Assembly: GCF_024298765.1 (NCBI RefSeq)
Contig: NZ_CP101212.1
Direction: 5' to 3' (one strand)
DNA from: Escherichia coli
GTDB taxonomy: Bacteria; Pseudomonadota; Gammaproteobacteria; Enterobacterales; Enterobacteriaceae
Length of the DNA stretch: 64,000 nucleotides
Shown here piece by piece: positions 1 through 64,000 of this stretch; positions within the stretch are counted from its first letter, which is position 1, and each line of letters starts with the position of its first letter. The notes under the pieces were generated by a model. The model was not told the origin of the DNA. It made no database searches and was given only the letters and a program-made list of their open reading frames with translations. The translations under genes were made by a program, and so were the position numbers.

Positions 1-570
1 AACTCAGCAAACATTCGTAAATGGATTGCTCGGTTTTATCACTTTTGGCATCTATACTCCGCTGGAAGCCCGGGTATATTGCTCACAATAGTTGCCCATC
101 GATATGGGGAGCTCATCTGCACTGTTCATTAATATACTTCTGGGCTCCCTACAGTTGTTTTTGCATAGTGATAAGCCTCTCTCTGAGGGAGGAAATAATC
201 CTGTTCAGCGATGTCTGCCAGTCGGGGGGGCTGCATTATCCACGCCCGAGGCGGTGGTGGCTTCACGCGGGGATGGGCAGATTGATCTGATATGCAACCG
301 ACGACGACCAGCGGCAACATCATCACGCAGAGCTTCATTTTCAGATTTGGGCCACCTTTTGATTTCTCGTTTAACTTTTGCAGTCACCAGACTGTGATTT
401 ATTTTAACAAATCAATAGCTTTCATAAAATTCTCGAAGCTGAAAGCTTAACTGAACCAACCAGCCTGGCTGGTGTTTTCTAAAGACAAAAAGGCCATCAG
501 CAAAACACTGATAGTCTGAATCACCTTTATCAATCATGTATGAAGAAAATATGCGCAATTAGTTGACAGT

Positions 571-586
571 GATTATCATTTTCATT
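571..586. promoter_or_regulatory. Fur-box-like operator next to a TTGACA -35 hexamer
   Basis: gattatcattttcatt resembles the Fur consensus GATAATGATAATCATTATC (reverse-complement half); TTGACA at 564-569 immediately upstream; hairpin plus U-tract at 626-692 downstream. Confidence 0.3.
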
Positions 587-950
587 AAAAAGAGCGCGTA
601 GCATTCTTATTTCATGAGGAAATTTACCCGCCAACAACCTGAGTAGCGAAAGCTGTTCATCCCCAATATTTTTGCTGGCGGGTTCTTTTTTCTACTGTCC
701 TCCTCCCCAGAGGAAGCATTCCCATTAATCATTACTGGCGAGGAGGCAAGAGAAAAAGTCGGTTCTTTGTCCCTAAATAACAGCATCATTTCAGTCCATG
801 CAAAATCTGATTTACCAGCTCACATAATAACCTGATGATACACAGTGTAAGTTCACAGAGATATTGCAATTGCCTCCGGATAAGTAAGGGGAGATTGCAC
901 TATGCAAATGCAGCACCTGAGGTTGGCTATCCTAAGCAGCCGATTATGCG

Positions 951-2001
951 TTGAGGCTTTCAGTGATGGCTGATATAGCAACAATGAGAATGAAGGCTCT
1001 GCACTTCTGGGATAAACACGGTATTTCTGCAGCTTCTGAAGCCTTTGGCGTATCCTGCCGCACGCTTTACTGGTGGCGTCAGTTACTGAACAAGGGAGGA
1101 CCTGAGGGGCTAATCCCGCACAGTAAGGCACCTCTGGTGCGACGAAAAAAGCACTGGCATCCCGATGTGCTGAAAGAGATTCGACGCCTCAGGACAGAGC
1201 TGCCGAACCTCGGTAAAGAGCAGATTTTTGTTCGCCTGAAGCCCTGGTGCGCATAACGCCATCAGACCTGCCCGAGTGTTTCCACCATCGGCAGAATGAT
1301 CGCCACCGCACACGATAAAATGCGGATGATACCAGTACGTCTGAGCTCGCGGGGTAAGGCTCTGCTTGTCAAAAAGCGAACCACCAAACCCCCGCAGGCC
1401 AAAGCACTACCGTCCGGTAAAGACAGGAGAGCTCATTGGGATGGACGCCATTGAGCTCAGAATGGGTGAAATGCGTCGCTATATCATTACCATGATCGAC
1501 GAACACAGCGATTACGTACTGGCGCTGGCTGTGCCGTCGCTCAACAGTGATATCGTCAATCACTTTTTCAGCCGTGCAGCCCGGCTGTTCCCTGTCGGTA
1601 TCAGCCAGATCATCACAGATAACGGGAAAGAGTTCCTGGGAAGCTTTGACAAAACGCTGCAGGAAGCCGCCATCAAACACCTCTGGACCTATCCCTACAC
1701 GCCAAAAATGAACGCTATCTGTGAACGTTTTAACCGGGCATTAAGAGAGCAATTCATTGAATTTAATGAAATTTTACTCTTTGAGGATCTGGCGTTGTTT
1801 AACCTGAAACTGGCGGAATATCTGGCGCTGTATAACAGCAAAAGACTCCACAAGGCGCTCGCACTAACGACGCCCGTGGAATATATTTTAAAAGAGAACA
1901 AAAATTGCAATATGTGGTGGACCCATACACAGCAAACGCACAGGCCGCCCCGGTTGGGTAGATATGTGGGATGGCTGGTTCAGACTTCAGGATATGGTTG
2001 A
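951..2001 (+). pseudogene. IS481/IS3-like DDE transposase remnant (HTH N-terminus plus rve integrase core), disrupted
   Basis: ORF 951-1256 encodes an HTH-type N-terminus; ORF 1366-2001 encodes an integrase core with a DDE-like TDNGKEF...ERFNRAL signature; TAA at 1254-1256 and a frame change near 1420-1440 separate them. Confidence 0.6.
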
Positions 2002-2774
2002 GGCTGGTGATGAAGTCTCTTTATCAGGAGATCTGATCAAGAGACAGCCGCGCAGGGGGATTCACTATGCTGGATTCTTTTAACAAATTCTCCGCTAACC
2101 AAAAAATAGACTTTTTGCATTCGTAAATGCGTTAAGAGATAATTTTTAAAGTTCCATCAATCTCCCGGCCAGTTCGTCTCGCGGCATTACTCACTATCCG
2201 CACAACTTCAGTAAGATCATGACTTTTTCAATCGTTATCTGTTGACCAAGCTTTGAAACCACTAGCGTCCCGTCAACCTGACCTGGAATCGTCGAGAACC
2301 GCCCATAGTTGTGAATTGGCTAGAGTGTGATGGAAAGCAACGCTAAACGACCTAGTCACACATTCTCTTTTCCCTAACAATGACCATTTAGTGAAATAAC
2401 GTATCCAAAATGATGACGTGAAAGCCTGACACTGGCAGCGAAAAGCCGAAAAAACTCACCTGGTCAGGAGCAAAAATCGGATTATTCGCCAACAGCGTAA
2501 TATCAGCAGTAGTTCTCGACACGCTTGCGCTATAGACAGAGGATGAAACGCTGCTGGTCGGAGTTCTCTATACATTTTTGGCGACGGCAGAACCGCTCAC
2601 CAATGCCTTAACGTCTATCAGCCTTCCGGTGAGTTGGAACAGCATGCTCAGCGTTTGCAAGATATTCTCCACGGTCTGTAGCAGCGTAGGTTTCAATTTA
2701 AATATCCCCAGATAGCCCTCTGGGAGCTTCCCTTTTTATTAAGTTTTAATTACCGTTGCAATAGTTAAATGATA

Positions 2775-2795
2775 TTGGTAATTATTATCATTAGC
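2775..2795. promoter_or_regulatory. Fur-box-like sequence about 440 bp upstream of iroB
   Basis: taattattatcattagc matches the AATGATAATCATTA core at 12 of 14 positions; no closer Fur-like site seen before the iroB start. Confidence 0.35.
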
Positions 2796-3236
2796 ATTTG
2801 TGTCTGTGTTGTTTCTGGTAAGGCTGAAAGGGAACAAACATCGCCTGTACAACGGCGTTTTTACTTACAGACCAGCGAAGGCGAGACTATCAGGATGATG
2901 CATCGTGTGTCTAAGAAATCACGGTTCTTTCCAGATTCGTTGTTCGGTCTAACACTGCACAAATGCGTCAGAACATCCCGGCGTAGCTGTCCGACGCCAT
3001 TTGGGCTGTTCAACAGGACAATGGCGCGTAAGCGTTAATGGAAGTGGGGATACGGAGTTCCCTGTTCACCTGTGTATGTCACGGAAAAGTCTCTGACTGA
3101 GCTGTCCATAACGCTGGTGAAGCACAAATGGCGCAGCATCTGGTAAAGCAGGTTTAACGAAAAGTCGTGTCCTGCTGCTGGCATATGAGTGCGTCGACTG
3201 CCTGATTTAGATCGTCAAGCGGAGAGGGATTTTCTC

Positions 3237-4352
3237 ATGCGTATTTTGTTTGTAGGCCCGCCTCTCTATGGGCTGTTGTATCCTGTGCTGTCTCTGGCGC
3301 AGGCATTTCGCGTTAACGGTCATGAAGTGCTGATCGCCAGTGGAGGACAATTCGCACAAAAAGCGGCAGAGGCCGGGTTGGTGGTGTTTGACGCCGCACC
3401 CGGTCTGGATTCCGAAGCTGGTTACCGCCACCATGAGGCACAGCGGAAAAAAAGTAATATCGGAACCCAAATGGGCAACTTCTCATTCTTCAGCGAAGAA
3501 ATGGCCGACCATCTGGTGGAGTTTGCCGGACACTGGCGGCCTGACCTCATCATCTACCCTCCGCTCGGAGTCATCGGGCCGCTGATTGCCGCCAAATATG
3601 ATATACCGGTCGTGATGCAAACCGTAGGCTTCGGCCATACCCCCTGGCATATCAAGGGTGTAACGCGTTCGCTCACGGACGCCTATCGTCGCCACAATGT
3701 GGGGGCCACACCACGTGATATGGCCTGGATCGACGTAACACCGCCGAGTATGAGCATTCTGGAAAACGACGGTGAACCCATTATTCCGATGCAGTACGTC
3801 CCGTATAACGGTGGCGCGGTGTGGGAACCATGGTGGGAGAGAAGGCCCGAGCGTAAACGTCTGCTGGTGAGTCTCGGCACTGTCAAACCGATGGTTGACG
3901 GCCTTGATCTAATCGCCTGGGTTATGGATTCTGCCAGTGAGGTCGATGCCGAGATCATCCTGCATATTTCAGCCAATGCGCGGTCCGATTTGCGCTCGCT
4001 GCCGTCAAATGTTCGCCTGGTTGACTGGATACCCATGGGTGTCTTCCTCAACGGCGCAGATGGTTTCATTCATCATGGCGGAGCAGGCAATACCCTGACA
4101 GCGCTACACGCTGGTATTCCACAAATCGTCTTCGGCCAGGGAGCCGATCGCCCGGTAAATGCCCGCGTTGTTGCCGAACGCGGCTGCGGGATTATCCCTG
4201 GCGACGTCGGCCTGTCGAGTAACATGATCAATGCTTTCCTCAACAATCGCTCACTTCGCAAAGCCTCTGAAGAGGTAGCAGCGGAAATGGCGGCGCAACC
4301 CTGCCCAGGTGAAGTGGCGAAAAGCCTGATCACAATGGTACAGAAAGGGTAA
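3237..4352 (+). CDS. iroB: Salmochelin C-glucosyltransferase IroB
   Basis: 371 aa from ATG at 3237 (track ORF begins at an upstream GTG); glycosyltransferase-like N-terminus MRILFVGPP; first gene of an iroBCDE-iroN syntenic block. Confidence 0.92.
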   Translation: MRILFVGPPLYGLLYPVLSLAQAFRVNGHEVLIASGGQFAQKAAEAGLVVFDAAPGLDSEAGYRHHEAQRKKSNIGTQMGNFSFFSEEMADHLVEFAGHWRPDLIIYPPLGVIGPLIAAKYDIPVVMQTVGFGHTPWHIKGVTRSLTDAYRRHNVGATPRDMAWIDVTPPSMSILENDGEPIIPMQYVPYNGGAVWEPWWERRPERKRLLVSLGTVKPMVDGLDLIAWVMDSASEVDAEIILHISANARSDLRSLPSNVRLVDWIPMGVFLNGADGFIHHGGAGNTLTALHAGIPQIVFGQGADRPVNARVVAERGCGIIPGDVGLSSNMINAFLNNRSLRKASEEVAAEMAAQPCPGEVAKSLITMVQKG

Positions 4353-4491
4353 CCACTACACCTTCATGATAATCATATGCCAGCACCCATCCAGGAGTCA
4401 TGCATCCATAACAATGCGGGACCGGAGCGTGCTGGCTTTTTTGCGGAACGATCCGGCCAGTGGATCGTATTTTACAGACGGAGGAGGCTTA

Positions 4492-7400
4492 ATGCCTGCG
4501 AATCACACTCCCACACCGGCTCAGTCATGGATAGTTCGCCTAGCGCGCGTGTGCTGGGAACGTAAGAAACTTAGTGTCATCGTGGTGGTAGCGTCAGTAT
4601 CGACTATTTTGCTGGCTGCGCTGACGCCACTGCTGACAAGACAGGCTGTGAATGACGCACTGGCGGGCAATCCGGCCCGCCTGCCGTGGCTGGCCTGCGG
4701 GTTACTGTTGATCGCTTTTTTTGATTTCATCGGTAACTATGTGCGCCGTGGTTATGCCGGGATGCTCTCACTCTGGGTGCAGCATACCCTCAGAGGACGG
4801 GTATTCGACAGTATTCAGAAACTTGACGGCGCAGGCCAGGATGCGCTGCGCACCGGGCAGGTGATTTCACGGACCAACAGCGATCTGCAGCAGGTGCATA
4901 CCCTGCTGCAGATGTGCCCGGTGCCGCTGGCAGTGTTCACTTATTACATTGCCGGCATTGCCGTGATGCTGTGGATGTCCCCTGCCATGACGCTTATCGT
5001 CGTGTGCGTACTGGTATGCCTGGCGATCACCGCGCTTCGTGCGCGTCGTAGGGTCTTCGCGCAAACCGGGCTGGCCTCGGACCAACTGGCGAATCTCACC
5101 GAACATATACGCGAGGTGCTGGCACAGATCTCAGTGGTAAAATCCTGTGTGGCAGAGATGCGTGAAACGCACTGGCTCGATAGGCAGTCGCGGCAGATTG
5201 TGCGTGTACGCATCGGTGCGGTTATCTCGCAGGCGATGCCTGGGGCCACCATGCTGGCGCTACCGGTGCTCGGGCAAATCGTCCTGCTGTGCTACGGCGG
5301 GTGGTCGGTCATGCACGGGCGGATCGATCTCGGTACCTTCGTTGCATTCGCCAGCTTCCTCGCGATGCTGACCGGGCCAACCCGCGTACTGGCATCGTTT
5401 CTGGTTATCGCACAGCGCACTCAGGCGTCCGTGGAGCGGGTGTTTGCACTGATCGACACCCGTTCACAGATGGAGGACGGGACGGAGTCGATTAACAGTC
5501 AGGTTGTCGGACTGGAACTGGAGAATATGAGCTTTGACTACCACCATGGCGACAGACATATCCTCAGCGATATCTCCTTTTCCCTGCGCGCCGGTGAAAC
5601 CGTGGCGGTGGTGGGCGCATCGGGTTCAGGAAAATCGACCCTGTTGATGCTGCTGGCGCGTTTTTATGATCCCTGCTCCGGAAAGATATGGCTCAACACC
5701 AGCGAAGGCCGACAAAATCTTCGCGATATCAGACTGGAGGCGCTTCGTCGCCGGGTAGGCATCGTATTTGAAGATGCTTTTCTGTTTGCCGGTACGGTGG
5801 CGGAAAATATCGCCTATGGCCACCCTCAGGCAACGGCGGACGACATTCGCCGTGCGGCAGCTGCTGCAGGAGCCAGCGATTTTATCAACGCCCTGCCGAA
5901 AGGCTTCGATAGCCTGTTAACCGAACGGGGTACGAATCTTTCCGGCGGGCAGAGGCAGCGAATAGCGCTGGCGCGGGCGCTCATTACTGCACCGGACGTG
6001 TTAATCCTGGATGATACCACCTCAGCGGTTGATGCTGTTACGGAAGCGGAGATTAATACCGCGCTGGGTCGCTATGCTGACGAAGGGCATATGCTGCTGG
6101 TGATTGCCCGACGGCGTTCAACACTTCAGCTAGCCAGCCGGGTTGTGGTGCTGGATAAGGGCCGTATGGTGGATACCGGAACCCCGGCAGAACTTGAAGC
6201 GCGCTGTCCGGCGTTCCGCGCACTGATGACCGGCGACAGCGATTTTCTGGCCACGTCCCACAATAGCCACAACGAATTGTGGCCGGCTGAACCAGCGACA
6301 CAAGACGATGTAACGGATACGGGGGATAAAGGTTTTGTCGCCCGTATGACCCGCGTACCGGAAAATGCAGTACAGCAGGCGCTGGCCGGTAAAGGCCGCA
6401 AAGTCACGTCACTACTGAAGCCTGTGGCGTGGATGTTCGTCATCGCCGCTCTGCTGATCGCACTCGATTCTGCGGCAGGCGTAGGGGTGCTGATACTGTT
6501 GCAGCACGGCATTGACTCCGGTGTCGCCGCAGGCGATATGTCGACCATCGGCCTCTGTGCCCTGCTCGCCCTGAGCCTGGTCATTGTGGGCTGGTGCAGT
6601 TATTCTCTGCAGACGGTCTTCGCCGCCAGAGCGGCGGAATCAGTTCAGCATTCGGTGCGCTTGCGCAGCTTCGGCCATATGCTGCGTCTTGGACTCCCCT
6701 GGCATGAAAAGCATGCCGATTCGCGTCTTACCCGCATGACCGTTGATGTGGACTCTCTCGCCCGCTTTCTGCAAAACGGCCTTGCCGGTGCGGCCACCAG
6801 TCTGGTGACGATGTTCGCAATCGCCGCCACCATGTTCTGGCTCGACCCGTTCCTGGCGCTGACGGCATTAAGCGCAGTGCCAGTGGCCGCACTGGCAACC
6901 ATGATTTATCGCCGCCTCAGTACCCCTGCTTATGCACAGGCACGGCTGGAAATAGGCAAAGTCAACAGCACCCTGCAGGAAAAAGTCTCTGGCATGCGTG
7001 TCGTGCAATCGCATGGTCAGCAGGAACTGGAGGGCGCCCGGCTGCGCGCGTTATCGGAGCGTTTCCGCGCAACCCGTGTGCGAGCACAAAAATACCTTGC
7101 AGTCTATTTTCCGTTCCTGACATTCTGCACCGAGGCCTCCTATGCCGCTGTTCTGTTAGTGGGAGCTTCGCAGGTCGCCGCTGGAGAAATGACTGCCGGG
7201 GTACTGGCGGCTTTCTTCCTGTTGCTGGGGCAATTCTATGGGCCAGTGCAGCAGTTATCAGGGATTGTCGACGCCTGGCAGCAGGCGACAGCCAGCGGCA
7301 AACATATTGATGAACTACTGGCGACAGAAGGCACTGAGAACCTCGGCTCCTCTTCGGTCCTCCCTGTCACCGGTGCACTGCATCTTGATGAGGTCACGTT

Positions 7401-8151
7401 CAGTTATCCCGACAGTCACGAGCCAGCTCTGAACAAACTTACCCTGACGATCCCAGAGGGAATGGTTGTTGCGGTCGTCGGTCGCAGCGGTGCGGGTAAG
7501 TCGACGCTGATTAAGCTGATTGCCGGGTTGTATTTCCCCACGCACGGCAACATCAGAATCGGTGTGCAAATGCTCGATGATGCCTCGCTCGCTGAGTATC
7601 GTCGCCAGATTGGGCTTGTCGATCAGGATGTAGCACTGTTTAGTAGTGATATTGCAGAAAACATTCGTTATTCACGGCCATCCGCCACCAATGAAGACGT
7701 TGAAATTGCCTCACAGCGGGCAGGGCTGTATGAGATGGTGTGCAATCTGCCGCAGGGATTCCGGACACCAGTGAATAACGGCGGAGCCGATCTGTCCGCA
7801 GGTCAGCGCCAGTTGATTGCGCTGTCCCGCGCGCAACTGGCTAATGCTCACATCCTGCTGCTCGACGAAGCCACGTCATGTCTGGATCGCACATCCGAAG
7901 AACGACTGATGTCATCGTTAACAGATGTCGTGCATGCCGGGAAGCACTCGGCGCTGATTGTTGCACATCGTCTGACCACCGCGCAACGCTGCGATCTGAT
8001 TGCCGTTATTGATAAGGGGTTACTTGCGGAATACGGAACCCACGAACAGCTGTTATCTGCGGGCGGCCTCTATACCCGCTTATGGCATGACAGCGTCAGC
8101 AGTACTGCGCTCCATCGCCAGCACAACATGAAGGAGGAAACCCCGGGATAG
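4492..8151 (+). CDS. iroC: Salmochelin/enterobactin ABC exporter IroC (fused permease-ATPase, two halves)
   Basis: Two Walker A motifs (GASGSGKST, GRSGAGKST) and two LSGGQ/LSAGQ signatures; start placed at ATG 4492 behind the GGAGGAGG RBS, giving 1219 aa; track ORF starts at 4366. Confidence 0.9.
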   Translation: MPANHTPTPAQSWIVRLARVCWERKKLSVIVVVASVSTILLAALTPLLTRQAVNDALAGNPARLPWLACGLLLIAFFDFIGNYVRRGYAGMLSLWVQHTLRGRVFDSIQKLDGAGQDALRTGQVISRTNSDLQQVHTLLQMCPVPLAVFTYYIAGIAVMLWMSPAMTLIVVCVLVCLAITALRARRRVFAQTGLASDQLANLTEHIREVLAQISVVKSCVAEMRETHWLDRQSRQIVRVRIGAVISQAMPGATMLALPVLGQIVLLCYGGWSVMHGRIDLGTFVAFASFLAMLTGPTRVLASFLVIAQRTQASVERVFALIDTRSQMEDGTESINSQVVGLELENMSFDYHHGDRHILSDISFSLRAGETVAVVGASGSGKSTLLMLLARFYDPCSGKIWLNTSEGRQNLRDIRLEALRRRVGIVFEDAFLFAGTVAENIAYGHPQATADDIRRAAAAAGASDFINALPKGFDSLLTERGTNLSGGQRQRIALARALITAPDVLILDDTTSAVDAVTEAEINTALGRYADEGHMLLVIARRRSTLQLASRVVVLDKGRMVDTGTPAELEARCPAFRALMTGDSDFLATSHNSHNELWPAEPATQDDVTDTGDKGFVARMTRVPENAVQQALAGKGRKVTSLLKPVAWMFVIAALLIALDSAAGVGVLILLQHGIDSGVAAGDMSTIGLCALLALSLVIVGWCSYSLQTVFAARAAESVQHSVRLRSFGHMLRLGLPWHEKHADSRLTRMTVDVDSLARFLQNGLAGAATSLVTMFAIAATMFWLDPFLALTALSAVPVAALATMIYRRLSTPAYAQARLEIGKVNSTLQEKVSGMRVVQSHGQQELEGARLRALSERFRATRVRAQKYLAVYFPFLTFCTEASYAAVLLVGASQVAAGEMTAGVLAAFFLLLGQFYGPVQQLSGIVDAWQQATASGKHIDELLATEGTENLGSSSVLPVTGALHLDEVTFSYPDSHEPALNKLTLTIPEGMVVAVVGRSGAGKSTLIKLIAGLYFPTHGNIRIGVQMLDDASLAEYRRQIGLVDQDVALFSSDIAENIRYSRPSATNEDVEIASQRAGLYEMVCNLPQGFRTPVNNGGADLSAGQRQLIALSRAQLANAHILLLDEATSCLDRTSEERLMSSLTDVVHAGKHSALIVAHRLTTAQRCDLIAVIDKGLLAEYGTHEQLLSAGGLYTRLWHDSVSSTALHRQHNMKEETPG

Positions 8152-8254
8152 TTACTGGACACGTAATGTATTAAAAACACAGTCAGAAGCGGCGGTACCG
8201 TGAATAGCCGCTTTAATTATTTATACTGACATCCTTAATTTTTAAAGAGTATGA

Positions 8255-9484
8255 ATGCTGAACATGCAACAACATCCCTCTGCTATCGCCAGCCTGCGCA
8301 ACCAACTGGCAGCGGGCCACATTGCTAACCTTACTGACTTCTGGCGCGAAGCTGAGTCGCTGAATGTTCCTCTTGTGACGCCAGTCGAAGGAGCGGAAGA
8401 TGAGCGAGAAGTTACCTTTCTGTGGCGCGCCCGACATCCTCTGCAGGGCGTTTATCTGCGTCTGAACCGGGTGACGGATAAAGAGCACGTAGAAAAAGGA
8501 ATGATGAGCGCCCTTCCCGAAACGGATATCTGGACACTGACACTGCGTTTACCCGCAAGTTACTGCGGCTCCTATTCGCTGCTGGAAATCCCCCCCGGCA
8601 CTACGGCTGAGACGATTGCACTGTCCGGAGGCCGTTTTTCCACCCTCGCCGGAAAAGCCGATCCGCTAAACAAAATGCCGGAGATCAACGTTCGGGGGAA
8701 CGCAAAGGAATCAGTGCTGACACTTGATAAAGCTCCCGCCCTGTCGGAATGGAACGGCGGCTTCCACACCGGACAACTGCTTACCTCCATGCGCATTATC
8801 GCCGGGAAATCTCGCCAGATTCGGCTCTATATTCCGGATGTTGATATTTCTCAGCCCCTCGGGCTGGTCGTGCTGCCCGATGGTGAAACCTGGTTTGATC
8901 ACCTTGGCGTATGCGCGGCAATTGACGCCGCCATAAATAACGGGCGCATCGTGCCCGTGGCTGTACTGGGCATTGACAACATTAATGAACATGAACGCAC
9001 TGAGATACTCGGCGGGCGCAGCAAACTGATAAAGGATATCGCCGGACATCTGCTGCCGATGATTCGCGCTGAACAACCGCAGCGTCAGTGGGCAGACCGT
9101 TCGCGCACAGTGCTGGCCGGGCAGAGCCTCGGCGGGATCAGTGCGCTAATGGGGGCTCGTTACGCACCGGAAACGTTCGGTCTGGTGCTCAGCCACTCTC
9201 CTTCAATGTGGTGGACGCCAGAAAGAACCAGTCGACCAGGCTTGTTCAGCGAAACCGATACCTCATGGGTGAGTGAGCATCTGCTTTCTGCCCCACCGCA
9301 GGGCGTACGTATCAGCCTGTGCGTGGGATCGCTGGAAGGTTCGACAGTGCCTCACGTTCAGCAGCTTCACCAGCGGCTGATTACCGCTGGCGTCGAAAGC
9401 CATTGCGCAATTTACACCGGTGGTCACGATTACGCATGGTGGCGCGGTGCACTGATTGACGGGATTGGTTTACTACAGGGTTGA
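8255..9484 (+). CDS. iroD: Salmochelin esterase IroD (Fes-like)
   Basis: 409 aa; esterase GQSLGG serine motif; position after iroC. Confidence 0.92.
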   Translation: MLNMQQHPSAIASLRNQLAAGHIANLTDFWREAESLNVPLVTPVEGAEDEREVTFLWRARHPLQGVYLRLNRVTDKEHVEKGMMSALPETDIWTLTLRLPASYCGSYSLLEIPPGTTAETIALSGGRFSTLAGKADPLNKMPEINVRGNAKESVLTLDKAPALSEWNGGFHTGQLLTSMRIIAGKSRQIRLYIPDVDISQPLGLVVLPDGETWFDHLGVCAAIDAAINNGRIVPVAVLGIDNINEHERTEILGGRSKLIKDIAGHLLPMIRAEQPQRQWADRSRTVLAGQSLGGISALMGARYAPETFGLVLSHSPSMWWTPERTSRPGLFSETDTSWVSEHLLSAPPQGVRISLCVGSLEGSTVPHVQQLHQRLITAGVESHCAIYTGGHDYAWWRGALIDGIGLLQG

Positions 9485-9568
9485 GTTGACCCACAAACAC
9501 TTTCAGGAAACGGTACAGACTTCCCGAATAAATCAAATTGTCACCTGCGGAAAAGGAATAATCATCAG

Positions 9569-10525
9569 ATGTATGCCCGCGAGTATCGCTCAACACGCCC
9601 GCATAAAGCGATTTTCTTTCATCTTTCTTGCCTCACCCTTATCTGTAGTGCGCAAGTTTATGCGAAGCCGGATATGCGGCCACTGGGGCCGAATATAGCC
9701 GATAAAGGCTCCGTGTTTTACCATTTCAGCACCACCTCTTTCGACTCTGTCGATGGCACACGCCATTATCGGGTATGGACGGCCGTGCCGAATACAACCG
9801 CACCGGCATCGGGTTACCCGATTTTATATATGCTTGACGGTAACGCAGTTATGGACCGCCTGGATGACGAACTGCTCAAACAATTGTCAGAAAAAACACC
9901 GCCAGTGATCGTGGCTGTCGGGTATCAGACCAACCTCCCTTTCGATCTCAACAGCAGGGCTTACGACTATACGCCAGCAGCAGAAAGCAGAAAAACAGAT
10001 CTCCACTCAGGGCGTTTTAGCCGTAAGAGTGGTGGCAGCAACAACTTCCGCCAGTTACTGGAAACGCGTATTGCCCCAAAAGTGGAACAGGGACTGAATA
10101 TCGATCGGCAACGCCGCGGCTTATGGGGGCACTCCTACGGCGGCCTCTTCGTGCTGGATTCCTGGCTGTCCTCCTCTTACTTCCGGTCGTACTACAGTGC
10201 CAGCCCGTCGTTGGGCAGAGGTTATGATGCTTTGCTAAGCCGCGTTACGGCGGTTGAGCCTCTGCAATTCTGCGCCAAACACCTGGCGATAATGGAAGGC
10301 TCGGCGACACAGGGTGATAACCGGGAAACGCATGCTGTCGGGGTGCTGTCGAAAATTCATACCACCCTCACTATACTGAAAGATAAAGGCGTCAATGTCG
10401 TATTTTGGGATTTCCCCAACTTGGGACACGGGCCGATGTTCAATGCCTCCTTTCGCCAGGCACTGTTAGATATCAGTGGTGAAAACGCAAATTACACAGC
10501 AGGTTGTCATGAGTTAAGCCACTAA
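9569..10525 (+). CDS. iroE: Periplasmic salmochelin hydrolase IroE
   Basis: 318 aa; signal-peptide-like N-terminus; GHSYGG hydrolase motif; synteny. Confidence 0.9.
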   Translation: MYAREYRSTRPHKAIFFHLSCLTLICSAQVYAKPDMRPLGPNIADKGSVFYHFSTTSFDSVDGTRHYRVWTAVPNTTAPASGYPILYMLDGNAVMDRLDDELLKQLSEKTPPVIVAVGYQTNLPFDLNSRAYDYTPAAESRKTDLHSGRFSRKSGGSNNFRQLLETRIAPKVEQGLNIDRQRRGLWGHSYGGLFVLDSWLSSSYFRSYYSASPSLGRGYDALLSRVTAVEPLQFCAKHLAIMEGSATQGDNRETHAVGVLSKIHTTLTILKDKGVNVVFWDFPNLGHGPMFNASFRQALLDISGENANYTAGCHELSH

Positions 10526-10527
10526 AC

Positions 10528-10551
10528 ACTGCCCGCTTTTACGCGGGCAGT
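10528..10551. terminator. Hairpin between convergent iroE and iroN (possible bidirectional terminator)
   Basis: actgcccgc-tttta-c-gcgggcagt forms a 9 bp stem; no clean U-tract on either side. Confidence 0.3.
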
Positions 10552-10569
10552 ACGCCTGAAACACTACGA

Positions 10570-30978: not shown

Positions 30979-31045
30979 ACCATCCTGCACTTACAATGCA
31001 CAGAAGGAGTGAGCACAGAAAGAAGTCTTGAACTTTTCCGGGCAT
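30971..31045 (-). CDS. tap: Tap/RepA6-like leader peptide (24 aa)
   Basis: [24 protein letters not shown]; its stop overlaps the GTG start of repA' as expected for tap-repA coupling. Confidence 0.6.
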
Positions 31046-31160
31046 ATAACTATACTCCCCGCATAGCTGAATTGTTGGCTATGCGGTTTTATGGGGCCCC
31101 GGTAATCTTTCTAGTCGCCAAACTTGAAGAAGATTATCGGGGTTTTCGCTTTTCTGGCTC
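31046..31160 (+). ncRNA. copA: Predicted CopA-type antisense RNA region (coordinates approximate)
   Basis: Expected antisense to the repA leader between copB and tap; plus-strand hairpins with U-tracts at 31059-31091 and about 31098-31150; boundaries not resolved. Confidence 0.25.
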
Positions 31161-31276
31161 CTGTAAATCCACATCAGAACCAGTTCCCTGCCACCTTACG
31201 GCGTGGCCAGCCACAAAATTCCTTAAACGATCAGCAATCTACCACTCACTCCTGAGATAAGCAAGAATGTGAATAT

Positions 31277-31534
31277 TTACGAAGTCGCTCTGCGTTTCAG
31301 CTCTGATTCAATCAGTTTTTCAAGCATCTGCGCCTGAGTAATACCTTCCTCATCCGCCAGTTCACTCAGCCTGTCTTTTAACCGGGCCTGAATAACCGCA
31401 TGAAAAGCCTTATGAGTGTTGCTTCTGCGAGCCAGAGAAGCTCTTTGCCTCTCTCTGGCCGGAACAGGGTTACCTTTCCGGTATGTACGCTTGGTGCCTG
31501 ATGAGGAAGTCACTGCATTTTCTGTCTGCGACAT
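31277..31534 (-). CDS. repA2: RepA2 / CopB transcriptional repressor
   Basis: 85 aa [11 protein letters not shown]...; 286 bp upstream of repA', the usual copB-to-repA spacing. Confidence 0.85.
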
Positions 31535-31789
31535 CTCGCCTCCTCAATTCTCAAACAGGGATCGTTTCGCAGAGAATACTACAGTTTTTTGAAATCAGCG
31601 ACTTGAAAGTTGTGACGATGATCTGTGTTGGCGCACAAATCATGTCTGATTACGACCGTTTAATGTGATTTTGATAATGAAATGACTGAAAAGCTGGAAA
31701 TGCCTTAGCCAGGGTGCCGGCCCCGGGCGGGACCGGCTGTTTCTGGTATATAGGGTGTCTGCCCCTGAAATACCTCACACTTCCGGAAA

Positions 31790-31809
31790 GCGGGGACTTC
31801 CGTCCCCGC
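31790..31809 (-). terminator. Hairpin just downstream of the srnB stop
   Basis: gcggggac-ttcc-gtccccgc, perfect 8 bp stem; short U stretch on the minus strand. Confidence 0.3.
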
Positions 31810-31817
31810 CCGGCAGC

Positions 31818-32024
31818 TTACTTCCGTGCTTCGTAGGCCAGAGTTACCTGCACCACTGTATTTCCTCTGTGAATATTCAGCTCACATAACCGTTCCCTGA
31901 ATATCAGTGAAAAACACAACACCGTGGCGCACACGGCGAGCAACCCGATAAGGGCATATTTCGTCATAAACTTTGACCTCTCAGCAAAGAAGAGGCTACA
32001 ATCAGTAGTGTTAAGGTACTTCAT
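31818..32024 (-). CDS. srnB: Hok/Gef-family type I toxin, SrnB-like
   Basis: 68 aa MKYLNTTDCSLFFAERSKFMTKYALIGLLAVCATVLCFSLIFRERLCELNIHRGNTVVQVTLAYEARK; single TM with the hok-family C-terminal motif. Confidence 0.8.
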   Translation of the reverse strand: MKYLNTTDCSLFFAERSKFMTKYALIGLLAVCATVLCFSLIFRERLCELNIHRGNTVVQVTLAYEARK

Positions 32025-32483
32025 GCAGACCTCACGAGTTAATGGATTAACGAGTGGGGTCTTCGCATTTCTGGTACCTGCGTCTTGCCTGAACCAGAAA
32101 GGCTCAAACACCCGCCGCGATAATACCACATTCCCTGTTGCTGACTATTACCCCCATTTGCCTGTTTTTGTTACAAAAACGCCGGGAGCGGGGGAAAACT
32201 TACTTTTTCCCGTTTCCGGGGGGGACAACTGAGCATTGCGAACGCGTCAGCTACGATGTTCCGGTGATTGCTGATCAGCCCCTGTTGTATTCATAAACTA
32301 ATTAACATTCATTCTGTCTGGTGCATAAATCTGCCCGTGAACATCTGCAGACAATACCGGCCATGAAAAGATAAATAATACCAGTGGAATATATTTCCTC
32401 ATGTTATTCTCCATATCAGATAAATGGCACCTGTATTTCAGCCCCCCTGAATATCGCAGCACACATTGAATAAGACCTTATTT

Positions 32484-32499
32484 TGTGAAATTAATCACA
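32484..32499. promoter_or_regulatory. Perfect CRP consensus site TGTGA-N6-TCACA
   Basis: tgtgaaattaatcaca; both half-sites match exactly, in an AT-rich promoter-like region with TATAAA downstream. Confidence 0.5.
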
Positions 32500-32606
32500 A
32501 AATATAAAATCGCGACTTAATACGGAAAAAACTCTGTGCTACTCAGAACTGGCCGGTCATACTGCCCGACCGGATATTAAAAAAAGCAAATCTCATAAAC
32601 TCCTTT

Positions 32607-32647
32607 CAGCCTTCTGACTCCTGGAGTAATGAAGGCTGCTTTTTTCG
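32607..32647 (+). terminator. Plus-strand hairpin plus U-tract
   Basis: cagccttc ... gaaggctg stem with a 16 nt loop followed by CTTTTTTC. Confidence 0.35.
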
Positions 32648-32860
32648 TTACACCCTTCCCCGGCAGCGCCGGTGGCAGTGTTCAGCCCTTTTCCGGGCAA
32701 ACTGTTGCCAGTCTGTCCGGGGAGCTATGCAGGCAGCCCGTCGCCATGCTTCTGCCGCTTCCATCCAGCGTCCACTGACCTCCAGAATAACGGCCCGCCC
32801 GCCGGCACGCTGGTAACGCCAGACCTGACCGTTCCGTGAACTGTTTCTGAATCCATTCAT
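32648..32860 (-). CDS. Hypothetical small protein (70 aa)
   Basis: ORF only; no recognisable motifs. Confidence 0.3.
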   Translation of the reverse strand: MNGFRNSSRNGQVWRYQRAGGRAVILEVSGRWMEAAEAWRRAACIAPRTDWQQFARKRAEHCHRRCRGRV

Positions 32861-32967
32861 TTTTCTGCTCCTCCCTTTTAGTCGTCAGTATTATTGTGGT
32901 AAATAATTCAGTGGACTGGCTTCCTTTCGGGTACGGAAGTTATTTCCTTTTAAGCCTTATTGTTTCA

Positions 32968-32997
32968 GCCTCCCCGGTTTCCGGGGAGGCTTTTTTT
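32968..32997 (+). terminator. Hairpin gcctccccgg-ttt-ccggggaggc plus T-run, abutting the finO stop
   Basis: Perfect 10 bp GC-rich stem followed by TTTTTTT on the plus strand; on the minus strand it follows the finO stop with an A-tract before it. Confidence 0.45.
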
Positions 32998-33556
32998 ATT
33001 TCCCATCAAGCACGGCCTGAAGTTCTGCCTTTGTCCGGTTCTGGCGGCGAATTTTCTCCAAACGCCCTGCCGCATACGCTTCCTCCTCCTGAGAAATATG
33101 CTCCGTCACATACCCTTCCGTGTCATACCGGCAGGCACCGGCTTTCATGGCACACAGATAGCTTTCTGAACGGGTGATGGCCTTCAGCGCCCGGCGCAGT
33201 TTTTTATGCGAGAGCGGGATATTCCGCTGCGCCACGTCTTCCAGTAACACGTCCCGGATACCGCAGGCCAGAAGCCGGGGCGTGTTACCGTCAAACAATC
33301 CCGGCCACCAAGGTTTCAGAGTGTTCACCGCCTCATCCAGCGAGGGCAGCGTCAGATAAATGGACAGCGCCTGTCTGGCCTGTGCTTTCTTCGCCGCCAG
33401 CTCTGCTTCCCGGGCAGCCTTCTCCGCCAGTTTCTGCTTTTTCACCTTCCATTTTGGTGGCGTGGTGACATTGATGATGGTTTTCCGGCTCCGGGTCGGT
33501 GTTTCCCCTTCCGTTTTCCGTTTCAGTGTCAGTACCGGTCGTTTCTGCTCTGTCAT
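32996..33556 (-). CDS. finO: Fertility inhibition protein FinO
   Basis: 186 aa, basic N-terminus, matches F-like FinO; uninterrupted. Confidence 0.92.
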
Positions 33557-33658
33557 GATTGCCCTGACCTTTGTGAAAATATGTCCTCCAGGTCGTTGAA
33601 ACTACTCACTATGATATTAAGCTGACCTCAACGACCTCTGACATATTAATACCGACAA

Positions 33659-34519
33659 TTAAAGATGTTTTTTAAACCATTGCGTCTGTACTGCCGCCAC
33701 ACGTTCAAAAAACGCGCCTTTATAAATATCATAATGGCATGCGTCAGCTTCCTCGTATAATTCCTTAGTACCAGAAGCAACAGCATCATATAAGGCTCTT
33801 CCCTGTTCTGGTGGATTAACACTATCCTGGCCGGCAATAACAACCAAAACTGGGCACTGTACTTTGGCTGCGCTCTCTGCCGGTTTATATTGCAACGTCT
33901 CCATAACCGTAAGGAAAGGTATTTTTATATCCATTTCAGGATACTGACCTTTTACCTTCTCGAAGAATACCTTTGATTCATTATCACTCAGTACCCGGGT
34001 AACCCCCACAAACATCTCTTTCCCGGTATTTTTCTTCTTTTCTGCCATTTTATTCAGCGTGGACAGAAAAGAAGCTTTCTCCAGTTCATTCATTTCTCCG
34101 GTAACCAGAACCTCACCGTCAGCAAAAGCCAGCTGGCTGACAATACTTTTCACTCTTTTATCCTGCGCAGCTGCATTGAATACATGACACCCACCCAGCG
34201 ATGTTCCCCATAATCCTATACGCTGATTATCAATACATACCTGCTTTTCTGCCCAATTGATAACTGAAATAATATCTTCGGTCTGCATTGCCGGAACCAG
34301 ACGACCTCGTTCCCCTTCACTCTCACCGAATCCACGATAATCAAAAGTAATCGTTGCAAACCCGGCTTCTGTAAACGCATTCGCAAAGGAAGGCAGCAGA
34401 ACATTCCGGATACCGCAAAATCCATGGCATAAGAGAATCAAAGGATGTTTTATATTTCCTTCCGGGACACGAAATGTCAGGGCAATACCTTCAGGGAGTT
34501 TGTGATCCGTAATTTTCAT
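33659..34519 (-). CDS. Alpha/beta-fold hydrolase
   Basis: 286 aa; GTSLGG nucleophile elbow; between traX and finO. Confidence 0.8.
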   Translation of the reverse strand: MKITDHKLPEGIALTFRVPEGNIKHPLILLCHGFCGIRNVLLPSFANAFTEAGFATITFDYRGFGESEGERGRLVPAMQTEDIISVINWAEKQVCIDNQRIGLWGTSLGGCHVFNAAAQDKRVKSIVSQLAFADGEVLVTGEMNELEKASFLSTLNKMAEKKKNTGKEMFVGVTRVLSDNESKVFFEKVKGQYPEMDIKIPFLTVMETLQYKPAESAAKVQCPVLVVIAGQDSVNPPEQGRALYDAVASGTKELYEEADACHYDIYKGAFFERVAAVQTQWFKKHL

Positions 34520-34577
34520 AAATATCCTGTGTTATGTTGTTTATTAATAAGCAGAATCAGCGCCAGCATCATACCAG

Positions 34578-35324
34578 TCACACAGCCAGAACGCCCAGCA
34601 CAGTAAGATGACAGGCATAGAACGTCGGGAAAAAATCCCCGTACCAGAAACGGGGTAGTGATTTCCCTGTACAGGACACCAGACCAACAGTCAGCACCGT
34701 CATCACAAGGCCGGCCACCGCCGCTGCATCACTGGTGGCAAGGTTAAGCGCCGGAATAACAGCCAGCAGGCAGGCGACCAGCGCCAGACGTTCCATTCTG
34801 TCTTCCGCCCGGTACAGCCTGTGGCTGACTGCCAGCATCAGCAGCCCGGCAATGCCGTAACTGGTGCCGGAGAAAGGCAACCACATTGCCAGAAGCAACA
34901 TGGTCTCTGCGGAACGCCACCAGGTGCGCGTTTCACACCATGTCAGCACCTGTGCCGCAACTGCAAAGGCAAACAGGATATTCCCCTCATACCAAGGAAA
35001 GCCGGCCAGATAATATGCGAACTGGGCAATCACCGCCCATCCCCACAGCCGGTTAATGGCCTCCTGCCGGATATGCGTATGACGGGACAGATTCAGCCCC
35101 CACACCAGGGCAAACAGCGGAAAGGCCCCACGCCCGACCAGAAACATCCACGACTGGTCCAGATGCAGAATGCGGTTTGCATGGTCCAGAACCATCAGCA
35201 CCAGTGCCACCGTTTTGATGATATCCCGCTGTCCGGGTGACCAGACCAGCAACGACTGCAACCAGGTATCGGTCCGGGCAGCCAGTGAATCATTACGTGT
35301 TGTGTTCGTGTTATCCGTTGTCAT
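34578..35324 (-). CDS. traX: F-pilin acetylase TraX
   Basis: 248 aa polytopic membrane protein; synteny. Confidence 0.9.
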   Translation of the reverse strand: MTTDNTNTTRNDSLAARTDTWLQSLLVWSPGQRDIIKTVALVLMVLDHANRILHLDQSWMFLVGRGAFPLFALVWGLNLSRHTHIRQEAINRLWGWAVIAQFAYYLAGFPWYEGNILFAFAVAAQVLTWCETRTWWRSAETMLLLAMWLPFSGTSYGIAGLLMLAVSHRLYRAEDRMERLALVACLLAVIPALNLATSDAAAVAGLVMTVLTVGLVSCTGKSLPRFWYGDFFPTFYACHLTVLGVLAV

Positions 35325-35343
35325 CAGCGTTTATCTTCCTGTG

Positions 35344-38300
35344 TCAGTCTCCGCCCAGGGTTTTCTCTTTCTGCAGGTCACGAACCATATCCCGCTCCAT
35401 CTGCTGCAGTCGCTCCTGCAGCAGATTTTCCCGGGCAACCTCCCGGACCGCTTCCCGCACCCGTTGTGGTTCACGCAGTACACTCTCCGGCAGCGCGGCT
35501 TCCCGTTCAGATATGGCAGACCGGTCACGCTCCAGCCCGGCAATATCCCTGACAGCCTGCTCTGTTTTGCCGTCCGGCAGGTCAGGTTTGTTCTCTGCCA
35601 TTTTACGGACAATTTCATCCGCACGGCGTTCCGTTTCACGGCGGATGGCCTCTTCAGCCTGCCGCTGTGCCAGTACCTCTGCCGTGACCGGTTCGCCATT
35701 TCCGGCTCCCGGCTGAACGCTGTTGTCCGGGATATCCCCCCACACGCGACCACCGGTGATGGTTCTGGGATTCCACGGACGACCTTCACCGGCGATTCTT
35801 ACCACCACACCGCTGTCAGGATTATCACGGGCAATCCGGACACCATCCTGCATATTATCAGCCAGCAGGCTCTCTCCGTTACGGCTGCCCTGCAGGGCCA
35901 CGAACTGCGCATCCCCGCTGCCTTTCACCCGGCCTTCACCACTGAAGCCCCGCAGCCCGTTTCCGTCATCCGTGGTCAGCGGGTTCAGCCAGATACCAGC
36001 TGACTTGCCGTTACGGTCAAAAGCCGGCAGTGCCACATACGGCTGCGGATATTTGCGCCCGGGTGCAATAAACCGTGCAGGACTGTCTCCCCCGGCCAGC
36101 CCTGCCTGACGGAGAACGGCACGGCCGGCCACCACGTCCCGCAGCTCCCGCGCCGTACTGAACAGCCGCTCTGCATTCATGACCTCCCGGTCCGATTTCG
36201 GCTCCAGCACATCGTGGGCAGTTCCTTTCTGTACGGCATTGTTGATGGCATCCGTCCAGCCCTGACGGTTATCGGTGTACACCTGCACATGCTGCTTCAT
36301 ACGCGACAGGGCCACGTAGGCTGACTCAAAGCCGGCCATCAGTTTCCGGTTACCTTCCGTGCCTTCAAGCGCGATGGCAAAGGTTTCACTTGCCCCCTGC
36401 GCACCGTGGGCGGTGATGGCATAAGCCAGGTCAATATGTTGCTCTGCCCGCTCCTGACCTGGGCGAATCACCCGGATCTGCTGTCCGTCCGACAGCGTGA
36501 CACTGTCACCGGAAACCGCTGTCACCGTCCAGACGCTGTTGGCCACATAACCTCGCTCCCGGTCACTCTTCGTGAAGCGCATCCGGTCACCGGTTCCCAC
36601 CCGGATGGTGTCCGGGGTGTACAGTGTGACGCCTTCAGCCACCGCCTCCCGGGGCGAAATCAGCCGCGTGTTACCTTCCGCATCCTCCAGGGTTATCAGC
36701 CCGTCATCCTTGCTGATACCGGCAATCCGGTGATACACACTATCCACCAGGGCAAGGGCATCCGGGTTATTCTCCCAGGTGGAGAGACGACGCAGTTCTC
36801 CGTCACGTATATTCGCTGTGTTCAGGACAGGCACCATGACCTGCTCTTTGCCCAGCTCACCGGCCTTTTCCCGTGCATCATGAATCATGCTGTTCAGTAC
36901 GCGCCGGTCCTCATTCAGGTGTGTGACAATCAGCGTCTGCTCCCGTGCTTCCGGTGTCCTGCCGGTATAGTCGCGGACAATGGCTTCATACAGTGTCATG
37001 GGGATATCCGGGAAAGCCTCGCCTTTCAGCATCGCCTTCTGCTGCGCTTCTGCCAGTTTCGCTTCCTGGCTGTGACTGAACTCCGTCACGGAGTGCTCCG
37101 GTGCCCATGCGCCCTCCTGACGGGGAACCTGAGACGGTTTCACACTCTCAAGCCCGGACAGTGCCCTTTCCACATCCCGGTTAATCAGGCTGTATACCGC
37201 CTCCCGCAGTTCCGGCGTCTGACGCACAATCTCCTTCATGATGACCACATCGGCAGCACTGCGCGTCTGCTGGAGACGGAAAGGCTGACCGGGCGCGATG
37301 GCCTGCAACTGGTCCGTGTCACCACTGGCCACGGCACGACCGCCACCGGCCGCAATCAGGGCGTATGCCCGTGCCATGTCGGTATTGCCCACCATAGAGC
37401 TCTCATCGAGCAGGAACAGCGTGTTGCTGAAATTCGGCGTTTCTCCGCTGCGCTGCAGCAGCTGCGTGTCATGCAGAAAGGACGCCAGCGTCTGTGCATC
37501 CACGCCGGCGCTGCGCATCTCACCGACCGCACGGTGCGTGGGCCCCAGCCCCACGACACGGGGACGTTCACTCTCCGGCAGCATGTTCACGGCTGACATC
37601 ACCGCCCGGAACTGTGTGGTCTTACCCACACCGGCATAGCCCTGCACCACCGTGAAACGGTCGGACGTTTCCAGTATCATGCGGGTAGCGGCACGCTGTC
37701 CTGATGTCAGTTTCTCCATGAGTTCGCCAGGTACTCTCTCCATCAGTGGCGTGACCGCCTCCTTACCTTCGAGAATATGGCGAAGAATGCTCTTTTCTGC
37801 CTCATACGACGCACGGGAAACCAGCAGGCCTGTGCCATAGCCTTTTGCCACATCCACATACAGTAAATCACCGCGTTTTATCTGCGCATTGATTTCCCCT
37901 CCCAGTTCAGTAAAACTGGTTCCTTCTGCAGCAAACGACTTCGCCTCTGTCAGCAGGTCCACCATGCTGAAGGCCAGGTTTTTACTTTCCACCACAGGAA
38001 GCGCCAGATGAATAGCCTGCTGTGCCGGCGTGTGAAGCCCGGTTTTCTGCAGACTGATAGCGGTTTCCAGCAATGTCTCACCGGCACGCGCCTTTATCTG
38101 CTCAGAAACCACCGTAAAGGAGGGATGGCGGGCAAGTTTTTCCGCAGTACGGGTTTCATCCAGTGAGGAATACAGCCGGACATCACGACCGCTGCGGGCC
38201 AGACCGTTCAGGGTGGCGTTGTCCATTGCCATCTGTGTGACGGAGGCAAAAACCTTCGCACTGTCGCTGACGGAATGCCCGGGCGTTTCCACCCAGCCGT

Positions 38301-40614
38301 TCTCCAGCTTCAGTGCCATGAATGGTGAATCGCTCACAGGCAGGGAGGCCGGTTCAGCCCGCCCCGGCACAACAACCGTCATCGCATCTTCACTGACGGA
38401 TGCCACCTGCAGGCGGTCACCGCCGGAGACGCGGAGTCCGGGAATTTTCCCTGTCACCCTCAGTCGCTCGCCGTCTGCCACCGGCATTTTTTCCGGCCGG
38501 AACAGCGACCAGCTGCTGTCCAGGGAGGAAATACGCACCACCTGCGTTTCATCCTGCGCATCCCGCAGGGTCAGGCTGTTACTCTGCGCCGTCACCCGGT
38601 CGATAACATAGCGGTCATGACTGCGTGTCTCCGGGTTCCACTGCTCCATCACCATCCCCGGACGGTACATATCCCGCAGATAACGGCTCCGGCTGTCCAG
38701 CCAGACCGGCGACAGGGCGGTCATGGTTACCTCCGGGCGTCCGAGCACGCCCTGTGTTTTCAGCTCACTGCGAATGGCCTGTGTCAGTATGGCCTGTTCC
38801 CGTACCCCGCTGACCTGTGCCACGCTCTCTTCTCCGGCTTTCACGCTGGCAGCAAAATCTCCTGCCAGCCGGGCATAGCGGACATTACGGTCCGGTTCAC
38901 TGATGATGGTGGCCGGCCGCTGTTCTCCCCCCTGCCAGCGATATGTGTTCACCCCGGCATCTTTCATGGCCATCAGTGCACTGCCTGTACCGGTTCGCTG
39001 CCCGCTGTCGGTTATCAGGACCTGTACGTTATGACGTGCGGCACCGTCCAGCAGGGTTAACGTCTCTTTCAGGGAGAGTTTTTCGCCCTGGTCAACGATA
39101 ACAGTATTGCCCGGCGTGAAGGCCATGCCCTCCTGCAGCTGACGACGTCCGGTTATCAGCTCACCGGACAGCCGTTCATCCTGCTTCAGGTTCATCTGCG
39201 AGCGACGGTCAGCGGCGATAATCTGCACCTCCCGCCCCTGCTCCCGGGCCATCATGACCAGCTCCGCCACCCGCTCACGCTGCCCGGCTGCACCGCCCTG
39301 CCCGGACACAATAGCCAGCGACGGGCGATCCTGTGCCAGAACACTGACCGCATCGCTGTAACCGGCCGTCCGGGGGACACTTTTCTCCGGATGTACGGTC
39401 ACCCGGTTCTGTTTCATGATGTCACGACTGAGTGCCCGGACTGACAGCTCATCGAGCACATGAATCCCGGACGTGAACAGCCCCTTCTCACGATCGAGGG
39501 GGATAAGCTGCTCACGGCTGATGGCCTCATCGATACCGGCGCGTGCCCGTTCAATCACACCATTTTCCGGCGGCAGTATGCCGACCGTTCTGGCCAGCAC
39601 GTCCGTGTACGTAAACTGCACTTTGCGTTCACTTAATCCGGCAATGGCCTGTGTCACCGCCTGCTGCACATCCGGCCCGTCCTGTGAAGCGGGTCCGGGC
39701 GTCTGCGTGCGGGTCTCCGCCCGTTGGTCCGCCGCGTCACGATACGCCCGGATGTCGAACCCGGTTTCCTTCAGCGTCTGCATCCATTCAGCCATTCTGA
39801 CTTCAGGATCGACGTGCTGTTTGGATTTTCGCGTATCCAGTGCCGCCACATCCCGGGATTTCAGCGAGGCGTCTTCCCCGACGGCCTCCCGGATAGCCTG
39901 TGAGCGTCCGGAGAAGGCCTCCACCGGTACGCCCGGCATCTCCCACATACCGTGCTTACCAACCACTTCCGTTTCATAGCCTAGCGCCTCAACCTGCTCT
40001 TTCAGTTTTTCCCGGTAGAGCCTGCCGAAGGCAATCTGATTAGCGTACACATTCTCAATGAACCCCGTTTTCCCCACTTTGTCACTGCTCAATGTCTTCC
40101 ACTCGCCGTTATGCTGCGTGACATTGGCCACTACCGCATGTGTGTGTAACTGTGGTTCCTGATCGCGACTGGTGTCGTGGTTAAACAGTGCCATCACCAG
40201 ATTACCGGTCAGCACCGTTTCTGACTGTCCGTCCGTCATAACCCGTGTGGAAGCCAGCGCCTCCACCTGACGGACAGCAAAATCCACGGCCTGGTTATGT
40301 GCATCAATAAGACGTTTATCACCGCCTAACATGGCCATCACGGAGACACTTTTGGGGGCGGAGAAGGTCAGGTCGTAGCCGGGACGATGCTTATTACTGC
40401 CATCCTGCATGCGGCTTAAATCCGCTCCGTCCGGCAGCTTCCCCTCCAGAAGACGGGTAAAAACATCCTTATCGACGCTGCCCTGCAGCCCCAGCTGTTC
40501 AGCCCCCCTGCCGGCCCAGCGTTCTCCCATGCTGCCCAGCACATAGTAATTATCCTTGTCGGTATAATAGTTACCGGCACTTCCGGCCGATCTGACCTGC
40601 GCGATACTCATCAT
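35344..40614 (-). CDS. traI: Relaxase/helicase TraI
   Basis: 1756 aa from MMSIAQVRSAGSAGNYYTDKDNYY; relaxase N-terminus plus helicase Walker motifs. Confidence 0.95.
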   Translation of the reverse strand: MMSIAQVRSAGSAGNYYTDKDNYYVLGSMGERWAGRGAEQLGLQGSVDKDVFTRLLEGKLPDGADLSRMQDGSNKHRPGYDLTFSAPKSVSVMAMLGGDKRLIDAHNQAVDFAVRQVEALASTRVMTDGQSETVLTGNLVMALFNHDTSRDQEPQLHTHAVVANVTQHNGEWKTLSSDKVGKTGFIENVYANQIAFGRLYREKLKEQVEALGYETEVVGKHGMWEMPGVPVEAFSGRSQAIREAVGEDASLKSRDVAALDTRKSKQHVDPEVRMAEWMQTLKETGFDIRAYRDAADQRAETRTQTPGPASQDGPDVQQAVTQAIAGLSERKVQFTYTDVLARTVGILPPENGVIERARAGIDEAISREQLIPLDREKGLFTSGIHVLDELSVRALSRDIMKQNRVTVHPEKSVPRTAGYSDAVSVLAQDRPSLAIVSGQGGAAGQRERVAELVMMAREQGREVQIIAADRRSQMNLKQDERLSGELITGRRQLQEGMAFTPGNTVIVDQGEKLSLKETLTLLDGAARHNVQVLITDSGQRTGTGSALMAMKDAGVNTYRWQGGEQRPATIISEPDRNVRYARLAGDFAASVKAGEESVAQVSGVREQAILTQAIRSELKTQGVLGRPEVTMTALSPVWLDSRSRYLRDMYRPGMVMEQWNPETRSHDRYVIDRVTAQSNSLTLRDAQDETQVVRISSLDSSWSLFRPEKMPVADGERLRVTGKIPGLRVSGGDRLQVASVSEDAMTVVVPGRAEPASLPVSDSPFMALKLENGWVETPGHSVSDSAKVFASVTQMAMDNATLNGLARSGRDVRLYSSLDETRTAEKLARHPSFTVVSEQIKARAGETLLETAISLQKTGLHTPAQQAIHLALPVVESKNLAFSMVDLLTEAKSFAAEGTSFTELGGEINAQIKRGDLLYVDVAKGYGTGLLVSRASYEAEKSILRHILEGKEAVTPLMERVPGELMEKLTSGQRAATRMILETSDRFTVVQGYAGVGKTTQFRAVMSAVNMLPESERPRVVGLGPTHRAVGEMRSAGVDAQTLASFLHDTQLLQRSGETPNFSNTLFLLDESSMVGNTDMARAYALIAAGGGRAVASGDTDQLQAIAPGQPFRLQQTRSAADVVIMKEIVRQTPELREAVYSLINRDVERALSGLESVKPSQVPRQEGAWAPEHSVTEFSHSQEAKLAEAQQKAMLKGEAFPDIPMTLYEAIVRDYTGRTPEAREQTLIVTHLNEDRRVLNSMIHDAREKAGELGKEQVMVPVLNTANIRDGELRRLSTWENNPDALALVDSVYHRIAGISKDDGLITLEDAEGNTRLISPREAVAEGVTLYTPDTIRVGTGDRMRFTKSDRERGYVANSVWTVTAVSGDSVTLSDGQQIRVIRPGQERAEQHIDLAYAITAHGAQGASETFAIALEGTEGNRKLMAGFESAYVALSRMKQHVQVYTDNRQGWTDAINNAVQKGTAHDVLEPKSDREVMNAERLFSTARELRDVVAGRAVLRQAGLAGGDSPARFIAPGRKYPQPYVALPAFDRNGKSAGIWLNPLTTDDGNGLRGFSGEGRVKGSGDAQFVALQGSRNGESLLADNMQDGVRIARDNPDSGVVVRIAGEGRPWNPRTITGGRVWGDIPDNSVQPGAGNGEPVTAEVLAQRQAEEAIRRETERRADEIVRKMAENKPDLPDGKTEQAVRDIAGLERDRSAISEREAALPESVLREPQRVREAVREVARENLLQERLQQMERDMVRDLQKEKTLGGD

Positions 40615-40695
40615 AAACGTATATCCCTTTGACATATCCCGGTATCAATCCCACAATGGATATACACAAGACATATCCACATAAGGAGGCAAATA

Positions 40696-40923
40696 ATGGA
40701 AACCACCGTATTTTTCAGCAACCGCAGCCAGGCGGTCAGACTGCCAAAAGCGGTTGCATTGCCGGAAAACGTAAAACGCGTTGAAGTGATTGCTGTCGGA
40801 CGAACCAGAATCATTACGCCAGCCGGAGAGACATGGGACGAATGGTTCGACGGACACAACGTCAGCGCCGATTTTATGGATAACAGGGAACAGCCCGGCA
40901 TGCAGGAAAGGGAGTCATTCTGA
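40696..40923 (+). CDS. vapB: VapB/VagC antitoxin (AbrB/SpoVT fold)
   Basis: 75 aa; overlaps the vapC start (TGATG). Confidence 0.85.
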   Translation: METTVFFSNRSQAVRLPKAVALPENVKRVEVIAVGRTRIITPAGETWDEWFDGHNVSADFMDNREQPGMQERESF

Positions 40924-41321
40924 TGCTGAAGTTTATGCTCGATACCAACATCTGCATTTTCACGATAAAGAACAAACCCGCCAGCGTCAGGGAGCGTTTT
41001 AACCTGAACCAGGGGAGAATGTGTATCAGTTCGGTCACCCTGATGGAGCTGATATATGGTGCAGAAAAAAGCCAGATGCCTGAACGTAATCTCGCTGTGA
41101 TCGAGGGATTTGTTTCCCGCATTGATGTTCTGGATTACGACGCTGCCGCAGCCACACACAGCGGCCAGATAAGAGCAGAACTTGCCCGTCAGGGACGCCC
41201 TGTCGGGCCATTTGATCAAATGATCGCAGGTCATGCCCGCAGTCGGGGACTGATTATTGTGACTAATAACACCCGGGAATTTGAACGTGTGGACGGTCTG
41301 AGAATTGAAGACTGGAGCTGA
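40923..41321 (+). CDS. vapC: VapC/VagD PIN-domain toxin
   Basis: 132 aa; MLDTNICIF N-terminus, acidic PIN residues. Confidence 0.85.
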   Translation: MLKFMLDTNICIFTIKNKPASVRERFNLNQGRMCISSVTLMELIYGAEKSQMPERNLAVIEGFVSRIDVLDYDAAAATHSGQIRAELARQGRPVGPFDQMIAGHARSRGLIIVTNNTREFERVDGLRIEDWS

Positions 41322-41329
41322 CCTGTTCA

Positions 41330-43483
41330 TCAGAAATCATCTCCCGGCTCAACATCCTCCCCGCGCTCCCGGTGCACATTGATGTTCACCTCTTCACGAC
41401 GCTGCATCTTCTGCTGGATATCCGGATTCTGCTCCCGTTGCCATGCCTCATAAACGGCCATATCCACCACTTCACCGGATTCACTGATCCCGGGTGGCAG
41501 TTGCTGTTCCATCTCTTCTTCCGGTTTCATTTTCAGCTCCTGCTCGATCCCCCCTGCCGGAACATTCACACCTGCATCTGACTTCTTATCGTTGATGGCA
41601 GGAGACACCGGCTGTTGCGGCTGTTCAGCCTGAGTCACGTCTTCTCCGGAAACAACCTCCGGGACATCCGGTTCGAAGAGGCTGGCCATCTGACGACCTT
41701 CTGCTTCCCTTGCGGCAAGTACGGCACTCAGACGGTTCTCCATTTCCGGGTTGATGTCACGCGGAATAAACTCCGGAGCGACCTTCGGTCGTGTCTGATA
41801 TTTCAGGGAGAGTTTTACTGCCGGATACGGTCCGGGCAGGGTGACATAACAGGTCAGATCCGGCAGAGACTGAATGTCGGAATAACTGACCAGCGTCTGA
41901 CGCTCCATATCCTTACCGGTCGATACCCCGTCACGTACCGGATCAGCACCGTAGGAATACTGCTCGCTGGCTTTCAGGTGCTCTTTCTCACCAATTTCAC
42001 CGGCAGCGAACTCTGCAATCTTATGGCTGGGAGAACGGAAAAAGGCACGGGTGTTCATGACGTCAAACAGCGTGGCAGCCGCTTTCTCACCGTAGATATC
42101 TTCCAGCTGGGCATAGGACTGGATACCAAACACATAACAGCCACCGAACTTACGGGCTTCCGGCAGGATCTCCACCAGATCCGGCAGTTTGTGTAACGTG
42201 GGTAACTCGTCACAGAAAAACCACACACGACGGTTACGGTTTTCTCCCATTGCCAGCAGACCACGAATAGCAATGGACAGCCACATGGAGATCACCGGCT
42301 TCAGGGAGGCATGGGTGTCGGCGTTCGACGAAATAAACAGCCAGCCGTTTTTCTGATCTTCCCGGACACCACGCATCCAGTCACGGATGGTGAAGGGCTC
42401 ACCGTTATGCTCAATCCCCTGCAGGTAACGGATGGCTTTCACGTAGTTGGTCAGCACAGCACGGATGGATATGGCCGTTTTCTCGATTTTCTCTTCCACC
42501 AGGTTGGCCGCCGGTGAATTACGCAGGAAGGTACGCAGCTTTTCAATTTTGATGGAAAGCAGTGTGTCCACCAGTTTGCTGTAGCTGCGGTTGGGGTCAT
42601 TACGCATCAGGTATGCCGCTTCCGCAAAAATGGTACGTCCTGAACCCTGCCAGAACGGGTCCTCTTTTGTCCCCATCGGGATCAGAGTATTTGCGGTATT
42701 ATCAAAATCTGGCTGTGTCAGGCACTCCTTCCACAAATCCCAGGCAGCACAGCGTGCATCCAGCGGATTCAGGATTTTATCGATGGAGGGATCATAGTAA
42801 CTTTTAACAAATTCCCCCGAACGGTCATAAATCACCACCATATCACCACGCTGACGGGCGTAGTTGGCCAGACGACGGATAACCTCCGACTTACCGGCCC
42901 CGACAGTGCCGTGCAGACAGAAGTTCTGGATTTCAGAATCCCGGATAATCGGCAGATCGCCAATCCGGATATCGGAATCCTTGCCATCTTTTTTCAGCAT
43001 CCTGGCCACCTCTTTCGGATTGTCAGTCAGCTGACGACCACCTGTGATTTCATTTTCGCTCTGTTGTTTACCCTGACGCCCCAGAATCCAGGAGACAACA
43101 AAGAAGGTGATCAGGCAGATAACCAGGGCCACGACAGACGCCAGAACGAATGCCGACCATAACTGCTCACCGCACCAGATCATATATTTATCATGCAGTA
43201 CCTGAGCCGCGTTCATCCGGAAGGTTTTGCCGTAATACTGGATCTCATAGACCGGCTGGGACCTGATTAAATCCCGCATGCCTTCCAGCGTGGTGCACCA
43301 CCAGTAAATGCAGCCATTCACAAACGTCTGCCAGCTTATTTTTACCCATAAAACCAGACCAACTAGGATCCAGAAAAAAATAAACAGGCAGTAAAGTATG
43401 ATATTGGCGATCTGACTGAACATGCGGATACGCATGGACGCAATCTGACCGCCCTGGGTCATATCCTTTGCGTTAAAACTCAT
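41330..43483 (-). CDS. traD: Type IV coupling protein TraD
   Basis: 717 aa; Walker A GTVGAGKS; C-terminal QQP-rich tail. Confidence 0.95.
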
Positions 43484-43634
43484 GATGATATTCTGAAGAA
43501 AGAAAGTCAGTCGGACTGATTATTAATGATGAAAAGATTAATAACCGTTAAATTCCGGCTTCGCCGGCAACACTTCACGGTCGCACAAAGAATTTGCACA
43601 ACCGCTCAGTGTTTTCATATTTATTTCGGAAACG

Positions 43635-43670
43635 CCGGGGAGAAATAAAATTTATTTTATTTCTCCCCGG
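43635..43670. repeat. 17 bp perfect inverted repeat between traT and traD
   Basis: ccggggagaaataaaat-tt-attttatttctccccgg; possible traT terminator or protein-binding site. Confidence 0.5.
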
Positions 43671-43735
43671 GGTTGGACAACGAGCAAAGCGAGGCGTCAG
43701 TCAGGAGGCCGGTCAGACCAGCCTCCGGAAGATAA

Positions 43736-44467
43736 TCAGAGAATATTTGCGATTGATTTGGCCAGCTGGTCTTCGAGAACAGGCTTCGCCTCTTCAAATT
43801 TCAGGTTAACCTTGTTCGCATTTGAGACCACACGGGTCTGGTATTTATGCTGGTTACCTGTTTCAGTACTGGTCTGAATTTTCGCACCTGATGTGCCCTG
43901 ACGCAGGGCGGCAACATTATCCGTTGTCACCGTTGCCTTAGTACGCTCTGCAATCTGCACATCCGTGATCATGGTATAGTTCACATCTTCCACCATCGCA
44001 TCTGCAGCCATACCCACCAGACCGGCAGCAAGGCCCACACCGAGTGTGGCACCGGCAGAATTGGAATTATATCCGGTGATACCGGCACCTAACGCTGCAC
44101 CAACTGCTGCGCCTTCATAACCACGGTTCAGCCATCCCTGAGACTCCCGCAGATCCATCTTATCGGCCTTCAGCACATTCGCCTGAATCCAGTAGTAGGC
44201 TTTATCCGGAGAAGTCACCACCTGATACCCTTTTGCTTTCACAGCATCAGCAATTTTGCCCTGCAGCCCACTCATGTCTTTATCAGACGTGTTTTTGATC
44301 TGCAGAAATACCGTGCGTTCGCTGGCGGGTTCAAGCCAGATGGTCTCACTCATCTGAGTCTTCACCTCAAGGTTACGCTTCTTGATTGCTGTGCTCATCG
44401 CACCACACCCTGAAAGGGCCAGAGTGGAACTGACCAGTGTAACCATCATCAATTTTTTTGTTTTCAT
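43736..44467 (-). CDS. traT: Surface exclusion / serum resistance lipoprotein TraT
   Basis: 243 aa from [21 protein letters not shown] (lipobox). Confidence 0.92.
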
Positions 44468-44498
44468 CAAATTACCTTTTTTACAAACTACAGTTTTC

Positions 44499-44996
44499 TT
44501 ATTGCCTGTCATAATAGTCCTGCCAACGAGTCCCAAAAGTATTTCCCGCTGAATCAAAGCCTCCATGCATAGGATATCCGGTTGAAGGGTTATAGTAGAT
44601 CGTTGGGGTCTGTTCAATGCCCCCGAAGTCTAACTTTTCACTCCCATCATATTGGTCTTTGAGTTGATTTTGCCCCCATTTTTTTATGCTTATGCAACCA
44701 CTAACTTGCCTTAATTCGTATAGTGTACCAATGATAAAAACCATCAGGCTTAATAACGGAGAGAGTAAGGAAGATACTGGCATCGTTATATACCAAACGC
44801 CTTTACTAAACTTAAACTCATCCGACACATCCCGTTTTTTTCGTATTTGAGAGAACAACCAGATAAACAGTCCCTGCCATAGCACTATGAAGAACAGCAT
44901 AAAAACTGTTTCGGCATTCCCCCAATCAGCCAGATAACAGGCGATAAACTGTATCACTGTTACCAGAGCAATATGGGCTAAACATCTCATTATCAT
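44499..44996 (-). CDS. traS: Entry exclusion inner-membrane protein TraS (by position)
   Basis: 165 aa hydrophobic protein between traG and traT. Confidence 0.7.
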
Positions 44997-45011
44997 CTCC
45001 CAAACACAGTA

Positions 45012-47834
45012 TTATTGCTTATACTTATCCTGATACTCCTTTGCCCTTTTCATCAGTTCCTGTGGACTGTCAGCCCCGGGCATTCTTTCCTGAGCCGACT
45101 TTTCTTCATTATATTTATTATTCTGAGATAATGCCTCTGTTTTATGGTGATTCTGCAGTTCAGAATACTGTCCTCTTACAATATTTTCCTCGCCACGTAT
45201 GCTGTTCTGAGTATCACCTATATTCCCTTTATATTCTGTGACCATATTATCAACCTGATGTTTTACATCATTACGGATATTACTGTCCTGCATTCTTTGC
45301 TCAATAATGGCCTGATGTCCCTGATGGTCAGCAATAATATCCTGACTGCCTCCACCCGAAGGTACGCTCTCCATTCCTTTACCAATATCGCCACGGGATT
45401 CCCGCCAGGCATTATCAACACCAGGCTGTATCTGTTCCTGCACAAAAGACCAGGCCATTGCCCGACGGCGTTCTGCAATCTCCGGCGAACTGGTATTTGT
45501 CAGAATAGCTTCGGCATCCTGCGGTGCGTGTTTCATCACATACTGTGCAAACTGTTGCGACAAATCTTCGCTCATCTGCCCACTCATGCTTTCAGTACGG
45601 GATGCCATTTCAGCATATTCATGGCTGCGGGTCATATTCGTCGTGTACTGGTCGTAACTCTGTTTCGCTGAATTCAGGGCTGCAGACAGTTGATCCACCC
45701 GGGAATCAGCATTATTGTCAGTATGGCTGCCGGATTCACTGACTTTGCGACTGGTAAAGTAATCGCTGGCCTCTTTAAAGTCCTTACTGGCTTTAGCGTC
45801 AATATCATGACGAGCATCATAGCTGGCCCGTGAACCACTGCTGGCCTGATGCGCATCATCATCACTCCAGTCAATGCCAGCCCGACCACCACCTCTAACG
45901 CCTAATCCTCCACCAACACCAAGAATTTTAGGTTTAACCCCCCATTCAGCATGAGCATCTCCATACATCCCGGCAGAAGCTCTCGTACTTCTGGATGCCA
46001 GTTCCTGAGTCGCCTGCTCATTACTGATATTATGCGCCTTCGCATAGCTTTCCACTGCACTGCGCATACGGCTGGCCATCATGGAGTCCTGTGCACTCAT
46101 CGTACTGTCAGCACCACTGGTGACAGAGTCACTGCTCCCCCGGTTAGAACCAAACTGACTGAGCGTGTTCCAGGCACTGGCAATACTGCTGCTGAAACCA
46201 TGCAGGGCACTTTCTGCTCTGTTCGACGCCTCCCGGGCCATTTCCTGTTGTGCCACTGCAATCTGACGCGTTGCATTGATACCGACCGGTAAACGGGACA
46301 TCGCTCCGCTTGCATCCATCACCATATTACCGTCACGGGTCTGTGTGGCGGTTGCGCCACTGCCGGTCTGGTACATCATCTGACCAAACGACGTGGTGCT
46401 GTTGGTGCTCCAGCTGAAGCCGTTCACGTTTTCCGTCTGCATGTTGCCGTAGGAGTAATTACCGTCAACCACACTACCTGCCGCACTGGCAGTCGGGCTG
46501 ATAGCAGAGGAAGCGAAATGGCTGTACACACTGGAAAATCCGGCCCCAAGCCCCCTGACCATCATCCAGGATAATGGCGGGATCATCATGGAAAGATACC
46601 CGGCAGTGGAAGCCAGATCGGAGTATTTCAGTTGTATCTGTGAAATTTCAGAGAGCACCACCGGCGCACCATTCTGTTTCGCATAAAATGTCATGGCACT
46701 GTTCAGAATGGCGTACAAGAGTGGCCATGACTGCAGCCACATCAGGGCAAACACATAACCTTTCAGGACAGACAGCGTCAGTTTGTTGAATACAGCCGCC
46801 AGTACCAGGAGCGGGAAAATACCGATGGCGATCCCCGTCAGGATGGTCTGCGTCATGGGCAGTGTCCGCATCGCCACATGACCGATGGAGACATGTGCCA
46901 GACGTTGTTTCTCCATCGATGACGTGGTGGCCAGATTCACCAGGCTGGCCGAATCACCATTACGTGCGGCATAACTGGTGATCCCCTCCTTCAGCGCATT
47001 GATGGTGACATTCTGGCGGATGATCTGGCTGGCTGATTTACTTGAGCCATAGAAGTAACTGTAACTGTCGCCAATCAGCGTACTGAACAGCAGGTTAGGA
47101 TCAGGGCGTCCACCAAATAGCTGCTGGGCATAATAATGCCAGGTTTTTCCGCCACTCTGTGTGTCCAGATTCAGCTTGTCTTTCAGCGAAACCGACGCGT
47201 CCTTACAGGTTACGAAATTATTATTGCTGTCATAAACGCCCCGCAGCGGGCTGGGGCGGGAAAAAATCAGCGTGTAGGGATCAGCGGAGGCCATCAGCTC
47301 CTCCAGCGTGTATTTGTGGTTCAGGTAAATATCCCCCATAACACAGTTCTGCACATAATCCTGGAAAAGATTGGCGATTTCCGGATTGCGGGACAAAAAG
47401 TCGGTGCTTTTTGATACCAGTTCTGCGCCAAACAGCATCCCCGTTTTGCTGTAGGTGACACTGTCCGGTTGCGTGAAGATCATCTCGTAACTGGCCACCA
47501 TTGCATGCCCGATACGGGTCGTCAGTGAAAGTGGCATCGCCAGTCCGACCGGCACATTATCCACCCGGTGAACTTTGACCAGGTCACTGTTATCAATAAT
47601 CTGCACCGATGTGCGGACATTAACCAGCAGGCTGATAAGCACAAATACGGCCACCCAGCCCAGCAAATCCATCACGTTGTGCCGCTGTACCCACATTACG
47701 GCCACCGCGAGAACAGACAATGTGAGCGCAATTTTTTCAATGGAATCCCACGTCCTGGTTCCCATAAAGGCGGCAATGGCGTTCAGGTTATTCCGCAACC
47801 ACTCACCACCGGCAATCACATAAACTTCATTCAC
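45012..47834 (-). CDS. traG: Mating-pair stabilisation protein TraG
   Basis: 940 aa; synteny. Confidence 0.93.
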   Translation of the reverse strand: MNEVYVIAGGEWLRNNLNAIAAFMGTRTWDSIEKIALTLSVLAVAVMWVQRHNVMDLLGWVAVFVLISLLVNVRTSVQIIDNSDLVKVHRVDNVPVGLAMPLSLTTRIGHAMVASYEMIFTQPDSVTYSKTGMLFGAELVSKSTDFLSRNPEIANLFQDYVQNCVMGDIYLNHKYTLEELMASADPYTLIFSRPSPLRGVYDSNNNFVTCKDASVSLKDKLNLDTQSGGKTWHYYAQQLFGGRPDPNLLFSTLIGDSYSYFYGSSKSASQIIRQNVTINALKEGITSYAARNGDSASLVNLATTSSMEKQRLAHVSIGHVAMRTLPMTQTILTGIAIGIFPLLVLAAVFNKLTLSVLKGYVFALMWLQSWPLLYAILNSAMTFYAKQNGAPVVLSEISQIQLKYSDLASTAGYLSMMIPPLSWMMVRGLGAGFSSVYSHFASSAISPTASAAGSVVDGNYSYGNMQTENVNGFSWSTNSTTSFGQMMYQTGSGATATQTRDGNMVMDASGAMSRLPVGINATRQIAVAQQEMAREASNRAESALHGFSSSIASAWNTLSQFGSNRGSSDSVTSGADSTMSAQDSMMASRMRSAVESYAKAHNISNEQATQELASRSTRASAGMYGDAHAEWGVKPKILGVGGGLGVRGGGRAGIDWSDDDAHQASSGSRASYDARHDIDAKASKDFKEASDYFTSRKVSESGSHTDNNADSRVDQLSAALNSAKQSYDQYTTNMTRSHEYAEMASRTESMSGQMSEDLSQQFAQYVMKHAPQDAEAILTNTSSPEIAERRRAMAWSFVQEQIQPGVDNAWRESRGDIGKGMESVPSGGGSQDIIADHQGHQAIIEQRMQDSNIRNDVKHQVDNMVTEYKGNIGDTQNSIRGEENIVRGQYSELQNHHKTEALSQNNKYNEEKSAQERMPGADSPQELMKRAKEYQDKYKQ

Positions 47835-49207
47835 CGCGTGCTCCCTCCGAAGTGATAGTTGTTTTGGTAACGACTGAGCATGCGGGCGGAAAGCTGCTGA
47901 CGCATGTAGCTCATCTGACGATCGACAACCAGCAGCGCATCCTGCTGTACCTGCACCTGTGACTGAAACGCCGCAATCTGCCGGGTGGCATCATTCATGT
48001 TGTCGTTAATATGTCCGATAACCGCTTCGTCATAATTTCCCGTGGCCACCATCGCCCGGGCCTGCTGTATCAGCTCCTGAATGTACTGCAGCAGGATGTC
48101 GTAACCGATATAGTCCGTCAGCTGGTAAATCATGCTGTTGGAAACTCCGAGCATCTGCGGGTCAACCAGGTATTTGAAGACGGGGATGGTGGTACTGGAA
48201 ATAAAGCCTTTTTCCTTGTCATCCAGAGGCGTGTCACTGACCGCCTTGTTCTGAATGCTGGCCAGAAGTTTAGTAATCTGAGACTTCAGTGCATTATCCC
48301 GGCTGATAGTCACCGGTGTGTCTGCCACCACTTTCAGGCATTTATCAGAATCGTTGCAGTGATAAATTTTTGCTGTGCCGCCTTCCATCATGGCCCGGAT
48401 AATTGAGCGGTCAGTGGTTCTGGCTGACAGCGGTGTGATTTCGCCGTTGGGACCAAACACCAGTGAGCCGGTCAGCGTCATCACAAATTCTTTCAGCTCT
48501 TTGTTGCCGTCAAACATTCTGTTTTTGGAAAGCGCATTCCACATGATGTTGATGTTTTTGGTCACCCGCTCCTTATCCTTGTCGCTGGCTTTATCCCTGA
48601 CACTGTCAGATTTCCCGCCAACGGTACATCCCTGCCGGGAAGCCGCCCAGTCAGCAAAAATATTGCTCTCACCGGCAATGTCCTGACAGACTTTCTGCTG
48701 GGACACCTGCGTCCGGGGGAAAAGCCCGCCGATAATCCCCTGTGCAGCCTGGCAGGAACTGAGGTTCATACTGTTAATGTCGCTTGCCATTTTCTGCACG
48801 AAGTCTTTTGCGGTTTTTATTTCCGGCACCGTTGTCTGCAGGGCAAGGTCAAAAAAGTAACCGGCAGCATTGCTCATAATCTGCTTAACAAAACGCTGCA
48901 ACTGCTCACCATTAATAAAACTGAACGAGCCGAGATAGGCGTCGATGCCGCCACATCCAGCATTGATATCCGGCAGCGTCATGGAAATTAGCTGAACATT
49001 TTTGACCTGAGTACGGGCATACAGGGAGCCACCGTAAGCATAGCCGGCGGCCTGCCCCTGCCAGACGCCCGGCTGTGTGGTATTGGAAGCAAATCCCAGC
49101 TTATTAAAGAACTGATTCATGTCGCTGTTCACATCCGCTGACGCTGCAGGCGTCACCGTCAGTAAGGCGGCACAAAGAACCAGAAGAGGTTTAATGCGTG
49201 GCATCAT
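47831..49207 (-). CDS. traH: Pilus assembly protein TraH
   Basis: 458 aa with signal peptide. Confidence 0.93.
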   Translation of the reverse strand: MMPRIKPLLVLCAALLTVTPAASADVNSDMNQFFNKLGFASNTTQPGVWQGQAAGYAYGGSLYARTQVKNVQLISMTLPDINAGCGGIDAYLGSFSFINGEQLQRFVKQIMSNAAGYFFDLALQTTVPEIKTAKDFVQKMASDINSMNLSSCQAAQGIIGGLFPRTQVSQQKVCQDIAGESNIFADWAASRQGCTVGGKSDSVRDKASDKDKERVTKNINIMWNALSKNRMFDGNKELKEFVMTLTGSLVFGPNGEITPLSARTTDRSIIRAMMEGGTAKIYHCNDSDKCLKVVADTPVTISRDNALKSQITKLLASIQNKAVSDTPLDDKEKGFISSTTIPVFKYLVDPQMLGVSNSMIYQLTDYIGYDILLQYIQELIQQARAMVATGNYDEAVIGHINDNMNDATRQIAAFQSQVQVQQDALLVVDRQMSYMRQQLSARMLSRYQNNYHFGGSTR

Positions 49208-49584
49208 TCTTGCCCTCCCTTAATGTGTTCTCCCGGTGCATACGACATTTCAGCAGGAATATCTCGATATTTCCGTATATTAATTCGTACATTGGGGACA
49301 GAAAAAAATGTAACAAGAAACCCGGCTGCAAGCGCATATAACGCATACGGAATGGCATATATCAGGATATTCCACATATAACTCGAATTATTTAATTCCG
49401 GGTCCGCTTTCCACGAATCAATACAGGCATCAAAAATAATATCCATAACTGTCCATAAAACAATTCCGGCAGTCAGGAATACCAGAGACAACCCAGCATA
49501 CCTGCCAGTAATTCTGGAAATGTATTTATAATCTCGTTCTGTACTTCTGATTTTGAGCTCAGGATTACTTTTATTTTCTCTCAT
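49204..49584 (-). CDS. trbF: TrbF
   Basis: About 126 aa from the internal ATG; membrane protein; synteny. Confidence 0.7.
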   Translation of the reverse strand: MRENKSNPELKIRSTERDYKYISRITGRYAGLSLVFLTAGIVLWTVMDIIFDACIDSWKADPELNNSSYMWNILIYAIPYALYALAAGFLVTFFSVPNVRINIRKYRDIPAEMSYAPGEHIKGGQE

Positions 49585-49852
49585 TATAAGTTCCCTCTGA
49601 TATTTCCGATGATTCATTCAGACCGGTCATGCGGCTGTAATATATTTCAGACACCGAAATCCATCCCACAATTGCCCCCACAAAAAACACAACAGAAACA
49701 GAAAAGGTAAGACTCAGCGAAACGACAATTTCTACAGGGCTGGCGGGATAAAAAAGCCCCTGACGGATAAAGGGGATATTCAGGCTGACGATTATTCCCG
49801 TCACGATGCCGGATATTCCGGCAATGAGTAACACCACCTGCTTATTTCGCAC
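49571..49852 (-). CDS. trbJ: TrbJ
   Basis: 93 aa from a GTG start overlapping the trbB end. Confidence 0.7.
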   Translation of the reverse strand: MRNKQVVLLIAGISGIVTGIIVSLNIPFIRQGLFYPASPVEIVVSLSLTFSVSVVFFVGAIVGWISVSEIYYSRMTGLNESSEISEGTYNERK

Positions 49853-50387
49853 CTTTTTTTCCTCCGTACATCTGCAAAACGGTATCCACCCGCGCCATAA
49901 AACCGGCGGCATCCGTTGCCCCCTGTAAAAGCGGTAATGCCTCAAGCGTGTTGACGTTGACCAGGAAGGTGGTCGGTGTGGCCACCGGGATATTCGGGAA
50001 GAAGGTCTGCATCACCTCCGGTGGCACCGGTAATGCTTCAGGAAAGGCCGTATCCCCCTGACCATCCAGGGTGTAGGAAAAAACGGAAAAGCCGTACTGC
50101 TGTGCCAGCTGTTTCAGTACCGGGTCAAACTGGTGACAGTAAGGGCAATGCCCCTGCATAAACAGCACCACCTTCCAGTCGGCCAGGTTAACCTGCCTGC
50201 CATTACTGAGGCGGAACCAGCGGGGAGCCGGCTTTGCTGTCCTGGCTGACGTGCCTGCTGCCGGTTGTGCAGGCTGCGTAGCCATACCCTGCGGATTCCA
50301 GAGTCGCTCTATTTCATCCCGGGTGGAGGCCTGCACAGCAGCGGCGCTCAGCAACAGGGTGAACAGCAGTGATTTAGTGAGAGACAT
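49842..50387 (-). CDS. trbB: Thioredoxin-like disulfide isomerase TrbB
   Basis: 181 aa with CPYC motif. Confidence 0.88.
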   Translation of the reverse strand: MSLTKSLLFTLLLSAAAVQASTRDEIERLWNPQGMATQPAQPAAGTSARTAKPAPRWFRLSNGRQVNLADWKVVLFMQGHCPYCHQFDPVLKQLAQQYGFSVFSYTLDGQGDTAFPEALPVPPEVMQTFFPNIPVATPTTFLVNVNTLEALPLLQGATDAAGFMARVDTVLQMYGGKKGAK

Positions 50388-50658
50388 GTCCGCCCTCCTG
50401 CTGCCCTTCCATCATGGCCTGTTGCCTGGCTTCCAGTGCCTCACGCTCTTCCCGGCTGACACGGGCAATCCATGCATCCAGCACCTGGTATGCGCCGAAC
50501 AGTACGAGAATGGCCGCAATCAGCTCCGCCAGAAAAAAAGCCATCCAGGGTTTGCTGTAAACAAGACGGGCGACGATATGAAACCAGACACCCAGGGAAA
50601 ATACCCACATTCCCGTAATATCAAGCCGGGGTAAAGAGAATCTGCGTTTACTTATCAT
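50374..50658 (-). CDS. traQ: Pilin chaperone TraQ
   Basis: 94 aa. Confidence 0.85.
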   Translation of the reverse strand: MISKRRFSLPRLDITGMWVFSLGVWFHIVARLVYSKPWMAFFLAELIAAILVLFGAYQVLDAWIARVSREEREALEARQQAMMEGQQEGGHVSH

Positions 50659-50738
50659 GTTAAACTCCGGTTATTATTTACATGAGAGTATTCATGTCTG
50701 TAATATTCGCGTTTGTGTGATATTAATCAGAGGTACAA

Positions 50739-51053
50739 ATGGAAAAGCGATCTTTTAAAGAAAAACTGGAAATAATCAGAAACATAATAAGAGAGTCGTT
50801 ACCGGGAAATGCGGCAATTATTGCGCTGATATATGCAGCATCACATTCATTACCGGTCAATGCCTTCCCTGACTATCTTGTAATAAGTTTATTAAGTATC
50901 GCAGCAGGCATCGTTGTATTATGGTTATTTTCAATTATCTATATTTATTTTTGTGAGCTATTCAGAAGCCACTGGATTGCGGTATGGTTTATCATATGGT
51001 CTTCAGTAATCAACCTCATTATTTTGTATGGTTTTTATGACCGTTTTATATGA
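50739..51053 (+). CDS. artA: ArtA (antisense-strand tra-region ORF)
   Basis: 104 aa hydrophobic protein on the strand opposite the tra operon, between traQ and trbA. Confidence 0.75.
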   Translation: MEKRSFKEKLEIIRNIIRESLPGNAAIIALIYAASHSLPVNAFPDYLVISLLSIAAGIVVLWLFSIIYIYFCELFRSHWIAVWFIIWSSVINLIILYGFYDRFI

Positions 51054-51054
51054 C

Positions 51055-51402
51055 TTAGCCTGTCATAAGCCCCCTTATAAAAAACCACATCACTCCGGAC
51101 CATACCGATGACAACACAATACAGATAAATATTCTTCTGAACCTGTCGAAGCTCGTAACGTCCGGTAATGCGGCCGCAACTATTGAAACAACCAGTGCTG
51201 CGCCCTGACTCATAATTGCACCACACAGAAACCAGAGACTGGCGGTAAGCACATATAAACACGCGATATTAATAACAAGGAAAACCAGTGAGCTCAGGAG
51301 AAACATTTTCCTGTCATTACGCTCAGAAAAGAAATAACCGGCAATAATGACAAATATTAACAGAACAACACCTGTAAACATTTTCAAATAATCTTCACTC
51401 AT
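51055..51402 (-). CDS. trbA: TrbA
   Basis: 115 aa membrane protein. Confidence 0.8.
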   Translation of the reverse strand: MSEDYLKMFTGVVLLIFVIIAGYFFSERNDRKMFLLSSLVFLVINIACLYVLTASLWFLCGAIMSQGAALVVSIVAAALPDVTSFDRFRRIFICIVLSSVWSGVMWFFIRGLMTG

Positions 51403-51417
51403 AAATCAAATCCGCGA

Positions 51418-52161
51418 TTAAAAATTGGGTTTAAAATCTTCAGAAACGTTCAGGAACTGTTTTGCCAGGTCGTCCTGCGAAATAAAGCCGTATGATAACG
51501 GGCGAATACTGCCCTGTTTCGGGTCAACCAGCATCATGGCCGGGAAATATTTCACGCCGAGGCGCTGCGCCTGCCCCTGGTCAGTCCGGGAATCCGGCAA
51601 CAGCGGATTAATCACGCCATCCACGGAAACGGGAATAACACTCAGACCATACGTATCCCGGAAGCCATTAATGACCTGCGCCAGTTGCCCGTCGATGGGG
51701 TCCTGCCCCCGGTAAAAAAACATGATGCCGTAGTGTTCAGCCAGTTTCGCAATGGCCTGTCGCTGCTGCGCCTGGTCTGCTGCCAGCTGGTTCCGTACCG
51801 TGCCGTTGTAATGGCTGTACTGCAGGTTATAGTCCAGTTCAGGATGTGCCAGCATGGCCTTTCTGGCGCTCATGGTGAAAAGCCCGGCCTGCTGAGTCCA
51901 GTAATTTTGCAGCCGGAAATATTTCACAAAATTATCCACGCCGGGATACAGAATGGCTTCGTACAGCGCCCGCTTTGTTGCCGTCTGCAGTGCGGCCAGT
52001 TTCTGCATAATATCCGGTTCCTGACGGGGGGCTGCAGATACAGGTTTATTTTCTTTTTCCTTCGGATTTATTTTCTCGTTATACCACTGCCAGCCTGCAT
52101 CTTTTCCTGACGCCGGAAAAATAAAGCAGCAGAGTAACAGTGGCAGTAATGCTTTATTCAT
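51418..52161 (-). CDS. traF: Pilus assembly protein TraF (thioredoxin-like fold)
   Basis: 247 aa from MNKALLPLLLCCF. Confidence 0.9.
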   Translation of the reverse strand: MNKALLPLLLCCFIFPASGKDAGWQWYNEKINPKEKENKPVSAAPRQEPDIMQKLAALQTATKRALYEAILYPGVDNFVKYFRLQNYWTQQAGLFTMSARKAMLAHPELDYNLQYSHYNGTVRNQLAADQAQQRQAIAKLAEHYGIMFFYRGQDPIDGQLAQVINGFRDTYGLSVIPVSVDGVINPLLPDSRTDQGQAQRLGVKYFPAMMLVDPKQGSIRPLSYGFISQDDLAKQFLNVSEDFKPNF

Positions 52162-52414
52162 CTTCATTCCTTTCATCACTTTTTCTTTCATCAGGTTTCT
52201 GCAGGTCAGTCAGGGCAGAAAAACAAAAATACAGAATAAACAGGAGCACACCGGAGTAAAGGATAACGAAAGCAGCGGCAAGCATCCCGTCTGCCGTGGT
52301 TTCTTTTACCGTATCCCACGACCAGATAATTACCGGAGAAATGACAATCGCTGTAATCAAAAGCCGGATAAGAAAATCAATAAAACGGTTCGACGTGAAT
52401 ATGACTTTCATCAT
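52154..52414 (-). CDS. trbE: TrbE
   Basis: 86 aa. Confidence 0.8.
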   Translation of the reverse strand: MMKVIFTSNRFIDFLIRLLITAIVISPVIIWSWDTVKETTADGMLAAAFVILYSGVLLFILYFCFSALTDLQKPDERKSDERNEDE

Positions 52415-52437
52415 TTCCCCCGGTTATTTCCCATACC

Positions 52438-54246
52438 TTACTGTCCTGCCTGTTTCAGCTGGTCAGCAATCTGCTCTTTCACTTTCTGCGTCAGAACGCC
52501 ACTGTCCGGGATTTTCTGGTTATTCATCAGGTCTTCGTAGAAGTTAGTGAAATCCAGTCTGTTGAACTGAATTTTCTGCAGCTCATCAACCGTAATCCCC
52601 CGACAGTCAGGATGCTTCGCACTACCAAAACTGATACGCAACTGACCGTTGCGCCCCTGCTGCTGGACTATCTGCGCCAGCTTCGAATCAAACTGACAGT
52701 AGCTGCGTTTTTTCTCCAGACAGACACCCAGCACTTTCTTCGAACAGAACTCCCCGACGCTGACGGTCAGTTTGTTTGATTTTGCTTTAGCCAGGGCCTT
52801 TTCATCACTGCTGCATTTGGCCAGCCCGATATCCTGTCCCCAGCCGCTGTCCTTACAGCAGTTGCTGTATCCGGCTGCAGCCTTCTTACAAAATTTCGCC
52901 TGACCGGTGAAAGCACGGACATCCCCCCCGTTCAGCGCCGCAACATCCTTACCTGCTGCGGCCAGTGCCGCCAGCTGAGAAACGGCTTCGGCAAAATCAT
53001 TACTCTGCCCGCTCTGAGCCTTATCGCATTCGCCATCGAGACAGAATACGTCTCCCCCACAGACCATCACTTTCCCGGATGTTTTTGACTCACAGGAGTA
53101 CGTGGCATATTCATGCAGACAGGCACCTTCTTCGGAGTAAAAGGCACACTGGTGTGACACCAGGGTACAGGCAGGATTGTCGGTGTAGGTCTGACAGGTT
53201 CCCTTGTCTGCTGACTGCGTGACATACGTGTCCCGGTATGCCCAGCAGCTCTGGTACATGCTGTATGACTGACCGTCTTTCACCAGCGTCCTGTTCCCGC
53301 CAGCCTCCGTACATTCTGTTTTTGTCAGTTTCCCCTGCTCCTTGCTGAACGGGCAGCTTTCAGACCAGACAACATACGGGGTGTACGAGGCTTTTTTTAC
53401 CCTGACAACCAGACGCAGCTTCATTGCCGTATGACGTTTGAATTTTGTATTCCCGACCCGGACGGGGTGAGATGACGTAAAAGCCACACCGGCAGTCAGT
53501 GTTTTCTGTACTGGTGTAAATGAGGCATCTGCTGAGTATTTGGCATTCCAGCTCAGTGGGGTTCCCAGTACTGTAATTGTCATAGGTACACTCTTCTGCA
53601 AGTAAGTACGACTCCAGCTGTAATGCGCATCGACAATTTCACCGGTAACGGGAGAGGTAATGGAGACAACATACTGACCATTCACTTCACGTGCAGGTAG
53701 CTGACTCATTTCATACTCCAGCGTCCGGGTTTCCCATGTGGTACTCCCCTGCAGCTCCATACGGGCAGTTCGTGTGCAGTACTGCTCCACCTGTAAATCC
53801 CGCTCACAGGTGTAATTCGTGTATTCACTCCTGCTAATCTCCTGCGCACTGCACTGCTGCCCGGTGTTTCCCACAATGCTGTCAGCCCGGTTCACCACAT
53901 CCCTGCCGGTCTGGATAAACGGTGCATCCGGTGAAAGAATGTCTTTCGGCTTGTTCATGAATGACTCTGTAATGGTTTTTCCGGTTTCACCGGTCGCCCA
54001 TTCCGTGGTGCCGTCATTTTTCAGGCCGCCATCCCCGCCGGCAGTCACGCCACCGTAATATTTTGTCTCGTCCGGATTCGCGTTATAGCCGGGGATACTC
54101 TCCTGTGGCTTAAAGCCCTGAATACTGCTGCTTCCCTGCCCTTTGATCTGGTGAGCAAAATCAGAACCGGCCCGGTAATCACTGTTGCTGTCAGCCTGTG
54201 CCATGCCGGCAACCAGAGCCAGTATCAGAGGTAAAATACGTTTCAT
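52438..54246 (-). CDS. traN: Mating-pair stabilisation outer-membrane protein TraN
   Basis: 602 aa, Cys-rich. Confidence 0.93.
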   Translation of the reverse strand: MKRILPLILALVAGMAQADSNSDYRAGSDFAHQIKGQGSSSIQGFKPQESIPGYNANPDETKYYGGVTAGGDGGLKNDGTTEWATGETGKTITESFMNKPKDILSPDAPFIQTGRDVVNRADSIVGNTGQQCSAQEISRSEYTNYTCERDLQVEQYCTRTARMELQGSTTWETRTLEYEMSQLPAREVNGQYVVSITSPVTGEIVDAHYSWSRTYLQKSVPMTITVLGTPLSWNAKYSADASFTPVQKTLTAGVAFTSSHPVRVGNTKFKRHTAMKLRLVVRVKKASYTPYVVWSESCPFSKEQGKLTKTECTEAGGNRTLVKDGQSYSMYQSCWAYRDTYVTQSADKGTCQTYTDNPACTLVSHQCAFYSEEGACLHEYATYSCESKTSGKVMVCGGDVFCLDGECDKAQSGQSNDFAEAVSQLAALAAAGKDVAALNGGDVRAFTGQAKFCKKAAAGYSNCCKDSGWGQDIGLAKCSSDEKALAKAKSNKLTVSVGEFCSKKVLGVCLEKKRSYCQFDSKLAQIVQQQGRNGQLRISFGSAKHPDCRGITVDELQKIQFNRLDFTNFYEDLMNNQKIPDSGVLTQKVKEQIADQLKQAGQ

Positions 54247-54884
54247 TTCCCGGAATCTCCTTTCCCTGCCAGTAAATCATGAGCCACCTGCCGGCAGTCA
54301 CCCGTGGCGGCCACTTTCTCCAGCGCCTGGCCGACCCGCAGGTTTCCCCGGATGATGTCGTATCCCTGACTGCAGAACACCACCAGTGCCGGTACAGTGC
54401 GAATGCCGTACTGTGAAAACAGCGTCGGGTCGATCTGAACACCATCAGTCGCTCCGTCTTTCACCAGGGACAACACAGCTTCAGCGGTGGTCTTCAGGTC
54501 ATTGTTCACCATGCCCCGCAGTGTGGCCGGAATACCGTAGTGCCGGGTTTCGCCCAGCATTCGTTTCAGCCCCTCTTCGGGAATGGAAAACGACACAAAA
54601 TACAGAGCACCCTGCCGGGGTTTCCCGTCCTGCGAAGCCTGCTGTTTACGAACCAGCTCATCCAGGAAATGGTTATCTGAACGCTGAAGGGGGGTTTCCA
54701 GCACCTGTTTCTCCGCCCAGGCTTTCAGCTGATGGTCAGGTTTTTCACGCAGTTGTCTGCTTAAATTTTCCTGCTGCTTCAGGAACTGGCGGTTTTCAGG
54801 AGTGTTCACGTTTTCTGACGCCATAACCGCCCCGTTCAGCATCATCAGCAGTGCTGCCAGAGATTTCATACTCAGCTTCATCAT
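54243..54884 (-). CDS. trbC: TrbC
   Basis: 213 aa. Confidence 0.88.
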   Translation of the reverse strand: MMKLSMKSLAALLMMLNGAVMASENVNTPENRQFLKQQENLSRQLREKPDHQLKAWAEKQVLETPLQRSDNHFLDELVRKQQASQDGKPRQGALYFVSFSIPEEGLKRMLGETRHYGIPATLRGMVNNDLKTTAEAVLSLVKDGATDGVQIDPTLFSQYGIRTVPALVVFCSQGYDIIRGNLRVGQALEKVAATGDCRQVAHDLLAGKGDSGK

Positions 54885-54889
54885 TCACC

Positions 54890-55882
54890 TCACAGGAAGA
54901 CACAGTTACGTTTACGCCACATCAGGTAGCCGAAGTTTTTCTTTGTGTTGGGCGGATTTTTCCCGGTTTCCCAGCGGGTCACGCTGCGCCCGAACGGGTG
55001 GCACTGCCCGCTGTCCGGATACATATTCACCATCTGGTAACGCCAGCGTTCTTTGGGCAGGATTGGGGACGGATATTCATTACAGACGGCGTTATTTTTC
55101 CCGATGGTTTCCATAATCATGCCCTGACGGTGCAGCTTGAACGCCATGCGTTCACTGACCAGCAGGGAGGACTGCAACGGACTGGACTCATTACTCACCC
55201 AGCCATTGAACGGGTACATACTTCCCTGCGAACCGGCACACCAGAACAGAACATCGAGAGGCATATTAAAGGCGCTGGCAATCGCATCTGCTGCGCAGGC
55301 TCCCTGTGCTATCGGATTGGCAAAGATGACAGCTTCCGGATTGAGAATGGTGGTCAGGCTGCTGTCCGTCCAGGTGGGGTCGATTTCAGAAAGATAAGCG
55401 ATATCCAGGTCACCACCTTCCAGACAGCCCAGCGATGTGATGATGTTCAGCCAGTACGTCAGCGGGTATTTGTACCAGTGAACGTGATAGAACGCCCCAT
55501 TTACCTGCTTCTCATCCTTTTTCGCCGTTCCCTGTGCCGTTTTACCAAAAGCCGGCAGGCTGAAGCCCAGGTTCACCATGCATCCCGGTGACCGGGTGAC
55601 GTCCGTCAACGCCATCGGCTCCCAGTAACCAATGGCCAGCCCGATACGCCTGAACAGCGGCGGCGGTGCCGGACAAATCTGAATGGGCATCGACGGGTTC
55701 GCCGTGTCGGGGACCTTACCCTGACTGACTTTGATACTGCCCAGCGAGAGCGGGAAAATACAGCTCCAGCAGATATCTGTGATCGGGTTTACAAAACGCC
55801 CCTCACAGGCAGAATCCGCAGACGCCGCAGGGACATGACCGGCGAAAAGGAATAACATCAGCAGCCACAGCCTTCGCTTCAT
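54890..55882 (-). CDS. traU: TraU
   Basis: 330 aa. Confidence 0.93.
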   Translation of the reverse strand: MKRRLWLLMLFLFAGHVPAASADSACEGRFVNPITDICWSCIFPLSLGSIKVSQGKVPDTANPSMPIQICPAPPPLFRRIGLAIGYWEPMALTDVTRSPGCMVNLGFSLPAFGKTAQGTAKKDEKQVNGAFYHVHWYKYPLTYWLNIITSLGCLEGGDLDIAYLSEIDPTWTDSSLTTILNPEAVIFANPIAQGACAADAIASAFNMPLDVLFWCAGSQGSMYPFNGWVSNESSPLQSSLLVSERMAFKLHRQGMIMETIGKNNAVCNEYPSPILPKERWRYQMVNMYPDSGQCHPFGRSVTRWETGKNPPNTKKNFGYLMWRKRNCVFL

Positions 55883-56511
55883 TTTCTGCCCTCCTCTGCC
55901 GGAATAAATTCCACCTTCAGGAAGCGATCGCCGGGAACGGCGCTCACCCGTGCCGGGACCTGATCAATGCCGAGGCGCTGGCAGAGCACACCGTTCTGGT
56001 CAAAGTAAACACGGCTGTCCAGAGACTTCTGCATCTCCGGGATACTGCCCTGCACGAGGATAATTTTGCTCTCCAGTGTGGGCGGCGTCTGGCGTTTCAT
56101 CCAGGCCACCTGCGCCGGATCATCGCCATTGATGAAATACAGCGTCTGGTTAAAAGGAACATACTGCAGCGGATTCATCACTTCACCCTGACGGGCAAAC
56201 ACCCGCCCTTCGTTATCCCGGATATCCGCAGCCAGTCTGACGGACGGGTCAAACAACCGGCTGCCGTATTTCTCCGTGCGTCCGATACCGGGCACGGCAG
56301 GGGGCCGCAGACTGTTGCGGATCACCCGCTCCTTAAAGGCATCCATTTTCCGGCCCATCTCACCGGACTGCTCCAGTGCCGTCAGGCGCTGCATGATCAC
56401 CGTCAGCATGTCCGGCTCCTTTACCGGCCACAGATCGCCCCAGGTACCAAGATCGGCGGCGGCCACACTCTGCCCCCATATCAGCAGGGCAATCAGCCCC
56501 CGGCATCTCAT
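55879..56511 (-). CDS. traW: TraW
   Basis: 210 aa from MRCRGLIALLIWG. Confidence 0.9.
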   Translation of the reverse strand: MRCRGLIALLIWGQSVAAADLGTWGDLWPVKEPDMLTVIMQRLTALEQSGEMGRKMDAFKERVIRNSLRPPAVPGIGRTEKYGSRLFDPSVRLAADIRDNEGRVFARQGEVMNPLQYVPFNQTLYFINGDDPAQVAWMKRQTPPTLESKIILVQGSIPEMQKSLDSRVYFDQNGVLCQRLGIDQVPARVSAVPGDRFLKVEFIPAEEGRK

Positions 56512-56894
56512 GGTTCCGCCCTCATTCGCCGGGCAATATCCTGCTGGATTTCCCGGGTGATATCCGGTGCCCCCTGTACCACAGCAGGCGACACCAGAAT
56601 GACCGCGTGGTGTTTCTGCTGCCACGCCTGCAGGCTGGCTTCCAGTGCCGTGTTAAAACGCGCTGAAAGGGCTTTTGACTGCGCTTCTGACAGTTGTTTC
56701 TGACTGGCTCTGTCAAAAAACGCATCCACGGTCTGTTTCATGTTGAAGGCGACAGTCACCGGTGCGTTCAGTCTGACAATGCCGTAACTGACGGCTGCGT
56801 TCAGTAACACCATTGCCAGGCATCCCGGCACCGTCCACCACCAGTGGCTGCGTCGTTCTGCCATGACGTCGGCGGGTTTCTGCGTTGAACTCAT
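56508..56894 (-). CDS. trbI: TrbI
   Basis: 128 aa. Confidence 0.85.
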   Translation of the reverse strand: MSSTQKPADVMAERRSHWWWTVPGCLAMVLLNAAVSYGIVRLNAPVTVAFNMKQTVDAFFDRASQKQLSEAQSKALSARFNTALEASLQAWQQKHHAVILVSPAVVQGAPDITREIQQDIARRMRAEP

Positions 56895-59518
56895 GCCACA
56901 CTCCTGTATTTCTCATGTTCTTCCAGCCAGGCTTCCAGCGAAGCCATTTCCGGCCCTGACTTCTTCCACGCCAGCTGCCACACTGCCTCATGAATACTCA
57001 GCCCCTCTTTACGCTTCTGCTGCACAAACTCAAAATCCGGGCCGTCAGAGCTGTACATGGCGCGGCTTAACGGGTCCACAAACAGACGGTGCCAGGAGGA
57101 ATGGTTTTCCACCTGCAGCAGGAAGGAACTGAACCACTGGTCTTTGGCCGCACCAAACTTACCAATCATGTCGCGCTGCAGTGGCAGGAACTGGTCCGGA
57201 TACAGTTGGTTGTATTTCGCGAACTCCTTCGCACTCTGTTTGAGGATAATTTTGTAGGAGGAGTTACCCCATGCCGCGCGGGCAGCACTGGAGGCCTTAT
57301 CAGAGTCAAAGTCGACGATGTTCTGTGTGATGGTGATATAGGCACCGGTATGACGGCGGGCCGTACGGTAGCCTTTCTCAATAAATTCACCGACCTTGTG
57401 ATTTTTGAAGTCCAGCAGACGCCAGCCTTCATCAATAACGTTCAGTTTCTTGAGGTTACGCGGCGTGCGGTACATCCTGTTCTCGATGTAGATAATCAGG
57501 GAGAACATCACCGCAACCAGCAGTGACGGACGGTCTTCCAGTCCGCCCAGCTCCAGCACCACCATTTTTGCGTCATCCCGCAGGGACGGCTCATCAGAGT
57601 TAAAATACTGGCCGTAAGTGCCGTTGGCAGTGTACTGGTCAAGCAGCACAATCATTTCGTCCAGACGGCTGCGGATAGTCGGTGACTCGGCATACTGCTC
57701 GCTGTCACTGGCGTTTTTCAGGAAATCCACCACGTCATCAATACGTGCTCTGTTCTCTTTGGCCAGCCAGGAGGCTCTGACCGCCTGCAACAGCAGACCT
57801 TCATGCACTTCATCCAGGTTACCGTTGGGGCTGGCCATCACTGACAACTGGTCACGGACACGCTCCGCTGACTGGTCAATATCGGTGATGTTCGCAAACG
57901 GGTTAAAACGCAGGGTTTCACCGTCCAGATACACCCCGCCCATGTTCTCACACAGGGACTTGTATCCATCCCCCATGTCGAACACCACGGCAAAGCCTCC
58001 GGAGTCCAGCACGCTGCGGATAAGTGGCTGTATCAGCCCGGTTTTACCGGCCCCGGAGGTGCCACAGACCGCCATGTTGTAGTTGGTGTTATTCATCCCC
58101 CGGAAGAAAATATCGATAAACGCCAGCTGGTTACGGTAGGTGGGTGCCAGCAGACCTGCCGGTGTCAGGGGGTTATCCGCCACTAACGGCATCAGGTTGG
58201 CAACATTAAAGCTCTCTGCGCGCTGAACCACTCCGGCCTCTTTCAACTGTTTAAACAGCCCTTTCCCGGCCATAAAGGGCAGGCAGGTCAGGAAATTGCG
58301 CATGTGGTTAAAGCGCGGTGAAATCAGCTCAAAACCGTTTTTACGAAAGCTGTTCAGGATGTCCTGCTCCACTTCCAGCGCCGTTTCATTATTGTCCTTG
58401 CAGAATGCTGTGATGTTGAGGAAGTAGGACACCACGGAGGACTGACCGGAGCCCAGCCGCTGACGCAGTTCCCCCCACTCCTTCGCCTCTTTCTCCACGG
58501 ACGGAAACCATTTGGCATAGGAGGTCTTCGACTTTTTCTCCAGGTCCATGTACTTCAGGTTGGCTTCGCTGTGGGTTTTCACCTGGTCTTCCACCACCAG
58601 AGTCAGCGTCAGGATGAACGGACAGGAGATGGACAGTTCCGGGTTCAGCAGGTTGCTGTAGTTGTCGGCCACGTTCCACAGGAAGGCGATTTCCGGGTTA
58701 CGGGCCAGATGGAAATTCAGGATGCGGGCCGTGCTGTTCCTGCCGTTCTCACGCAGGCCCAGCGTCAGGTAATCAGCCCGGACTTTCAGATCAAAACTGT
58801 CCTCCACACACTGATAATTCAGATCAGAATACGGGTCCAGCTGACGTCTTTTCGGGTACAGGGAGTCCGGGTTATGGTTAATCATCTCCCCGACAATATC
58901 GATAAAGGCCTGTGCATCCACCGTCTGTGTGGTGATACTGGCCCCCTGTAACGACGCCCGGATGATTTTCACCAGGTTTTCCATTTCCAGAATGTCGGCC
59001 CGGCTTTTTTTCTTCGAAGGAGAACAGTACGAGATAAACACCCGGTAATGGCGCAGGGTCAGGGGCAGATTCATCCCCTCCGGCAGCGGAAACTGTGTCG
59101 CTGCCGCTTTCATATAATAGGCCCGGGTAATGGCGTTAAACCGTTCAGCCTGTTCACCTGACCAGGAGAACTCACGCAGCCCGTATTCAATCCTGTCACC
59201 AACCAGCTGACTGGACATCAGATGGATACACAACGGAATACCGCGCGGCAGTTTGGTGCGCAGCATGTGATCGAGGGCCTCCACAATGGACTCATTCGCC
59301 CCATTGATGGGGATGGCTTCCAGCATAAAGCCCATCGTGGTGTCATTCATGAACAGACCGGATTCCTGGTTGTAATCACGGTACGGCAGCAGACGGCTGA
59401 ACTGCGGGAAGCTCATTTCGCCCAGAACTTCATTGGCCTTTGCGGATTCGTCAGGCAGTTTCAGTGCTGTGACGAGGGAGTTAACCGCCTGAGTGACGGC
59501 CTCAAGTGGGTTATTCAC
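56891..59518 (-). CDS. traC: VirB4-like ATPase TraC
   Basis: 875 aa; Walker A GTSGAGKT. Confidence 0.95.
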   Translation of the reverse strand: MNNPLEAVTQAVNSLVTALKLPDESAKANEVLGEMSFPQFSRLLPYRDYNQESGLFMNDTTMGFMLEAIPINGANESIVEALDHMLRTKLPRGIPLCIHLMSSQLVGDRIEYGLREFSWSGEQAERFNAITRAYYMKAAATQFPLPEGMNLPLTLRHYRVFISYCSPSKKKSRADILEMENLVKIIRASLQGASITTQTVDAQAFIDIVGEMINHNPDSLYPKRRQLDPYSDLNYQCVEDSFDLKVRADYLTLGLRENGRNSTARILNFHLARNPEIAFLWNVADNYSNLLNPELSISCPFILTLTLVVEDQVKTHSEANLKYMDLEKKSKTSYAKWFPSVEKEAKEWGELRQRLGSGQSSVVSYFLNITAFCKDNNETALEVEQDILNSFRKNGFELISPRFNHMRNFLTCLPFMAGKGLFKQLKEAGVVQRAESFNVANLMPLVADNPLTPAGLLAPTYRNQLAFIDIFFRGMNNTNYNMAVCGTSGAGKTGLIQPLIRSVLDSGGFAVVFDMGDGYKSLCENMGGVYLDGETLRFNPFANITDIDQSAERVRDQLSVMASPNGNLDEVHEGLLLQAVRASWLAKENRARIDDVVDFLKNASDSEQYAESPTIRSRLDEMIVLLDQYTANGTYGQYFNSDEPSLRDDAKMVVLELGGLEDRPSLLVAVMFSLIIYIENRMYRTPRNLKKLNVIDEGWRLLDFKNHKVGEFIEKGYRTARRHTGAYITITQNIVDFDSDKASSAARAAWGNSSYKIILKQSAKEFAKYNQLYPDQFLPLQRDMIGKFGAAKDQWFSSFLLQVENHSSWHRLFVDPLSRAMYSSDGPDFEFVQQKRKEGLSIHEAVWQLAWKKSGPEMASLEAWLEEHEKYRSVA

Positions 59519-59677
59519 ATGAATTCCTTAGTTGAAAAATAAAGCGAGAAATGCGGTAGCCATGAAGGGAATACCTGTAATTAACGCGCCATTTCCCGGC
59601 GCATATACAAAGATTTCTGTTTTCTGAATATCCACTCATGTTCATCCGGAATTAAATCACTATGTTCTGCGACTGAC

Positions 59678-59899
59678 TTATGCATAATGTTTTCTCTGTC
59701 TTTCCTGATACGCCTGACATTCAACGCACAACGTCACACCGGGAAATATTTTCCGCCGGGCTTCCGGAATAGGATTTCCGCATGCTTCACAGAGATAAAC
59801 AGGAATACCATGAGCATTTATTTTCTGGCGTATCCGGTTTATTCCTGTCATGGTCAGTTGTTCTGTCACTGAATATGCTTCATCGGCTTCATCACTCAC
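59678..59899 (-). CDS. traR: TraR (DksA/TraR zinc-finger family)
   Basis: 73 aa; CxxC...CxxC. Confidence 0.9.
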   Translation of the reverse strand: MSDEADEAYSVTEQLTMTGINRIRQKINAHGIPVYLCEACGNPIPEARRKIFPGVTLCVECQAYQERQRKHYA

Positions 59900-60033
59900 G
59901 GAATATTCCTCCCGACATGTTCTGACACGCTACCGCCCATCCCTTTTCACGCACAGGGCACTCGTTTTACAGGCAGATTTTGAATACAGAAAGCCCGCCG
60001 GCATTGCCGGCTGATATACAACTTCAGGGCCAG

Positions 60034-60549
60034 TTAATTAATACGTGGTTTTCCCCACGCAGACGGTTTAATAACAAAAAACACGCTGGATGGCTGATGA
60101 TAAACATCCTGGTTATCAATATAAGGCGCTATCCATAATGCTGCCGTCTGCTCACCCGTTCTTAGCGGACGAGGAGGTGTTACCGGCGTAACTGAACTGA
60201 CCGGAACAACCGTTTTCACTTCCCGGGCAGCGGTAAACAGCGGGCGAGGTGCCAGCAGTTTCTGCTCCGGATGTGCTGTCACCGCAGGTCTGCTGCCGGA
60301 CGGAGTGGTCGCGGTGACGGTCTGCACCGGCATTGTCCGGAAGTTCCCTTCAGCCAGGCGCGGCAGTGATGCCGCAACCGGCTTTGCTTCTGAGGACTGC
60401 TCCAGTTTTTTGGCCTTCTCATTGGCCTGCTCCATCGTCATACAGGTATCGGATGTGGTGGCGTTACACTCAAATTCCGTACTGGTTCCGGCACAGCCGG
60501 AAAGTAATAAGGTCCCCAGCAGAGGAATAAAGAAAGAAATCTGTTTCAT
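60034..60549 (-). CDS. traV: Lipoprotein TraV
   Basis: 171 aa; lipobox LLSGC. Confidence 0.92.
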   Translation of the reverse strand: MKQISFFIPLLGTLLLSGCAGTSTEFECNATTSDTCMTMEQANEKAKKLEQSSEAKPVAASLPRLAEGNFRTMPVQTVTATTPSGSRPAVTAHPEQKLLAPRPLFTAAREVKTVVPVSSVTPVTPPRPLRTGEQTAALWIAPYIDNQDVYHQPSSVFFVIKPSAWGKPRIN

Positions 60550-60797
60550 TGTCCCTCACCTTTCTCATCGCAGTTCACAAAATCCTTCTTCAAATCCCTG
60601 ACCGTACAGGTTTTTACAATGTCAGGATTTTCAAAAACCGTACTCCGTGATGATTTATAAACATATGCCACAATGCGTTTCCCACCCGCATCAGGTTCTG
60701 GTGCACTGACTTCACATAACGGAGGTGTTATTCCGGACTCATACAGCACCGGATAATTTATTTTTTTGACGCTGCCATCAGAAACCAGCTTATTCAT
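60546..60797 (-). CDS. trbG: TrbG
   Basis: 83 aa. Confidence 0.8.
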   Translation of the reverse strand: MNKLVSDGSVKKINYPVLYESGITPPLCEVSAPEPDAGGKRIVAYVYKSSRSTVFENPDIVKTCTVRDLKKDFVNCDEKGEGQ

Positions 60798-60808
60798 CGA
60801 AGGGTTCC

Positions 60809-61006
60809 TTATATTTCTGAATTCTTCATCACACCGACAGCAGTCATATTAAAATTGTCCGGCAATGACTCAGAACCGAATTTCTCCGGTGCAGGAAGTA
60901 CGATTCTTGTGGCGCAGTTACTGAGAACAGCATGCATAAAATCATCTGACACGGTTTTACCCGGCACAGAGAGGGCTGTAATAACATTAATATTACGCAT
61001 GTTCAT
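60809..61006 (-). CDS. trbD: TrbD
   Basis: 65 aa from an internal ATG overlapping the traP end. Confidence 0.7.
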   Translation of the reverse strand: MNMRNINVITALSVPGKTVSDDFMHAVLSNCATRIVLPAPEKFGSESLPDNFNMTAVGVMKNSEI

Positions 61007-61586
61007 TTTTATCTCCGTTGTTTCTGTTTGTTCTGTCATCAGGAAGATAAACAGGGCATTTCCTGATTTTTCCCGGCAGGGAAGCGTCTTCCGTATAAAC
61101 TTCCTTCAGATGTTCATCTGCGGTTACCACCCGGATACATTTCATTTTTCCGGGTCGCACCGGATATTTCCCGGTGATCGCTGCCAGCGAGACATACATC
61201 AGTGCCAGTGTTGCCCATAATGCGGTGACCAGTTGCATCAGTGACCGGTCAGTCTCCCTGACATAATCTGCAGCATCAGCCGCGCGGTAATGGCAGATAT
61301 CCTGTATTTCTGATCTGCCTGAAGAATCAGAGGAAGAAAACCAGCATTCACTGACCGGGAACTGTCCGGCAGGTGCTGTTTGTCTTACGAAGTTAATCTC
61401 CTTAACCAGTAATTTCCCCGGCGTGGTGTTGTCCTTCCATAAAACAAACAGAGCCATCAGGGCCATTGTGGCCAGTGGCAGAATGACGGTGTACTTCAGA
61501 CACCAGAACAGTCCTCGCAGAACCCGGGCGACAACATACCGGGCGGCATGGCCCGCCTGACGGGACGACGTATTATTTGCCATCAT
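60993..61586 (-). CDS. traP: TraP
   Basis: 197 aa. Confidence 0.88.
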   Translation of the reverse strand: MMANNTSSRQAGHAARYVVARVLRGLFWCLKYTVILPLATMALMALFVLWKDNTTPGKLLVKEINFVRQTAPAGQFPVSECWFSSSDSSGRSEIQDICHYRAADAADYVRETDRSLMQLVTALWATLALMYVSLAAITGKYPVRPGKMKCIRVVTADEHLKEVYTEDASLPGKIRKCPVYLPDDRTNRNNGDKNEHA

Positions 61587-63000
61587 TGCCCCCTCCCTGA
61601 CTGCCGGACATAAACTGCTGCGGATTCAGGTTGCCCAGCTGCTTCAGCATCTGGTCAGTATTAAAGCCGTTAAGATGACTTTCAGCTGATGGCGGAACAG
61701 GAACCGGACTTTCCGGATTGTCTTCTTCCGCTCTGCTCTGCGTGCGTTCCAGCGCCATCTCTTCCACGGTTTTCAGCTGGAAGCCGTCCTGGAACACCAC
61801 GGTCACTTCGTTGCCCGCACCAATCGGTATCACCGGGTGATACTGTTCGGCACGTTTGATGTAGTAGTCACTGAGCGTCTGTGCGGCTTTCGATGCGCCG
61901 CCACCGATACCCATTTTAAGGACATCGCCGGCCCCGTAAGCAGCAGTGGCACCCAGCCCGACAGCCGGCTGGGAGGCGCGCTCCATTCCCTGACCGATAC
62001 CGTCAACAAATCCCGCGCCCCATGCCCAGCCGAGGATTTTGCCGTTACGCATCACCACTTCGCCCTTGATACCGTTTTTACCCCGGAAGCTGACATGCCC
62101 CTTAATCGGCATATCAATAGTTTTGCCGTCCTTCAGGCAGCTGATATTGCGGGTACGTACAATGGCACGCTCACTGGACACATCCCCCCAGGCTTCCAGA
62201 CCAACAAAACATCCCGTTGCGTCATACGTCTTGCTGTTCGGCATTTCCACCAGGCCGGTGATACGCAGCTGCATCGGCACCGTGGATTCATTACCGGTGA
62301 CAGAGGCATTGGCATCCGCCCCTTCAATCAGCATGGCTTTCGCAAAACTTCCTGACGGAATGTACGGCAGTGATGGTCCCTGTTTTCCCTCATTACGGGT
62401 AAACACCTTACGCTGTATCCGGTTAGGCACCGGCACAGACTGGTACGTCACCTGTGGTGGTGGCGTGACACCATTCCCGGGATAAAACGCCGTCGGCGGT
62501 GGAACAGCAACGCTGCCCTGCGGCGGGAAGGATACGGGGGTGTTTCCTGGCTGTGGTTCGCCTTCCGGGCCGGGCGGTGAGGCAGGCATCTGCGGTACAG
62601 GCTCACCGGTCGCCGTGACGGGATTAGCACCCAGGGCTTTTACCTGCTCTGCCAGGGCGGCATTGTCCTGTCCCAACTTTTCAATACGACGCTGGTCATC
62701 ACCGCGCTGTTTGTTCAGAACATCCAGCTCACGACGGATTTCCTCATACTGCTTCTGCATCTGCGCTGCCGTCACCTGCATCTCGGTGGTGGCATGCTGA
62801 CGCACCTTGTCATCAAAGGTCGTATCCACCACACCGGTCATATCCGGCACAGGCTCCTGTTCAGCCACGGTTTCACCGTTACCGGACATGTCCACATCAG
62901 ACAGATACAGTGCCCCACCAATCGCGGAGGCTGTACCGACAACCACAATCCCCAGCCACAGGTACTGCTTGCGTTTCACAATGGTATTGATACTGGCCAT
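61573..63000 (-). CDS. traB: TraB (VirB10-like)
   Basis: 475 aa. Confidence 0.95.
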   Translation of the reverse strand: MASINTIVKRKQYLWLGIVVVGTASAIGGALYLSDVDMSGNGETVAEQEPVPDMTGVVDTTFDDKVRQHATTEMQVTAAQMQKQYEEIRRELDVLNKQRGDDQRRIEKLGQDNAALAEQVKALGANPVTATGEPVPQMPASPPGPEGEPQPGNTPVSFPPQGSVAVPPPTAFYPGNGVTPPPQVTYQSVPVPNRIQRKVFTRNEGKQGPSLPYIPSGSFAKAMLIEGADANASVTGNESTVPMQLRITGLVEMPNSKTYDATGCFVGLEAWGDVSSERAIVRTRNISCLKDGKTIDMPIKGHVSFRGKNGIKGEVVMRNGKILGWAWGAGFVDGIGQGMERASQPAVGLGATAAYGAGDVLKMGIGGGASKAAQTLSDYYIKRAEQYHPVIPIGAGNEVTVVFQDGFQLKTVEEMALERTQSRAEEDNPESPVPVPPSAESHLNGFNTDQMLKQLGNLNPQQFMSGSQGGGNDGK

Positions 63001-63728
63001 CAGTTGCCCTCCCCGTCACGGATGACATACACATCCATGCGCGCACCTGCCAGTAACTGGCTGGCAGGCTGGCTGAACATCACGGCACGGGTTCCCGGCT
63101 GCCAGAAGTCACTTTCCCGGATATTCAGGGCAGACAGCGTTTTATTTTCCACGGCAAAGCGGACCATCTTCAGGTGATTCCCCGTCCATACGGCATCTGC
63201 CACTGAAGACAGCCCCGCCGGGGCCTGCAGGGTTTCCTTTGTCACTGGGACCTGATACCAGCCTGCGGGTAATTTTCCGCCACGGACGGCCTGGCTGATG
63301 GTCACAAGCAGGGATTCGTAAGGCGTGGACGTTTCCCACGCACCGGCTTCTTCTCCGGTTCCGCGCAGGTCACTGACCAGCTGAATGGTACGCCCCGCGC
63401 CTTCACGGGGAACGGCCTGAATGGAAAGATTCAGACCACGTTCTGTTTCCAGAATGAACGTAAAGGGCTTTTTGTTGACGGTGGCAACCACCACACCGCC
63501 GGAGGCGGTCTGCTCATTATTGGTCAGGGCACCATCCAGACTGTTCACGGCGATAATCCGGTCACCGGGAACGGTAAACAGATTCGGGCTGGTATTGCTG
63601 ATGGCAATACTGGCCTGACCACCGTTCACCATTGGCACCACGGTGGGGGCCAGCGTACCGTTTGCGGCCATCACGCTGCAGGAAAAAAACAGGCTGCCGA
63701 ATATTATTGCCGTATTATTTTTTCTCAT
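63000..63728 (-). CDS. traK: TraK (secretin-like)
   Basis: 242 aa. Confidence 0.93.

Positions 63729-64000: not shown

Follow-up and report, generated by a model that had tools for sequence, protein, structure and literature searches.

A self-contained gene at positions 563-693 of the window (the whole stretch of Escherichia coli DNA that was analysed, 64,000 nucleotides long) probably encodes, on the plus strand, a candidate Fur-repressed small RNA (sRNA) of about 95 nt, which appears to have been originally a moron of a lambdoid prophage. We hold this reading with moderate confidence. The element is located on a ColV-type plasmid, where it is unannotated and adjoins the iss and iro virulence genes. 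Its own predicted promoter and a predicted Rho-independent terminator enclose a non-coding unit within the 50- to 300-nt range, and the -10 element is the weak part of this arrangement. The features of the unit and of its surroundings are given in the table.

Features of the element and its surroundings (positions are those of the window)
Feature	Position	Strand	Remarks
-35 hexamer TTGACA	563-568	+	Perfect sigma-70 consensus, read from the sequence
Fur box, 19-mer	565-583	unstranded	16/19 match to GATAATGATAATCATTATC
Overlapping 7-1-7 motifs	564-578 and 570-584		Each 12/14
-10-like hexamer TAAAAA	586-591	+	17-nt spacer after the -35; 4/6, final T absent
Predicted primary transcript, ~95 nt	598-693	+	Start inferred from the -10, end from the U-tract
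5' A/U-rich region	598-625	+	Predicted single-stranded (centroid structure); GUAGCAUUCUUAUUUCAUGAGGAAAUUU
Terminator hairpin, branched	626-683	+	Outer stem 626-637/672-683
Inner 8-bp hairpin	640-647/652-659	+	GAAA loop
C-rich internal loop UCCCCAAUAUUU	660-671	+	Conserved
U-tract TTCTTTTTTC	684-693	+	Directly after the hairpin; near-invariant across alleles
Minus-strand intrinsic terminator	494-514	-	Located ahead of the holin gene where the prophage is intact
IS200 left-end fragment (Rfam STnc490)	356-477	-	90.8 bits, E = 7e-18
Prophage-derived block, 360 bp	481-842	unstranded	Carries the element; from BLAST of the window and the EC14/Nissle annotation

Promoter and Fur binding

The TTGACA hexamer was unchanged in every allele in which the promoter was kept. 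The Fur box, which reads GAAAATGATAATCACTGTC on the minus strand, overlaps both the -35 and the spacer, as is expected of an operator of the Fur regulon. In 64 kb of shuffled sequence, 0.01 Fur-box matches with at most three mismatches are expected, and 0.13 of the 7-1-7 motifs at 12/14 are expected by chance. As internal positive controls, two documented Fur boxes were recovered by the same scans, that of iroB (2771-2795) and that of the ORF123/c1220-type gene (14697-14715). The -10-like hexamer TAAAAA was kept in most alleles. It is the weak point of the unit, and its sequence suggests only that it may function as a -10 element. A simple promoter scan did not call the promoter of the window allele; that of the EC14 allele was called (TTGACA-18-AAAAAT, 10/12).

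The in vivo data on Fur binding concern the homologue in strain CFT073 (about 87% identity across the block) and not the plasmid allele. The Fur boxes of the two differ at 3 of 19 positions, each matching the consensus at 16 of 19. In two independent published CFT073 datasets, a Fur peak lies right on the homologous -35/Fur box. The ChIP-exo peak P114 (3440891-3440903) was confined to iron-replete conditions. In ChIP-seq, the summit (3440893) had an amplitude of 3620, among the highest of the genome (in the same dataset, ryhB had 4670, chuA 3245, entC 2860, iroN 2115, iroB 1125 and iha 649), and the homologous TTGACA begins at exactly this coordinate. The CFT073 homologue is therefore occupied by Fur in vivo in an iron-dependent manner. 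Both studies attributed the peak to the neighbouring IS transposase. Neither this transposase nor the other neighbouring genes are found in the differential-expression tables of the two studies, and the peak is an orphan Fur peak. Because the tables are limited to annotated genes, they could not list an unannotated sRNA. Another Fur peak of CFT073, next to rrrQ/rzpQ, was set aside; it lies within a ydfR pseudogene of a Qin-like prophage, in which ynfU and cspB are annotated upstream of the holin.

The predicted transcript and its conservation

The predicted transcript folded with a minimum free energy of -25.6 kcal/mol (z = -2.8 against shuffles), the z-score being similar for the plus and the minus strand, and the hairpin accounted for about -21 kcal/mol in the centroid structure. 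The 8-bp stem formed by ACCCGCCA (626-633) and TGGCGGGT (676-683) can be extended to 11 pairs with one A-C mismatch, which is specific to the plasmid allele. The orientation of the unit is indicated by several features. The hairpin is followed at its 3' side by a U-tract only on the plus strand, the inner stem contains two G-U pairs that are workable only in plus-strand RNA, and two naturally occurring changes, one from G-C and one from A-U, each to G-U, preserve pairing only on that strand. The U-tract (also given as TTCTTTTTT) has eight Us with one C among them and is predicted to be the tail of an intrinsic terminator and a typical Hfq-binding 3' end. The core of the 5' arm, AUUCUUAUUUCAUGA, is largely conserved, and the linker ahead of the stem is the most variable part of the unit. 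According to the structure model, the arm at 598-625 may be a seed or an Hfq-contact region.

The block comprising the hairpin and U-tract (627-693) shares 96-97% identity between three lineages, and the flanking segments share 77-88% (about 80%). The loops of the hairpin are as well conserved as its stems. Compensatory changes were sought in eight distinct alleles, taken from genomes, metagenomes and viral sequences, and none of the 26 predicted pairs was doubly changed. The stems are nearly invariant, so this covariation test had no power, and the structure is therefore argued from conservation and thermodynamics alone.

The element was found on approximately 570 plasmids, on 554 of them at an identity of at least 99%, and in roughly one in four complete genomes of E. 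coli, and it is present in Nissle 1917 and CFT073. The block is matched by 876 chromosomal records at 80-90% identity. BLAST of positions 481-842 against 50,697 phage records gave no match, and an identity with a Stx1 promoter remnant or with any sequenced phage was rejected on this ground. When 100,044 species-representative genomes were scanned twice, no true homologue emerged, and the matches, in Firmicutes metagenome-assembled genomes, were due to chance.

These results confirm the observation of the earlier note, which had described a TTGACA hexamer next to a Fur-like site, followed by an 8-bp stem and a U-tract. All of these were located at the positions it gave or no more than a few bases away. 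Its Fur-like site at 571-586 is slightly offset but essentially right, since the 7-1-7 motifs lie at 564-578 and 570-584. Its proposal that the unit is iron responsive is strongly supported by the two CFT073 datasets.

Prophage origin and alternative explanations

The block at 481-842 derives from a lambdoid prophage, namely from its late region. Where such prophages are intact, the block is located directly upstream of a class II holin gene, with the unit 40-240 nt upstream of the holin start and on the opposite strand. EC14 and about 20 prophage contigs of IMG/VR have the unit flanked by the Q/methyltransferase side and the holin and pointing against the direction of the late genes. Such an independent promoter-terminator cassette between late-region genes is what characterizes a moron of a lambdoid prophage. 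The intact prophage has no plus-strand gene for about 900 bp past the terminator of the unit. This interval is occupied by a PapR-like RNA, followed by STnc100 and the methyltransferase on the other strand; in EC14, STnc100 (115 bits) and the PapR-like 3' end are about 150-450 bp from the element, the latter within 400 bp. This richness of the neighbourhood in sRNAs counts in favour of the sRNA reading. The minus-strand terminator has a perfect stem of 9-10 bp in EC14 and a mismatched one in the window and in CFT073. A sub-threshold SgrS-like Rfam match also falls on this terminator.

On the plasmid, the order is iss/bor, Rz', IS200 fragment, element, IS remnant and STnc100 fragment. The IS200 fragment, which the STnc490 match represents, occupies the place of the holin-lysozyme-Rz segment and forms the link between the element and the Rz'/iss remnant. 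The same junction is found in CFT073. The homology stops at 842, and an IS insertion that is unrelated to it comes next in the window. The plasmid copy is, on this sequence comparison, most likely the remainder of a prophage late region. It lies about 2.5 kb from iroB, and the CFT073 copy about 8 kb from iha. The promoter-terminator unit was kept in three settings, namely, intact prophages, the degraded pheV island of CFT073 and Nissle, and ColV plasmids, over a period in which the adjacent lysis genes disappeared and the minus-strand terminator deteriorated.

The position of the unit in intact prophages raises the possibility of a Fur-controlled device that acts only in cis, by antisense pairing or interference with the leader of the late (lysis) operon, has no trans targets and survives as a relic in the plasmid and the CFT073 island. 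A late transcript entering the holin gene would be fully complementary to the unit, because the unit lies upstream of the holin on the opposite strand, and a dedicated minus-strand terminator separates the two. However, the unit is near-intact after the loss of the lysis genes in two independent degraded contexts and in more than 550 plasmids at an identity of at least 99%, and the adjacent minus-strand terminator gained mismatches over the same period. The conserved loops also suggest sequence-specific contacts beyond simple antisense pairing. We regard a purely cis-acting role as unlikely; it is compatible with the main reading in that both need the same Fur-repressed transcript. Somewhat less likely again is a strong Fur site that yields no productive transcript and acts as a decoy or roadblock or in structuring the nucleoid, with the hairpin as no more than an insulator terminator of the phage late region. 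Many Fur ChIP peaks have no regulated gene (349 peaks versus 57 regulated operons in Banerjee et al.), the -10 is weak, and no annotated neighbour changes in the fur mutant. The last point loses weight with the annotated-gene scope of the tables. Against a silent site are also the invariant consensus -35 exactly under the Fur box, the fixed promoter-to-terminator spacing of about 130 bp in all alleles and the conservation of the 5' arm and loops. In addition, the terminator faces away from the holin and has only this promoter upstream to terminate.

The two readings that involve a protein-coding gene are far less probable. The earlier note had left open whether the unit is a small RNA, a leader or the remnant promoter of a lost gene, and IS fragments and pseudogenes do flank the region. 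Further downstream, the same strand has transposase-like ORFs (951-2001) that are probably the counterparts of ORFs 130/131 of pS88, which are induced in serum and urine. However, the homology ends at 842, and the plus strand of the intact prophage has no gene within about 900 bp for the promoter or attenuator to serve. A lost gene is thus very improbable, and the remnant-promoter option was rejected, given the origin of the block in a prophage late region. The region did not align to the 3' end of a disrupted gene, an outcome that the note had named as evidence against its own proposal. The note had listed no associated ORF of 60 codons or more, and no ORF was conserved across the region; minus-strand ORFs varied between alleles and had no Pfam or PHROG match, and protein-coding readings based on them were rejected. 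A tiny mRNA for the 10-codon ORF ATG-AGG-AAA-TTT-ACC-CGC-CAA-CAA-CCT-GAG-TAG (615-647) is the most improbable of the alternatives. Its ATG, length and stop are common to the four main alleles (MRKFTRQQPE, MRNYTRQQSE, MKNHTRQQPE and MRSYTRQQPK), but no Shine-Dalgarno sequence precedes it (CAUUCUUAUUUC-AUG) and it lies mostly within the terminator stem. Its substitutions are nearly all non-synonymous and clustered where the RNA linker varies, so the conservation of this ORF is explained by that of the RNA. The sRNA option is favoured: the unit is conserved as a block, its hairpin is better conserved than the flanks, and no plus-strand gene lies downstream.

Proposed function and comparison with known small RNAs

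In the presence of iron, Fe-Fur would sit on the operator at 565-583 and block RNA polymerase, since this site coincides in part with the consensus -35 and the spacer. When iron is absent, as in serum, urine or host tissue, Fur would leave and transcription would begin near 598 and stop at the intrinsic terminator formed by the hairpin (626-683) and the U-tract. The product would combine an A/U-rich 5' arm with a C-rich internal loop that is conserved and a U-tail at the 3' end, an arrangement usual for Hfq-dependent base-pairing sRNAs, and may act in trans on mRNAs. In intact prophages, the RNA may have an additional role as an antisense RNA to the lysis operon leader.

The target search covered the plasmid sequence. 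None of the duplex energies against 216 plasmid translation-initiation regions was above those of shuffled controls. The longest exact complementarities on the plasmid were a 14-mer and a 13-mer, antisense to traH and deep inside traC. No paper naming an RNA at this locus and no expression or Hfq data for it were found in the literature searched, and a full-text search with sequence strings found no paper quoting the element. Published qRT-PCR data for the ORFs between iroB and iss of pS88 show ORFs 130/131 upregulated in serum and urine, and not significantly with chelator, and ORF 132 downregulated; their bearing on the element is ambiguous.

More tentatively, the element may represent a second, mobile Fur-repressed riboregulator of E. 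coli, unrelated to RyhB, that was spread by lambdoid prophages and captured by the ColV virulence region and the ST73 pheV island. Under iron starvation in the host, it could reprogramme chromosomal or plasmid genes, with iron uptake, colicin/phage receptors and prophage lysis as candidates. This wider proposal is possible, though we give it somewhat less than even weight. E. coli strains of avian, neonatal-meningitis and urinary origin have major virulence determinants in the ColV-type plasmids, whose best-known cargo (iro, iuc, sit and cva) is iron regulated. A Fur-controlled sRNA within this conserved region would add a post-transcriptional arm to the iron response of ColV plasmids. It would also explain the strong orphan Fur peak of CFT073, which was credited to a transposase that is not Fur regulated, and would provide an example of a phage moron sRNA that outlived the decay of its prophage and was recruited to plasmids.

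RyhB (RF00057) is a core-genome, Fur-repressed and Hfq-dependent sRNA of enterobacteria. The element resembles RyhB in having a Fur operator over its promoter, a predicted length of about 90-95 nt and a predicted Rho-independent terminator with a U-tail, and the Fur peak of the CFT073 element is of the same order as that of ryhB (3620 versus 4670). In contrast to RyhB, the element is accessory and mobile (prophage, island and plasmid), and the two share no sequence or covariance-model similarity. RyhB-2/IsrE of Salmonella and PrrF of Pseudomonas are additional or analogous Fur-repressed sRNAs, and they are precedents both for several such sRNAs in one cell and for analogues with unrelated sequences. 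RyhB-2 is a paralogue of RyhB with a shared 33-nt core, whereas the element has nothing in common with RyhB. The dissimilarity to RyhB asserted in the earlier note was confirmed by Rfam searches at E values up to 10, in which no family matched positions 560-700. These searches covered window positions 1-3200 and the EC14 and CFT073 loci and included RyhB, Esr41, AgvB, AsxR and STnc100. In the window, the only matches near the element were STnc490 (356-477) and a spurious snoRNA; STnc100 and the SgrS-like match likewise fell on neighbours of the element.

Esr41 (RF02676), as described in the available passages of the published work, is an island-encoded sRNA of enterohemorrhagic E. coli that represses cirA, chuA and bfr and lies near iha in SpLE1. 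Like the element, it was horizontally acquired and is located beside iron uptake loci; the two are not homologous, as judged from the lack of an Rfam match. The same passages mention no Fur control of Esr41, whereas Fur binding, observed at the CFT073 homologue, is the best-supported property of the element.

STnc100/PasD and PapR resemble the element in being stand-alone promoter-terminator units, as is typical of phage morons, in the Q-to-holin region of lambdoid prophages and in occurring in extraintestinal pathogenic E. coli, but their sequences differ from it. PapR was rejected as an identity: its published primer sequences are absent from the window, as is the 22-nt complementarity to papI, the best being 8 nt. 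The Pas sRNAs were rejected because their distribution and synteny differ. The available parts of their description place them in Stx phages and give matches to no more than 12 plasmids overall, in contrast to the approximately 570 plasmids that carry the element and its absence from all deposited phage genomes (50,697 phage records). PapR is described there as LRP activated, and these parts mention no Fur control for PapR or the Pas sRNAs. The best reading of this comparison is that the element is an unannotated sRNA candidate distinct from RyhB, Esr41, PapR and the Pas sRNAs, which shares with RyhB its Fur-controlled layout and with PapR and STnc100/PasD its place in the prophage late region.

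Promoter, Fur box and hairpin of the candidate unit

The candidate element (563-693, plus strand) runs from a predicted promoter to a predicted terminator. A high-quality Fur operator overlaps its consensus -35 hexamer, and the hairpin and U-tract downstream are conserved, with no gene following them. The features that the earlier note had described, a TTGACA -35, a Fur-like site, an 8-bp stem and a T-tract, were all present. By chance, 0.01 Fur-box matches with at most 3 mismatches are expected per 64 kb of dinucleotide-shuffled sequence. The same scans recovered Fur boxes in front of iroB (2771-2795) and an ORF123/c1220-type DAHP synthase gene (14697-14715), indicating that they behave properly on the window. 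The sequences of both boxes are CFT073 Fur motifs in Banerjee et al. (PMC7157518, Table S5B). Further matches were found at 12846-12860, resembling the CFT073 iroN motif, and at 30623-30637. The -10 is the weak element of the unit. The window allele was not called as a promoter by a simple promoter scan; the allele of EC14, a strain with an intact lambdoid prophage, was called (TTGACA-18-AAAAAT, 10/12).

Features of the element and its surroundings in the window (L002, EC14 locus with the intact prophage; segment identities refer to the plasmid, Nissle and EC14 lineages compared with each other)
Feature	Position	Strand	Remarks
iss/bor 3' end	1-91	+	88% identical to phage lambda
Rz/Rz1 remnant	92-348		88% identical to phage lambda
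Rfam STnc490 match	356-477	-	90.8 bits
Separate homology block	481-842		
Upstream segment	481-562		80-82% identity
Intrinsic terminator before prophage holin gene	494-514; L002 6010-6036	-	
Promoter segment	563-596		79-88% identity
-35 hexamer TTGACA	563-568	+	read from sequence
Two overlapping 7-1-7 Fur motifs	564-578 and 570-584		0.13 expected
Best Fur-box match GAAAATGATAATCACTGTC	565-583	as read on -	16/19 positions of GATAATGATAATCATTATC
-10-like TAAAAA	586-591	+	17-nt spacer; 4/6 match, final T absent
5' arm	597-626		80-83% identity
Outer stem ACCCGCCA / TGGCGGGT	626-633 / 676-683	+	read from sequence
Hairpin plus U-tract	627-693		96-97% identity
Inner 8-bp hairpin, GAAA loop	640-647/652-659		inside outer stem
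T-tract TTCTTTTTTC	684-693	+	directly after stem
Downstream segment	694-842		77-87% identity
Frameshifted transposase, integrase core domain	951-2001 (ORFs 951-1256, 1366-2001)		beyond block end at 842

The outer stem lengthens to 11 pairs, with a single A-C mismatch in the plasmid allele only, and the fold had a minimum free energy of -25.6 kcal/mol (z = -2.8 versus shuffles). A U-tract lies 3' of the hairpin on the plus strand only. Two G-U pairs occur in the inner stem and would be C-A mismatches on the other strand. The two natural stem substitutions that preserve pairing, one in the Klebsiella plasmid allele (G-C to G-U) and one in the allele of another locus, L021 (A-U to G-U), preserve it on the plus strand only. 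These features point modestly but consistently to the plus strand. A 10-codon plus-strand ORF (615-647) was preserved, but it lacks a ribosome-binding site and most of it falls inside the terminator stem. The minus-strand 'hypothetical protein' over the element in EC14 (63 aa) had no family match and is shortened to 35 aa in the window.

Fur occupancy of the CFT073 homologue

In uropathogenic E. coli CFT073 (NC_004431.1), the homologous copy has its TTGACA starting at 3440893 and its terminator pattern at 3440957-3441015. Gao et al. 2023 (PMC10164565, Dataset 2) reported a Fur ChIP-exo peak, P114, at 3440891-3440903, which was detected under iron-replete conditions only, classed as intergenic and assigned to the adjoining IS3 transposase genes. 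An independent Fur ChIP-seq peak of Banerjee et al. 2020 (PMC7157518, Table S5) lies at 3440893 in a pathogenicity island and was assigned to 'c3597 transposase'. The CFT073 Fur peak matches the position of the element's -35/Fur box to the base. The maximum amplitude of the ChIP-seq peak was 3620, compared in the same tables (PMC7157518) with 4670 for ryhB, 3245 for chuA, 2860 for entC, 2115 for iroN, 1125 for iroB, 649 for iha, 526 for sitA and 341 for iucA. Gene c3597 and its neighbours are absent from the differential-expression tables of that study, which, together with the strong peak, indicates that this is among the strongest CFT073 Fur sites and is without an assigned regulated gene. 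The published in vivo binding is iron-dependent and applies to the CFT073 homologue, whose Fur box differs from that of the plasmid at 3 of 19 positions, each matching the consensus at 16/19.

Another very strong Fur ChIP-seq peak in CFT073 (NC_004431.1 4333067, amplitude 1730), to which only 'c4561 hypothetical protein' was assigned, adjoins the c3597 entry at the end of Table S5 (PMC7157518). It may be a second orphan Fur site.

Prophage origin and conservation

The iss/bor end and the Rz/Rz1 remnant indicate that the replicon is a ColV/pS88-type virulence plasmid; iroB starts near 3189. Since STnc490 is the antisense RNA from the left end of IS200, its match at 356-477 marks an IS200 fragment, which stands in place of the holin-lysozyme-Rz segment. 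The same Rz'-IS200' junction was found in CFT073 (STnc490 match, 65.5 bits) and in the remnant of Nissle 1917, indicating that the holin-lysozyme-Rz deletion was already present in a common ancestor of the plasmid and pheV-island remnants.

The block that carries the element was present in 1431 of 5426 complete genomes, with 80-90% identity in 876 chromosomal E. coli records and at least 99% in 636 plasmid records. Some 20 IMG/VR prophage contigs also carried it, as did 52 true metagenome contigs; it was absent from deposited phage genomes and not found outside E. coli among species-representative genomes. In EC14 it lies within an apparently complete lambdoid prophage (terminase, Q antiterminator, DNA methyltransferase, class II holin, lysozyme, Rz and iss), directly upstream of the holin gene, with the late genes on the strand opposite the candidate promoter. 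In Nissle 1917 and CFT073 it is a remnant in the pheV island, flanked by IS3 and ISL3 elements; papI is about 2 kb away and iha about 8 kb. Gene content and homology indicate that the plasmid segment is a heavily eroded prophage late region. A 90.6%-identical copy on Klebsiella pneumoniae plasmid pKPN49_2 (CP128689.1, IncFIA/FII; L031 5001-5170) has another neighbourhood, with a histidine decarboxylase gene on one side, an IS3 element on the other and hxsA nearby, indicating further mobility of the block.

Fifteen distinct true sequences of the unit, of about eight allele types, were recovered. The -35 was invariant, the Fur box varied at few positions and was recognisable in every allele, and the promoter-to-terminator distance was constant. 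Constraint in the hairpin region extended to the loops, not just the stems, and this speaks for a function there that depends on the sequence of the RNA or DNA. No compensatory change was found in the 26 predicted pairs because the stems hardly vary, so covariation speaks neither for nor against the fold. Most plasmid copies (554/573) were at least 99% identical to the window. In the allele of metagenome contig OJWO01000210.1 (L056), the RNA body and terminator are intact, while unrelated sequence immediately before the 5' arm stands in place of the Fur box and promoter; this is a natural promoter swap or insertion junction.

The stem of the neighbouring minus-strand terminator, 9-10 bp and perfect in the intact prophage, is mismatched in the remnants on the plasmid and in the island, where the terminator decays while the plus-strand unit is kept. 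This terminator may protect the lysis genes from read-through, or it may be where a minus-strand RNA ends. In L002 it is overlapped by a sub-threshold SgrS-like Rfam match. A weak Rfam STnc100 match was found within 1921-2106 (17.6 bits, E = 0.85), and 2047-2106 aligned locally over 60 nt with the STnc100 gene of EC14, in its 5' part. This fragment, parted from the element by an IS-like insertion (843 to about 2040), is probably a decayed STnc100/PasD-type sRNA gene. In EC14, a promoter-like TTGCAA-18-TATTAT precedes a short unit (L002 6370-6465, plus strand) with a 5' half unlike UTI89 PapR and a PapR-like 3' half and terminator; this PapR-like 3' end is roughly 200 bp beyond the element, outside the block common to the window. 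A full STnc100 gene (115 bits; 6466-6653) runs towards the unit on the minus strand. With the element, this makes at least three small-RNA-like units in the Q-to-holin interval.

Candidate function and alternatives

The element is rather likely to encode a small transcript repressed by Fur. With iron, Fe-Fur would block the promoter; without iron, RNA polymerase would start near 598 and terminate at about 690-693, giving a predicted RNA about 95 nt long. Its 5' arm would be A/U-rich and its internal loop C-rich (UCCCCAAUAUUU), and it would end in a U-tail. Action of this transcript in trans is proposed tentatively, at somewhat below an even chance. The RNA would be fully complementary to any late transcript nearing the holin gene, and coupling of iron status to lysis in intact prophages is therefore a live rival or additional function; retention of the unit after the lysis genes were lost argues against this as the sole role. 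It is also possible that Fur binds here without a productive promoter, as the weak -10 and the many ChIP peaks without regulated genes would suggest, but this leaves the invariant -35, the fixed geometry and the conserved 5' arm unexplained. A leader or remnant promoter of a lost gene, an option raised in the earlier note, is contradicted by the intact prophage, in which no gene follows on that strand.

No Rfam family matched the element, which excludes RyhB, Esr41, AgvB, AsxR and STnc100 as families and bears out the earlier remark that it does not resemble RyhB. PapR was rejected because PapR primers give another sequence and the best complementarity to papI was 8 nt. The Pas sRNAs, which were found on only 12 plasmids and occur in sequenced Stx phages, were also rejected.

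No expression data resolving the question were found. A qRT-PCR study of pS88 covers ORFs without names in the iroB-iss interval. For ORFs 130 and 131 it gave a 3- to 15-fold rise in serum, in urine and in vivo, and only about a 2-fold, non-significant change with chelator; ORF 132 was downregulated 5-fold with chelator. These figures are not attributable to the element because the ORF coordinates are missing from the annotations. The transposase ORFs in the window are probably pS88 ORFs 131 and 130, and read-through from the Fur-controlled promoter is one possible explanation of their induction.

The element appears to be undescribed in searchable material: RefSeq and PLSDB records carry no annotation for it, Rfam lacks it, and its sequence is not quoted in the searchable literature. 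ColV plasmids carry it in their conserved virulence region, CFT073 and Nissle 1917 have it as well, and it offers a concrete account of the top-ranked orphan Fur peak in CFT073. Fur-repressed sRNAs and prophage moron sRNAs are both known kinds, and the predicted layout of 5' arm, loop and U-tail is the usual anatomy of an Hfq-dependent base-pairing sRNA.

Follow-up and report, generated by a model that had tools for sequence, protein, structure and literature searches.

The first 950 nucleotides of a 64-kb stretch of Escherichia coli DNA (64,000 nt in full, hereafter the window) very probably represent a decayed piece of the late region of a lambdoid prophage, which moved together with the bor-derived iss gene to ColV/ColBM-type plasmids and was later cut by insertion sequences. 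The component segments, and the short ORFs that overlie them, are collected in Table 1. An earlier note, made from the letters and a list of ORFs, had described this interval as a set of overlapping short ORFs, none of which could be assigned. That description was accurate for the ORF list, in which there is no long ORF between 1 and 950 and only short, mutually overlapping ones on both strands. Genuine remnants among them are the ORF at 205-387(-), which is Rz, and that at 129-338(-), which is an Rz1/Rz fusion; the others are unsupported. The note was wrong to find nothing recognizable, as every segment of the interval has a clear database match. Its suggestion that a disrupted gene or IS had left a remnant here held for Rz/Rz1, for the IS200-like left end, and for the left end of the IS481-family element, but not for 481-842, which is a remnant of neither. 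It had also named a clear match to an intact gene as a finding that would speak against it, and such a match was found in part, since positions 1-91 are the 3' end of iss, a gene that is intact in the source plasmids.

Table 1. Segments and short ORFs identified in positions 1-950 of the window
Feature	Position	Strand	Basis
iss 3' end (increased serum survival lipoprotein, Bor family)	1-91	+	Last 29 codons and TAG stop at 89-91
Rz (lambdoid i-spanin) pseudogene remnant with embedded Rz1 (o-spanin)	113-348 (approximate)	-	DNA identity to lambda, BLASTP, PGAP
IS200/IS1541-like left end with tnpA 5'UTR	346-487 (approximate)	-	Rfam RF01405, alignment with three IS200-family copies
Lambdoid-prophage "pre-holin" intergenic module	481-842 (approximate)	unstranded	Homology to prophages, islands, and a Klebsiella plasmid
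Conserved sRNA-like unit (candidate)	563-691	+	Promoter-like elements, fold, conservation; function putative
IS481-family insertion sequence, left end	846-950 (element 846-1929)	+	Identity to intact copy, PGAP
Short ORFs, plus strand	21-290, 92-397, 292-450, 835-954	+	ORF list
Short ORFs, minus strand	129-338, 205-387, 412-558, 530-637, 607-789, 812-916, 853-1131	-	ORF list

Several hundred E. coli plasmids of the ColV/ColBM type were found to be 100% identical to the window over 1-950. The plasmid records matching the interval numbered 772, of which 543 had at least 80% query coverage, and these were mostly conjugative IncF-type plasmids from poultry and from human extraintestinal isolates. 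The only named feature beneath the match in these records was iss. RefSeq lists the features of the E. coli type-strain plasmid NZ_CP033091.2 in the order IS2, iss, an Rz1 pseudogene, an Rz pseudogene, an "integrase core domain" pseudogene, iroB, and iroC, with iroD, iroE, and iroN coming after iroC; the iroBCDEN genes lie approximately 3 kb downstream of iss. The interval is the iss-iro region conserved among virulence plasmids of the ColV/ColBM type, and we found no difference from the iss locus of those plasmids beyond the fact that the window cuts iss. It is ordinary DNA, already partly annotated and unchanged in hundreds of sequenced plasmids. The GC content drops from approximately 0.50 to approximately 0.38-0.43 across 300-900.

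At the left edge, translation of frame 2-91 gave TQQTFVNGLLGFITFGIYTPLEARVYCSQ followed by the stop codon, and all 29 residues matched the C-terminus of the annotated Iss lipoprotein of NZ_CP033091.2 (WP_000738422.1, 97 aa). The start and the 5' two-thirds of iss lie beyond the left window edge, and the identical plasmid record has the complete ORF with MKKMLFSAALAMLITGC. The gene is intact and functional in the source plasmids, and is cut here only by the edge of the window. Johnson, Wannemuehler, and Nolan reportedly concluded in 2008 that iss was derived from lambda bor. Within 1-950, the iss tail is the only part expected to encode a working protein.

The homology to lambda continues past iss. 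Window 1-348 was 88% identical at the DNA level to lambda (J02459, 46191-46549), as well as to approximately 400 other lambdoid phage records annotated with bor, Rz, and Rz1. The convergent order of bor and Rz/Rz1 is the same as in lambda, but the Rz of the interval is truncated and frameshifted, its Rz1 is without the first codons and the C-terminus, and R and S are missing. What is retained of Rz is the C-terminal part of approximately 79 codons, the lambda homology ending at 348, near Rz codon 75; the N-terminal part of Rz, like the R and S genes, is absent from the interval. Alignment to lambda revealed a 9-nt deletion just past the iss stop codon and a 1-nt deletion that removes the stop codon of Rz, and the Rz/Rz1 frames are shifted by a 2-nt deletion in the G-run at approximately 225-232 and by several 1-nt indels. 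By BLASTP, the ORF at 205-387(-) had 67% amino acid identity to residues 64-117 of lambda Rz (E=9e-25). The ORF at 129-338(-) opens with MKLCVMMLPLVVVGC, which on comparison with the translation of lambda Rz1 proved to be the Rz1 signal peptide and lipobox minus the first codons. This Rz1 start is fused by frameshift into residues of the Rz frame, and a Pro-rich stretch is present. PGAP places an Rz1 pseudogene at 175-323 and an Rz pseudogene at 283-387. Like the two-component Rz/Rz1 spanins, the segment is homologous to Rz and carries Rz1 within it in the +1 frame, and in the same segment neither the N-terminal transmembrane domain of Rz nor a full-length Rz1 was found in an intact reading frame.

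Adjoining the Rz remnant is a segment that returned a full-length Rfam match to RF01405 (STnc490) at 356-477(-), scoring 90.8 bits where the gathering score is 56 (E=7e-18). The DNA identity of this stub to IS1541B and IS200C was 75-76%. We checked the strand of the RF01405 model on three genuine IS200-family copies, namely IS1541B from pMT of Y. pestis, the IS200 of a lambda-like phage, and a third copy on an APEC plasmid. In all three, the model marked the tnpA-sense strand and its match stopped 10 nt short of the tnpA start codon. The IS200-like element in the window therefore reads leftwards, with a tnpA start codon expected at approximately 346. In the alignment, IS200 homology extended from the left-end hairpin to the Shine-Dalgarno region and then changed abruptly to Rz sequence, the Rz/IS200 junction lying at 345-348 with an AAA microhomology. 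The published map of IS200 places a hairpin at nt 12-34, the tnpA start at approximately nt 40, and a 5'UTR stem-loop at nt 69-138 (PMC4513863, Ellis et al. 2015); the stub retains nt ~1-144 of the 707 nt of IS200. The left-end terminator hairpin, the structured 5'UTR with its stem-loop, and the Shine-Dalgarno sequence are all shared with IS200/IS1541. Alignment and the ORF list revealed no ORF resembling tnpA, the Y1 (HUH) transposase gene, nor an IS200 right end, nor the art200 start site and promoter anywhere in the interval. The outer end of the stub, where IS200 and module join at 481-487, comes directly after a hairpin with a T-run that was identified by a terminator scan (514 to 494, minus strand), and all three of the comparison copies likewise sit directly after a terminator-like hairpin.

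This late-strand terminator-like hairpin, against which the IS200 left end abuts, belongs to the next segment, 481-842, within which no matching record carries any annotation. The segment was 84.7% identical to positions 3001-3368 of an intact chromosomal prophage (L008), where it is located immediately upstream of the holin gene. The late-strand order in L008 is Q, further genes, DNA methylase, STnc100, the module, class II holin, YdfR, lysozyme, and Rz, with iss convergent. A pattern scan of phage contigs recovered 46 loci with the module, at 82-85% identity. In 37 of the 41 copies having enough flanking sequence, the holin gene was found approximately 110 bp from the equivalent of window position 560 and on the opposite strand. 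Judged by these homologies, 481-842 is an intergenic module that precedes the lysis cassette in one group of lambdoid prophages. Weak Rfam matches to snoZ223 (at 500-590) and to SgrS (in L008) were treated as noise.

To the right of the module is an IS481-family element. The earlier note had placed an IS481-like transposase fragment alongside the interval; an IS481-family element does directly adjoin the module, but it is a whole, though dead, element rather than a fragment. Compared to an intact copy in strain K_EC180 (L005), which encodes a 357-aa transposase (WP_001178394.1), the identity was 92.5% over 845-1929. The left inverted repeat, TGTAAGTTCACAGAGATATTGCAATT, is at 846-871 and is followed by a leader and by the transposase ATG at 902; the right inverted repeat ends at 1929, and the right end, in reverse complement, reads TGTATGGGTCCACCACATATTGCAATT. 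The two repeats are imperfect and share TGTA...ATATTGCAATT. The element thus combines terminal inverted repeats and homology to the transposase with the loss of an intact DDE transposase ORF, which is interrupted by a 1-nt deletion at approximately 920, a 10-nt deletion at approximately 937, a stop codon at 1254-1256, and a further frameshift. PGAP annotates it as an "integrase core domain" pseudogene, frameshifted and with an internal stop. The last ~105 bases of the 950-nt interval already lie inside this element.

The right flank of the IS481-family element is the end of an ISEc13-like element of the IS4 family (1929-2047), after which the phage module resumes at 2047-2106, the STnc100 region in L008 matching at 73% and a Klebsiella plasmid at 90%. 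The IS481-family and ISEc13-like pieces interrupt what is one longer phage remnant. A simple insertion of the IS481-family element into phage DNA with duplication of a CAG target was also considered. That explanation is weakened by the identity of the right flank as an ISEc13-like fragment, and the flanking CAG/CAG may be due to chance.

The junctions, homologies, and boundaries described above are observed, and from them we infer an order of events that cannot be proven from sequence. First, an IS200-like element would have inserted between the module terminator and the holin gene, oriented like the late genes. A deletion from IS200 nt ~144 into Rz would then have fused the two at 345-348, and with it tnpA, the right end of IS200, the genes for holin and endolysin, and the N-terminal portion of Rz would have been lost. 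In prophage PP5 of EPEC E2348/69, the order is esterase, PasC, ISEc13, IS200C, and holin, and IS200C is oriented as the late genes are. PP5 is an analogous arrangement only, involving a different module family, but its retention of an IS200 just upstream of the holin gene makes the insertion step plausible. An IS200 at exactly the same site was found in none of the phage contigs in the scanned sample.

The fused Rz::IS200-stub::module composite (259-842) was also found, at 87% identity, in the pap pathogenicity islands of ExPEC chromosomes, with fragments of IS3-family and ISL3-family elements at its borders. The equivalent of 375-745 is present, at 85% identity, on a Klebsiella pneumoniae plasmid. 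The presence of the composite in pap islands, and of part of it on a Klebsiella plasmid, indicates that the fusion predates the spread to these replicons. The right boundary at 842 is common to plasmid, island, and prophage, and is not explained by a single insertion.

Most of the interval is best taken as hitch-hiking DNA without a function, with the possible exception of a unit running from promoter-like to terminator-like elements at 563-691. The high conservation of 561-700 among copies that are 82-87% identical overall counts against the whole interval being neutral junk. Among 20 distinct copies of the module, this unit was the best-conserved part: variable columns numbered 2-5 per 20 over most of 561-700 and 10-16 in the flanks. 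The module may therefore have been kept for a working sRNA gene at approximately 597-691(+), transcribed from a TTGACA promoter, repressed by Fur, terminated by a hairpin, and serving as a functional counterpart of the prophage sRNAs PasA and PasC. We consider this explanation rather unlikely, and the evidence on which that judgment is based is as follows.

The unit begins with a perfect -35 element, TTGACA, at 563-568, which was invariant among the copies. It is followed by a 17-nt spacer and a weak -10 element, TAAAAA, at 586-591, which lacks the final T; the site at 563-591 was not called in a promoter scan of the window. The predicted transcript would be approximately 95 nt in length (~597-691) and antisense to the phage late operon. 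Its putative terminator is a hairpin whose arms, 626-637 and 672-683, enclose an inner hairpin and are followed by a T-run at 684-691. The predicted fold of the unit had a dG of -25.9 kcal/mol (z=-2.7). A G-to-A substitution at 634 disrupts one stem pair in the plasmid copy and leaves it with the weakest hairpin, at -21.0 kcal/mol compared with -23 to -28 kcal/mol in the other copies, which detracts from the case for a working gene in these plasmids.

We scanned phage contigs in two ways, with patterns anchored in the hairpin arms or in the loop. Both scans recovered nearly the same 46-48 loci with invariant arms, a conservation that is in part imposed by the search pattern. The sole arm variant was an A-to-G change in one locus (L061) that gives a G-U pair. 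The near-invariance of the arms leaves no covariation that could support the hairpin. A search of Rfam likewise yielded no family matching the unit at E<1. Coding constraint was considered as a cause of the conservation, as PGAP annotates a 63-aa gene on the late strand of L008. This was rejected, since in most copies the ORF is interrupted, and the variable sites are distributed evenly, 16/15/14, over the codon positions; the overlapping annotated ORF is thus not conserved and leaves no codon-position signature.

Overlapping the putative core promoter is a match to the Fur-box consensus. Sites were scored as matches out of 19 to GATAATGATAATCATTATC, and the site at 565-583, between the -35 and -10 elements, scored 16/19, equal to the site at 2771-2795 upstream of iroB. 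In the 64-kb window, sites of at least 15/19 occurred at four loci, the other three being upstream of iroB, iroN, and the plasmid DAHP synthase gene, all of them iron-related, whereas shuffled windows had approximately 0.15 such sites per window. A Fur-like box of 14-17/19 was present in all 20 of the distinct module copies. AT-rich promoter spacers can, however, mimic Fur boxes by chance.

The location of the unit resembles that of PasA and PasC, which we examined as described by Pearl Mizrahi et al. 2021 (PMC8550237) and in the preprint of Zhu, Shabalina, and Storz 2026. These sRNAs of EPEC E2348/69 prophages directly adjoin the holin/lysozyme operon in antisense orientation (PMC8550237 table S6; bioRxiv 10.64898/2026.05.13.724894). 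The candidate unit shares with them the site between the upstream late-region genes and the holin/lysozyme operon, the antisense orientation, a similarly spaced TTGACA -35 element, and a hairpin terminator with a U-tract. The location and orientation were those of PasA/PasC in the same 37 of 41 evaluable phage copies mentioned above. The hairpin of the candidate unit is longer and built on two levels, and its promoter is Fur-box-like; PasA and PasC are without both features. Similarity to PasA/PasC in sequence or structure was not found; local alignments of PasA and PasC with the unit scored 16-18, not significantly above the means of 16.1-16.6 for dinucleotide-shuffled sequence. With no sequence similarity beyond chance, the unit would be at most an analogue of PasA/PasC.

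Two described sRNAs were considered as identities for the unit and rejected. PapR, an sRNA of UPEC, was a candidate because the module lies approximately 2 kb from papI in the islands, but both its primer-derived 5' end, CGGGCTGAAGTCCGGAAGTT, and its 3' end, TCTCCCAGCGCGGGCTTTTTTT, were absent, and the paper describing papR puts it outside the pap island. Esr41 lies close to iha in SpLE1, and no match was returned for its Rfam family.

Weighing these points together, we regard a real, discrete sRNA at 563-691 as a live but minority possibility, and control of the unit by Fur as somewhat less probable than that. The fuller proposal would be that the unit is an undescribed, Fur-repressed prophage sRNA gene occupying the PasA/PasC niche, carried along with iss to ColV/ColBM plasmids, pap islands, and the Klebsiella plasmid, amid iron-uptake loci. 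On the present comparisons this remains speculative, and we think it unlikely.

A second functional explanation places a working regulator in the IS200 stub, in one of three forms: the art200/STnc490 sRNA itself, the tnpA promoter and 5'UTR driving the lipoprotein ORF at 129-338, or an art200-like 3'UTR of iss ending at a hairpin at 378-397. STnc490 is an Hfq-binding RNA encoded opposite the tnpA 5'UTR of IS200, and has been renamed art200 (PMC4513863). The full-length Rfam match above the gathering score and the preservation of the left-end hairpin and 5'UTR stem-loop would be in keeping with the first form. However, transcription of art200 begins at IS200 nt 153/154 from a -10/-35 promoter further inside tnpA (PMC4513863), whereas the stub ends at nt ~144; the native start and promoter of art200 are therefore gone. 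The second form draws on the ORF at 129-338, where the ATG is still in frame and both a hydrophobic core and a lipobox (LVVVGC) remain. Against it, the tnpA promoter of IS200 is intrinsically weak and its Shine-Dalgarno sequence is sequestered (PMC4513863), the SD-like AAGGTGG in the interval is 13 nt from the ATG at 338, and in the PGAP annotation the ORF counts as a frameshifted pseudogene. The third form is suggested by a plus-strand hairpin with a T-run at 378-397, downstream of iss. The identity to genuine IS200/IS1541, at only ~76%, also argues against a regulator retained in any of these forms. We consider such a regulator very doubtful, and the segment is, as far as its sequence goes, a stub that is neither an IS nor an art200 gene.

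An intact but unrecognized protein-coding gene within 1-950 is so improbable as to be negligible: several ORFs of 60-101 aa do exist, but all of the interval is covered by homologous segments whose frames lie elsewhere or are broken, the plus-strand ORFs at 21-290 and 92-397 run antisense to iss and Rz or in a different frame from them, and the RefSeq annotation of hundreds of identical plasmids gives only iss and pseudogenes here.

On the reading of the interval as a decayed, IS-cut piece of a prophage late region, what had been set aside as unknown is the usual scar beside iss on ColV-type plasmids. The interval illustrates the route by which iss reached plasmids and pathogenicity islands, that is, within a lambdoid late region later eroded by IS200, IS481-family, and IS4-family elements. 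The Rz::IS200-stub::module composite is a handy marker of the shared ancestry of these virulence regions. Were the unit at 563-691 transcribed, the sRNAs that are increasingly being found beside phage lysis cassettes would gain an iron-responsive member, and were the proposal of Fur-repressed function true, ExPEC virulence plasmids would carry an overlooked iron-responsive riboregulator.

The element next to the pre-holin module (a lambdoid-prophage intergenic segment) belongs to the IS481 family and shares 92.5% identity with a chromosomal copy that is intact. Its transposase gene carries deletions of 1 nt and 10 nt 3' of the ATG at 902, and the frame is further disrupted by a stop at 1254-1256 and then by a frameshift farther on. 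The CAG found on either side of the element could be a target duplication, or could be there by chance. The element is in direct contact with the right end of an ISEc13-like element, which terminates in ...GATCAAGAGACAG. In prophage PP5 of EPEC E2348/69, the corresponding ISEc13 end adjoins the left end of an IS200C.

Beyond these insertion sequences the prophage module resumes, with 90% identity to the Klebsiella plasmid pTK421_2. The Rfam STnc100 model (RF02076) matched in the window at 17.6 bits only, and the insertions appear to have cut off an STnc100/PasD-like sRNA gene at this point.

Features of the window and of the related pap-island composite
Feature	Position	Remarks
IS481-family element, complete but inactivated	846-1929	inverted repeats present
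Right end of ISEc13-like IS4-family element	1929-2047	92% to copy in EPEC E2348/69 PP5
Resumed prophage module	2047-2106	73% to 5' part of STnc100 (RF02076) locus of L008, an intact chromosomal prophage
Fur-box consensus match	2771-2795	upstream of iroB
Fur-box consensus match	12841-12859	upstream of iroN
Fur-box consensus match	14697-14715	upstream of plasmid-borne 3-deoxy-7-phosphoheptulonate synthase gene
Rz::IS200-stub::pre-holin-module composite	4919-5511 of L003/L004	ExPEC chromosomes, pap islands; 87% identity to window copy

In PP5 (L012 2333-4900), ISEc13 is inserted in the left-end hairpin of IS200C, between the sRNA PasC and its holin gene; elements of the IS200 and IS4 families thus appear to land repeatedly in the region upstream of the holin. 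A host hairpin with a T-run directly precedes the IS200-family start in all four aligned copies (L006, L009, L010, and window 485-515), consistent with a preference of these elements for insertion beside intrinsic terminators.

The Fur-box matches are strong at all three sites (15-17/19), and the one upstream of the 3-deoxy-7-phosphoheptulonate synthase gene suggests that an aromatic-precursor enzyme beside the salmochelin cluster is under iron control.

The pap-island composite lies about 2 kb from papI, with IS3-family and ISL3-family pseudogenes at its borders. The composite is a shared-ancestry marker linking ColV plasmids and pap islands.

Follow-up and report, generated by a model that had tools for sequence, protein, structure and literature searches.

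Salmochelin allows pathogenic E. coli and Klebsiella to evade lipocalin-2, the siderophore-binding protein of the host, and the iro cluster marks ColV virulence plasmids and hypervirulent lineages. Enterobacterial virulence operons often have long leaders. Among iron acquisition genes, the leaders of Salmonella iroN and of E. coli shiA and cirA act through RyhB, and the leader of fepB is also long. The iroB promoter of Salmonella enterica is repressed by Fur (Baumler et al. 1996, Gene 183:207, as cited in PMC6071977 and PMC3212961). In E. coli CFT073, a Fur ChIP-seq peak with a height of 1125 was assigned to both iroB (c1254) and c1255 (Banerjee et al. 2020, PMC7157518, supplement), and a fur mutant of this strain showed increases of 512-fold for iroB RNA, ~25,000-fold for the IroB protein, and 8.6-fold for c1255 RNA (PMC7157518, supplements). 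By ChIP-exo, iroBCN were likewise assigned to the Fur regulon of CFT073 (PMC10164565). The accessible part of the ChIP-seq report (PMC7157518) makes no remark on the distance between the Fur site and iroB, on a leader, or on the transcription start, and literature searches returned no mapped transcription start for any iroB gene preceded by a long leader.

We analyzed a 64-kb stretch of a ColV-type E. coli plasmid, referred to as the window, in which iroB is preceded by ~1.2 kb (positions 2002 to 3236). A first-pass annotation had reported that this interval contained no convincing gene and had considered all of it as an apparent leader. The first statement was borne out, since no open reading frame (ORF) exceeds 89 codons on either strand of the interval, the NCBI annotation pipeline places no feature between the end of a pseudogene (~1926) and iroB in identical ColV-type plasmids, and neither the longest ORFs nor the c1255 homologue matched a family in Pfam or NCBIfam. 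The second statement holds for ~445 nt only, the other ~730 to 770 bp being insertion sequence (IS) debris and filler located upstream of the promoter. Overall, the 1.2 kb probably consists of mosaic DNA (2002 to ~2730) followed by a Fur-covered promoter of iroBCDE and a ~445-nt leader that would tune expression after initiation. Control of iroB by Fur was already established, and nothing is overturned here. What is new is an undescribed 5′ leader, conserved and apparently structured, by which the iro operons of the E. coli and Klebsiella types differ from that of Salmonella.

Table 1. Positions of the features discussed in the text, numbered from the first nucleotide of the window
Feature	Position	Strand	Basis
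IS4-family element, right-end remnant	1929-2099		92.6% identity to L004 1536-1711
Left border (tRNA-Arg side) of the chromosomal iro island, diverged non-coding fragment	2100-2251		79% identity
E. coli iro-island-specific filler	2254-2730		~92% identity to L003 from 3001 on
Homologue of c1255 (CFT073 hypothetical ORF), broken	2400-2696	-	TTG start, in-frame stop after codon 42
Candidate iroB promoter	2756-2785	+	-35 TTGCAA 2756-2761, 18-nt spacer, -10 AATTAT 2780-2785; hexamer scan
Fur operator, two overlapping 19-bp boxes offset by 6 bp	2771-2795	2771-2789 (+), 2777-2795 (-)	Consensus search
Candidate divergent promoter	2784-2812	-	-35 ACAACA 2812-2807, -10 GATAAT 2789-2784; hexamer scan
Predicted 5′ untranslated leader of iroBCDE, ~440-445 nt	2792-3236	+	Promoter position
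Conserved, apparently structured core (P1 to P3)	3011-3136	+	RNAalifold and pair counts; covariance model R1 match, 124 bits
Predicted P1 hairpin	3023-3027 with 3032-3036	+	Consensus folding
Predicted P2 hairpin, loop GGA 3054-3056	3047-3049 with 3060-3062	+	Consensus folding
Predicted P3 helix	3065-3075 with 3111-3121	+	Consensus folding
Predicted invariant hairpin, Shine-Dalgarno GCGGAGAG paired with UUCUC-A-UGC including the start codon	3219-3240	+	Predicted fold
iroB, salmochelin C-glycosyltransferase, 371 aa	3237-4352	+	NCBI annotation WP_001318220.1; homologues retrieved

Fur-repressed promoters are recognized by a 19-bp Fur box or by repeated NATWAT hexamers, and upstream of iroB a Fur box was found at a single place. 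The operator consists of two overlapping boxes, each of which matches the consensus GATAATGATAATCATTATC at 16 of 19 positions (3 mismatches), and the next best site within 2002 to 3260 has 7 mismatches. The entire window contains five matches of this quality against 0.01 expected from shuffled sequences. From base 2795, 441 nt separate the operator from the iroB ATG. Two other Fur boxes of the window lie only 93 nt from the iroN start (12841 to 12859) and 49 nt from the start of a 3-deoxy-d-arabino-heptulosonate 7-phosphate (DAHP) synthase gene (14697 to 14715), so that the spacing at iroB is unusual. The first-pass annotation was therefore correct in pointing to a sole Fur-like site ~440 bp from iroB and to an unusually long leader for an iron-regulated operon, and its position for the site (2775 to 2795) was essentially right. 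The motif of the CFT073 ChIP-seq peak, GCTAATGATAATAATTACC (PMC7157518), is exactly the minus-strand 19-mer of this operator (2777 to 2795). The ChIP-seq data were obtained with the chromosomal copy of the element, not with this plasmid; in the CFT073 assembly, the motif is located at a similar distance (437 nt) from the iroB ATG, and its flanks are 92% identical to those of the window. The operator has kept both its position and its sequence in different genera. This Fur site is genuine.

The candidate iroB promoter overlaps the operator. Its hexamers match the consensus at only 8 of 12 positions, and the predicted start would be at ~2792, or at ~2798 if an alternative -10 hexamer (TATCAT, 2786 to 2791) is used. 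In a hexamer scan of 2735 to 3236, plus-strand sigma-70-like hexamers were confined to 2735 to 2797. The TTGCAA hexamer and the -10 region are kept in Citrobacter, Klebsiella, Raoultella, and two further lineages (L027 and L048). The proposal that the true iroB promoter is located at the Fur-like site is thus well supported by the ChIP-seq 19-mer, by the sole plus-strand hexamers, and by the presence of the same promoter in Salmonella and L048. The Fur site most likely marks the iroB promoter, which results in a 5′ untranslated region of ~445 nt. In the presence of iron, Fur-Fe2+ bound to the operator would cover the -10 hexamer and the start and thereby block RNA polymerase; occlusion of the promoter region (2756 to 2798) by Fur-Fe2+ is well supported. 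In the absence of iron, transcription would proceed from ~2792 to 2798 through the leader to the ribosome-binding site of iroB. The control region of iroBCDE begins at ~2730, and reporter constructs, deletion mutants, and transcript annotation for iroB need to include 2730 to 3236.

Comparison of iro loci revealed two architectures. The distance between the Fur box and the iroB ATG ranges from 348 to 491 nt in at least eight lineages, including Citrobacter (475 to 481 nt), the Klebsiella chromosome (476 to 482 nt), the Klebsiella plasmid type (366 to 372 nt), Raoultella (463 to 469 nt), Mangrovibacter (429 to 435 nt), L027 (348 to 354 nt), L029 (485 to 491 nt), and metagenomic variants (368 to 388 nt). 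Loci from Pantoea, Rouxiella, Serratia, and Shimwellia, in which no Fur box better than 6 mismatches was found upstream of iroB, are not part of this comparison. The short architecture was found in Salmonella, represented by two S. enterica assemblies of one lineage (IroB 85% identical), and in a human-gut metagenomic locus (L048; IroB ~90% identical). Salmonella iroBCDE is the same operon under the same regulator, with an orthologous promoter and Fur box (GGTAAT.A.TATCATTA.CATTT, aligning in the same orientation), but this box is only 44 nt from the ATG and ~395 nt of the leader (~2820 to 3215) have no counterpart in the two assemblies. L048 contains the same TTGCAA hexamer, its Fur box is identical and lies 49 nt from the ATG, and the counterpart of ~2820 to 3215 is again missing. 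Since Salmonella and L048 share the promoter without the leader, a single promoter serves both architectures. The comparison with the Salmonella iroB upstream region, which the first-pass annotation had proposed, thus identified the same promoter in a context that lacks the long leader. In the window, no promoter accompanied by a Fur site of its own is found near the iroB start; Salmonella has this arrangement, through the same promoter.

The Klebsiella-plasmid, L027, and L033 types have lost the 5′ part of the leader (2824 to 2929). Because the most divergent lineages carry the long form, this form is probably the ancestral one, and the short forms would have arisen by deletion. The absence of the leader in Salmonella and L048 and the deletion of its 5′ quarter in the Klebsiella-plasmid type indicate that the leader is not required for salmochelin production. 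The natural long- and short-leader variants offer a ready comparison for studying the tuning of siderophore production beyond Fur.

The leader is better conserved than the neighboring coding sequence is at synonymous positions. Identity of the leader and of iroB four-fold degenerate sites was 83% versus 61% for Citrobacter, 72% versus 62% for the Klebsiella chromosome, and 67% versus 55% for L027, the more distant pairs being saturated and uninformative. As judged from these alignments, the leader is under purifying selection. The most conserved parts are a core (3006 to 3136) and the final 100 nt. For the core, consensus folding predicted two small hairpins (P1 and P2) and a longer helix (P3). 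The P2 loop retains the sequence A/C/G-GGA in all 11 lineages and is predicted to be 96 to 97% unpaired. P3 closes around an insert that varies. Of the 10 pairs in this helix, 6 have changed on both sides; one pair is A-U, G-C, or U-A depending on the lineage. For the 11 sequences, the covariation score was 0.279, compared to 0.164 ± 0.021 in shuffled alignments (0 of 500 reaching the observed score) and to 0.04 to 0.10 when the pairing partners were slid, these statistics being inflated because the structures were derived from the same small set of sequences as that used for counting. An alignment of eight sequences covering the 3′ 246 nt gave a similar result. Folding of the single leader sequence was no more stable than that of shuffled sequences (z = -0.57). 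The covariance model of the core matched long-leader iroB loci only. A search with this model of Rouxiella, Pantoea, Serratia, Shimwellia, Salmonella, L048, and the whole window revealed no additional copies, indicating that the core is not a motif common to other operons. Thus, the leader appears to be a conserved, structured RNA. The suggestion that the region may hide an RNA holds in this sense, the RNA being the leader itself and only partly structured, and fails in another, as the interval from 2002 to 3236 had no match among the Rfam 15 covariance models (E ≤ 1). The only Rfam matches of the window were to STnc490 (356 to 477) and, below threshold, to COG2908 inside iroB.

In the most serious alternative, the leader would be a neutral spacer: a remnant or ancient insertion, lying between promoter and iroB, whose transcription has no effect. 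The complete iro loci of Salmonella and L048 lack it, the 2824 to 2929 segment has been deleted in three types, the fold energy is unremarkable, and the leader of CFT073 is compatible with the massive induction of iroB RNA and protein in the fur mutant. An idle spacer is not expected to be more conserved than the synonymous sites of the adjacent gene, to show compensatory changes at 6 of 10 P3 pairs, or to be kept in its long form in lineages whose IroB proteins are only 80 to 90% identical. The leader also has none of the hallmarks of a miniature transposable element or IS, an origin that we rejected: its inverted repeats are internal and of 10 to 13 nt only, none being terminal, and it occurs at a median of one copy per genome, always at iroB. 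We consider a neutral spacer rather unlikely. The leader, which clearly does not block expression and which natural deletion has removed on two or more occasions, can be no more than a modulator.

The conserved 3′ end of the leader coincides with the ribosome-binding site of iroB, in which the Shine-Dalgarno sequence is predicted to be partially occluded by a hairpin extending into the start codon. The eight pairs of this hairpin show no variation and thus provide no evidence by covariation. Even Rouxiella and Salmonella retain the sequence GGAGAGGGATTTTCTCATG, indicating that the hairpin is an element separate from the core, since it is kept where the long leader is absent. If the hairpin acted as an RNA thermometer of the FourU type, it would melt between 30 and 42°C; the local structure predicted at this site loses strength over this range, from -12.7 to -8.9 kcal/mol, as would any helix.

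Acting after initiation, the leader would tune translation or mRNA stability. The most concrete hypothesis for this role is an interaction of the CsrA type. By analogy, an RNA-binding factor could read the exposed GGA of the P2 loop together with the partly occluded Shine-Dalgarno sequence, which contains GGAG and GGGA. As in leaders bound by CsrA, the predicted structure places one GGA in a hairpin loop and another over the Shine-Dalgarno sequence. Unlike in such leaders, GGA is not enriched in the iroB leader (9 observed versus 8.3 expected), and enrichment was rejected as an argument because the count equals chance. RNA of iroBCD responds to CsrA in Salmonella (PMC6347204), the effect being an activation, possibly indirect, at a short-leader locus.

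It is possible, and we propose tentatively, that the iroB leader is an undescribed cis-regulatory RNA in which the ~125-nt core and the Shine-Dalgarno hairpin provide post-transcriptional control of salmochelin on top of Fur. If so, this control would operate through CsrA or another RNA-binding factor, through processing, or through premature termination, and deletion of the leader would have removed this layer of control in Salmonella and in one or more other lineages. The iroB leader belongs to a familiar class, the long regulatory leaders of virulence and iron operons. By analogy with the iroN, shiA, cirA, and fepB leaders, it would be a long untranslated region transcribed from a Fur-controlled promoter in an iron acquisition operon, with a partly sequestered ribosome-binding site. 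It differs from the RyhB-type leaders by the lack of RyhB dependence in CFT073 and by the lack of any sequence or Rfam relationship.

A second promoter inside the leader might drive most of the transcription of iroB, the distal Fur site then controlling mainly divergent transcription of c1255. The candidate minus-strand promoter overlaps the operator and reads toward the c1255 remnant, and it could explain the 8.6-fold increase of c1255 RNA as a divergent, probably non-coding transcript. The hexamer scan, which was limited to sigma-70-type promoters, detected no plus-strand promoter-like site between 2800 and 3236, and no additional Fur-like site is available there (best, 7 mismatches). A proximal promoter would not be easily repressed by Fur bound 440 bp upstream, and the effect of Fur on iroB (512-fold) far exceeds that on c1255. 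In addition, the promoter at the Fur site directly abuts iroB in the short-leader loci, and the c1255 ORF is broken in the window. An internal promoter is therefore improbable.

Regulation of the leader by RyhB, as for shiA, cirA, and Salmonella iroN, has precedents. Salmonella iroN needs RyhB, and CFT073 retains the pairing site (PMC7157518). In Klebsiella, the level of iroB RNA in a fur ryhB mutant was 0.52 relative to that in the fur mutant (PMC3423075). In CFT073, however, the derepression of iroB was similar in the fur and fur ryhB mutants, both for the RNA (512- versus 416-fold) and for the protein (25,762- versus 21,236-fold) (PMC7157518). Because iroB RNA and protein show no dependence on RyhB in this strain, we regard iroB as a very improbable target.

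Other described types of control elements were sought in the leader. It contains no intrinsic terminator-like site. The ops element GGCGGTAG is absent from its non-template strand, leading us to reject an RfaH-dependent leader of the hly, kps, rfa, or chuA type. A near-match (GGCGTAGCTGT, 2981 to 2991) lacks conservation and is instead part of a covarying hairpin. The sole copy of GGCGGTAG in the window is on the minus strand at 59930. IroP, the small regulator of Klebsiella iro loci, is encoded downstream of iroN and not upstream of iroB; the window offers no room for it, since iroE and iroN converge with 44 bp between them.

The idea that the region hides a small gene, for a leader peptide or the c1255 product, is barely credible and was rejected: the 89-codon ORF (2769 to 3038), the best candidate together with a 31-codon ORF and the minus-strand hypothetical proteins of 59 to 104 residues annotated by NCBI in chromosomal versions, begins upstream of the predicted transcription start and is interrupted by indels of 2, 1, and 5 nt in CFT073 and K99B, translated similarity between genera is equal in all six frames of the leader with shifting ORF boundaries, and no ORF is conserved in both frame and length or matches a known family.

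The c1255 homologue was likewise rejected as a real gene. In the ColV form, its translation contains an in-frame stop (...AKNV*RTP...), the ORF is of low complexity, it begins and ends at different points from strain to strain, and other genera lack it. It is probably not a gene, and "hypothetical protein" calls in the 2002 to 3236 region deserve no trust.

The mosaic upstream of the control region was dissected by comparison with the chromosomal iro islands of CFT073 (L002), K99B (L003), and strain 789 (L004) and with another plasmid. The leftmost remnant adjoins a truncated "integrase core domain" pseudogene ending at ~1926 (NCBI annotation), and its counterpart in strain 789 lies at the end of an element annotated with an IS4-family transposase. 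The adjacent border fragment has relatives in K99B (L003 2504 to 2635), CFT073 (L002 1357 to 1491), and strain 789 (L004 3004 to 3138). From 2254 to 3236, identity to the chromosomal DNA upstream of iroB is ~92%. The filler portion of this segment is absent from other genera, homology with Citrobacter and Klebsiella starting only at 2728 to 2730, ~40 bp ahead of the Fur box. On the basis of these comparisons, the ~730 to 770 bp preceding the control region are debris and filler, and this mosaic appears to be without function. The CFT073 locus differs from the window in this portion, since the filler of CFT073, like that of strain 789, carries IS4 and IS200C insertions and lacks 2290 to 2403. 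The latter interval is dispensable because these IS elements occupy it in many chromosomes. In its plasmid form, the region is widely distributed: positions 1900 to 3300 are 100% identical in hundreds of E. coli virulence plasmids of the ColV and ColBM types and in a few Salmonella and Klebsiella plasmids, and 80% or more of the 2002 to 3236 stretch is present in each of ~620 E. coli records.

A short leader occurs naturally upstream of iroB in L048, an iro locus from a metagenome, where the -35 element is the same as in E. coli, the Fur box is identical, and the ATG is only 49 nt away. This natural short-leader iroB is a possible ready-made deletion control for leader function. Of the leader stretch used as the query, at least one plasmid (E. 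coli NZ_CP060980.1) retains just the final 83 nt, with 100% identity between its positions 25488-25570 (match H145) and window positions 3138-3220; the upstream part of the query, including the Fur promoter, had no match on this plasmid. The part upstream of the retained 83 nt, with the Fur promoter, may have been replaced, and this copy of iroB may have lost its Fur control. Approximately 50 to 75 nt into the E. coli leader, at 2840-2870, TTTTT comes after a small hairpin (CGCC...GGCG), an arrangement that resembles a weak attenuator. This hairpin scored below the threshold of the terminator scan and is only partly conserved, being broken in uropathogenic strain CFT073 and missing from the leaders of the Klebsiella-plasmid type, in which the 5' part is deleted.

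Coordinates of features in the window and of the short-leader locus
Feature	Location	Strand	Detail
Third Fur-like box	565-583		3 mismatches
DAHP synthase gene with its upstream Fur box	13613-14715	-	Pfam DAHP_synth_1, E = 8e-76
IS1 transposase fragment	14856-15359		Comes after the DAHP synthase region
L048 short-leader iroB locus	UEPN01000146.1 (human-gut metagenome contig), ~10,100-10,230	-

Among the Fur boxes in the window, the best one (14697-14715, 2 mismatches) is located 49 nt upstream of the ATG of the DAHP synthase gene, which is probably the counterpart of c1220, the Fur-regulated shikimate-pathway isozyme reported in CFT073. For iroN of CFT073, the reported Fur motif is AAGAATGATAATTAATATC; positions 12841-12859 match it exactly and precede the start of iroN in the window (12747, minus strand) by 93 nt. 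Convergent iroE and iroN are separated by only 44 bp, and therefore no ORF resembling iroP, the small regulator gene of Klebsiella iro loci, is present downstream of iroN at this locus.

The DNA flanked by phage-lysis remnants on one side and by an integrase-core pseudogene on the other carries no annotation; here, a perfect TTGACA hexamer (563-568) and the third Fur-like box overlap. This site (563-590) may be an orphaned promoter under iron regulation. The stretch from 480 to 842 displays ~87% identity to chromosomal DNA that is present, unannotated, in many E. coli strains. An Rfam search revealed a strong match to STnc490 (RF01405; 90.8 bits, E = 1e-17) at 356-477 on the minus strand, adjoining Rz/Rz1 lysis-gene fragments. 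STnc490 is an Hfq-binding RNA. As it is art200, the antisense RNA associated with IS200, the match suggests an IS200 remnant beside the lysis-gene fragments. Finally, the exact ops-like octamer GGCGGTAG occurs once in the window, at 59930 on the minus strand, where it may mark an RfaH-dependent operon, such as transfer or haemolysin genes.

Follow-up and report, generated by a model that had tools for sequence, protein, structure and literature searches.

The srnB/srnC locus of F-type plasmids ranks among the founding cases of post-segregational killing controlled by an antisense RNA, and sequenced IncF plasmids carry it by the thousand. The copy described here lies in a stretch of 64,000 nucleotides from Escherichia coli (GCF_024298765.1, NZ_CP101212.1), which was analyzed as a whole and is referred to as the window. 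The question that it raises is whether the locus is complete, which of its overlapping reading frames corresponds to the toxin, and where its antisense RNA lies. Positions 31705-32147 of the window constitute a complete hok/sok-type type I toxin-antitoxin locus, srnB/srnC, which we consider very probably an intact post-segregational killing module carried by an F-like plasmid (ColV-type IncF). The srnB/srnC system of F-type plasmids has long been known, and the present copy is an ordinary one. Its significance beyond annotation is small; a useful by-product of the analysis is a base-level map of the regulatory elements (Table 1) for a common sequence variant.

Table 1. Coordinates of the srnB/srnC elements and of surrounding features, counted from the first nucleotide of the window
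Feature	Position	Strand	Remarks
srnB promoter-like site	32120..32147	minus	-35 TAGTCA, 16-nt spacer, TG-extended -10 TATTAT; 9/12 matches
Full-length srnB mRNA, ~410 nt (predicted)	31705..32113	minus	5' end from promoter and Rfam model
tac element GGGUGUUUG	32105..32113 (mRNA nt 1-9)	minus	pairs fbi (full-length) or ucb (open form)
ucb / anti-SD box AGACCCC	32056..32062 (mRNA nt 52-58)	minus	hides leader SD when closed, pairs tac when open
Leader-ORF Shine-Dalgarno GAGG	32030..32033 (mRNA nt 81-84)	minus	read directly; ucb-paired in full-length MFE
Target hairpin, open form (SD paired with dcb GCCUC, 31992-31996)	31992..32033	minus	Rfam structure line
68-codon ORF ("SrnB" of UniProt; mok-equivalent leader ORF)	32024..31818, including stop	minus	in frame with toxin
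Toxin SD GAGAGG of the 49-codon ORF	31977-31982	minus
49-codon Hok-domain toxin ORF (MTKYALIG...EARK)	31818..31967	minus	Pfam domain confined to this part
Post-stop GC hairpin, 8-bp core GCGGGGAC/GTCCCCGC (31790-31797/31802-31809)	31783..31815	minus
fbi element CAGACACCC	31753..31761 (mRNA nt 353-361)	minus	complementary to tac
Terminal 9-bp GC hairpin	31717..31738	minus	downstream of fbi; from folding
SrnC promoter	31973..32002	plus	promoter-like: TTGACC, 18-nt spacer, TACAAT; 10/12 consensus matches
SrnC antisense RNA, ~62 nt (predicted)	32009..32070	plus	ends uncertain by a few nt
repA (IncFII)	29646..30518
CopA RNA	31063-31151
copB-like regulator (RepB-RCR_reg; CopB/RepB-type)	31277..31534
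finO	32996..33556
tra genes	beyond 34.5 kb	minus
IS66-family transposase	27112..28650		just beyond replicon
54-aa ORF as listed	32298-32462	minus	between srnB and ANR-like gene
AS-pc02 (Rfam)	32566-32751	plus	181.9 bits
70-aa ORF	32648-32860	minus	ANR-like
Alpha/beta-hydrolase gene, 286 aa	33659-34519	minus	Abhydrolase_1, E=8.5e-33
vapB/vapC-like pair, 75 and 132 aa	40696-41321	plus	type II toxin-antitoxin
STnc490 (Rfam)	356-477	minus
AS-traI (Rfam)	37689-37765	plus
AS-traG (Rfam)	47030-47115	plus

Identity and genomic setting of the locus

A preliminary description of this DNA had proposed an SrnB-type type I toxin locus, and both the alignment to the F plasmid and the Rfam search support that proposal. 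Against F (NC_002483, whose Hok/Gef coding sequence at 2926..3075 adjoins a replication regulator and tap), the locus is approximately 97% identical in DNA sequence, with 13 mismatches in ~483 aligned columns as counted manually from the alignment, and L13F is the only amino acid change. The Rfam family RF01794 ("sok") scored 90.2 bits, where 59 is the gathering score, and similarity to Hok/Gef-family toxins was found with the Pfam HOK_GEF model. Every element is intact in the window copy, including both promoters, tac, ucb, SD, dcb, fbi, both ORFs, and the hairpins.

The locus is carried by more than 2,900 plasmid records, most of them from Escherichia, Klebsiella, Shigella, and Salmonella, and the variant of the 68-aa protein with phenylalanine at position 13 (F13), which is the form in the window, occurs in at least 1,000 contigs. 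It is flanked on one side by finO, which closes the tra region, and on the other by the IncFII replicon (copB/CopA/repA), and the gene order finO, srnB, copB/RepB-type regulator, CopA, repA is alike in F and in plasmid p147. The plasmid belongs to the ColV type and has iroN and cvaB upstream. Degraded copies occur elsewhere. Plasmid pGMI17-003_3 (L002, 300-800) has a decayed srnB with unrelated DNA in place of the promoter and tac, pRHB30-C16_4 (L003, 330-830) differs in its 5' region and lacks the hairpin behind the stop codon, and Shigella virulence plasmids (H83, H84) retain only the 3' third of srnB.

The srnB mRNA and its leader

The promoter-like site on the toxin strand predicts an mRNA start at ~32113; the -10 element and the start region are identical in F, and the Rfam leader model begins at exactly the same nucleotide. 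The predicted 3' end is uncertain by ~25 nt. When the 409-nt RNA from 32113 to 31705 was folded, its minimum free energy (MFE) was -177.4 kcal/mol, with a z score of -9.5 against 100 shuffled sequences.

The RF01794 match covers model positions 1-157 of 157 and runs along the minus (toxin) strand from 32113 to 31955. The Rfam search that had been suggested for finding the antisense RNA thus places the locus in the right family, but the hit is the leader of the toxin mRNA and does not describe the antisense RNA. The model, which is named "sok antitoxin (CssrC)," matches the toxin-gene strand in all eight loci to which it was applied (the window, L001, and L004 to L009), and each match runs up to the toxin start codon or close to it. 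The 157 positions of the model correspond to the leader of a hok mRNA, comprising the tac stem and the target hairpin, and not the ~64-nt antisense RNA, and automated annotation with RF01794 will therefore place "sok" on the wrong strand.

Alternative pairings of the mRNA 5' end

In the full-length fold, tac and fbi form nine consecutive pairs, one of them G-U, which make up the closing helix of the MFE structure. The pair probabilities are 0.93-1.0, and forcing fbi to remain unpaired costs ~14 kcal/mol. In the same fold, the leader SD is paired to ucb. The 125-nt 5' fragment behaves differently when it is folded by itself, as its MFE structure is the open form, with the tac stem and the target hairpin. 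That hairpin is also returned by RNAalifold, as a helix at columns 93-97/130-134, and its loop, CCUUAACAC (32008-32016), contains a YUNR-type CUUA. A 30-nt nascent RNA folds into a 5' hairpin resembling the metastable one that has been reported.

Since copies within the srnB lineage are 93 to 100% identical and hence uninformative, covariation was sought in distant Hok loci on plasmids of E. coli, Aeromonas, Vibrio, and the IncI group. One locus (L008) was excluded from this argument, as its Rfam score was 52 against 59 and it yielded no convincing 5'/3' duplex from the assumed start. The relatives have a 5'/3' duplex 345 to 378 nt downstream with compensatory changes: tac GUCUG and fbi CAGAC in F srnB become GCUUG and CAAGC in pT267A (L004) and the Aeromonas locus (L005) and GGGCGC and GCGCCC in the IncI loci (L006, L007). 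The ucb element varies in step with tac, being AAGAC in srnB versus AAAGC in the relatives, and at tac position 7 the U of the window makes a G-U pair where F has C-G, so that pairing is kept with both partners. This three-way coupling of tac, ucb, and fbi is what would be expected if tac alternates between fbi and ucb. For six leaders, RNAalifold returned both the tac stem and the SD/dcb helix, with double changes in 10 of the 24 consensus pairs.

The behavior of the truncated mRNA is less clear-cut. When the RNA was shortened in silico to 32113..31786, the expected open form was not the MFE structure; the SD hairpin persisted, and constrained folding placed the open form 2.1 kcal/mol above the minimum. 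Because the MFE structure of the truncated RNA stays closed, the calculated energetics allow the switch but do not prove it, and the energetic support for it is weak.

A second perfect 8-nt complementarity was observed between 31740-31747 (ACCAGAAA, in the mRNA 3' untranslated region just 3' of fbi) and 32093-32100 (UUUCUGGU, in the 5' stem arm). This pairing would form a pseudoknot with tac/fbi or would compete with the local tac stem. Its counterpart in F is GCCAGAAA, which is compatible via a G-U pair.

The antisense RNA SrnC

The promoter assigned to SrnC is the only plus-strand promoter-like site in 31600-32300. Across seven family loci its -10 hexamer does not vary at positions 2, 5, and 6 and has T at position 1 in six of the seven, and the TTG of its -35 hexamer overlaps the toxin SD on the opposite strand. 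To delimit the RNA, the start was placed 7 nt after the -10 hexamer and the end ~11 nt past the GGGG that follows the hairpin. The resulting predicted RNA (Table 1) has a 14-nt single-stranded 5' tail, UGUUAAGGUACUUC, then a long hairpin and a tail, GGGGUCUUCGCAUUU, with a folding energy of -21.8 kcal/mol, and its 5' tail contains the complement of the target loop. Applied to five relatives, the same rule gives predicted RNAs of 59 to 64 nt that are alike in shape.

The preliminary description had looked for the antisense RNA on the plus strand near 32020-32100. The strand stands, whereas the predicted limits are shifted to the left, overlapping that interval by ~50 nt; 32071-32100 is antisense to the tac stem and lies outside the predicted SrnC. 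As delimited here, SrnC would cover mRNA nt 44-105, which include ucb, the SD, and the first codons of the 68-codon ORF, a span that would be expected of a Sok-like repressor.

Toxin reading frames

The locus was previously described as encoding a 68-aa Hok/Gef-family toxin. The ORF, whose translation is MKYLNTTDCSLFFAERSKFMTKYALIGLLAVCATVLCFSLIFRERLCELNIHRGNTVVQVTLAYEARK, and the family assignment are both confirmed (HOK_GEF, PF01848, E=5.2e-9, 36 bits versus a cut-off of 22), but the 68 residues are the leader-extended form of a 49-aa toxin. Profile positions 1-42 of 42 fall on residues 23-64; the Hok domain is the last 49 codons, which the 68-aa ORF extends in frame by a "mok-like" leader. 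The RefSeq annotation in F and in p147 is the 49-aa form, which is identical between the window and F, whereas the F 68-aa protein is UniProt SRNB_ECOLI and differs from that of the window by L13F in the N-terminal extension. We take the name "srnB-prime" to denote the 49-codon toxin ORF and "srnB" to denote the mok equivalent. Membrane-damaging toxicity has been reported for F SrnB, with SrnC from its own promoter delaying the toxicity (PMC12390103), and the window toxin shares the 49-aa core of F SrnB without a change.

The family pattern comprises a length of ~50 aa and a hydrophobic helix at the N terminus, then R-[DE]-x-L-C-x-L and a LAYE-type motif at the C terminus, and the protein has all of these (MTKYALIGLLAVCATVLCFSLIF-RERLCEL-...-TLAYEARK); translations of the relatives' toxins carry VRDSLCEL/GL and LAYE. 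Scores against two NCBIfam models were below threshold, at 33.2 versus a cut-off of 89 for the HokA equivalog NF007290 and 31.9 versus 73 for the Hok subfamily model NF007279. SrnB is outside these narrower models, and its membership in the broad Pfam family is unaffected.

The leader ORF starts inside the antisense target and reads into the toxin ORF. Its ATG is at mRNA nt 90, with GAGG 5 nt upstream, and the leader ORFs of the other family loci examined start at nt 95 to 98. It shares the frame of the toxin in the window and in F but is out of frame in the Aeromonas (L005) and IncI (L006) loci. It follows from the shared frame that ribosomes opening from the upstream ATG must make the 68-aa N-extended Hok protein. 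This isoform might have a role of its own, for instance as a pro-toxin of lower activity or as a form that inserts differently, and not merely arise from translational coupling, an idea that we regard as rather unlikely.

The 68-codon ORF is itself the inner part of a 103-aa ORF with a GTG start (32129..31818, minus). This longer frame was considered as a gene product and rejected, and the corresponding database entry is probably an over-extended gene call, because its start precedes the predicted transcription start at 32113. Databases list it as "Hok/Gef family protein" (P0008, 62 contigs), along with a 97-aa version. For this one gene they give three ORF lengths, 49, 68, and 103 aa.

The hairpin behind the stop codon and the transcript end

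A perfect 8-bp hairpin just past the stop codon had also been noted beforehand, and it is indeed there: the arms are 100% complementary and enclose a 4-nt loop, and the first arm begins 8 nt past the stop codon. Folding of the 45 nt downstream of the stop gives -26.4 kcal/mol, compared with a shuffle mean of -16.4, and none of 200 shuffles was as good. Both the 68-codon ORF and this hairpin are real and not products of chance. A strong hairpin stands at the same place in all six family loci folded (0/200 shuffles equal in each case), although the sequences are unrelated, as in the stems GUGGGGGG/CCCCCCAC, GGCGGCAG/CUGCCGCC, and GGAGAGAGAG/CUCUCUCUCC.

In R1 hok/sok, substitutions that weaken the last stem-loop of the truncated mRNA abolish toxicity, and the authors predict that the weakened stem-loop acts through RNase degradation (PMC9841398). 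Because of this effect, we infer by analogy that the post-stop hairpin of srnB would serve to protect the 3' end of the processed, active mRNA rather than to terminate transcription. The fbi box lies ~40 nt beyond it, and the transcript is predicted to run ~100 nt past it, to a probable end at the terminal GC hairpin (Table 1). That hairpin was not called in the terminator scan and has no clear U-tract, and the mRNA 3' end is therefore approximate.

The terminator scan gave one hit in all, at 31938..31920 on the minus strand, inside the toxin coding sequence, in the region coding for the transmembrane helix. It consists of a 7-bp stem (CGCCGTG...CACGGTG) followed by TTGTGTTTTT and may be due to chance or represent an attenuating structure.

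Alternative readings

It is possible, though we are doubtful of it, that the 68-aa protein from the ATG at 32024 is the toxin or a functional isoform and that the internal ATG at 31967 may lack independent use. The in-frame arrangement in the window and in F, in place of the different frame of L005 and L006, would fit such a reading, as would the obligatory N-extended product of ribosomes starting at nt 90, the good SD of the upstream ATG, and the length of 68 aa that UniProt gives for SrnB. The restriction of the Hok/Gef profile to residues 23-64 argues instead for the shorter form. Toxins of the family have 46 to 51 aa, and the 49-codon ORF has an SD of its own, GAGAGG, and is the form annotated in RefSeq. 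The sole difference from F falls within the extension, which suggests looser constraint there. We favor the 49-codon ORF as the toxin, though the 68-aa product, or both, may be what kills.

The hairpin behind the stop codon could also be viewed as the terminator of a short toxin mRNA of ~325 nt, with the downstream sequence untranscribed, as it is a strong GC hairpin right after the stop that is followed by CUUUCC with three U residues. However, the terminator scan detected no U-tract there, published work puts this hairpin at the 3' end of the processed mRNA (PMC9841398), and fbi, 40 nt downstream, is complementary to the first nucleotides of the mRNA and changes together with them throughout the family, so that transcription must read through the hairpin; we regard termination at this site as extremely improbable and keep to the protective 3' stem-loop. 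It is likewise very improbable that the locus is an inactive relic that has lost its killing function and is conserved by hitch-hiking beside the replicon. Decay of this kind has happened elsewhere, in pGMI17-003_3, where promoter and tac are replaced and the coding sequence has a 2-bp deletion, in pRHB30-C16_4, which is without the post-stop hairpin, and in the partial remnants of Shigella plasmids. In the window copy, by contrast, all elements are intact, the toxin is identical to the experimentally toxic SrnB of F (PMC12390103), and the single tac change relative to F, C7 to U, retains G-U pairing with both partners. An intact module remains the preferred reading.

Proposed mechanism

The published model for this family holds that the full-length mRNA is inert, that slow 3' processing drops fbi and allows refolding, and that the antisense RNA then binds and RNase III cleaves the duplex, while upon plasmid loss the antisense RNA decays and the toxin is translated (PMC9841398, PMC4147584). 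Processing at the 3' end, cleavage of the duplex, and post-segregational killing have been established for hok, srnB, and pnd in work to which PMC4147584 and PMC9841398 refer. For the window, the ORFs, the homology, the promoter-like sites, and the alternative pairings with their covariation come from computation, and the ends of both transcripts are predictions. Processing, RNase III cleavage, RNA half-lives, and killing would follow the published hok, srnB, and pnd work.

On this basis, a weak TG-extended promoter (32147-32120, minus) would make a stable mRNA of ~410 nt from ~32113. Within the full-length transcript, tac at nt 1-9 would pair with fbi ~350 nt downstream, and the CCCC box (ucb) would mask the SD of the leader ORF, so that there would be no translation. 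According to the hok paradigm, slow 3' trimming would remove fbi and halt at the GC hairpin after the stop codon, upon which the 5' end would refold into the tac-ucb and SD-dcb pairs, exposing the leader start and the target loop. In plasmid-carrying cells, short-lived SrnC of ~62 nt would bind that loop via its single-stranded 5' tail, cover the leader SD and start, block translation, and mark the duplex for RNase III. After plasmid loss, SrnC would decay first, and translation of the leader ORF and of the 49-residue toxin would lead to inner membrane damage.

Neighboring features

Several other features were recorded in the window. Rfam AS-pc02 ("antisense to pHK01_099") lies opposite the 70-aa ORF, which is an ANR-family transcriptional regulator in the near-identical p147 annotation; a Pfam search of this ORF gave no match. 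The neighboring ORF listed at 54 aa, which reads MRKYIPLVLFIFSWPVLSADVHGQIYAPDRMNVN from an internal ATG, has a signal-peptide-like N-terminus, and it too gave no match in a Pfam search. The alpha/beta-hydrolase gene is between finO and traX, and p147, otherwise 99% identical, is without this ~1-kb hydrolase segment. The vapB/vapC-like pair is between traI and traD on the strand opposite the tra operon, and p147 is arranged alike. Further Rfam matches above the gathering score were the Hfq-binding RNA STnc490 and the antisense RNAs AS-traI and AS-traG.

Comparison with known systems

The closest known system is srnB/srnC of F (NC_002483, ~2780-3190), with which the DNA identity extends from the promoter through the leader, the ORFs, and the 3' untranslated region to fbi, and which has the same position on the finO side of an IncFII-type copB/CopA/repA replicon. 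Besides the 49-aa toxin, the SrnC promoter hexamers and the SrnC 5' tail are identical. The 13 substitutions include those behind L13F and tac C7 to U, the latter making G-U out of G-C in the pairing to fbi as well as to ucb. One more falls in the internal loop of the SrnC hairpin, and two fall in the spacer of the SrnC promoter; upstream of the mRNA promoter -35, the sequences are unrelated.

Compared by description, hok/sok (parB) of R1 has the same components: a Hok-family toxin, the tac/fbi lock, a ucb anti-SD, an SD/dcb target hairpin, a post-stop hairpin, a leader ORF that starts in the antisense target, and a cis-antisense RNA of ~60 to 65 nt with a single-stranded 5' tail, which for the window is a prediction. 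The difference lies in the leader ORF, which in srnB is in frame and gives a 68-aa extended protein, whereas mok of R1 is presumably in a different reading frame from hok. R1 mok is a separate 70-aa ORF overlapping hok (PMC9841398).

The more distant Hok-family toxins that were compared are 41 to 66% identical to that of the window. The pnd-type loci of IncI plasmids, such as pECY56 and pSTM7, match the same Rfam leader model at 133 to 134 bits. In these loci a hairpin again follows the stop codon, tac and fbi are spaced about as far apart, and the antisense promoter has the same position. They differ in a toxin that is ~46 to 48% identical, in their tac/fbi sequences, GGGCGC/GCGCCC, and in a leader ORF of 67 codons that is out of frame.

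Follow-up and report, generated by a model that had tools for sequence, protein, structure and literature searches.

Organization of the locus

The window analyzed here, a 64,000-nucleotide stretch of Escherichia coli DNA, belongs to an IncFII/F-like resistance plasmid. The region of interest contains, in order, repA (29646-30518), copA, a hok/srnB-type toxin gene (31818-32129), a nuclease stub, the gene for an ANR-family regulator of 70 amino acids (32648-32860) and finO (32996-33556), with copB/repA2 at 31277-31534. The protein-coding genes in this series are on the minus strand, as is a lactonase/hydrolase gene in the same window. Rfam models for CopA, sok, AS-traI, AS-traG and AS-pc02 matched in the window. 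The ANR gene, which went unmentioned in the first-pass annotation of this DNA, is annotated by PGAP in identical plasmids and matched NCBIfam model NF033650 with 33.5 bits (cut-off 32). Plasmids identical to the window include pSA186_2 (NZ_CP022731).

The short interval between the nuclease stub and the ANR gene carries a small-RNA unit on the plus strand, convergent with the ANR gene. Of 5426 complete E. coli genomes, 3275 contain the 651 bp that surround this locus; the copies are almost always plasmid-borne, and most have 90-95% identity. The module is common in clinical isolates, being carried by a large share of the F-like plasmids of E. coli, Shigella, Klebsiella and Salmonella; in PLSDB, roughly 4000 plasmids have it.

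A conserved and structured plus-strand RNA

The extent of the unit was delimited from alignments, RNAalifold, pair counts and a covariance model. It covers about 130 nt (32515-32647, the conserved unit being about 32517-32647) and consists of a 5' block ACUUAAUAC, a block YUGUGNUAMU, a first hairpin, an A-rich linker with AAAUCUCAU, and a terminator. Hairpin 1 pairs CCGGUC (32553-32558) with GACCGG (32568-32573) across a 9-nt loop (-10.0 kcal/mol). The intrinsic terminator (32607-32647, -15.6 kcal/mol, z = -3.1) has an 8-bp stem, CAGCCUUC/GAAGGCUG, followed by U6. In the DNA, its arms are CAGCCTTC (32607-32614) and GAAGGCTG (32631-32638), with 5 G-C pairs, and C-T6-C then follows to 32647. A simple terminator scan missed this stem because its loop is longer than 8 nt. 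The minimum free energy of the whole unit is -34.1 kcal/mol (z = -3.18).

The structure was assessed on an alignment of 12 sequences (A7). RNAalifold independently predicted hairpin 1 and the terminator helix, exactly as the two hairpins had been drawn in the first-pass annotation from the window alone. In the pair counts, 98.8% of cells were paired and two pairs had double compensatory changes. The covariation score was reached in none of 500 shuffles, and sliding the partners abolished pairing. Hairpin 1 was paired in 100% of cells; one of its pairs changed from C-G to U-A in 4 of the 12 sequences, and one U·G change was also present. One terminator pair goes from U-A through U·G to C-G when p5505-2 and pRHB01-C23_2 are compared, and L009 has a U·G at another pair. 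Outside the helices, primary sequence was conserved in ACUUAAUAC, YUGUGNUAMU and AAAUCUCAUGCAUUAUU, which are candidate interaction surfaces.

The alignment also identifies the strand. Three one-sided changes read as U·G on the plus strand and as A·C on the minus strand, indicating a plus-strand RNA. At least 5 T residues directly follow the stem on the plus strand in all 12 sequences; read on the minus strand, it leads into AAAGGAG or AATAATG, with no U-run. Taken together, the U·G changes and the plus-only T-run indicate a plus-strand transcript that ends in an intrinsic terminator. The transcript of roughly 130 nt suggested earlier is thus the best reading of the locus: the module is conserved, its helices covary, and it overlaps a family described in the literature as expressed, Rfam AS-pc02.

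Conservation of the unit does not follow that of its neighbors. The 245-bp spacer between the ANR and nuclease genes was 97% identical in four plasmids, where the wider 651-bp query, which takes in the flanking genes, was only 89-92% identical. More diverged F-like lineages were compared through pSTEC719_3, pABW_A19b, pMB3176_2, p5505-2/TO124, pRHB01-C23_2 and pWS0115A_186. In these, homology starts at a palindrome (about 32477) and in several of them stops just past the T-run. The left neighbor of the module varies between a nuclease, a PIN, a YadA-like and an NYN protein, and the right neighbor between ANR, a finO-like ORF and other sequence. Conservation thus follows a module (about 32477-32647) whose limits are set by neither flanking gene. 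A covariance model built from the unit found a single copy in the window (32515-32648, 151.6 bits) and detected no paralogues, either there or among the group-3 loci described below.

Possible targets were sought with RNAduplex by comparing the small RNA with the window in 60-nt tiles throughout. The self-antisense match alone stood out; the others were long duplexes rich in loops and did not rise above background.

Predicted promoter and CRP-type palindrome

Upstream of the unit, a promoter scan predicted a sigma-70 promoter at 32483-32510 (+), with the -35 hexamer TTGTGA (32483-32488), a 16-nt spacer and the -10 hexamer TAAAAT (32505-32510), giving 9 of 12 matches. The TATAAA singled out in the first-pass annotation is present at 32503-32508; TTGTGA-16-TAAAAT scored better in the scan. 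Transcription is predicted from this promoter to start at about 32515-32519. The same geometry was kept in the main lineage, in KS167 pla1 and in pMB3176_2. No scoreable promoter or -10 element was found in pSTEC719_3, pABW_A19b or pWS0115A_186, so that the start site is uncertain.

The palindrome TGTGA-AATTAA-TCACA (32484-32499) overlaps this promoter. Both of its half-sites, TGTGA (32484-32488) and TCACA (32495-32499), are exact in the sequence, as first reported, and give 10 of 10 bases of the CRP core. Flanking bases lengthen its arms to 9 bp (ATTTTGTGA/TCACAAAAT). These flanks are TTT/AAA, unlike those of the CRP consensus, which are AAA/TTT. A single exact 10-base core is present in the window, where chance predicts 0.10, and 10 of 100 shuffles contain one or more; by itself it is therefore mildly unusual, suggestive but not significant. 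With one mismatch or fewer, the core occurs at background level (3 sites against 2.48 expected). An IHF site was considered as another reading of the palindrome and set aside, the match to WATCARNNNNTTR being poor by eye.

Conservation of the site was measured as column identity in 10 lineage representatives anchored on it. Identity was 92% for each half-site, 60% for the 6-nt spacer, 70% for the upstream flank and 78% for the downstream flank. Indeed, pMB3176_2 has a perfect TGTGA/TCACA (10 of 10) despite a different spacer, CAATTT. Nine of the 10 core bases are kept in pSTEC719_3 (TGAGA), L031 (TGCGA), pABW_A19b (TATGA) and pWS0115A_186 (CGTGA), and eight in the p5505-2 lineage. The G lost from the TATGA of pABW_A19b is understood to be critical for a CRP site. 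The right half-site TCACA is perfect in every representative except the two of the p5505-2/pRHB01 lineage. Moreover, the gap between TCACA and the conserved ACTTAAT is constant at 15-16 nt while its sequence varies. A similar site recurs in the non-homologous spacer of the group-3 plasmids described below, which also speaks for a CRP-type site. The check across F-like plasmids proposed with the first description, which covered both the site and the minus-strand peptide, thus retained the CRP core as a bipartite motif; the peptide reading frame turned out to be part of a decayed nuclease gene (see below). This pattern is a reasonable phylogenetic footprint of a dimeric site, drawn from few independent lineages. 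Part of the conservation of the left half-site needs no CRP, since this half-site doubles as the -35 hexamer TTGTGA.

Two members of the p5505-2/pRHB01 lineage (L026 and L033; p5505-2 and pRHB01-C23_2) have another perfect palindrome, GAATTG-TGAT-CAATTC, overlapping a degraded CRP core (TGTGA..CGACA or CAACA). A different binding protein may act in that lineage.

The position of the palindrome bears on what a bound protein would do. It covers the -35 hexamer and the spacer of the predicted plus-strand promoter, with its center at about -25.5 from the predicted start. On the minus strand, the best extended -10 element (TGCGATATT, TGCAATATT) is conserved and lies between the palindrome and the nuclease ATG; relative to it, the palindrome center is at -48.5. 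Class I or class II activation by CRP was rejected for both strands, neither center being at a canonical position (-41.5, -61.5 etc.). With no canonical activating distance from any promoter found on either strand, catabolite control of the small RNA remains a hypothesis, if a plausible one. The overlap with the -35 hexamer and spacer suggests that, if the candidate site is functional, repression of the plus-strand RNA would be likelier than activation. We estimate the prospect that CRP binds the palindrome as close to even, falling a little short of it. A literature search found neither CRP ChIP data or experiments nor transcript ends for the small-RNA locus.

The same sequence could be read without CRP. 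The palindrome might simply combine the -35 hexamer TTGTGA with an AT-rich spacer, or be the operator of another dimeric protein, the small RNA being constitutive. TTGTGA is indeed the -35 of the only scoreable promoter, an exact core is expected 0.10 times per window, the palindrome is at no canonical position for CRP activation, and the p5505-2 lineage has swapped the core for another palindrome (GAATTG-N4-CAATTC). However, TCACA lies within a sigma-70 spacer, which is normally unconstrained, and yet it is perfect outside the p5505-2/pRHB01 lineage. In addition, the 6-nt spacer between the half-sites diverges, with pMB3176_2 keeping the 10 of 10 core around a different one. We regard this reading without CRP as a possibility of some weight, though a doubtful one.

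Relation to the Rfam family AS-pc02

The plus-strand RNA is already known, as Rfam AS-pc02 (RF02876, 'Antisense to pHK01_099'). The family matched the window at 32566-32751 (+) over its full length (model positions 1-185 of 185) with 181.9 bits and E = 5.7e-48, the gathering score being 40 bits. The match comprises the 3' half of the unit and a further 104 nt complementary to the ANR coding sequence. As cited in PMC9029176, Jiang et al. (2017, FEMS Microbiol Ecol 93:fix090) described AS-pc02 on the basis of pHK01 plasmid RNA-seq. RT-PCR on E. coli vesicle preparations has detected it as well (PMC12370729). A FinO RIP-seq paper reported FinP and RepX as the sole major ligands. We infer that pHK01_099 is the ANR-family gene of the window.

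The family and the unit share the locus, the strand, the convergent and antisense arrangement with an ANR-family gene, and F-like plasmids as carriers. They differ at both ends. The 5' end of AS-pc02 (32566) falls in the 3' arm of hairpin 1, about 50 nt downstream of the start of the unit, and its model runs 104 nt beyond the terminator at which the unit ends. Since the Rfam boundaries differ from those of the unit and extend past the terminator, termination is not complete. We read the unit of about 130 nt as the primary product and the catalogued AS-pc02 as its read-through and/or processed form.

It could instead be argued that the real transcript is AS-pc02 alone (32566-32751). It would then be purely a cis-antisense RNA against the ANR mRNA, arising by processing or from a different promoter, and the hairpin with the T-run would be structural and not a terminator. 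Besides the Rfam boundaries themselves, this would fit the fold of the terminator region in Rfam, where an alternative hairpin, GUAAUGAAGG/UUUUCGUUAC, takes up and so sequesters the U-run; by manual inspection it still pairs in p5505-2. However, this alternative has -7.9 kcal/mol against -15.6 kcal/mol, the terminator hairpin being twice as stable. Position 32566 is inside the 3' arm of a covarying hairpin, the 50 nt upstream of it are conserved, and no promoter was seen just upstream of it. The module also persists in lineages with no downstream ANR gene; there the Rfam model still obtains 47-55 bits from the 3' half that it shares with the unit. We therefore consider a transcript limited to AS-pc02 improbable. 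The survival of the unit without ANR means, moreover, that 'antisense to ANR' may not be its sole or primary role. Relative to the catalogued family, the present analysis gives better support for the extent of the RNA, shows it to be independent of ANR and adds a conserved, putative CRP-type operator. Redefinition from promoter to terminator, together with independence from ANR, would correct the present Rfam picture.

The ANR gene ends close to the small RNA, its stop codon (32648-32650) lying 2 nt from the U-run (32640-32645). On the ANR strand, A6 precedes the hairpin and there is no U-run after it. Transcription of ANR is therefore likely to continue toward the nuclease stub, and the resulting transcripts would be fully complementary to the small RNA.

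The minus-strand reading frame is a nuclease remnant

The minus-strand ORF of the first-pass annotation (32292-32402) does have an ATG at 32402, a GGAGA Shine-Dalgarno sequence and the peptide given for it, over 34 codons instead of the 33 first counted. In identical plasmids, PGAP annotates this ORF as a 'thermonuclease family protein', incomplete, missing its C-terminus, and a pseudogene. The intact counterpart, in pO45-1, is a SNase-family nuclease of 153 amino acids with domain PF00565. In pO45-1, p804533 and pSE74-1357 the order is finO, ANR, the nuclease gene (153 aa, PF00565), hha, and then DUF2726 or another gene.

The ORF of the window corresponds to the signal peptide at the N-terminus of the pO45-1 nuclease and to a short stretch from within this protein, and differs from it in having lost the SNase domain; no Pfam match was found in the 34-residue remnant. 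Against the intact gene, the window copy aligns as two pieces with about 197 bp missing between them, and this internal deletion joins residue ~23 to residue ~91 in frame. CAG has become TAG after MNVN, and the gene is truncated at its 3' side at about 32292, everything beyond being deleted, hha included. The internal deletion, the nonsense change and the truncation thus leave a dead nuclease gene reduced to its signal peptide and a small fragment, and the ORF is no longer a candidate for a regulated peptide. To the left of the stub, 32200-32293 matches p804533 sequence located beyond hha and a hypothetical gene. This match indicates that about 730 bp including hha were deleted in the lineage of the window, bringing hok/srnB beside the stub.

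The decay of the nuclease gene leaves room for another reading of the palindrome, in which it serves a divergent minus-strand promoter of the nuclease operon (with hha downstream) and is, since the gene is dead, a fossil in the window. The palindrome lies 82-97 nt upstream of the nuclease ATG with the conserved extended -10 element in between. The group-3 plasmids L028, L029 and L032, whose nuclease is 67-78% identical, carry upstream of it a non-homologous spacer with an invariant TGTGA-TTTATT-TCAAA (9 of 10 core bases), a site with one mismatch or fewer being expected about 0.01 times per 260 bp. On the other hand, a center at -48.5 is neither class I nor class II, and the palindrome stays with the RNA module where a PIN, YadA-like or NYN protein takes the place of the nuclease on the left. 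A scan of genome contigs found no CRP site upstream of more distant nuclease homologues (Morganella, Trabulsiella, Serratia, Citrobacter and others). This counts against a nuclease promoter at first sight, but these homologues are in unrelated gene contexts and are therefore uninformative either way. Overall, we give a divergent nuclease promoter little credence. Finally, a functional secreted or membrane micro-peptide of 34 codons under CRP control, to which the ATG, the GGAGA Shine-Dalgarno sequence and a signal-peptide-like N-terminus might point, is highly implausible given that the ORF is the N-terminus of the 153-aa nuclease followed by an in-frame deletion of ~200 bp, a nonsense codon and a 3' truncation, flagged as a pseudogene by PGAP and devoid of any Pfam domain.

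Proposed organization and comparison with known RNAs

The reading that we favor, with a confidence somewhat better than even, is that 32477-32647 is a self-contained plus-strand small-RNA gene with its own promoter, terminator and candidate CRP operator, next to a dead minus-strand ORF. This gene would be carried by F-like plasmids just beyond finO. Transcription would start near 32517 from the sigma-70 promoter TTGTGA-16-TAAAAT, giving an RNA with conserved single-stranded blocks at and close to the 5' terminus, a single short hairpin and an A-rich linker. The RNA would end at the intrinsic terminator (stem 32607-32638 and U6), directly next to the stop codon of ANR, the convergent gene. Read-through of this terminator would run antisense into ANR and, with the 3' half of the unit, make up Rfam AS-pc02. 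Bound to the palindrome, about 25 bp upstream of the predicted start, cAMP-CRP would occlude RNA polymerase, and the level of the RNA would fall in the absence of glucose. The minus-strand nuclease stub would play no part.

Such control would resemble that of Spot 42 (spf), a CRP-repressed E. coli small RNA; CyaR is a CRP-activated one. The likeness to both consists of a small RNA gene, an intrinsic terminator and a CRP-type site at the promoter, predicted in the present case. Repression is what would be expected from the placement of the palindrome of the window over the predicted core promoter. The window RNA differs from Spot 42 and CyaR in having no sequence or structural homology with them; a weak Spot_42 match occurs elsewhere (32921-32998), far below threshold.

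With CopA, FinP and Sok/SrnC, the window RNA shares a short, structured, plasmid-encoded form, an intrinsic terminator and an overlap with an opposite or convergent gene; CopA and sok occur nearby in the same window. Those RNAs overlap the 5' region or the translation start of their target, whereas the window RNA faces the 3' end of ANR. It overlaps the ANR coding sequence only upon read-through.

A broader reading, tentative and in our view rather unlikely, is that most F-like plasmids carry a catabolite-controlled, trans-acting small RNA whose extent (~32517-32647) and CRP operator have been overlooked because it was catalogued just as part of a loosely bounded antisense RNA. If this were true, the plasmid would sense the carbon status of its host by a second RNA route, in addition to the CRP control that has been reported for traJ. 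A real CRP-type site would mean that the small RNA ties plasmid behavior to the nutrient state of the host. Should the site prove non-functional, what remains is simply a known plasmid antisense RNA beside a decayed nuclease gene.

Sequence variants and neighboring features

Several other features were observed in and around the module. At 32584-32592, within an otherwise conserved linker, the lineage of the window has a specific 9-nt replacement, AAACTCCTT, where GCATT--AT is found elsewhere. The replacement creates a minus-strand AAGGAG-N4-ATG before a 17-codon ORF, MRFAFFNIRSGSMTGQF (32583 to 32530), and adds ACUCC, which is able to pair with GGAGU of the terminator loop. A type I toxin-antitoxin arrangement was considered and rejected: by manual translation, the minus-strand ORF from 32583 varies from 7 to 20 codons with no conserved frame, and its Shine-Dalgarno sequence is present only in the variant of the window. 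In TO124 plasmid 2 (L027, 1490-1511), the conserved block TATGTGTTACT inside the small RNA is duplicated as an 11-nt tandem repeat.

The group-3 spacer has the same layout as the module, with a conserved TGTGATTTATTTCAAA about 150 nt from a plus-orientation terminator, GCCCCGG-N7-CCGGGGC followed by T5. In L029, the 3' arm of this stem is lost.

A second small-RNA-like 3' end was seen in the spacer between finO and ANR (32915-33000, +). There, a CTTCC/GGAAG hairpin (32924-32939) is accompanied by a strong terminator, AGCCTCCCCGG-TTT-CCGGGGAGGCT followed by T7 (32967-33000), which ends on the finO stop codon. Rfam gave just weak, sub-threshold matches for this spacer (suhB, ncS54 and Spot_42). 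Distant from the small-RNA locus, at 356-477 on the minus strand, the Hfq-binding RNA STnc490 of Rfam matched with 90.8 bits.

Follow-up and report, generated by a model that had tools for sequence, protein, structure and literature searches.

The finO locus

The finO gene lies on the minus strand of a window of 64,000 nucleotides (the whole stretch of Escherichia coli DNA that was analysed, to which all positions refer), where it is flanked by a gene for an alpha/beta hydrolase and a gene for a small regulator of the ANR family. The features of the locus are as follows.

32566..32751, plus strand: AS-pc02 antisense RNA, overlapping the ANR gene (Rfam RF02876, 181.9 bits)
32648..32860, minus strand: small regulator of the ANR family, 70 aa, downstream of finO (NCBIfam ANR_neg_reg, 33.5 bits, cut-off 32)
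32967..32991, no strand assigned: GC-rich hairpin of 11 bp, 4 nt past the finO stop (terminator scan, RNA fold)
32996..33556, minus strand: finO coding sequence, 186 codons from an ATG start to a TAA stop, uninterrupted (ORF list and translation)
Between 33160 and 33161, minus strand: equivalent of the IS3 insertion point of plasmid F, after codon 132, continuous in the window
33557..33658, minus strand: spacer of 102 bp between the hydrolase gene and finO, the 5' leader of finO, with a long hairpin at approximately 33578..33647 and a weak Shine-Dalgarno sequence
33659..34519, minus strand: gene for an alpha/beta hydrolase of 286 aa, directly upstream of finO (Pfam Abhydrolase_1, 8.5e-33)
34578..35324, minus strand: traX, for the pilin acetylase, last of the tra genes ahead of the hydrolase gene and finO (Pfam TraX, 3.9e-65; annotation of pCREC-544_1)
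35344..40635, minus strand: traI, upstream of traX
35344..63728, minus strand: traI to traK, tra operon genes covered by the window, intact (ORF list)

Past the ANR gene the sequence continues with hok/sok, copB, CopA and the IncFII repA. The order of finO and the ANR gene is the same in plasmid pCREC-544_1 as in the window.

Identity and integrity of finO

Since the window is rich in spurious antisense reading frames of 120-277 aa (ORF list), the length of a reading frame proves nothing in itself and the assignment of finO rests on homology. The product matched the Pfam families FinO_N (PF12602; 1.1e-38, 131.5 bits, cut-off 25) over residues 1-62 and ProQ/FinO (PF04352; 3.1e-27, 95.1 bits, cut-off 27) over residues 73-177 of the 186-aa protein. 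The NCBIfam model of FinO, PRK13754, scored 356.9 bits (cut-off 136) and spanned positions 1-185 of 186. Residues 33-184 matched the FinO crystal structure 1DVO in the PDB (E = 4e-92), which is that of the R6-5 protein (PMC7555446). A first-pass annotation of this DNA had reported an intact finO of 186 codons at 32996-33556; Pfam, NCBIfam and 1DVO all agree with this, and the location on the minus strand, which was not stated there, can be added.

The protein could be aligned without gaps with FinO of R6-5, of R100 and of F, the last in reconstituted form. The codons of finO showed 13 synonymous and 9 non-synonymous differences from R100, and 23 synonymous and 10 non-synonymous differences from F, with neither frameshifts nor stop codons in either comparison. 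W36, a key residue in strand exchange by FinO, and K46, K81, R121, K125, R165 and K176, which cross-link to stem-loop II of FinP (PMC3105414), were invariant in the alignment of the window protein with FinO of F and R6-5. At six positions (T69, N91, G164, E167, T175 and G185) the window protein carried residues unlike those of both F and R100. Two of the six adjoin residues that contact RNA, G164 being located beside R165 and T175 beside K176.

The RNA-binding domain PF04352 is common to this protein, the chromosomal protein ProQ, RocC and a 205-aa protein encoded by pO83_CORR, a plasmid of the AIEC strain NRG857c (NC_017659.1). A second gene with a FinO domain, comparable to that of the 205-aa protein, was not found within the window by tblastn (nothing below E = 1). 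The similarity of the window protein to ProQ and other FinO-domain proteins is only remote, the PDB entries 5NB9, 7RGS and 6S10 being matched at 1e-4 to 2e-5. The RNAs bound by ProQ number in the hundreds; FinO, by contrast, has a high selectivity for FinP, and in Salmonella for RepX in addition (PMC8136791).

Comparison with plasmids F and R100

In plasmid F the finO gene is split by IS3 (PMC5102898 and PMC7690428, citing Cheah & Skurray 1986 and Yoshioka et al. 1987). The interruption can be followed in the F record NC_002483.1, where the finO start follows traX by 55 bp and codons 1-132 reach the last base of the record. Positions 1-1258 of the same record are IS3 (1258 bp), and these are followed by a 3-bp duplication (AGC) and then by codons 133-186 and the stop codon. 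The statement in the first-pass annotation that finO of F is interrupted by an IS element is thus confirmed, and the element can be named as IS3, inserted after codon 132. In the window the 24 nt that correspond to the two sides of the insertion point (CGTTCAGAAAGC on one side, TATCTGTGTGCC on the other) form an unbroken, exact match at 33149..33172. With IS3 and the 3-bp duplication taken out, FinO of F has 95% protein identity to that of the window. A further difference is that F possesses no 286-aa reading frame between traX and finO, so that positions 33558..34572 of the window have no counterpart in F.

A contiguous finO (at least 80% of the query) was present on at least 4,979 PLSDB plasmids, as counted from the best-scoring 5,000 records, and 370 of these best 5,000 records carried a finO with at least 99% identity. 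In a survey of 256 MOBF12 plasmids all classical (group A) plasmids were finO+ with the exception of F (PMC5102898). The intact finO is something already known: a textbook gene, correctly annotated, in the default state of F-like plasmids. While the gene is indeed intact, as had been said, its intactness is not the notable feature that the earlier framing made of it, F being the laboratory exception.

The gene order traX - 286-aa hydrolase - finO - ANR regulator is of the R100 type and not of the F type. R100 (NC_002134.1) showed the same order with identical spacing and 91% DNA identity over 3 kb. Its FinO also has 186 aa and differs from that of the window at 9 of 186 residues, most of which lie in the C-terminal helix, while R6-5 FinO (1DVO) is 94% identical to the window protein. 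In FinO of both R100 and R6-5 every mapped RNA-contact and strand-exchange residue is as in the window. The region downstream of finO has diverged from R100 far more than finO itself, with only 53% identity in the spacer between finO and the ANR gene and 75% in the ANR gene. The traJ/finP allele that is linked to finO in the relatives of the window is F-like and not of the R100 kind.

Leader and transcription of finO

The 102-bp spacer between the hydrolase gene and finO is 100% identical to that of R100, whereas the flanking genes show 89-95% identity. The identity is not confined to the spacer but extends over a run of 323 bp (33398..33720) which reaches into both flanking genes. The spacer may be a conserved leader element of finO or it may be part of a recent recombination patch, which explains the identity equally well. 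Its RNA folds with -31.5 kcal/mol (z -3.5); that the hairpin leader sets the dosage of FinO is a more doubtful possibility.

A simple consensus scan, which a weak promoter could escape, detected no sigma-70-like promoter and no terminator-like site on the minus strand of the spacers traX-hydrolase and hydrolase-finO. This would fit, although it does not prove, read-through transcription of finO. The gene is probably transcribed from traX through the 286-aa reading frame and co-transcribed with the latter. The 11-bp hairpin next to the finO stop codon is accompanied by a run of seven T residues on the plus strand only, and hence it appears as a strong terminator for convergent transcription on the plus strand; on the side of the finO mRNA it is a 3' hairpin without a U-tract. 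A convergent transcript with AS-pc02 in it is probably terminated here.

The FinOP circuit

FinO belongs to the FinO/ProQ family of RNA chaperones. By binding to FinP, an antisense RNA, at stem-loop II and the 3' tail, it protects this RNA from RNase E, and it catalyses or accelerates base pairing between FinP and the leader of the traJ mRNA. In the FinP-traJ duplex the ribosome-binding site of traJ is hidden and the duplex is degraded; with little TraJ the PY promoter is mostly off, and the pilus and transfer genes are on in a small fraction of cells (PMC8136791, PMC7690428, PMC7555446). On the inference that finO is expressed and that the finP and traJ genes past the end of the window are intact, FinOP would limit the expression of the genes traI-traK of the window, ultimately through TraJ. 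An intact finO would be expected to result in the low, repressed transfer rate that is typical of natural F-like plasmids, and a burst of transfer would be expected in fresh transconjugants. Because FinO is neither allele-specific nor plasmid-specific, a co-resident F should be repressed in trans (the fi+ phenotype).

The last base of the window falls within traE, shortly after traK (63000..63728), and no Rfam match to FinP or to the traJ leader was found in it, in agreement with the first-pass annotation, which had placed finP and traJ outside. Beyond base 64000 are located part of traE, traL, traA, traY, traJ with its leader, finP, traM and oriT. Because finP, the traJ leader, traJ, traY and oriT are among these, the circuit was completed from the relatives of the plasmid.

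Plasmid pCREC-544_1 (NZ_CP024827.1) differs from window positions 29529-64000 by 2 mismatches in 34,472 compared bases, the stretch from repA to traK being 99.99% identical. It is typed as conjugative in PLSDB, its annotation lists all tra genes as intact, and traE, traL, traA, traY, traJ, traM and FinP are all intact. Its traJ is located at the window equivalent of 65.5-66.2 kb, which places finP and traJ approximately 1.5–2.3 kb past the window end, and the 229-aa product shares its protein accession with TraJ of F. Rfam matches were obtained for FinP (98.6 bits) and for the traJ 5' UTR (124.3 bits). FinP and traJ are intact in pO83_CORR too, and are F-type as in pCREC-544_1.

The TraJ, TraA, TraL and TraE proteins of the relatives are exactly those of F, but the loop of FinP stem-loop II is not. 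The traM-traJ spacer is the same in pCREC-544_1 and pO83_CORR and differs from that of F mainly in this loop, apart from two single-base changes. In the sense of traJ the loop reads UUCUCUC in the relatives and ACGUGAA in F. The first 88 nt of traJ, a segment presumably containing the FinP promoter (on the strand opposite to traJ), do not differ between F, pCREC-544_1 and pO83_CORR. The relatives thus combine a different finP allele with a regulatory region otherwise identical to that of F.

Functional evidence and alternative explanations

FinO of pO83_CORR is identical to that of the window at 186 of 186 residues. The same genes flank finO on both plasmids, and both have the same ColV-type background with iroBCDEN; the order of hydrolase gene and finO is also shared, although the hydrolase of pO83_CORR is a different allele. 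On deletion of finO from pO83_CORR, a PY reporter was switched on and traK and traG mRNA rose approximately 100-fold (PMC12491478). This is direct evidence that the FinO protein found in the window is needed for FinOP-type repression in pO83_CORR, a plasmid with the same traJ/finP region as pCREC-544_1, and because the tested protein is identical, the finO allele of the window represents a working repressor component. The result also argues that the six window-specific substitutions are tolerated. The two plasmids differ in their transfer genes: pO83_CORR has lost traB-traH and a pilus of its own is impossible, whereas traK-traX is complete in the window. We regard it as very likely that the window contains a functional finO at the usual far end of an F-type transfer region.

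An intact finO might nevertheless be accompanied by a FinOP circuit or a transfer system that is broken beyond base 64000, whether in the finP promoter or stem-loops, in traJ, in traY, in oriT or by insertion of an IS element, and the plasmid would then be derepressed or non-transferable. The regulatory half of the system does lie outside the window, positions 13-29.5 kb within it are packed with IS1, IS66 and Tn3-family elements, and lesions have occurred in relatives, as exemplified by an IS3-family insertion in the traB-traM stretch of at least one close relative and by the loss of traB-traH from pO83_CORR. Such a break is made unlikely by the near-identity of the repA-traK stretch to the conjugative-typed pCREC-544_1 with its intact traE-traM genes and FinP, and by the 694 PLSDB records which match the traP-traM stretch with at least 99% identity.

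Much less probable again, and in our view scarcely to be expected, is that FinO is made from an intact gene but is too scarce or too weak for more than slight repression, either because finO lacks a promoter of its own or as a consequence of the six allele-specific substitutions. The lack of promoter-like minus-strand sites in the two upstream spacers, the weak Shine-Dalgarno sequence and the position of G164 and T175 next to RNA-contact residues would all be compatible with weak repression, and F-like plasmids reportedly differ 10- to 100-fold in the strength of FinO (van Biesen and Frost, in work of 1992). On the other hand, the 286-aa reading frame upstream of finO is presumably the arrangement that gives high finO mRNA in R6-5, and the leader shows 100% identity to its counterpart in the well-repressed R100. 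The strongest objection comes from pO83_CORR, in which the identical protein, encoded in the same hydrolase-finO order, exerts approximately 100-fold repression (PMC12491478).

Repression by FinOP, which the first-pass annotation had called probable, is supported by the identical FinO of pO83_CORR and by the intact FinP and traJ of the relatives. With the relatives as its basis it is a sound reading, and the plasmid is probably FinOP-repressed, though the window by itself cannot prove this. For annotation, the value of the result is that it describes a ColV-type virulence plasmid (iroBCDEN, cvaB) with its traK-traX block complete and conjugation under a functioning brake. Such a plasmid should spread in episodes and under repression, not constitutively, and transfer of a co-resident F-like plasmid should be dampened.

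The 286-aa hydrolase

The 286-aa reading frame matched the NCBIfam equivalog model lactonase_UilS (NF047920) with 504.3 bits, against a cut-off of 400, over positions 1-285 of the 285 in the profile, and the nucleophile motif G-x-S-x-G is present in its translation as GTSLG. It scores as a putative N-acyl-homoserine-lactone (AHL) lactonase of the UilS type. The gene is present in R100 and in pO83_CORR, where its RefSeq name is uilS, and absent from F. We take it to be orf286 of R100/R6-5. In 1992 van Biesen and Frost reportedly connected orf286 with an increase in finO mRNA and with tighter repression in R6-5; our literature search found no text describing an effect of orf286 on finO mRNA.

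UilS is a urea-induced AHL lactonase whose activity has been shown for the Serratia marcescens enzyme only, and plasmid copies are not mentioned in the paper that describes it (PMC11633161). In R100-type plasmids, that of the window among them, the 286-aa gene may encode a working AHL lactonase, a quorum-quenching enzyme co-expressed with a fertility inhibitor, but we consider this doubtful. If it were true, the sensing or destruction of AHLs from neighbouring cells would be tied to the control of conjugation; E. coli reads AHLs through SdiA. We know of no study of a link between the 286-aa hydrolase and fertility inhibition.

Other features of the window

The iroBCDEN salmochelin cluster was located at 3189..12747 and, together with cvaB-related matches in relatives, marks the plasmid as a ColV-type virulence plasmid of ExPEC/APEC. 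Mobile elements form a dense mosaic in the region 13000..29528: IS1 and IS66 (the latter with accessory genes) are each present in two copies, and there is a transposase of the Tn3 family. The near-identical match to pCREC-544_1 breaks off abruptly at 29528, just beyond repA. In megablast searches with window positions 1-25000 and 10000-34000, no PLSDB or complete RefSeq E. coli record covered 80% or more, and the left 29.5 kb is a mosaic that is matched as a whole by no record of either collection.

Between traD and traI, on the strand opposite to the tra genes, a vapB/vapC toxin-antitoxin pair was found at 40696..41321 (plus strand). F and pO83_CORR carry the pair as well; R100 does not. A 239-aa reading frame on the minus strand (40611..41330) is in all probability an antisense ORF of the spurious kind. 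Rfam further identified two antisense RNAs inside tra genes, AS-traI at 37689..37765 (plus strand, 103.7 bits) and AS-traG at 47030..47115 (plus strand, 63.9 bits), as well as STnc490 at 356..477 (minus strand, 90.8 bits).

Follow-up and report, generated by a model that had tools for sequence, protein, structure and literature searches.

The two genes at 40696-41321 of the analysed DNA, a stretch of 64,000 nucleotides from Escherichia coli (contig NZ_CP101212.1 of assembly GCF_024298765.1; hereafter the window), very probably represent the resident vapBC type II toxin-antitoxin operon of F-like plasmids, which is also known as mvpAT, vagCD or vapBC2, in its usual place in the trbH interval and transcribed against the tra genes. 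Judged by its sequence, the pair is an intact VapB/VapC type II module. Its presence at the traD-traI junction is already known and annotated in current RefSeq records and does not represent a new insertion.

An intact VapB/VapC pair transcribed against tra

The antitoxin gene vapB (40696-40923, plus strand), assigned from its open reading frame and NCBIfam, encodes 75 amino acids with an AbrB/SpoVT-type N-terminal DNA-binding domain and an alanine at position 58. It is followed by the toxin gene vapC (40923-41321, plus strand), whose product of 132 amino acids is predicted to be a PIN-domain tRNA(fMet) endonuclease and carries an arginine at position 32. Reading the sequence, the vapB stop and the vapC start overlap by one base (ATGA at 40920-40923). 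VapB matches the NCBIfam VapB family NF040493 with 110.6 bits (E = 3e-32; cut-off 60) and VapC matches NF010285, the tRNA(fMet)-specific endonuclease VapC, with 289 bits (E = 3e-87; cut-off 143). In addition, VapC is recovered by the Pfam PIN model (E = 1.9e-21), and the score of VapB against Pfam MazE_antitoxin is marginally below the threshold (24.4 versus 24.7 bits).

The active-site residues listed for VapC, D7, E42, D98 and E119 (bioRxiv 10.1101/2020.08.10.243006), are all present in the window protein and invariant across seven aligned homologues. Compared with the crystal structures of Shigella VapBC, VapC differs at 3 of 132 residues from 6SD6 and at 4 of 132 from 3TND, and VapB differs at 2 of 75 residues from chain A of 6SD6 in the alignment. 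Based on the ~97% identity to these characterised Shigella proteins, we infer that VapC is toxic, that it cleaves initiator tRNA and that it is neutralised by VapB. A PIN toxin with all four acidic residues and an AbrB-type antitoxin directly upstream, organised as a bicistronic operon with overlapping stop and start codons, its own predicted promoter and putative inverted-repeat operators, place the pair among the enteric tRNA(fMet)-specific VapBC systems.

The predicted sigma-70 promoter of the operon lies at 40629-40657 (plus strand) and consists of a -35 element TTGACA (40629-40634), a 17-nt spacer and a -10 element CACAAT (40652-40657); by consensus match alone, this candidate agrees at 10 of 12 positions. 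Around the promoter we found two putative operator inverted repeats, GTATATCCCTT/AATGGATATAC at 40619-40629 and 40655-40665 and TGGATAT/ATATCCA at 40657-40663 and 40673-40679, which share an ATATCC/GGATAT core and together span 40619-40679. Such a layout is the one expected of the autoregulatory operators reported for VapBC systems. A strong Shine-Dalgarno sequence, AAGGAGG at 40683-40689 (plus strand), can be read off 6 nt 5' of the vapB ATG. Two terminator-like hairpins within vapC were discounted, as this number is at chance level (0.9 expected).

On the tra strand, the downstream neighbour is the relaxase/helicase gene traI (35344-40614, minus strand; the mechanical open reading frame extends to 40635, and the start at 40614 follows the RefSeq annotation of identical plasmids) and the upstream neighbour is traD, coding for the coupling protein (41330-43483, minus strand; stop at 41330-41332). 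Both flanking tra genes sampled are full length and oriented opposite to the vapBC pair, and vapC and traD converge with their stops 8 bp apart. The first-pass annotation had described a complete VapB/VapC pair between traI and traD on the opposite strand, and the open reading frames at these exact coordinates together with the NCBIfam and Pfam matches bear this out. It is also correct that vapBC adds a third toxin-antitoxin system to the window, as both pemI/pemK (15805-16393, minus strand) and a srnB-type hok/sok locus, with hok at 31821-31967 (minus strand) and an Rfam-type match to sok RNA at 31955-32113 (minus strand), were located.

Besides pemIK, hok and sok, the window contains a CopA-like replication-control RNA (31063-31151, plus strand) and a match to the sRNA STnc490 (356-477, minus strand), and this set corresponds to the usual maintenance and replication equipment of IncFII plasmids. 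Further Rfam matches are the antisense RNAs AS-traI (37689-37765), AS-traG (47030-47115) and AS-pc02 (32566-32751), all on the plus strand; two of these three families are defined opposite tra genes, i.e., antisense transcription in such tra regions has been recorded elsewhere. Plasmid pMB6206_1, otherwise 99.99% identical to the window, carries the IS66-family element ISEc23 in its tra region (38216-40749), which is absent from the window, and an 8-bp overlap between the alignment blocks of both sequences at 58508-58515 of the window looks like an ISEc23 target-site duplication.

An old resident of the traD-traI junction

The first-pass annotation took traD and traI to be neighbours in F, but this does not agree with the RefSeq record NC_002483, which reads traD, 8 bp, vapC, vapB, 81 bp, traI, with order, strands and spacing as in the window. 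Over 8 kb, the F DNA shares 96.6% identity with the window, and the proteins differ by the substitutions L43V, S80T, R89L and D124G in VapC and F7L, H54N and N55S in VapB. VapBC of the invasion plasmid pINV of Shigella flexneri and S. sonnei (MvpAT or STBORF1-2; 3TND, 6SD6) is encoded by DNA 98% identical to the window. In S. flexneri pINV, vapBC likewise lies between traI sequence and the 3' end of traD (last ~160 bp); unlike in the window, the tra operon of pINV is defunct and traD is cut by an IS3-family element. A third example is VapBC2ST (PSLT106/107; vagCD) of the Salmonella virulence plasmids, with slot and spacing as in the window, ~88% nucleotide identity and, for VapC, ~95% amino acid identity. 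This mvpAT homologue has been described as "encoded within the trbH gene" of pSLT (PMC5065971), and it was studied in a non-self-transmissible virulence plasmid.

The same slot is occupied by vapBC in F-like plasmids of Serratia marcescens, Serratia proteamaculans, Edwardsiella anguillarum and Edwardsiella tarda. TraI of these Serratia and Edwardsiella plasmids is 55-63% identical in amino acid sequence to TraI of the window, and the divergence of VapC follows that of the backbone. Because of this co-divergence as far as Serratia and Edwardsiella, vapBC is considered an old resident of the traD-traI junction and not a recent insertion. As a separate observation, the S. proteamaculans locus contains a 681-bp MobF relaxase fragment (positions 1958-2638), which resembles the TraI N-terminus, between vapC and traD, pointing to a junction that was partly duplicated in this plasmid.

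To what extent plasmids carry the operon at this place can be seen from the databases. In PLSDB, 4214 records match the traI/traD junction and 1154 of them (~27%) contain the full vapBC-containing stretch, i.e., the arrangement is not universal in F-like tra operons. Among 5426 complete E. coli genomes, the junction is matched in 2815, of which 749 have the full stretch. A window-type vapBC at ≥ 80% nucleotide identity is present in 1176 PLSDB records, and since 1154 of these also have both tra flanks, it is essentially specific to the traD-traI locus. With 4294 places in the 4214 junction-matching records, extra places per record are rare; therefore, the junction is mostly two-state across F-like plasmids, either empty or occupied by vapBC. 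These numbers give no support to the earlier proposal that vapBC marks an insertion hotspot.

At the empty sites, both in two plasmids examined and in sampled search results, the stop codon of traD and the start codon of traI overlap (ATGA). Alignment of the window with these two plasmids and with F defines a segment of 716 bp (40615-41330) that is absent from the empty-site plasmids and is flanked by the 4-bp sequence TCAT at 40611-40614 and 41327-41330. TCAT corresponds to ATGA in the tra orientation, so the occupied state retains the stop codon of traD as well as the start codon of traI. The 4-bp repeat would fit a precise deletion as much as an insertion. Further variation was seen in the 3' part of traD (~41400-41700), where the alignments split into two to three pieces, with spans of 610-820 bp in empty-site plasmids and an additional 54 bp in p1540-4, which points to indel variation in the TraD C-terminal region.

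Taken by itself, the 4-bp direct repeat that bounds the 716-bp segment could be read as the trace of a mobile toxin-antitoxin cassette that recently, and unusually, entered a normally uninterrupted traD-traI junction and thereby marks a hotspot. Such an event would also agree with the ~73% of matching plasmids that have no vapBC at the junction, with the traD/traI overlap in the two examined empty-site plasmids, whose backbone flanks are highly similar to those of the window, and with related vapBC at two other tra positions (between traT and traD in CP057195 and by traF in Pantoea). Nevertheless, we consider a recent insertion very improbable: apart from the near-complete linkage of vapBC to both tra flanks in PLSDB, F itself has the same arrangement, the same slot is used in plasmids with as little as 55-62% TraI identity, VapC has diverged in step with the backbone, and neither a transposase nor an integrase nor long terminal repeats are found alongside vapBC. 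Besides, the few extra places per record imply that large inserts splitting the junction appear to be uncommon.

Homologues outside tra operons, located on chromosomes and on other plasmids, as in E. coli CP089930 and in many Pseudomonas, Rhizobium and Halomonas genomes, have 70-91% amino acid identity to VapC and, like the window copy, are antitoxin-first bicistrons with overlapping stop and start. Within tra regions, the E. coli plasmid CP057195.1 carries vapBC (2274-2899 of the examined locus) between traT and a DUF2726 gene on one side and traD on the other, and Pantoea stewartii p5 carries it (1274-1899 of the examined locus) adjoining traF, in both cases on the strand opposite to tra. 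Based on these loci, antisense embedding of vapBC in tra operons seems to be recurrent.

Plasmid stabilisation and the R32 allele

By analogy with the characterised systems, VapB and VapC would be made from a single autoregulated promoter, which the VapB-VapC complex would repress by binding to the promoter inverted repeats, and the C-terminal tail of VapB would block the PIN active site of VapC. Upon loss of the plasmid, the labile VapB would be degraded and VapC freed; cleavage of initiator tRNA(fMet) by the freed toxin would then stop translation initiation, and plasmid-free segregants would be arrested or killed. We infer this stabilisation by post-segregational killing from the orthologues of pSLT and S. 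flexneri. Removal of vapBC2ST from pSLT raised the number of segregants 5.5-fold (PMC5065971), and mvpAT is the main stabiliser of the S. flexneri plasmid pWR100, with MvpT cleaving initiator tRNA (per PMC5065971).

How strong such an effect would be may depend on the allele. Residue 32 of VapC is an arginine in the window, F and pSLT and a lysine in S. flexneri pINV; beyond this position, up to three residues of the window VapC (S80, D124, I127) are not those of the Shigella proteins (3TND, 6SD6), and the window VapB is unlike Shigella VapB at F7 and N55. The combination of R32 in VapC with A58 in VapB is the S. sonnei allele. For the R32 variant, no measurable stabilisation of a test vector was reported, with toxicity, tRNA(fMet) cleavage and neutralisation unchanged, and the same study describes the polymorphism at VapB residue 58 (bioRxiv 10.1101/2020.08.10.243006). 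Given the R32 allele, the stabilising effect of the window vapBC may be weak. Since pemIK and hok/sok are encoded on the same plasmid, vapBC may also be redundant for maintenance.

The poor performance of the R32 allele in plasmid stabilisation (bioRxiv 10.1101/2020.08.10.243006) raises the question of whether the operon is kept mainly for a role other than post-segregational killing, be it regulation of stress and intracellular survival, persistence, abortive phage infection or control of tra by convergent transcription. In line with this, Salmonella vapC2ST mutants survive worse inside host cells (PMC4366850), VapBC is activated during Shigella infection (2025 preprint), and vapBC is always antisense to tra genes although it occupies three different tra positions. 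However, direct measurements of stabilisation exist for the orthologues of pSLT and S. flexneri (PMC5065971), neither VapB nor VapC nor TrbH matched a PADLOC defence model at E <= 0.001, and the sequence itself points to no particular alternative. We regard a different main role as rather unlikely.

The trbH frame opposite vapBC

The strand opposite vapBC contains trbH (40611-41330, minus strand), an open frame of 239 codons that is fully antisense to the toxin-antitoxin operon and bridges traD and traI, with its ATG overlapping the stop of traD and its TGA overlapping the start codon of traI. The same tra-strand frame of 239 codons is found in F, there again with both ATGA overlaps, and in pINV and pSLT. 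A list of F proteins places TrbH between TraD and TraI (PMC5102898), record JF274991.1 annotates TraD-TrbH-TraI without vapBC, and a recent study depicts trbH as a transcript that runs antisense to vapBC of Shigella, with no function assigned to it (2025 preprint).

The historical annotation, which persists in some records, would make trbH, read on the tra strand, the real gene, coding for a transfer protein, with the VapB and VapC frames being incidental. Its basis is an open reading frame of 239 codons precisely coupled to both traD and traI, besides JF274991.1 and the list of F proteins. This is hardly tenable in the face of VapB and VapC, which score far above the family cut-offs and match solved structures, whereas Pfam, NCBIfam and PADLOC gave no family match for TrbH. 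Moreover, about half of the vapC third positions, which are the first positions of trbH codons, differ between E. coli and Serratia or Edwardsiella. TrbH thus changes freely at the synonymous sites of vapC, which argues against a constrained TrbH protein. Both strands may nevertheless be translated, and the two readings are not mutually exclusive.

We somewhat favour the idea that trbH is a translated linker, which selection keeps open in order to keep traI coupled to traD. A linker of this kind does not imply a conserved TrbH protein, in agreement with the missing family match and with a sequence that shifts with synonymous changes in vapC. Ribosomes would read through the antisense of vapBC, and the translational coupling of traI to traD would be preserved; translation of trbH would perhaps also protect the long mRNA of the tra operon against Rho-dependent polarity.

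The trbH frame shares its phase with the codons of vapC and is open only if vapC avoids TTA, CTA and TCA. In vapC of five tra-embedded lineages, none of 74 leucine and TCN-serine codons is one of these three, compared with 148 of 908 such codons in GC-matched non-tra homologues (Fisher p = 5e-6). Yet, compared with the copies from Serratia, Edwardsiella and Pantoea, a different codon is used at 4-7 of the 9-10 leucine positions in common, and about half of all third positions are substituted. At the level of lineages, the frame is open in five of six tra-embedded lineages versus three of 79 non-tra lineages (Fisher p = 1e-5), and the non-tra homologues have a median of ~4 stops in the frame phased with vapC, which is uninterrupted in 3 of 77. 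The two closest E. coli homologues without traI or traD nearby, one of them chromosomal (90-91% amino acid identity), contain four and two stops. Most of the controls belong to other genera, and the tra-embedded lineages are not fully independent of each other.

In F, pSLT, S. marcescens, E. anguillarum and E. tarda, the open frame comes with ATGA overlaps at both ends, and it is kept at every interval length, from 716 bp in both F and pSLT to 767 bp in S. marcescens, 815 bp in E. anguillarum and 818 bp in E. tarda. In S. proteamaculans, the ORF in the trbH frame begins 1 nt after the stop of the upstream relaxase fragment, and in Pantoea stewartii, with vapBC antisense by traF, the frame is again open across vapBC. 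Taking the traD-traI slot alone, every sampled lineage with an apparently intact tra region has the frame open (the E. coli/Shigella F group, pSLT, two Serratia and two Edwardsiella species). The Hafnia plasmid CP015380 carries vapBC in the same slot with six stops in the frame; its traI has a large internal deletion, and typing by MOB-suite reports no mating-pair formation system. An exception is the E. coli plasmid CP057195, where vapBC lies between traT and traD and the frame contains two stops.

We also considered that the open frame could be a by-product of codon bias. When VapB and VapC were recoded in simulations with the codon usage of traI and traD, the frame was open in 7-19% of the trials. 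With such a chance per lineage, a single lineage proves nothing, and the case against codon bias rests on the recurrence of the open frame in several divergent lineages, on the conserved ATGA overlaps and on the natural controls.

Implications

The vapBC operon at the traD-traI junction is in itself ordinary, as F, pSLT and pINV carry it as their standard maintenance module, and its presence matters little. The common mental picture of adjacent traD and traI in F needs to be corrected, though, and the R32 allele may be relevant to predictions of how well this resistance plasmid persists. The conservation of the trbH frame and its coupling at both ends provide an answer, open to testing, to the question of what trbH is. 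If the linker reading is true, a toxin gene would be constrained in its coding sequence by the need to keep the opposite strand free of stops, and trbH would be an example of a long open reading frame maintained antisense to a complete operon.

Follow-up and report, generated by a model that had tools for sequence, protein, structure and literature searches.

The window, by which we mean the whole 64-kb stretch of DNA analysed here, carries an F-type tra operon that reads on the minus strand. Following traG (45012-47834) there is an entry-exclusion gene (44499-44996), then traT for the surface exclusion lipoprotein (43736-44467) and, beyond a spacer of 252 nt, traD for the coupling protein (41330-43483), all four on the minus strand. 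The spacer holds four stem-loops, numbered HP1 to HP4 in the tra direction. HP2, the second of them, is the subject of this analysis; it is part of the tra transcript and sits 65 nt past the traT stop codon. The spacer and the adjoining gene edges are 100% identical to those of pCREC-544_1 (locus L001), an E. coli IncFIB/FIC plasmid in which the RefSeq annotation has traT and traD flanking the spacer. The orthologous hairpin of F also sits between traT and traD of the operon; the flanks are collinear, with 0/110 differences, and the hairpin differs at 2/36 positions. Jalajakumari et al. reportedly sequenced the F traT–traD locus in 1987 and tested it for promoter and terminator activity, the same locus is said to have been treated by Ham et al. 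in 1989 (Plasmid 21:1), and the R100 locus reportedly by Ogata et al. in 1982. Further downstream, a VapB/VapC-like gene pair (40696-40923 and 40923-41321, plus strand) is located between traD and traI, where it converges on traD and stops 9 nt short of the stop codon of traD; vapBC is annotated at the same position in F and in the plasmid at locus L134.

HP2 had originally been predicted as a 17-bp perfect palindrome with a 2-nt spacer in the traT–traD intergenic region. This description is accurate in every detail: the arms, at 43635-43651 and 43654-43670, pair at 17/17 positions, and the whole element (43635-43670, minus strand in the sense of tra) falls between the TraT ORF, which ends at 43736, and the TraD ORF. 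Written in window letters it reads ccggggagaaataaaat-tt-attttatttctccccgg, with tt at 43652-43653. When a single strand folds, the stem comprises 16 bp and the loop 4 nt, the innermost of the 17 pairs being sterically impossible. The stem can be extended to 43631-43674 (minus strand) by three further pairs (AAC/GUU) past one mismatch, C·C in the sense strand or G·G in the plus strand, and a repeat finder returns these extended arms as 21 nt each with 95% complementarity; judging from the pair counts among alleles, the outer pairs are less conserved than the core. With its 16 core pairs (17 with the innermost one) and three outer pairs the stem is to be set against an RNase III criterion of ~20 bp of double-stranded RNA. 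It is G+C-rich at the base and A/U-rich in the upper half.

The palindrome is real, non-random and far from chance. It ranks top among the short-loop inverted repeats of the whole 64-kb window, for which we estimate a chance expectation of 64000 × 11 × 4^-17, or ~4 × 10^-5, perfect 17-bp inverted repeats with a spacer of at most 10 nt. Within a 101-nt context the RNA folding z-score is −4.7 for the tra-sense strand and −4.4 for the plus strand, with 0/200 shuffles folding as well, and the 44-nt element folded as DNA gives z of about −7 to −7.6. The sense RNA of the window allele has a predicted energy of −26.6 kcal/mol. HP2 occurs as a single copy in the window and is borne near-exclusively by plasmids in E. 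coli, on which grounds a dispersed repeat of the REP/BIME type was rejected.

The absence of a U-tract on both strands had likewise been claimed, together with the view that HP2 is not a simple intrinsic terminator, and both points are borne out. The stem is followed by CGUUUCCG in the sense strand and by GGUUGGAC in the plus strand, which provide 3 U and 2 U, respectively, within 8 nt, where the criterion is at least 5 U in 8; a terminator scan calls HP2 on neither strand. Since the U-tract is missing on both strands, HP2 is not a canonical intrinsic terminator. HP2 does share with Rho-independent terminators a stable stem with a G+C-rich base, a 4-nt loop and a position just downstream of a gene, and terminator activity is reported to have been measured for the traS–traT region of F (Jalajakumari et al. 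1987, J Mol Biol 198:1). It differs from them by the lack of a U-tract, by a stem of 16-17 bp, which is unusually long, and by the A/U-rich upper half of this stem, and a better candidate is available further downstream in the form of HP4. A role of HP2 as the Rho-independent terminator of traT thus seems very improbable to us.

Other readings of the local sequence were tried and rejected. A promoter scan makes no call at HP2 on either strand. A promoter-like arrangement found by hand in the sense strand, TTGTCC-15 nt-TAAAAT, has too short a spacer, and R100-type alleles lose the first T of its −10 box. An attenuator-like pairing of the HP2 3′ arm with the downstream sequence GAAAUAAA is impossible in R100-type alleles. 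A small ORF beginning at an ATG just past HP2 was discarded, since Enterobacter- and Citrobacter-type plasmids lack this start codon and the stretch shows the covariation of an RNA stem. Searching the whole window against Rfam at gathering thresholds gave nothing in the spacer, and a permissive search of the spacer with Rfam 15, up to E = 10, only chance-level hits (E 0.2-10). Elsewhere in the window the search at gathering thresholds found AS-traG (RF02874; 47030-47115) and AS-traI (RF02873; 37689-37765), both on the plus strand, as well as AS-pc02 (32566-32751, plus), CopA (31063-31151, plus), sok (31955-32113, minus) and STnc490 (356-477, minus).

HP2 is embedded in a conserved non-coding block of 146 nt (43555-43700, minus strand) that starts with CTGACGCC, continues through HP2 and ends with HP3 and HP4. 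Apart from the hairpin itself, only 0-1 of 110 positions of this block differ among the window, F and R100-type alleles. Immediately upstream of the block, and beginning 7 nt past the traT stop codon, lies HP1 (43701-43729, minus strand), a G+C-rich stem-loop with energies of −19.7 kcal/mol in the sense and −15.8 kcal/mol in the antisense strand. Its G·U pairs are on the tra-sense strand, and this pattern recurs in pSLT and in Enterobacter-type plasmids. As HP1 carries sense-strand G·U pairs, it is an mRNA structure. All the traT-bearing plasmids that were examined have HP1 at the same position, with differing sequences; it has the look of a conserved hairpin at the traT 3′ end.

Downstream of HP2, HP3 is a long stem-loop (43569-43613, minus strand) whose covariation is kept even in the distant F-like plasmids of Enterobacter and Citrobacter. 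It has four G·U pairs in the sense strand and none in the antisense strand, with energies of −33.8 vs −18.6 kcal/mol. HP4 is a short GC hairpin (GCCGGCGAAGCCGG; 43555-43568, minus strand), followed in the window by AAUUUAAC. Taken together, HP3 and HP4 (43555-43613) amount to a stem-loop of ~60 nt plus the short GC hairpin, with compensatory changes between F and the Enterobacter- and Citrobacter-type plasmids (loci L005, L007 and L008). The pairing is retained at 94.8% with four compensated pairs, counted on just eight sequences, and Rfam 15 contains no family for this region. By this pattern of change HP3-HP4 is clearly an RNA structure of the sense strand, located upstream of traD or of an optional ORF. 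Such an ORF, hypothetical and of ~230-245 aa, is found just after HP4 and before traD in R100-type and Citrobacter/Klebsiella-type plasmids (positions 1748-2485 in L003, which is pHN7A8; 1738-2427 in L007; 684-1373 in L008), and is missing in the window and in F. In Citrobacter/Klebsiella-type plasmids HP4 is trailed by a genuine U-run, which makes it the leading candidate for a terminator of traT transcripts. The HP3-HP4 region may thus be either the real traT terminator or a leader element of traD. Since HP1 and HP3, the neighbours of HP2, are mRNA structures, the spacer as a whole represents an RNA-structured module.

Many IncF plasmids have a spacer identical to that of the window, and elements of this kind are common on plasmids. 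The spacer query matches 4594 plasmids in PLSDB, and an 81-nt query centred on HP2 matches 3997 PLSDB records and 3100 RefSeq records of E. coli. Among complete E. coli genomes the HP2 query is found in 2736/5426, almost always on plasmids (5149 plasmid places vs 63 chromosomal ones); the usual two places per record are probably one palindrome matched on both strands. Three main alleles can be told apart by identity bands of the 81-nt query. The window allele (at least 99% identity) accounts for 407 E. coli and 341 PLSDB records, the F-type allele (95-99%) for 1605 and 1790, and the R100-type allele (80-90%) for 1072 and 1630, respectively. The pSLT type constitutes a further allele group, in Salmonella. 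By scanning metagenomes with the invariant flanks as anchors we obtained 120 additional loci, and these together with all other fetched loci comprise 15 distinct hairpin alleles; further scans yielded only 4 loci in genome contigs and none in viral contigs.

Comparison with the F spacer, as proposed along with the original prediction, shows that the F hairpin is imperfect. At stem positions 5-6 of the tra-sense 5′ arm it carries AA instead of the GG of the window, so that 15/17 positions pair and two A·C mismatches are left on the tra-sense strand; in the window, pairing is restored to 17/17, with 34/36 identity inside the hairpin and, as stated above, none of the flanking positions changed. 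The R100-type allele differs from the window at 9/36 hairpin positions and keeps two mismatches as well. Perfect stems are rare and exist in two 'corrected' forms, GG/CC as in the window and AA/TT at locus L021, and a one-step intermediate, GA/GG, is represented by L136. Because the F version is imperfect, perfect pairing is an allele-specific detail and not a conserved property. The window HP2 is a minority allele of the known hairpin of the F-plasmid traT–traD spacer, which is ordinary and widespread.

HP2 is also absent from a number of related plasmids. F-like plasmids of Enterobacter and Citrobacter and a divergent E. coli IncF plasmid (L005, L007, L008) possess HP1, HP3 and HP4 and are without HP2, and so are IncFII(K) plasmids. 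On this distribution HP2 is lineage-specific, belonging to the classical plasmids of the F/R100/pSLT lineage.

What is conserved in HP2 is its pairing rather than its sequence. Pair counts made on 13 distinct alleles give compensatory double changes in 5/19 pairs, comprising 15 cells, and a covariation score that none of 500 shuffles (0/500) and none of the slid controls reaches. Between the window and R100-type alleles, 9/36 positions differ in the hairpin and 1/110 in the rest of the block (Fisher 1.2 × 10^-5), while at four-fold synonymous sites of traD 28/224 differ (12.5%). The hairpin divergence of 25% is about twice the traD synonymous level and that of the flanks, 0.9%, lies far below it, so the flanks must be under strong sequence constraint. 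The HP2 stem changes at or above the neutral rate and the pairing is nevertheless retained. Inside HP2, the outer CCGG and the central AAAATAAATTTT are conserved. As far as can be judged from this pattern of substitutions, HP2 is a stem-loop selected for its structure.

That pairing is kept while the sequence drifts argues for a nucleic-acid hairpin and against a protein operator, and on this point the original prediction, which had named a protein-binding site as one possibility, is not supported: the changes preserve complementarity and not a half-site. We have considered a double-stranded DNA operator for a dimeric regulator, encoded by the plasmid or the host, or for a FinQ-like factor. 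The perfect dyad symmetry and the two conserved motifs could be read in this way, and FinQ is reported to terminate tra operon transcription at multiple sites, although none has been mapped here (review PMC8744291). Against this, the hairpin differs at 9/36 positions between F and R100 types, in the middle of the stem and within invariant flanks, and the commonest alleles are asymmetric. An operator is accordingly a reading we hold to be very improbable. The other possibility named at the outset, an RNA processing element, remains reasonable and comes close to the explanation that we prefer.

Retained complementarity does not by itself require selection on structure. Quasi-palindromes are known in E. 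coli as hotspots of template switching, and palindromes stimulate deletions, as described by Ripley and by Lovett and colleagues. HP2 could accordingly be a functionless, self-maintaining quasi-palindrome, in which mutations in one arm are copied into the other by intramolecular template switching during replication, and complementarity would then persist while the sequence drifts. The twofold excess of hairpin divergence over synonymous divergence is what one would see if each change were copied to both arms, and the F mismatches have been 'corrected' both ways, with GG replacing AA in the 5′ arm of the window and TT replacing CC in the 3′ arm of L021, as at such hotspots, where either arm can be matched to the other. 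The absence of HP2 from other F-like lineages and the minority status of the perfect form (407/3100 in E. coli, 341/3997 in PLSDB) can be reconciled with this idea.

So can a deletion. The sequence TTTATTTC, or GAAATAAA in the tra sense, occurs as an 8-bp direct repeat at 43620-43627 and again at 43656-43663 inside the hairpin arm. At locus L134 (NZ_JBWGHW010000002.1, 2520-2545) a 36-bp deletion between the GAAATAAA repeats has removed the loop and one arm of the hairpin; the TraT and TraD proteins of this plasmid are those of pCREC-544_1, whose spacer is the same as in the window. Judging from a truncated match, H140 (NZ_CP137163.1) probably has the 36-bp deletion too. The existence of natural 36-bp deletion alleles shows HP2 to be dispensable for plasmid persistence. 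Smaller lesions are seen as well: 5 nt are deleted at the top of the stem in L141 (S. Choleraesuis pCFSAN000679_01, pSCV-type), and 1 nt in the tra-sense 5′ arm in L135 and L139, which comprise an ETEC plasmid and an E. albertii plasmid. In a Shigella dysenteriae plasmid (NZ_CP026829.1; L143, 1440-1510) an IS1 end lies 6 nt upstream of the CCGG base of the hairpin, and traT and all upstream sequence are missing; this is a single instance which may be a coincidence.

Several observations are difficult to reconcile with a functionless quasi-palindrome. Hotspots of this type are mutational phenomena, not functions, whereas HP2 has been retained in nearly all of the ~4000 plasmid records despite a ready route to its deletion. 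The surrounding flanks are far more conserved than neutral sites, as described above. The GA/GG intermediate at L136 indicates that single-base steps are sufficient to go from one paired state to the other, and the strand-biased mismatches described below would be unlikely under neutrality (~0.02). We therefore think it improbable that template switching accounts for HP2.

The block formed by HP2, HP3 and HP4 remains upstream of traD even where traS and traT have been replaced. In two metagenome contigs (L127 and L034) an unrelated gene for a 262-aa lipoprotein, intact in L127 and fragmented in L034, takes the place of traS/traT, and a short metagenome contig (L088) has the same spacer allele as these two with no traT upstream. 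A different lipoprotein-like ORF precedes the block in K. pneumoniae ATCC 13883 (L013), and at L035 an extra ORF of 86 aa is interposed between traT and the block. In L127 and L034 a small opposite-strand ORF accompanies the lipoprotein gene. All five loci join the conserved backbone at CTGACGCC, where the hairpin block begins, and this junction looks like a boundary of cassette exchange.

The traT 3′ end is a strong RNA-level boundary. RNA-seq of an IncFII(K) plasmid gave RPKM values of 231 for traS, 282 for traT, 8 for the next ORF and 7 for traD (PMC6286996, Table 1), from which we calculate a fall of ~35-fold across the traT 3′ boundary of this F-like plasmid. Since the plasmid type displaying this drop is without HP2, HP2 is not needed for it. 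Our search of the open full-text literature found no paper mapping transcript ends or antisense RNAs in the spacer; the F and R100 papers of the 1980s and the Frost 1994 review were outside its reach.

In the reading we prefer, to which we would give a probability of about 0.42, HP2 is a leaky structural barrier or processing hairpin within a multi-hairpin 3′ boundary of the traT mRNA. Folded within the polycistronic tra transcript, it would combine with HP1, HP3 and HP4 into a 3′ boundary module of the abundant traS-traT RNA. There it might act as a block to 3′-to-5′ exonucleases, as a pause site for RNA polymerase or as a processing hairpin, and would so help to uncouple high traT from low traD expression while some read-through to traD and traI persists; on its own it would not be an intrinsic terminator. 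That HP2 acts in the mRNA at all, and in which of these roles, is what we infer. The commonest alleles, F-type and R100-type, each keep two mismatches, and this would fit a leaky barrier because traD and traI need to be expressed from the upstream promoter. The window allele, with two G-C pairs replacing the two A·C mismatches of F, should then be the tightest barrier.

Intercistronic stem-loops that stabilise mRNA are well known, for example the REP sequences in malE-malF and the hairpins of papB-papA and of the puf operon. HP2 resembles them in being stable, in having no U-tract and in lying between a highly expressed upstream cistron and a weakly expressed downstream one. It differs in that it is not a member of a dispersed family and in that its natural mismatches weaken the mRNA form and not the opposite strand. 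The missing U-tract, the existence of IncFII(K) and Enterobacter-type plasmids without HP2 and the natural 36-bp deletion alleles also count against a barrier in the mRNA. So does the orientation of the mismatches, which is opposite to that in HP1 and HP3 and opposite to what a hairpin selected for stability in the mRNA would predict.

Each of the independent transition mismatches (7/7) places a disruptive A·C in the mRNA, and its counterpart on the other strand is a tolerated G·U or G·T. They are located at stem positions 5 and 6 in F, at position 10 both in R100 types and, as a separate event, in L034, at position 13 in pSLT, at position 14 in L088 and at position 1 in L003. Paired cells make up 90.7% in the sense and 97.6% in the antisense strand, and the 16 core pairs contain no G·U cell at all in the sense strand, where HP1 and HP3 do show them. 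At stem positions 5 and 6, G-C, G·U and A-U are all found among the alleles, tracing a compensatory path. The energies favour the anti-tra strand in every allele: as RNA, −24.1 antisense vs −16.2 sense for F and −25.4 vs −18.0 for R100, and as DNA, −14.1 vs −10.6 and −15.7 vs −10.0, respectively. A mutational strand bias is too weak to be the sole cause. Rare variants in traG-traD, expressed as per-target rates at four-fold sites, give G>A 53/337 vs C>T 33/247 and T>C 32/239 vs A>G 13/143, and the resulting per-target bias of 54-60% leaves a P(7/7) of ~0.02. Selection on the T-strand or on an antisense RNA is one possible reading of the asymmetry; selection for a deliberately leaky hairpin in the mRNA, its stem weakened and tuned by A·C changes, is another, and chance is a third. 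The strand bias is the main unexplained feature of HP2.

The first of these readings supposes that HP2 acts on the anti-tra (window plus) strand, either as a hairpin in the T-strand DNA during conjugation or as a stem in an antisense RNA. As T-strand DNA it could for instance be an SSB-resistant priming or entry signal for complementary-strand synthesis, or a pause site for a nuclease or helicase. The F nic-site oligonucleotide maps opposite to the tra-gene strand in NC_002483, and we take this to mark the anti-tra strand, which is also the template strand of tra, as the T-strand. Since every transition mismatch is tolerated on the T-strand, a function there remains a live rival. For an antisense RNA, one may point to the Rfam antisense sRNAs of IncF tra regions, AS-traG and AS-traI, whose matches in this plasmid backbone also fall on the anti-tra strand of the window, and to the vapBC-like operon on the plus strand, 2.3 kb upstream, that converges on traD. 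Unlike AS-traG and AS-traI, the HP2 region has no Rfam match even at E = 10, and the plus strand near HP2 has no promoter-like site upstream and no terminator-like site downstream.

To our knowledge, single-strand initiation signals of F have been found in the leading and replication regions and not in tra. Like the Frpo and ssi signals of F (Masai and Arai 1997, as described in PMC7690428 and PMC8744291), HP2 belongs to a conjugative plasmid, and the T-strand is where it has its best pairing. In contrast to Frpo (328 bp), it is far shorter and lies in tra rather than in the leading region, and a stem of 17 bp leaves no room for the −35 and −10 boxes that a single-strand promoter of the Frpo type carries. 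Moreover, the neighbouring hairpins are clearly sense-strand structures, just seven events are behind the asymmetry, and the deletion alleles persist. Action of HP2 on the anti-tra strand is thus rather unlikely, though it is the strongest rival of the mRNA barrier; the stricter claim, in which the tra mRNA is free of the pairing constraint and the transferred single strand, or some anti-tra RNA so far overlooked, is subject to it, is unlikely.

As it stands HP2 matters little: it is a common hairpin, present in about half of the complete E. coli genomes by way of IncF plasmids, in a traT–traD locus that was already sequenced and assayed in the 1980s. With respect to the barrier in the traT mRNA that we favour, the natural series of alleles, with a perfect stem, one mismatch, two mismatches or the hairpin deleted, offers a ready test of how traT is kept abundant and traD scarce. 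The strand-biased mismatches are a testable hint in another direction. We know of single-strand-active signals only from descriptions of the leading region, and if the hint proved true such signals would extend beyond it. Classical F/R100 plasmids would then carry, deep in the tra operon, a selected structural element of the T-strand, for example an SSB-resistant signal used for establishment in the recipient.
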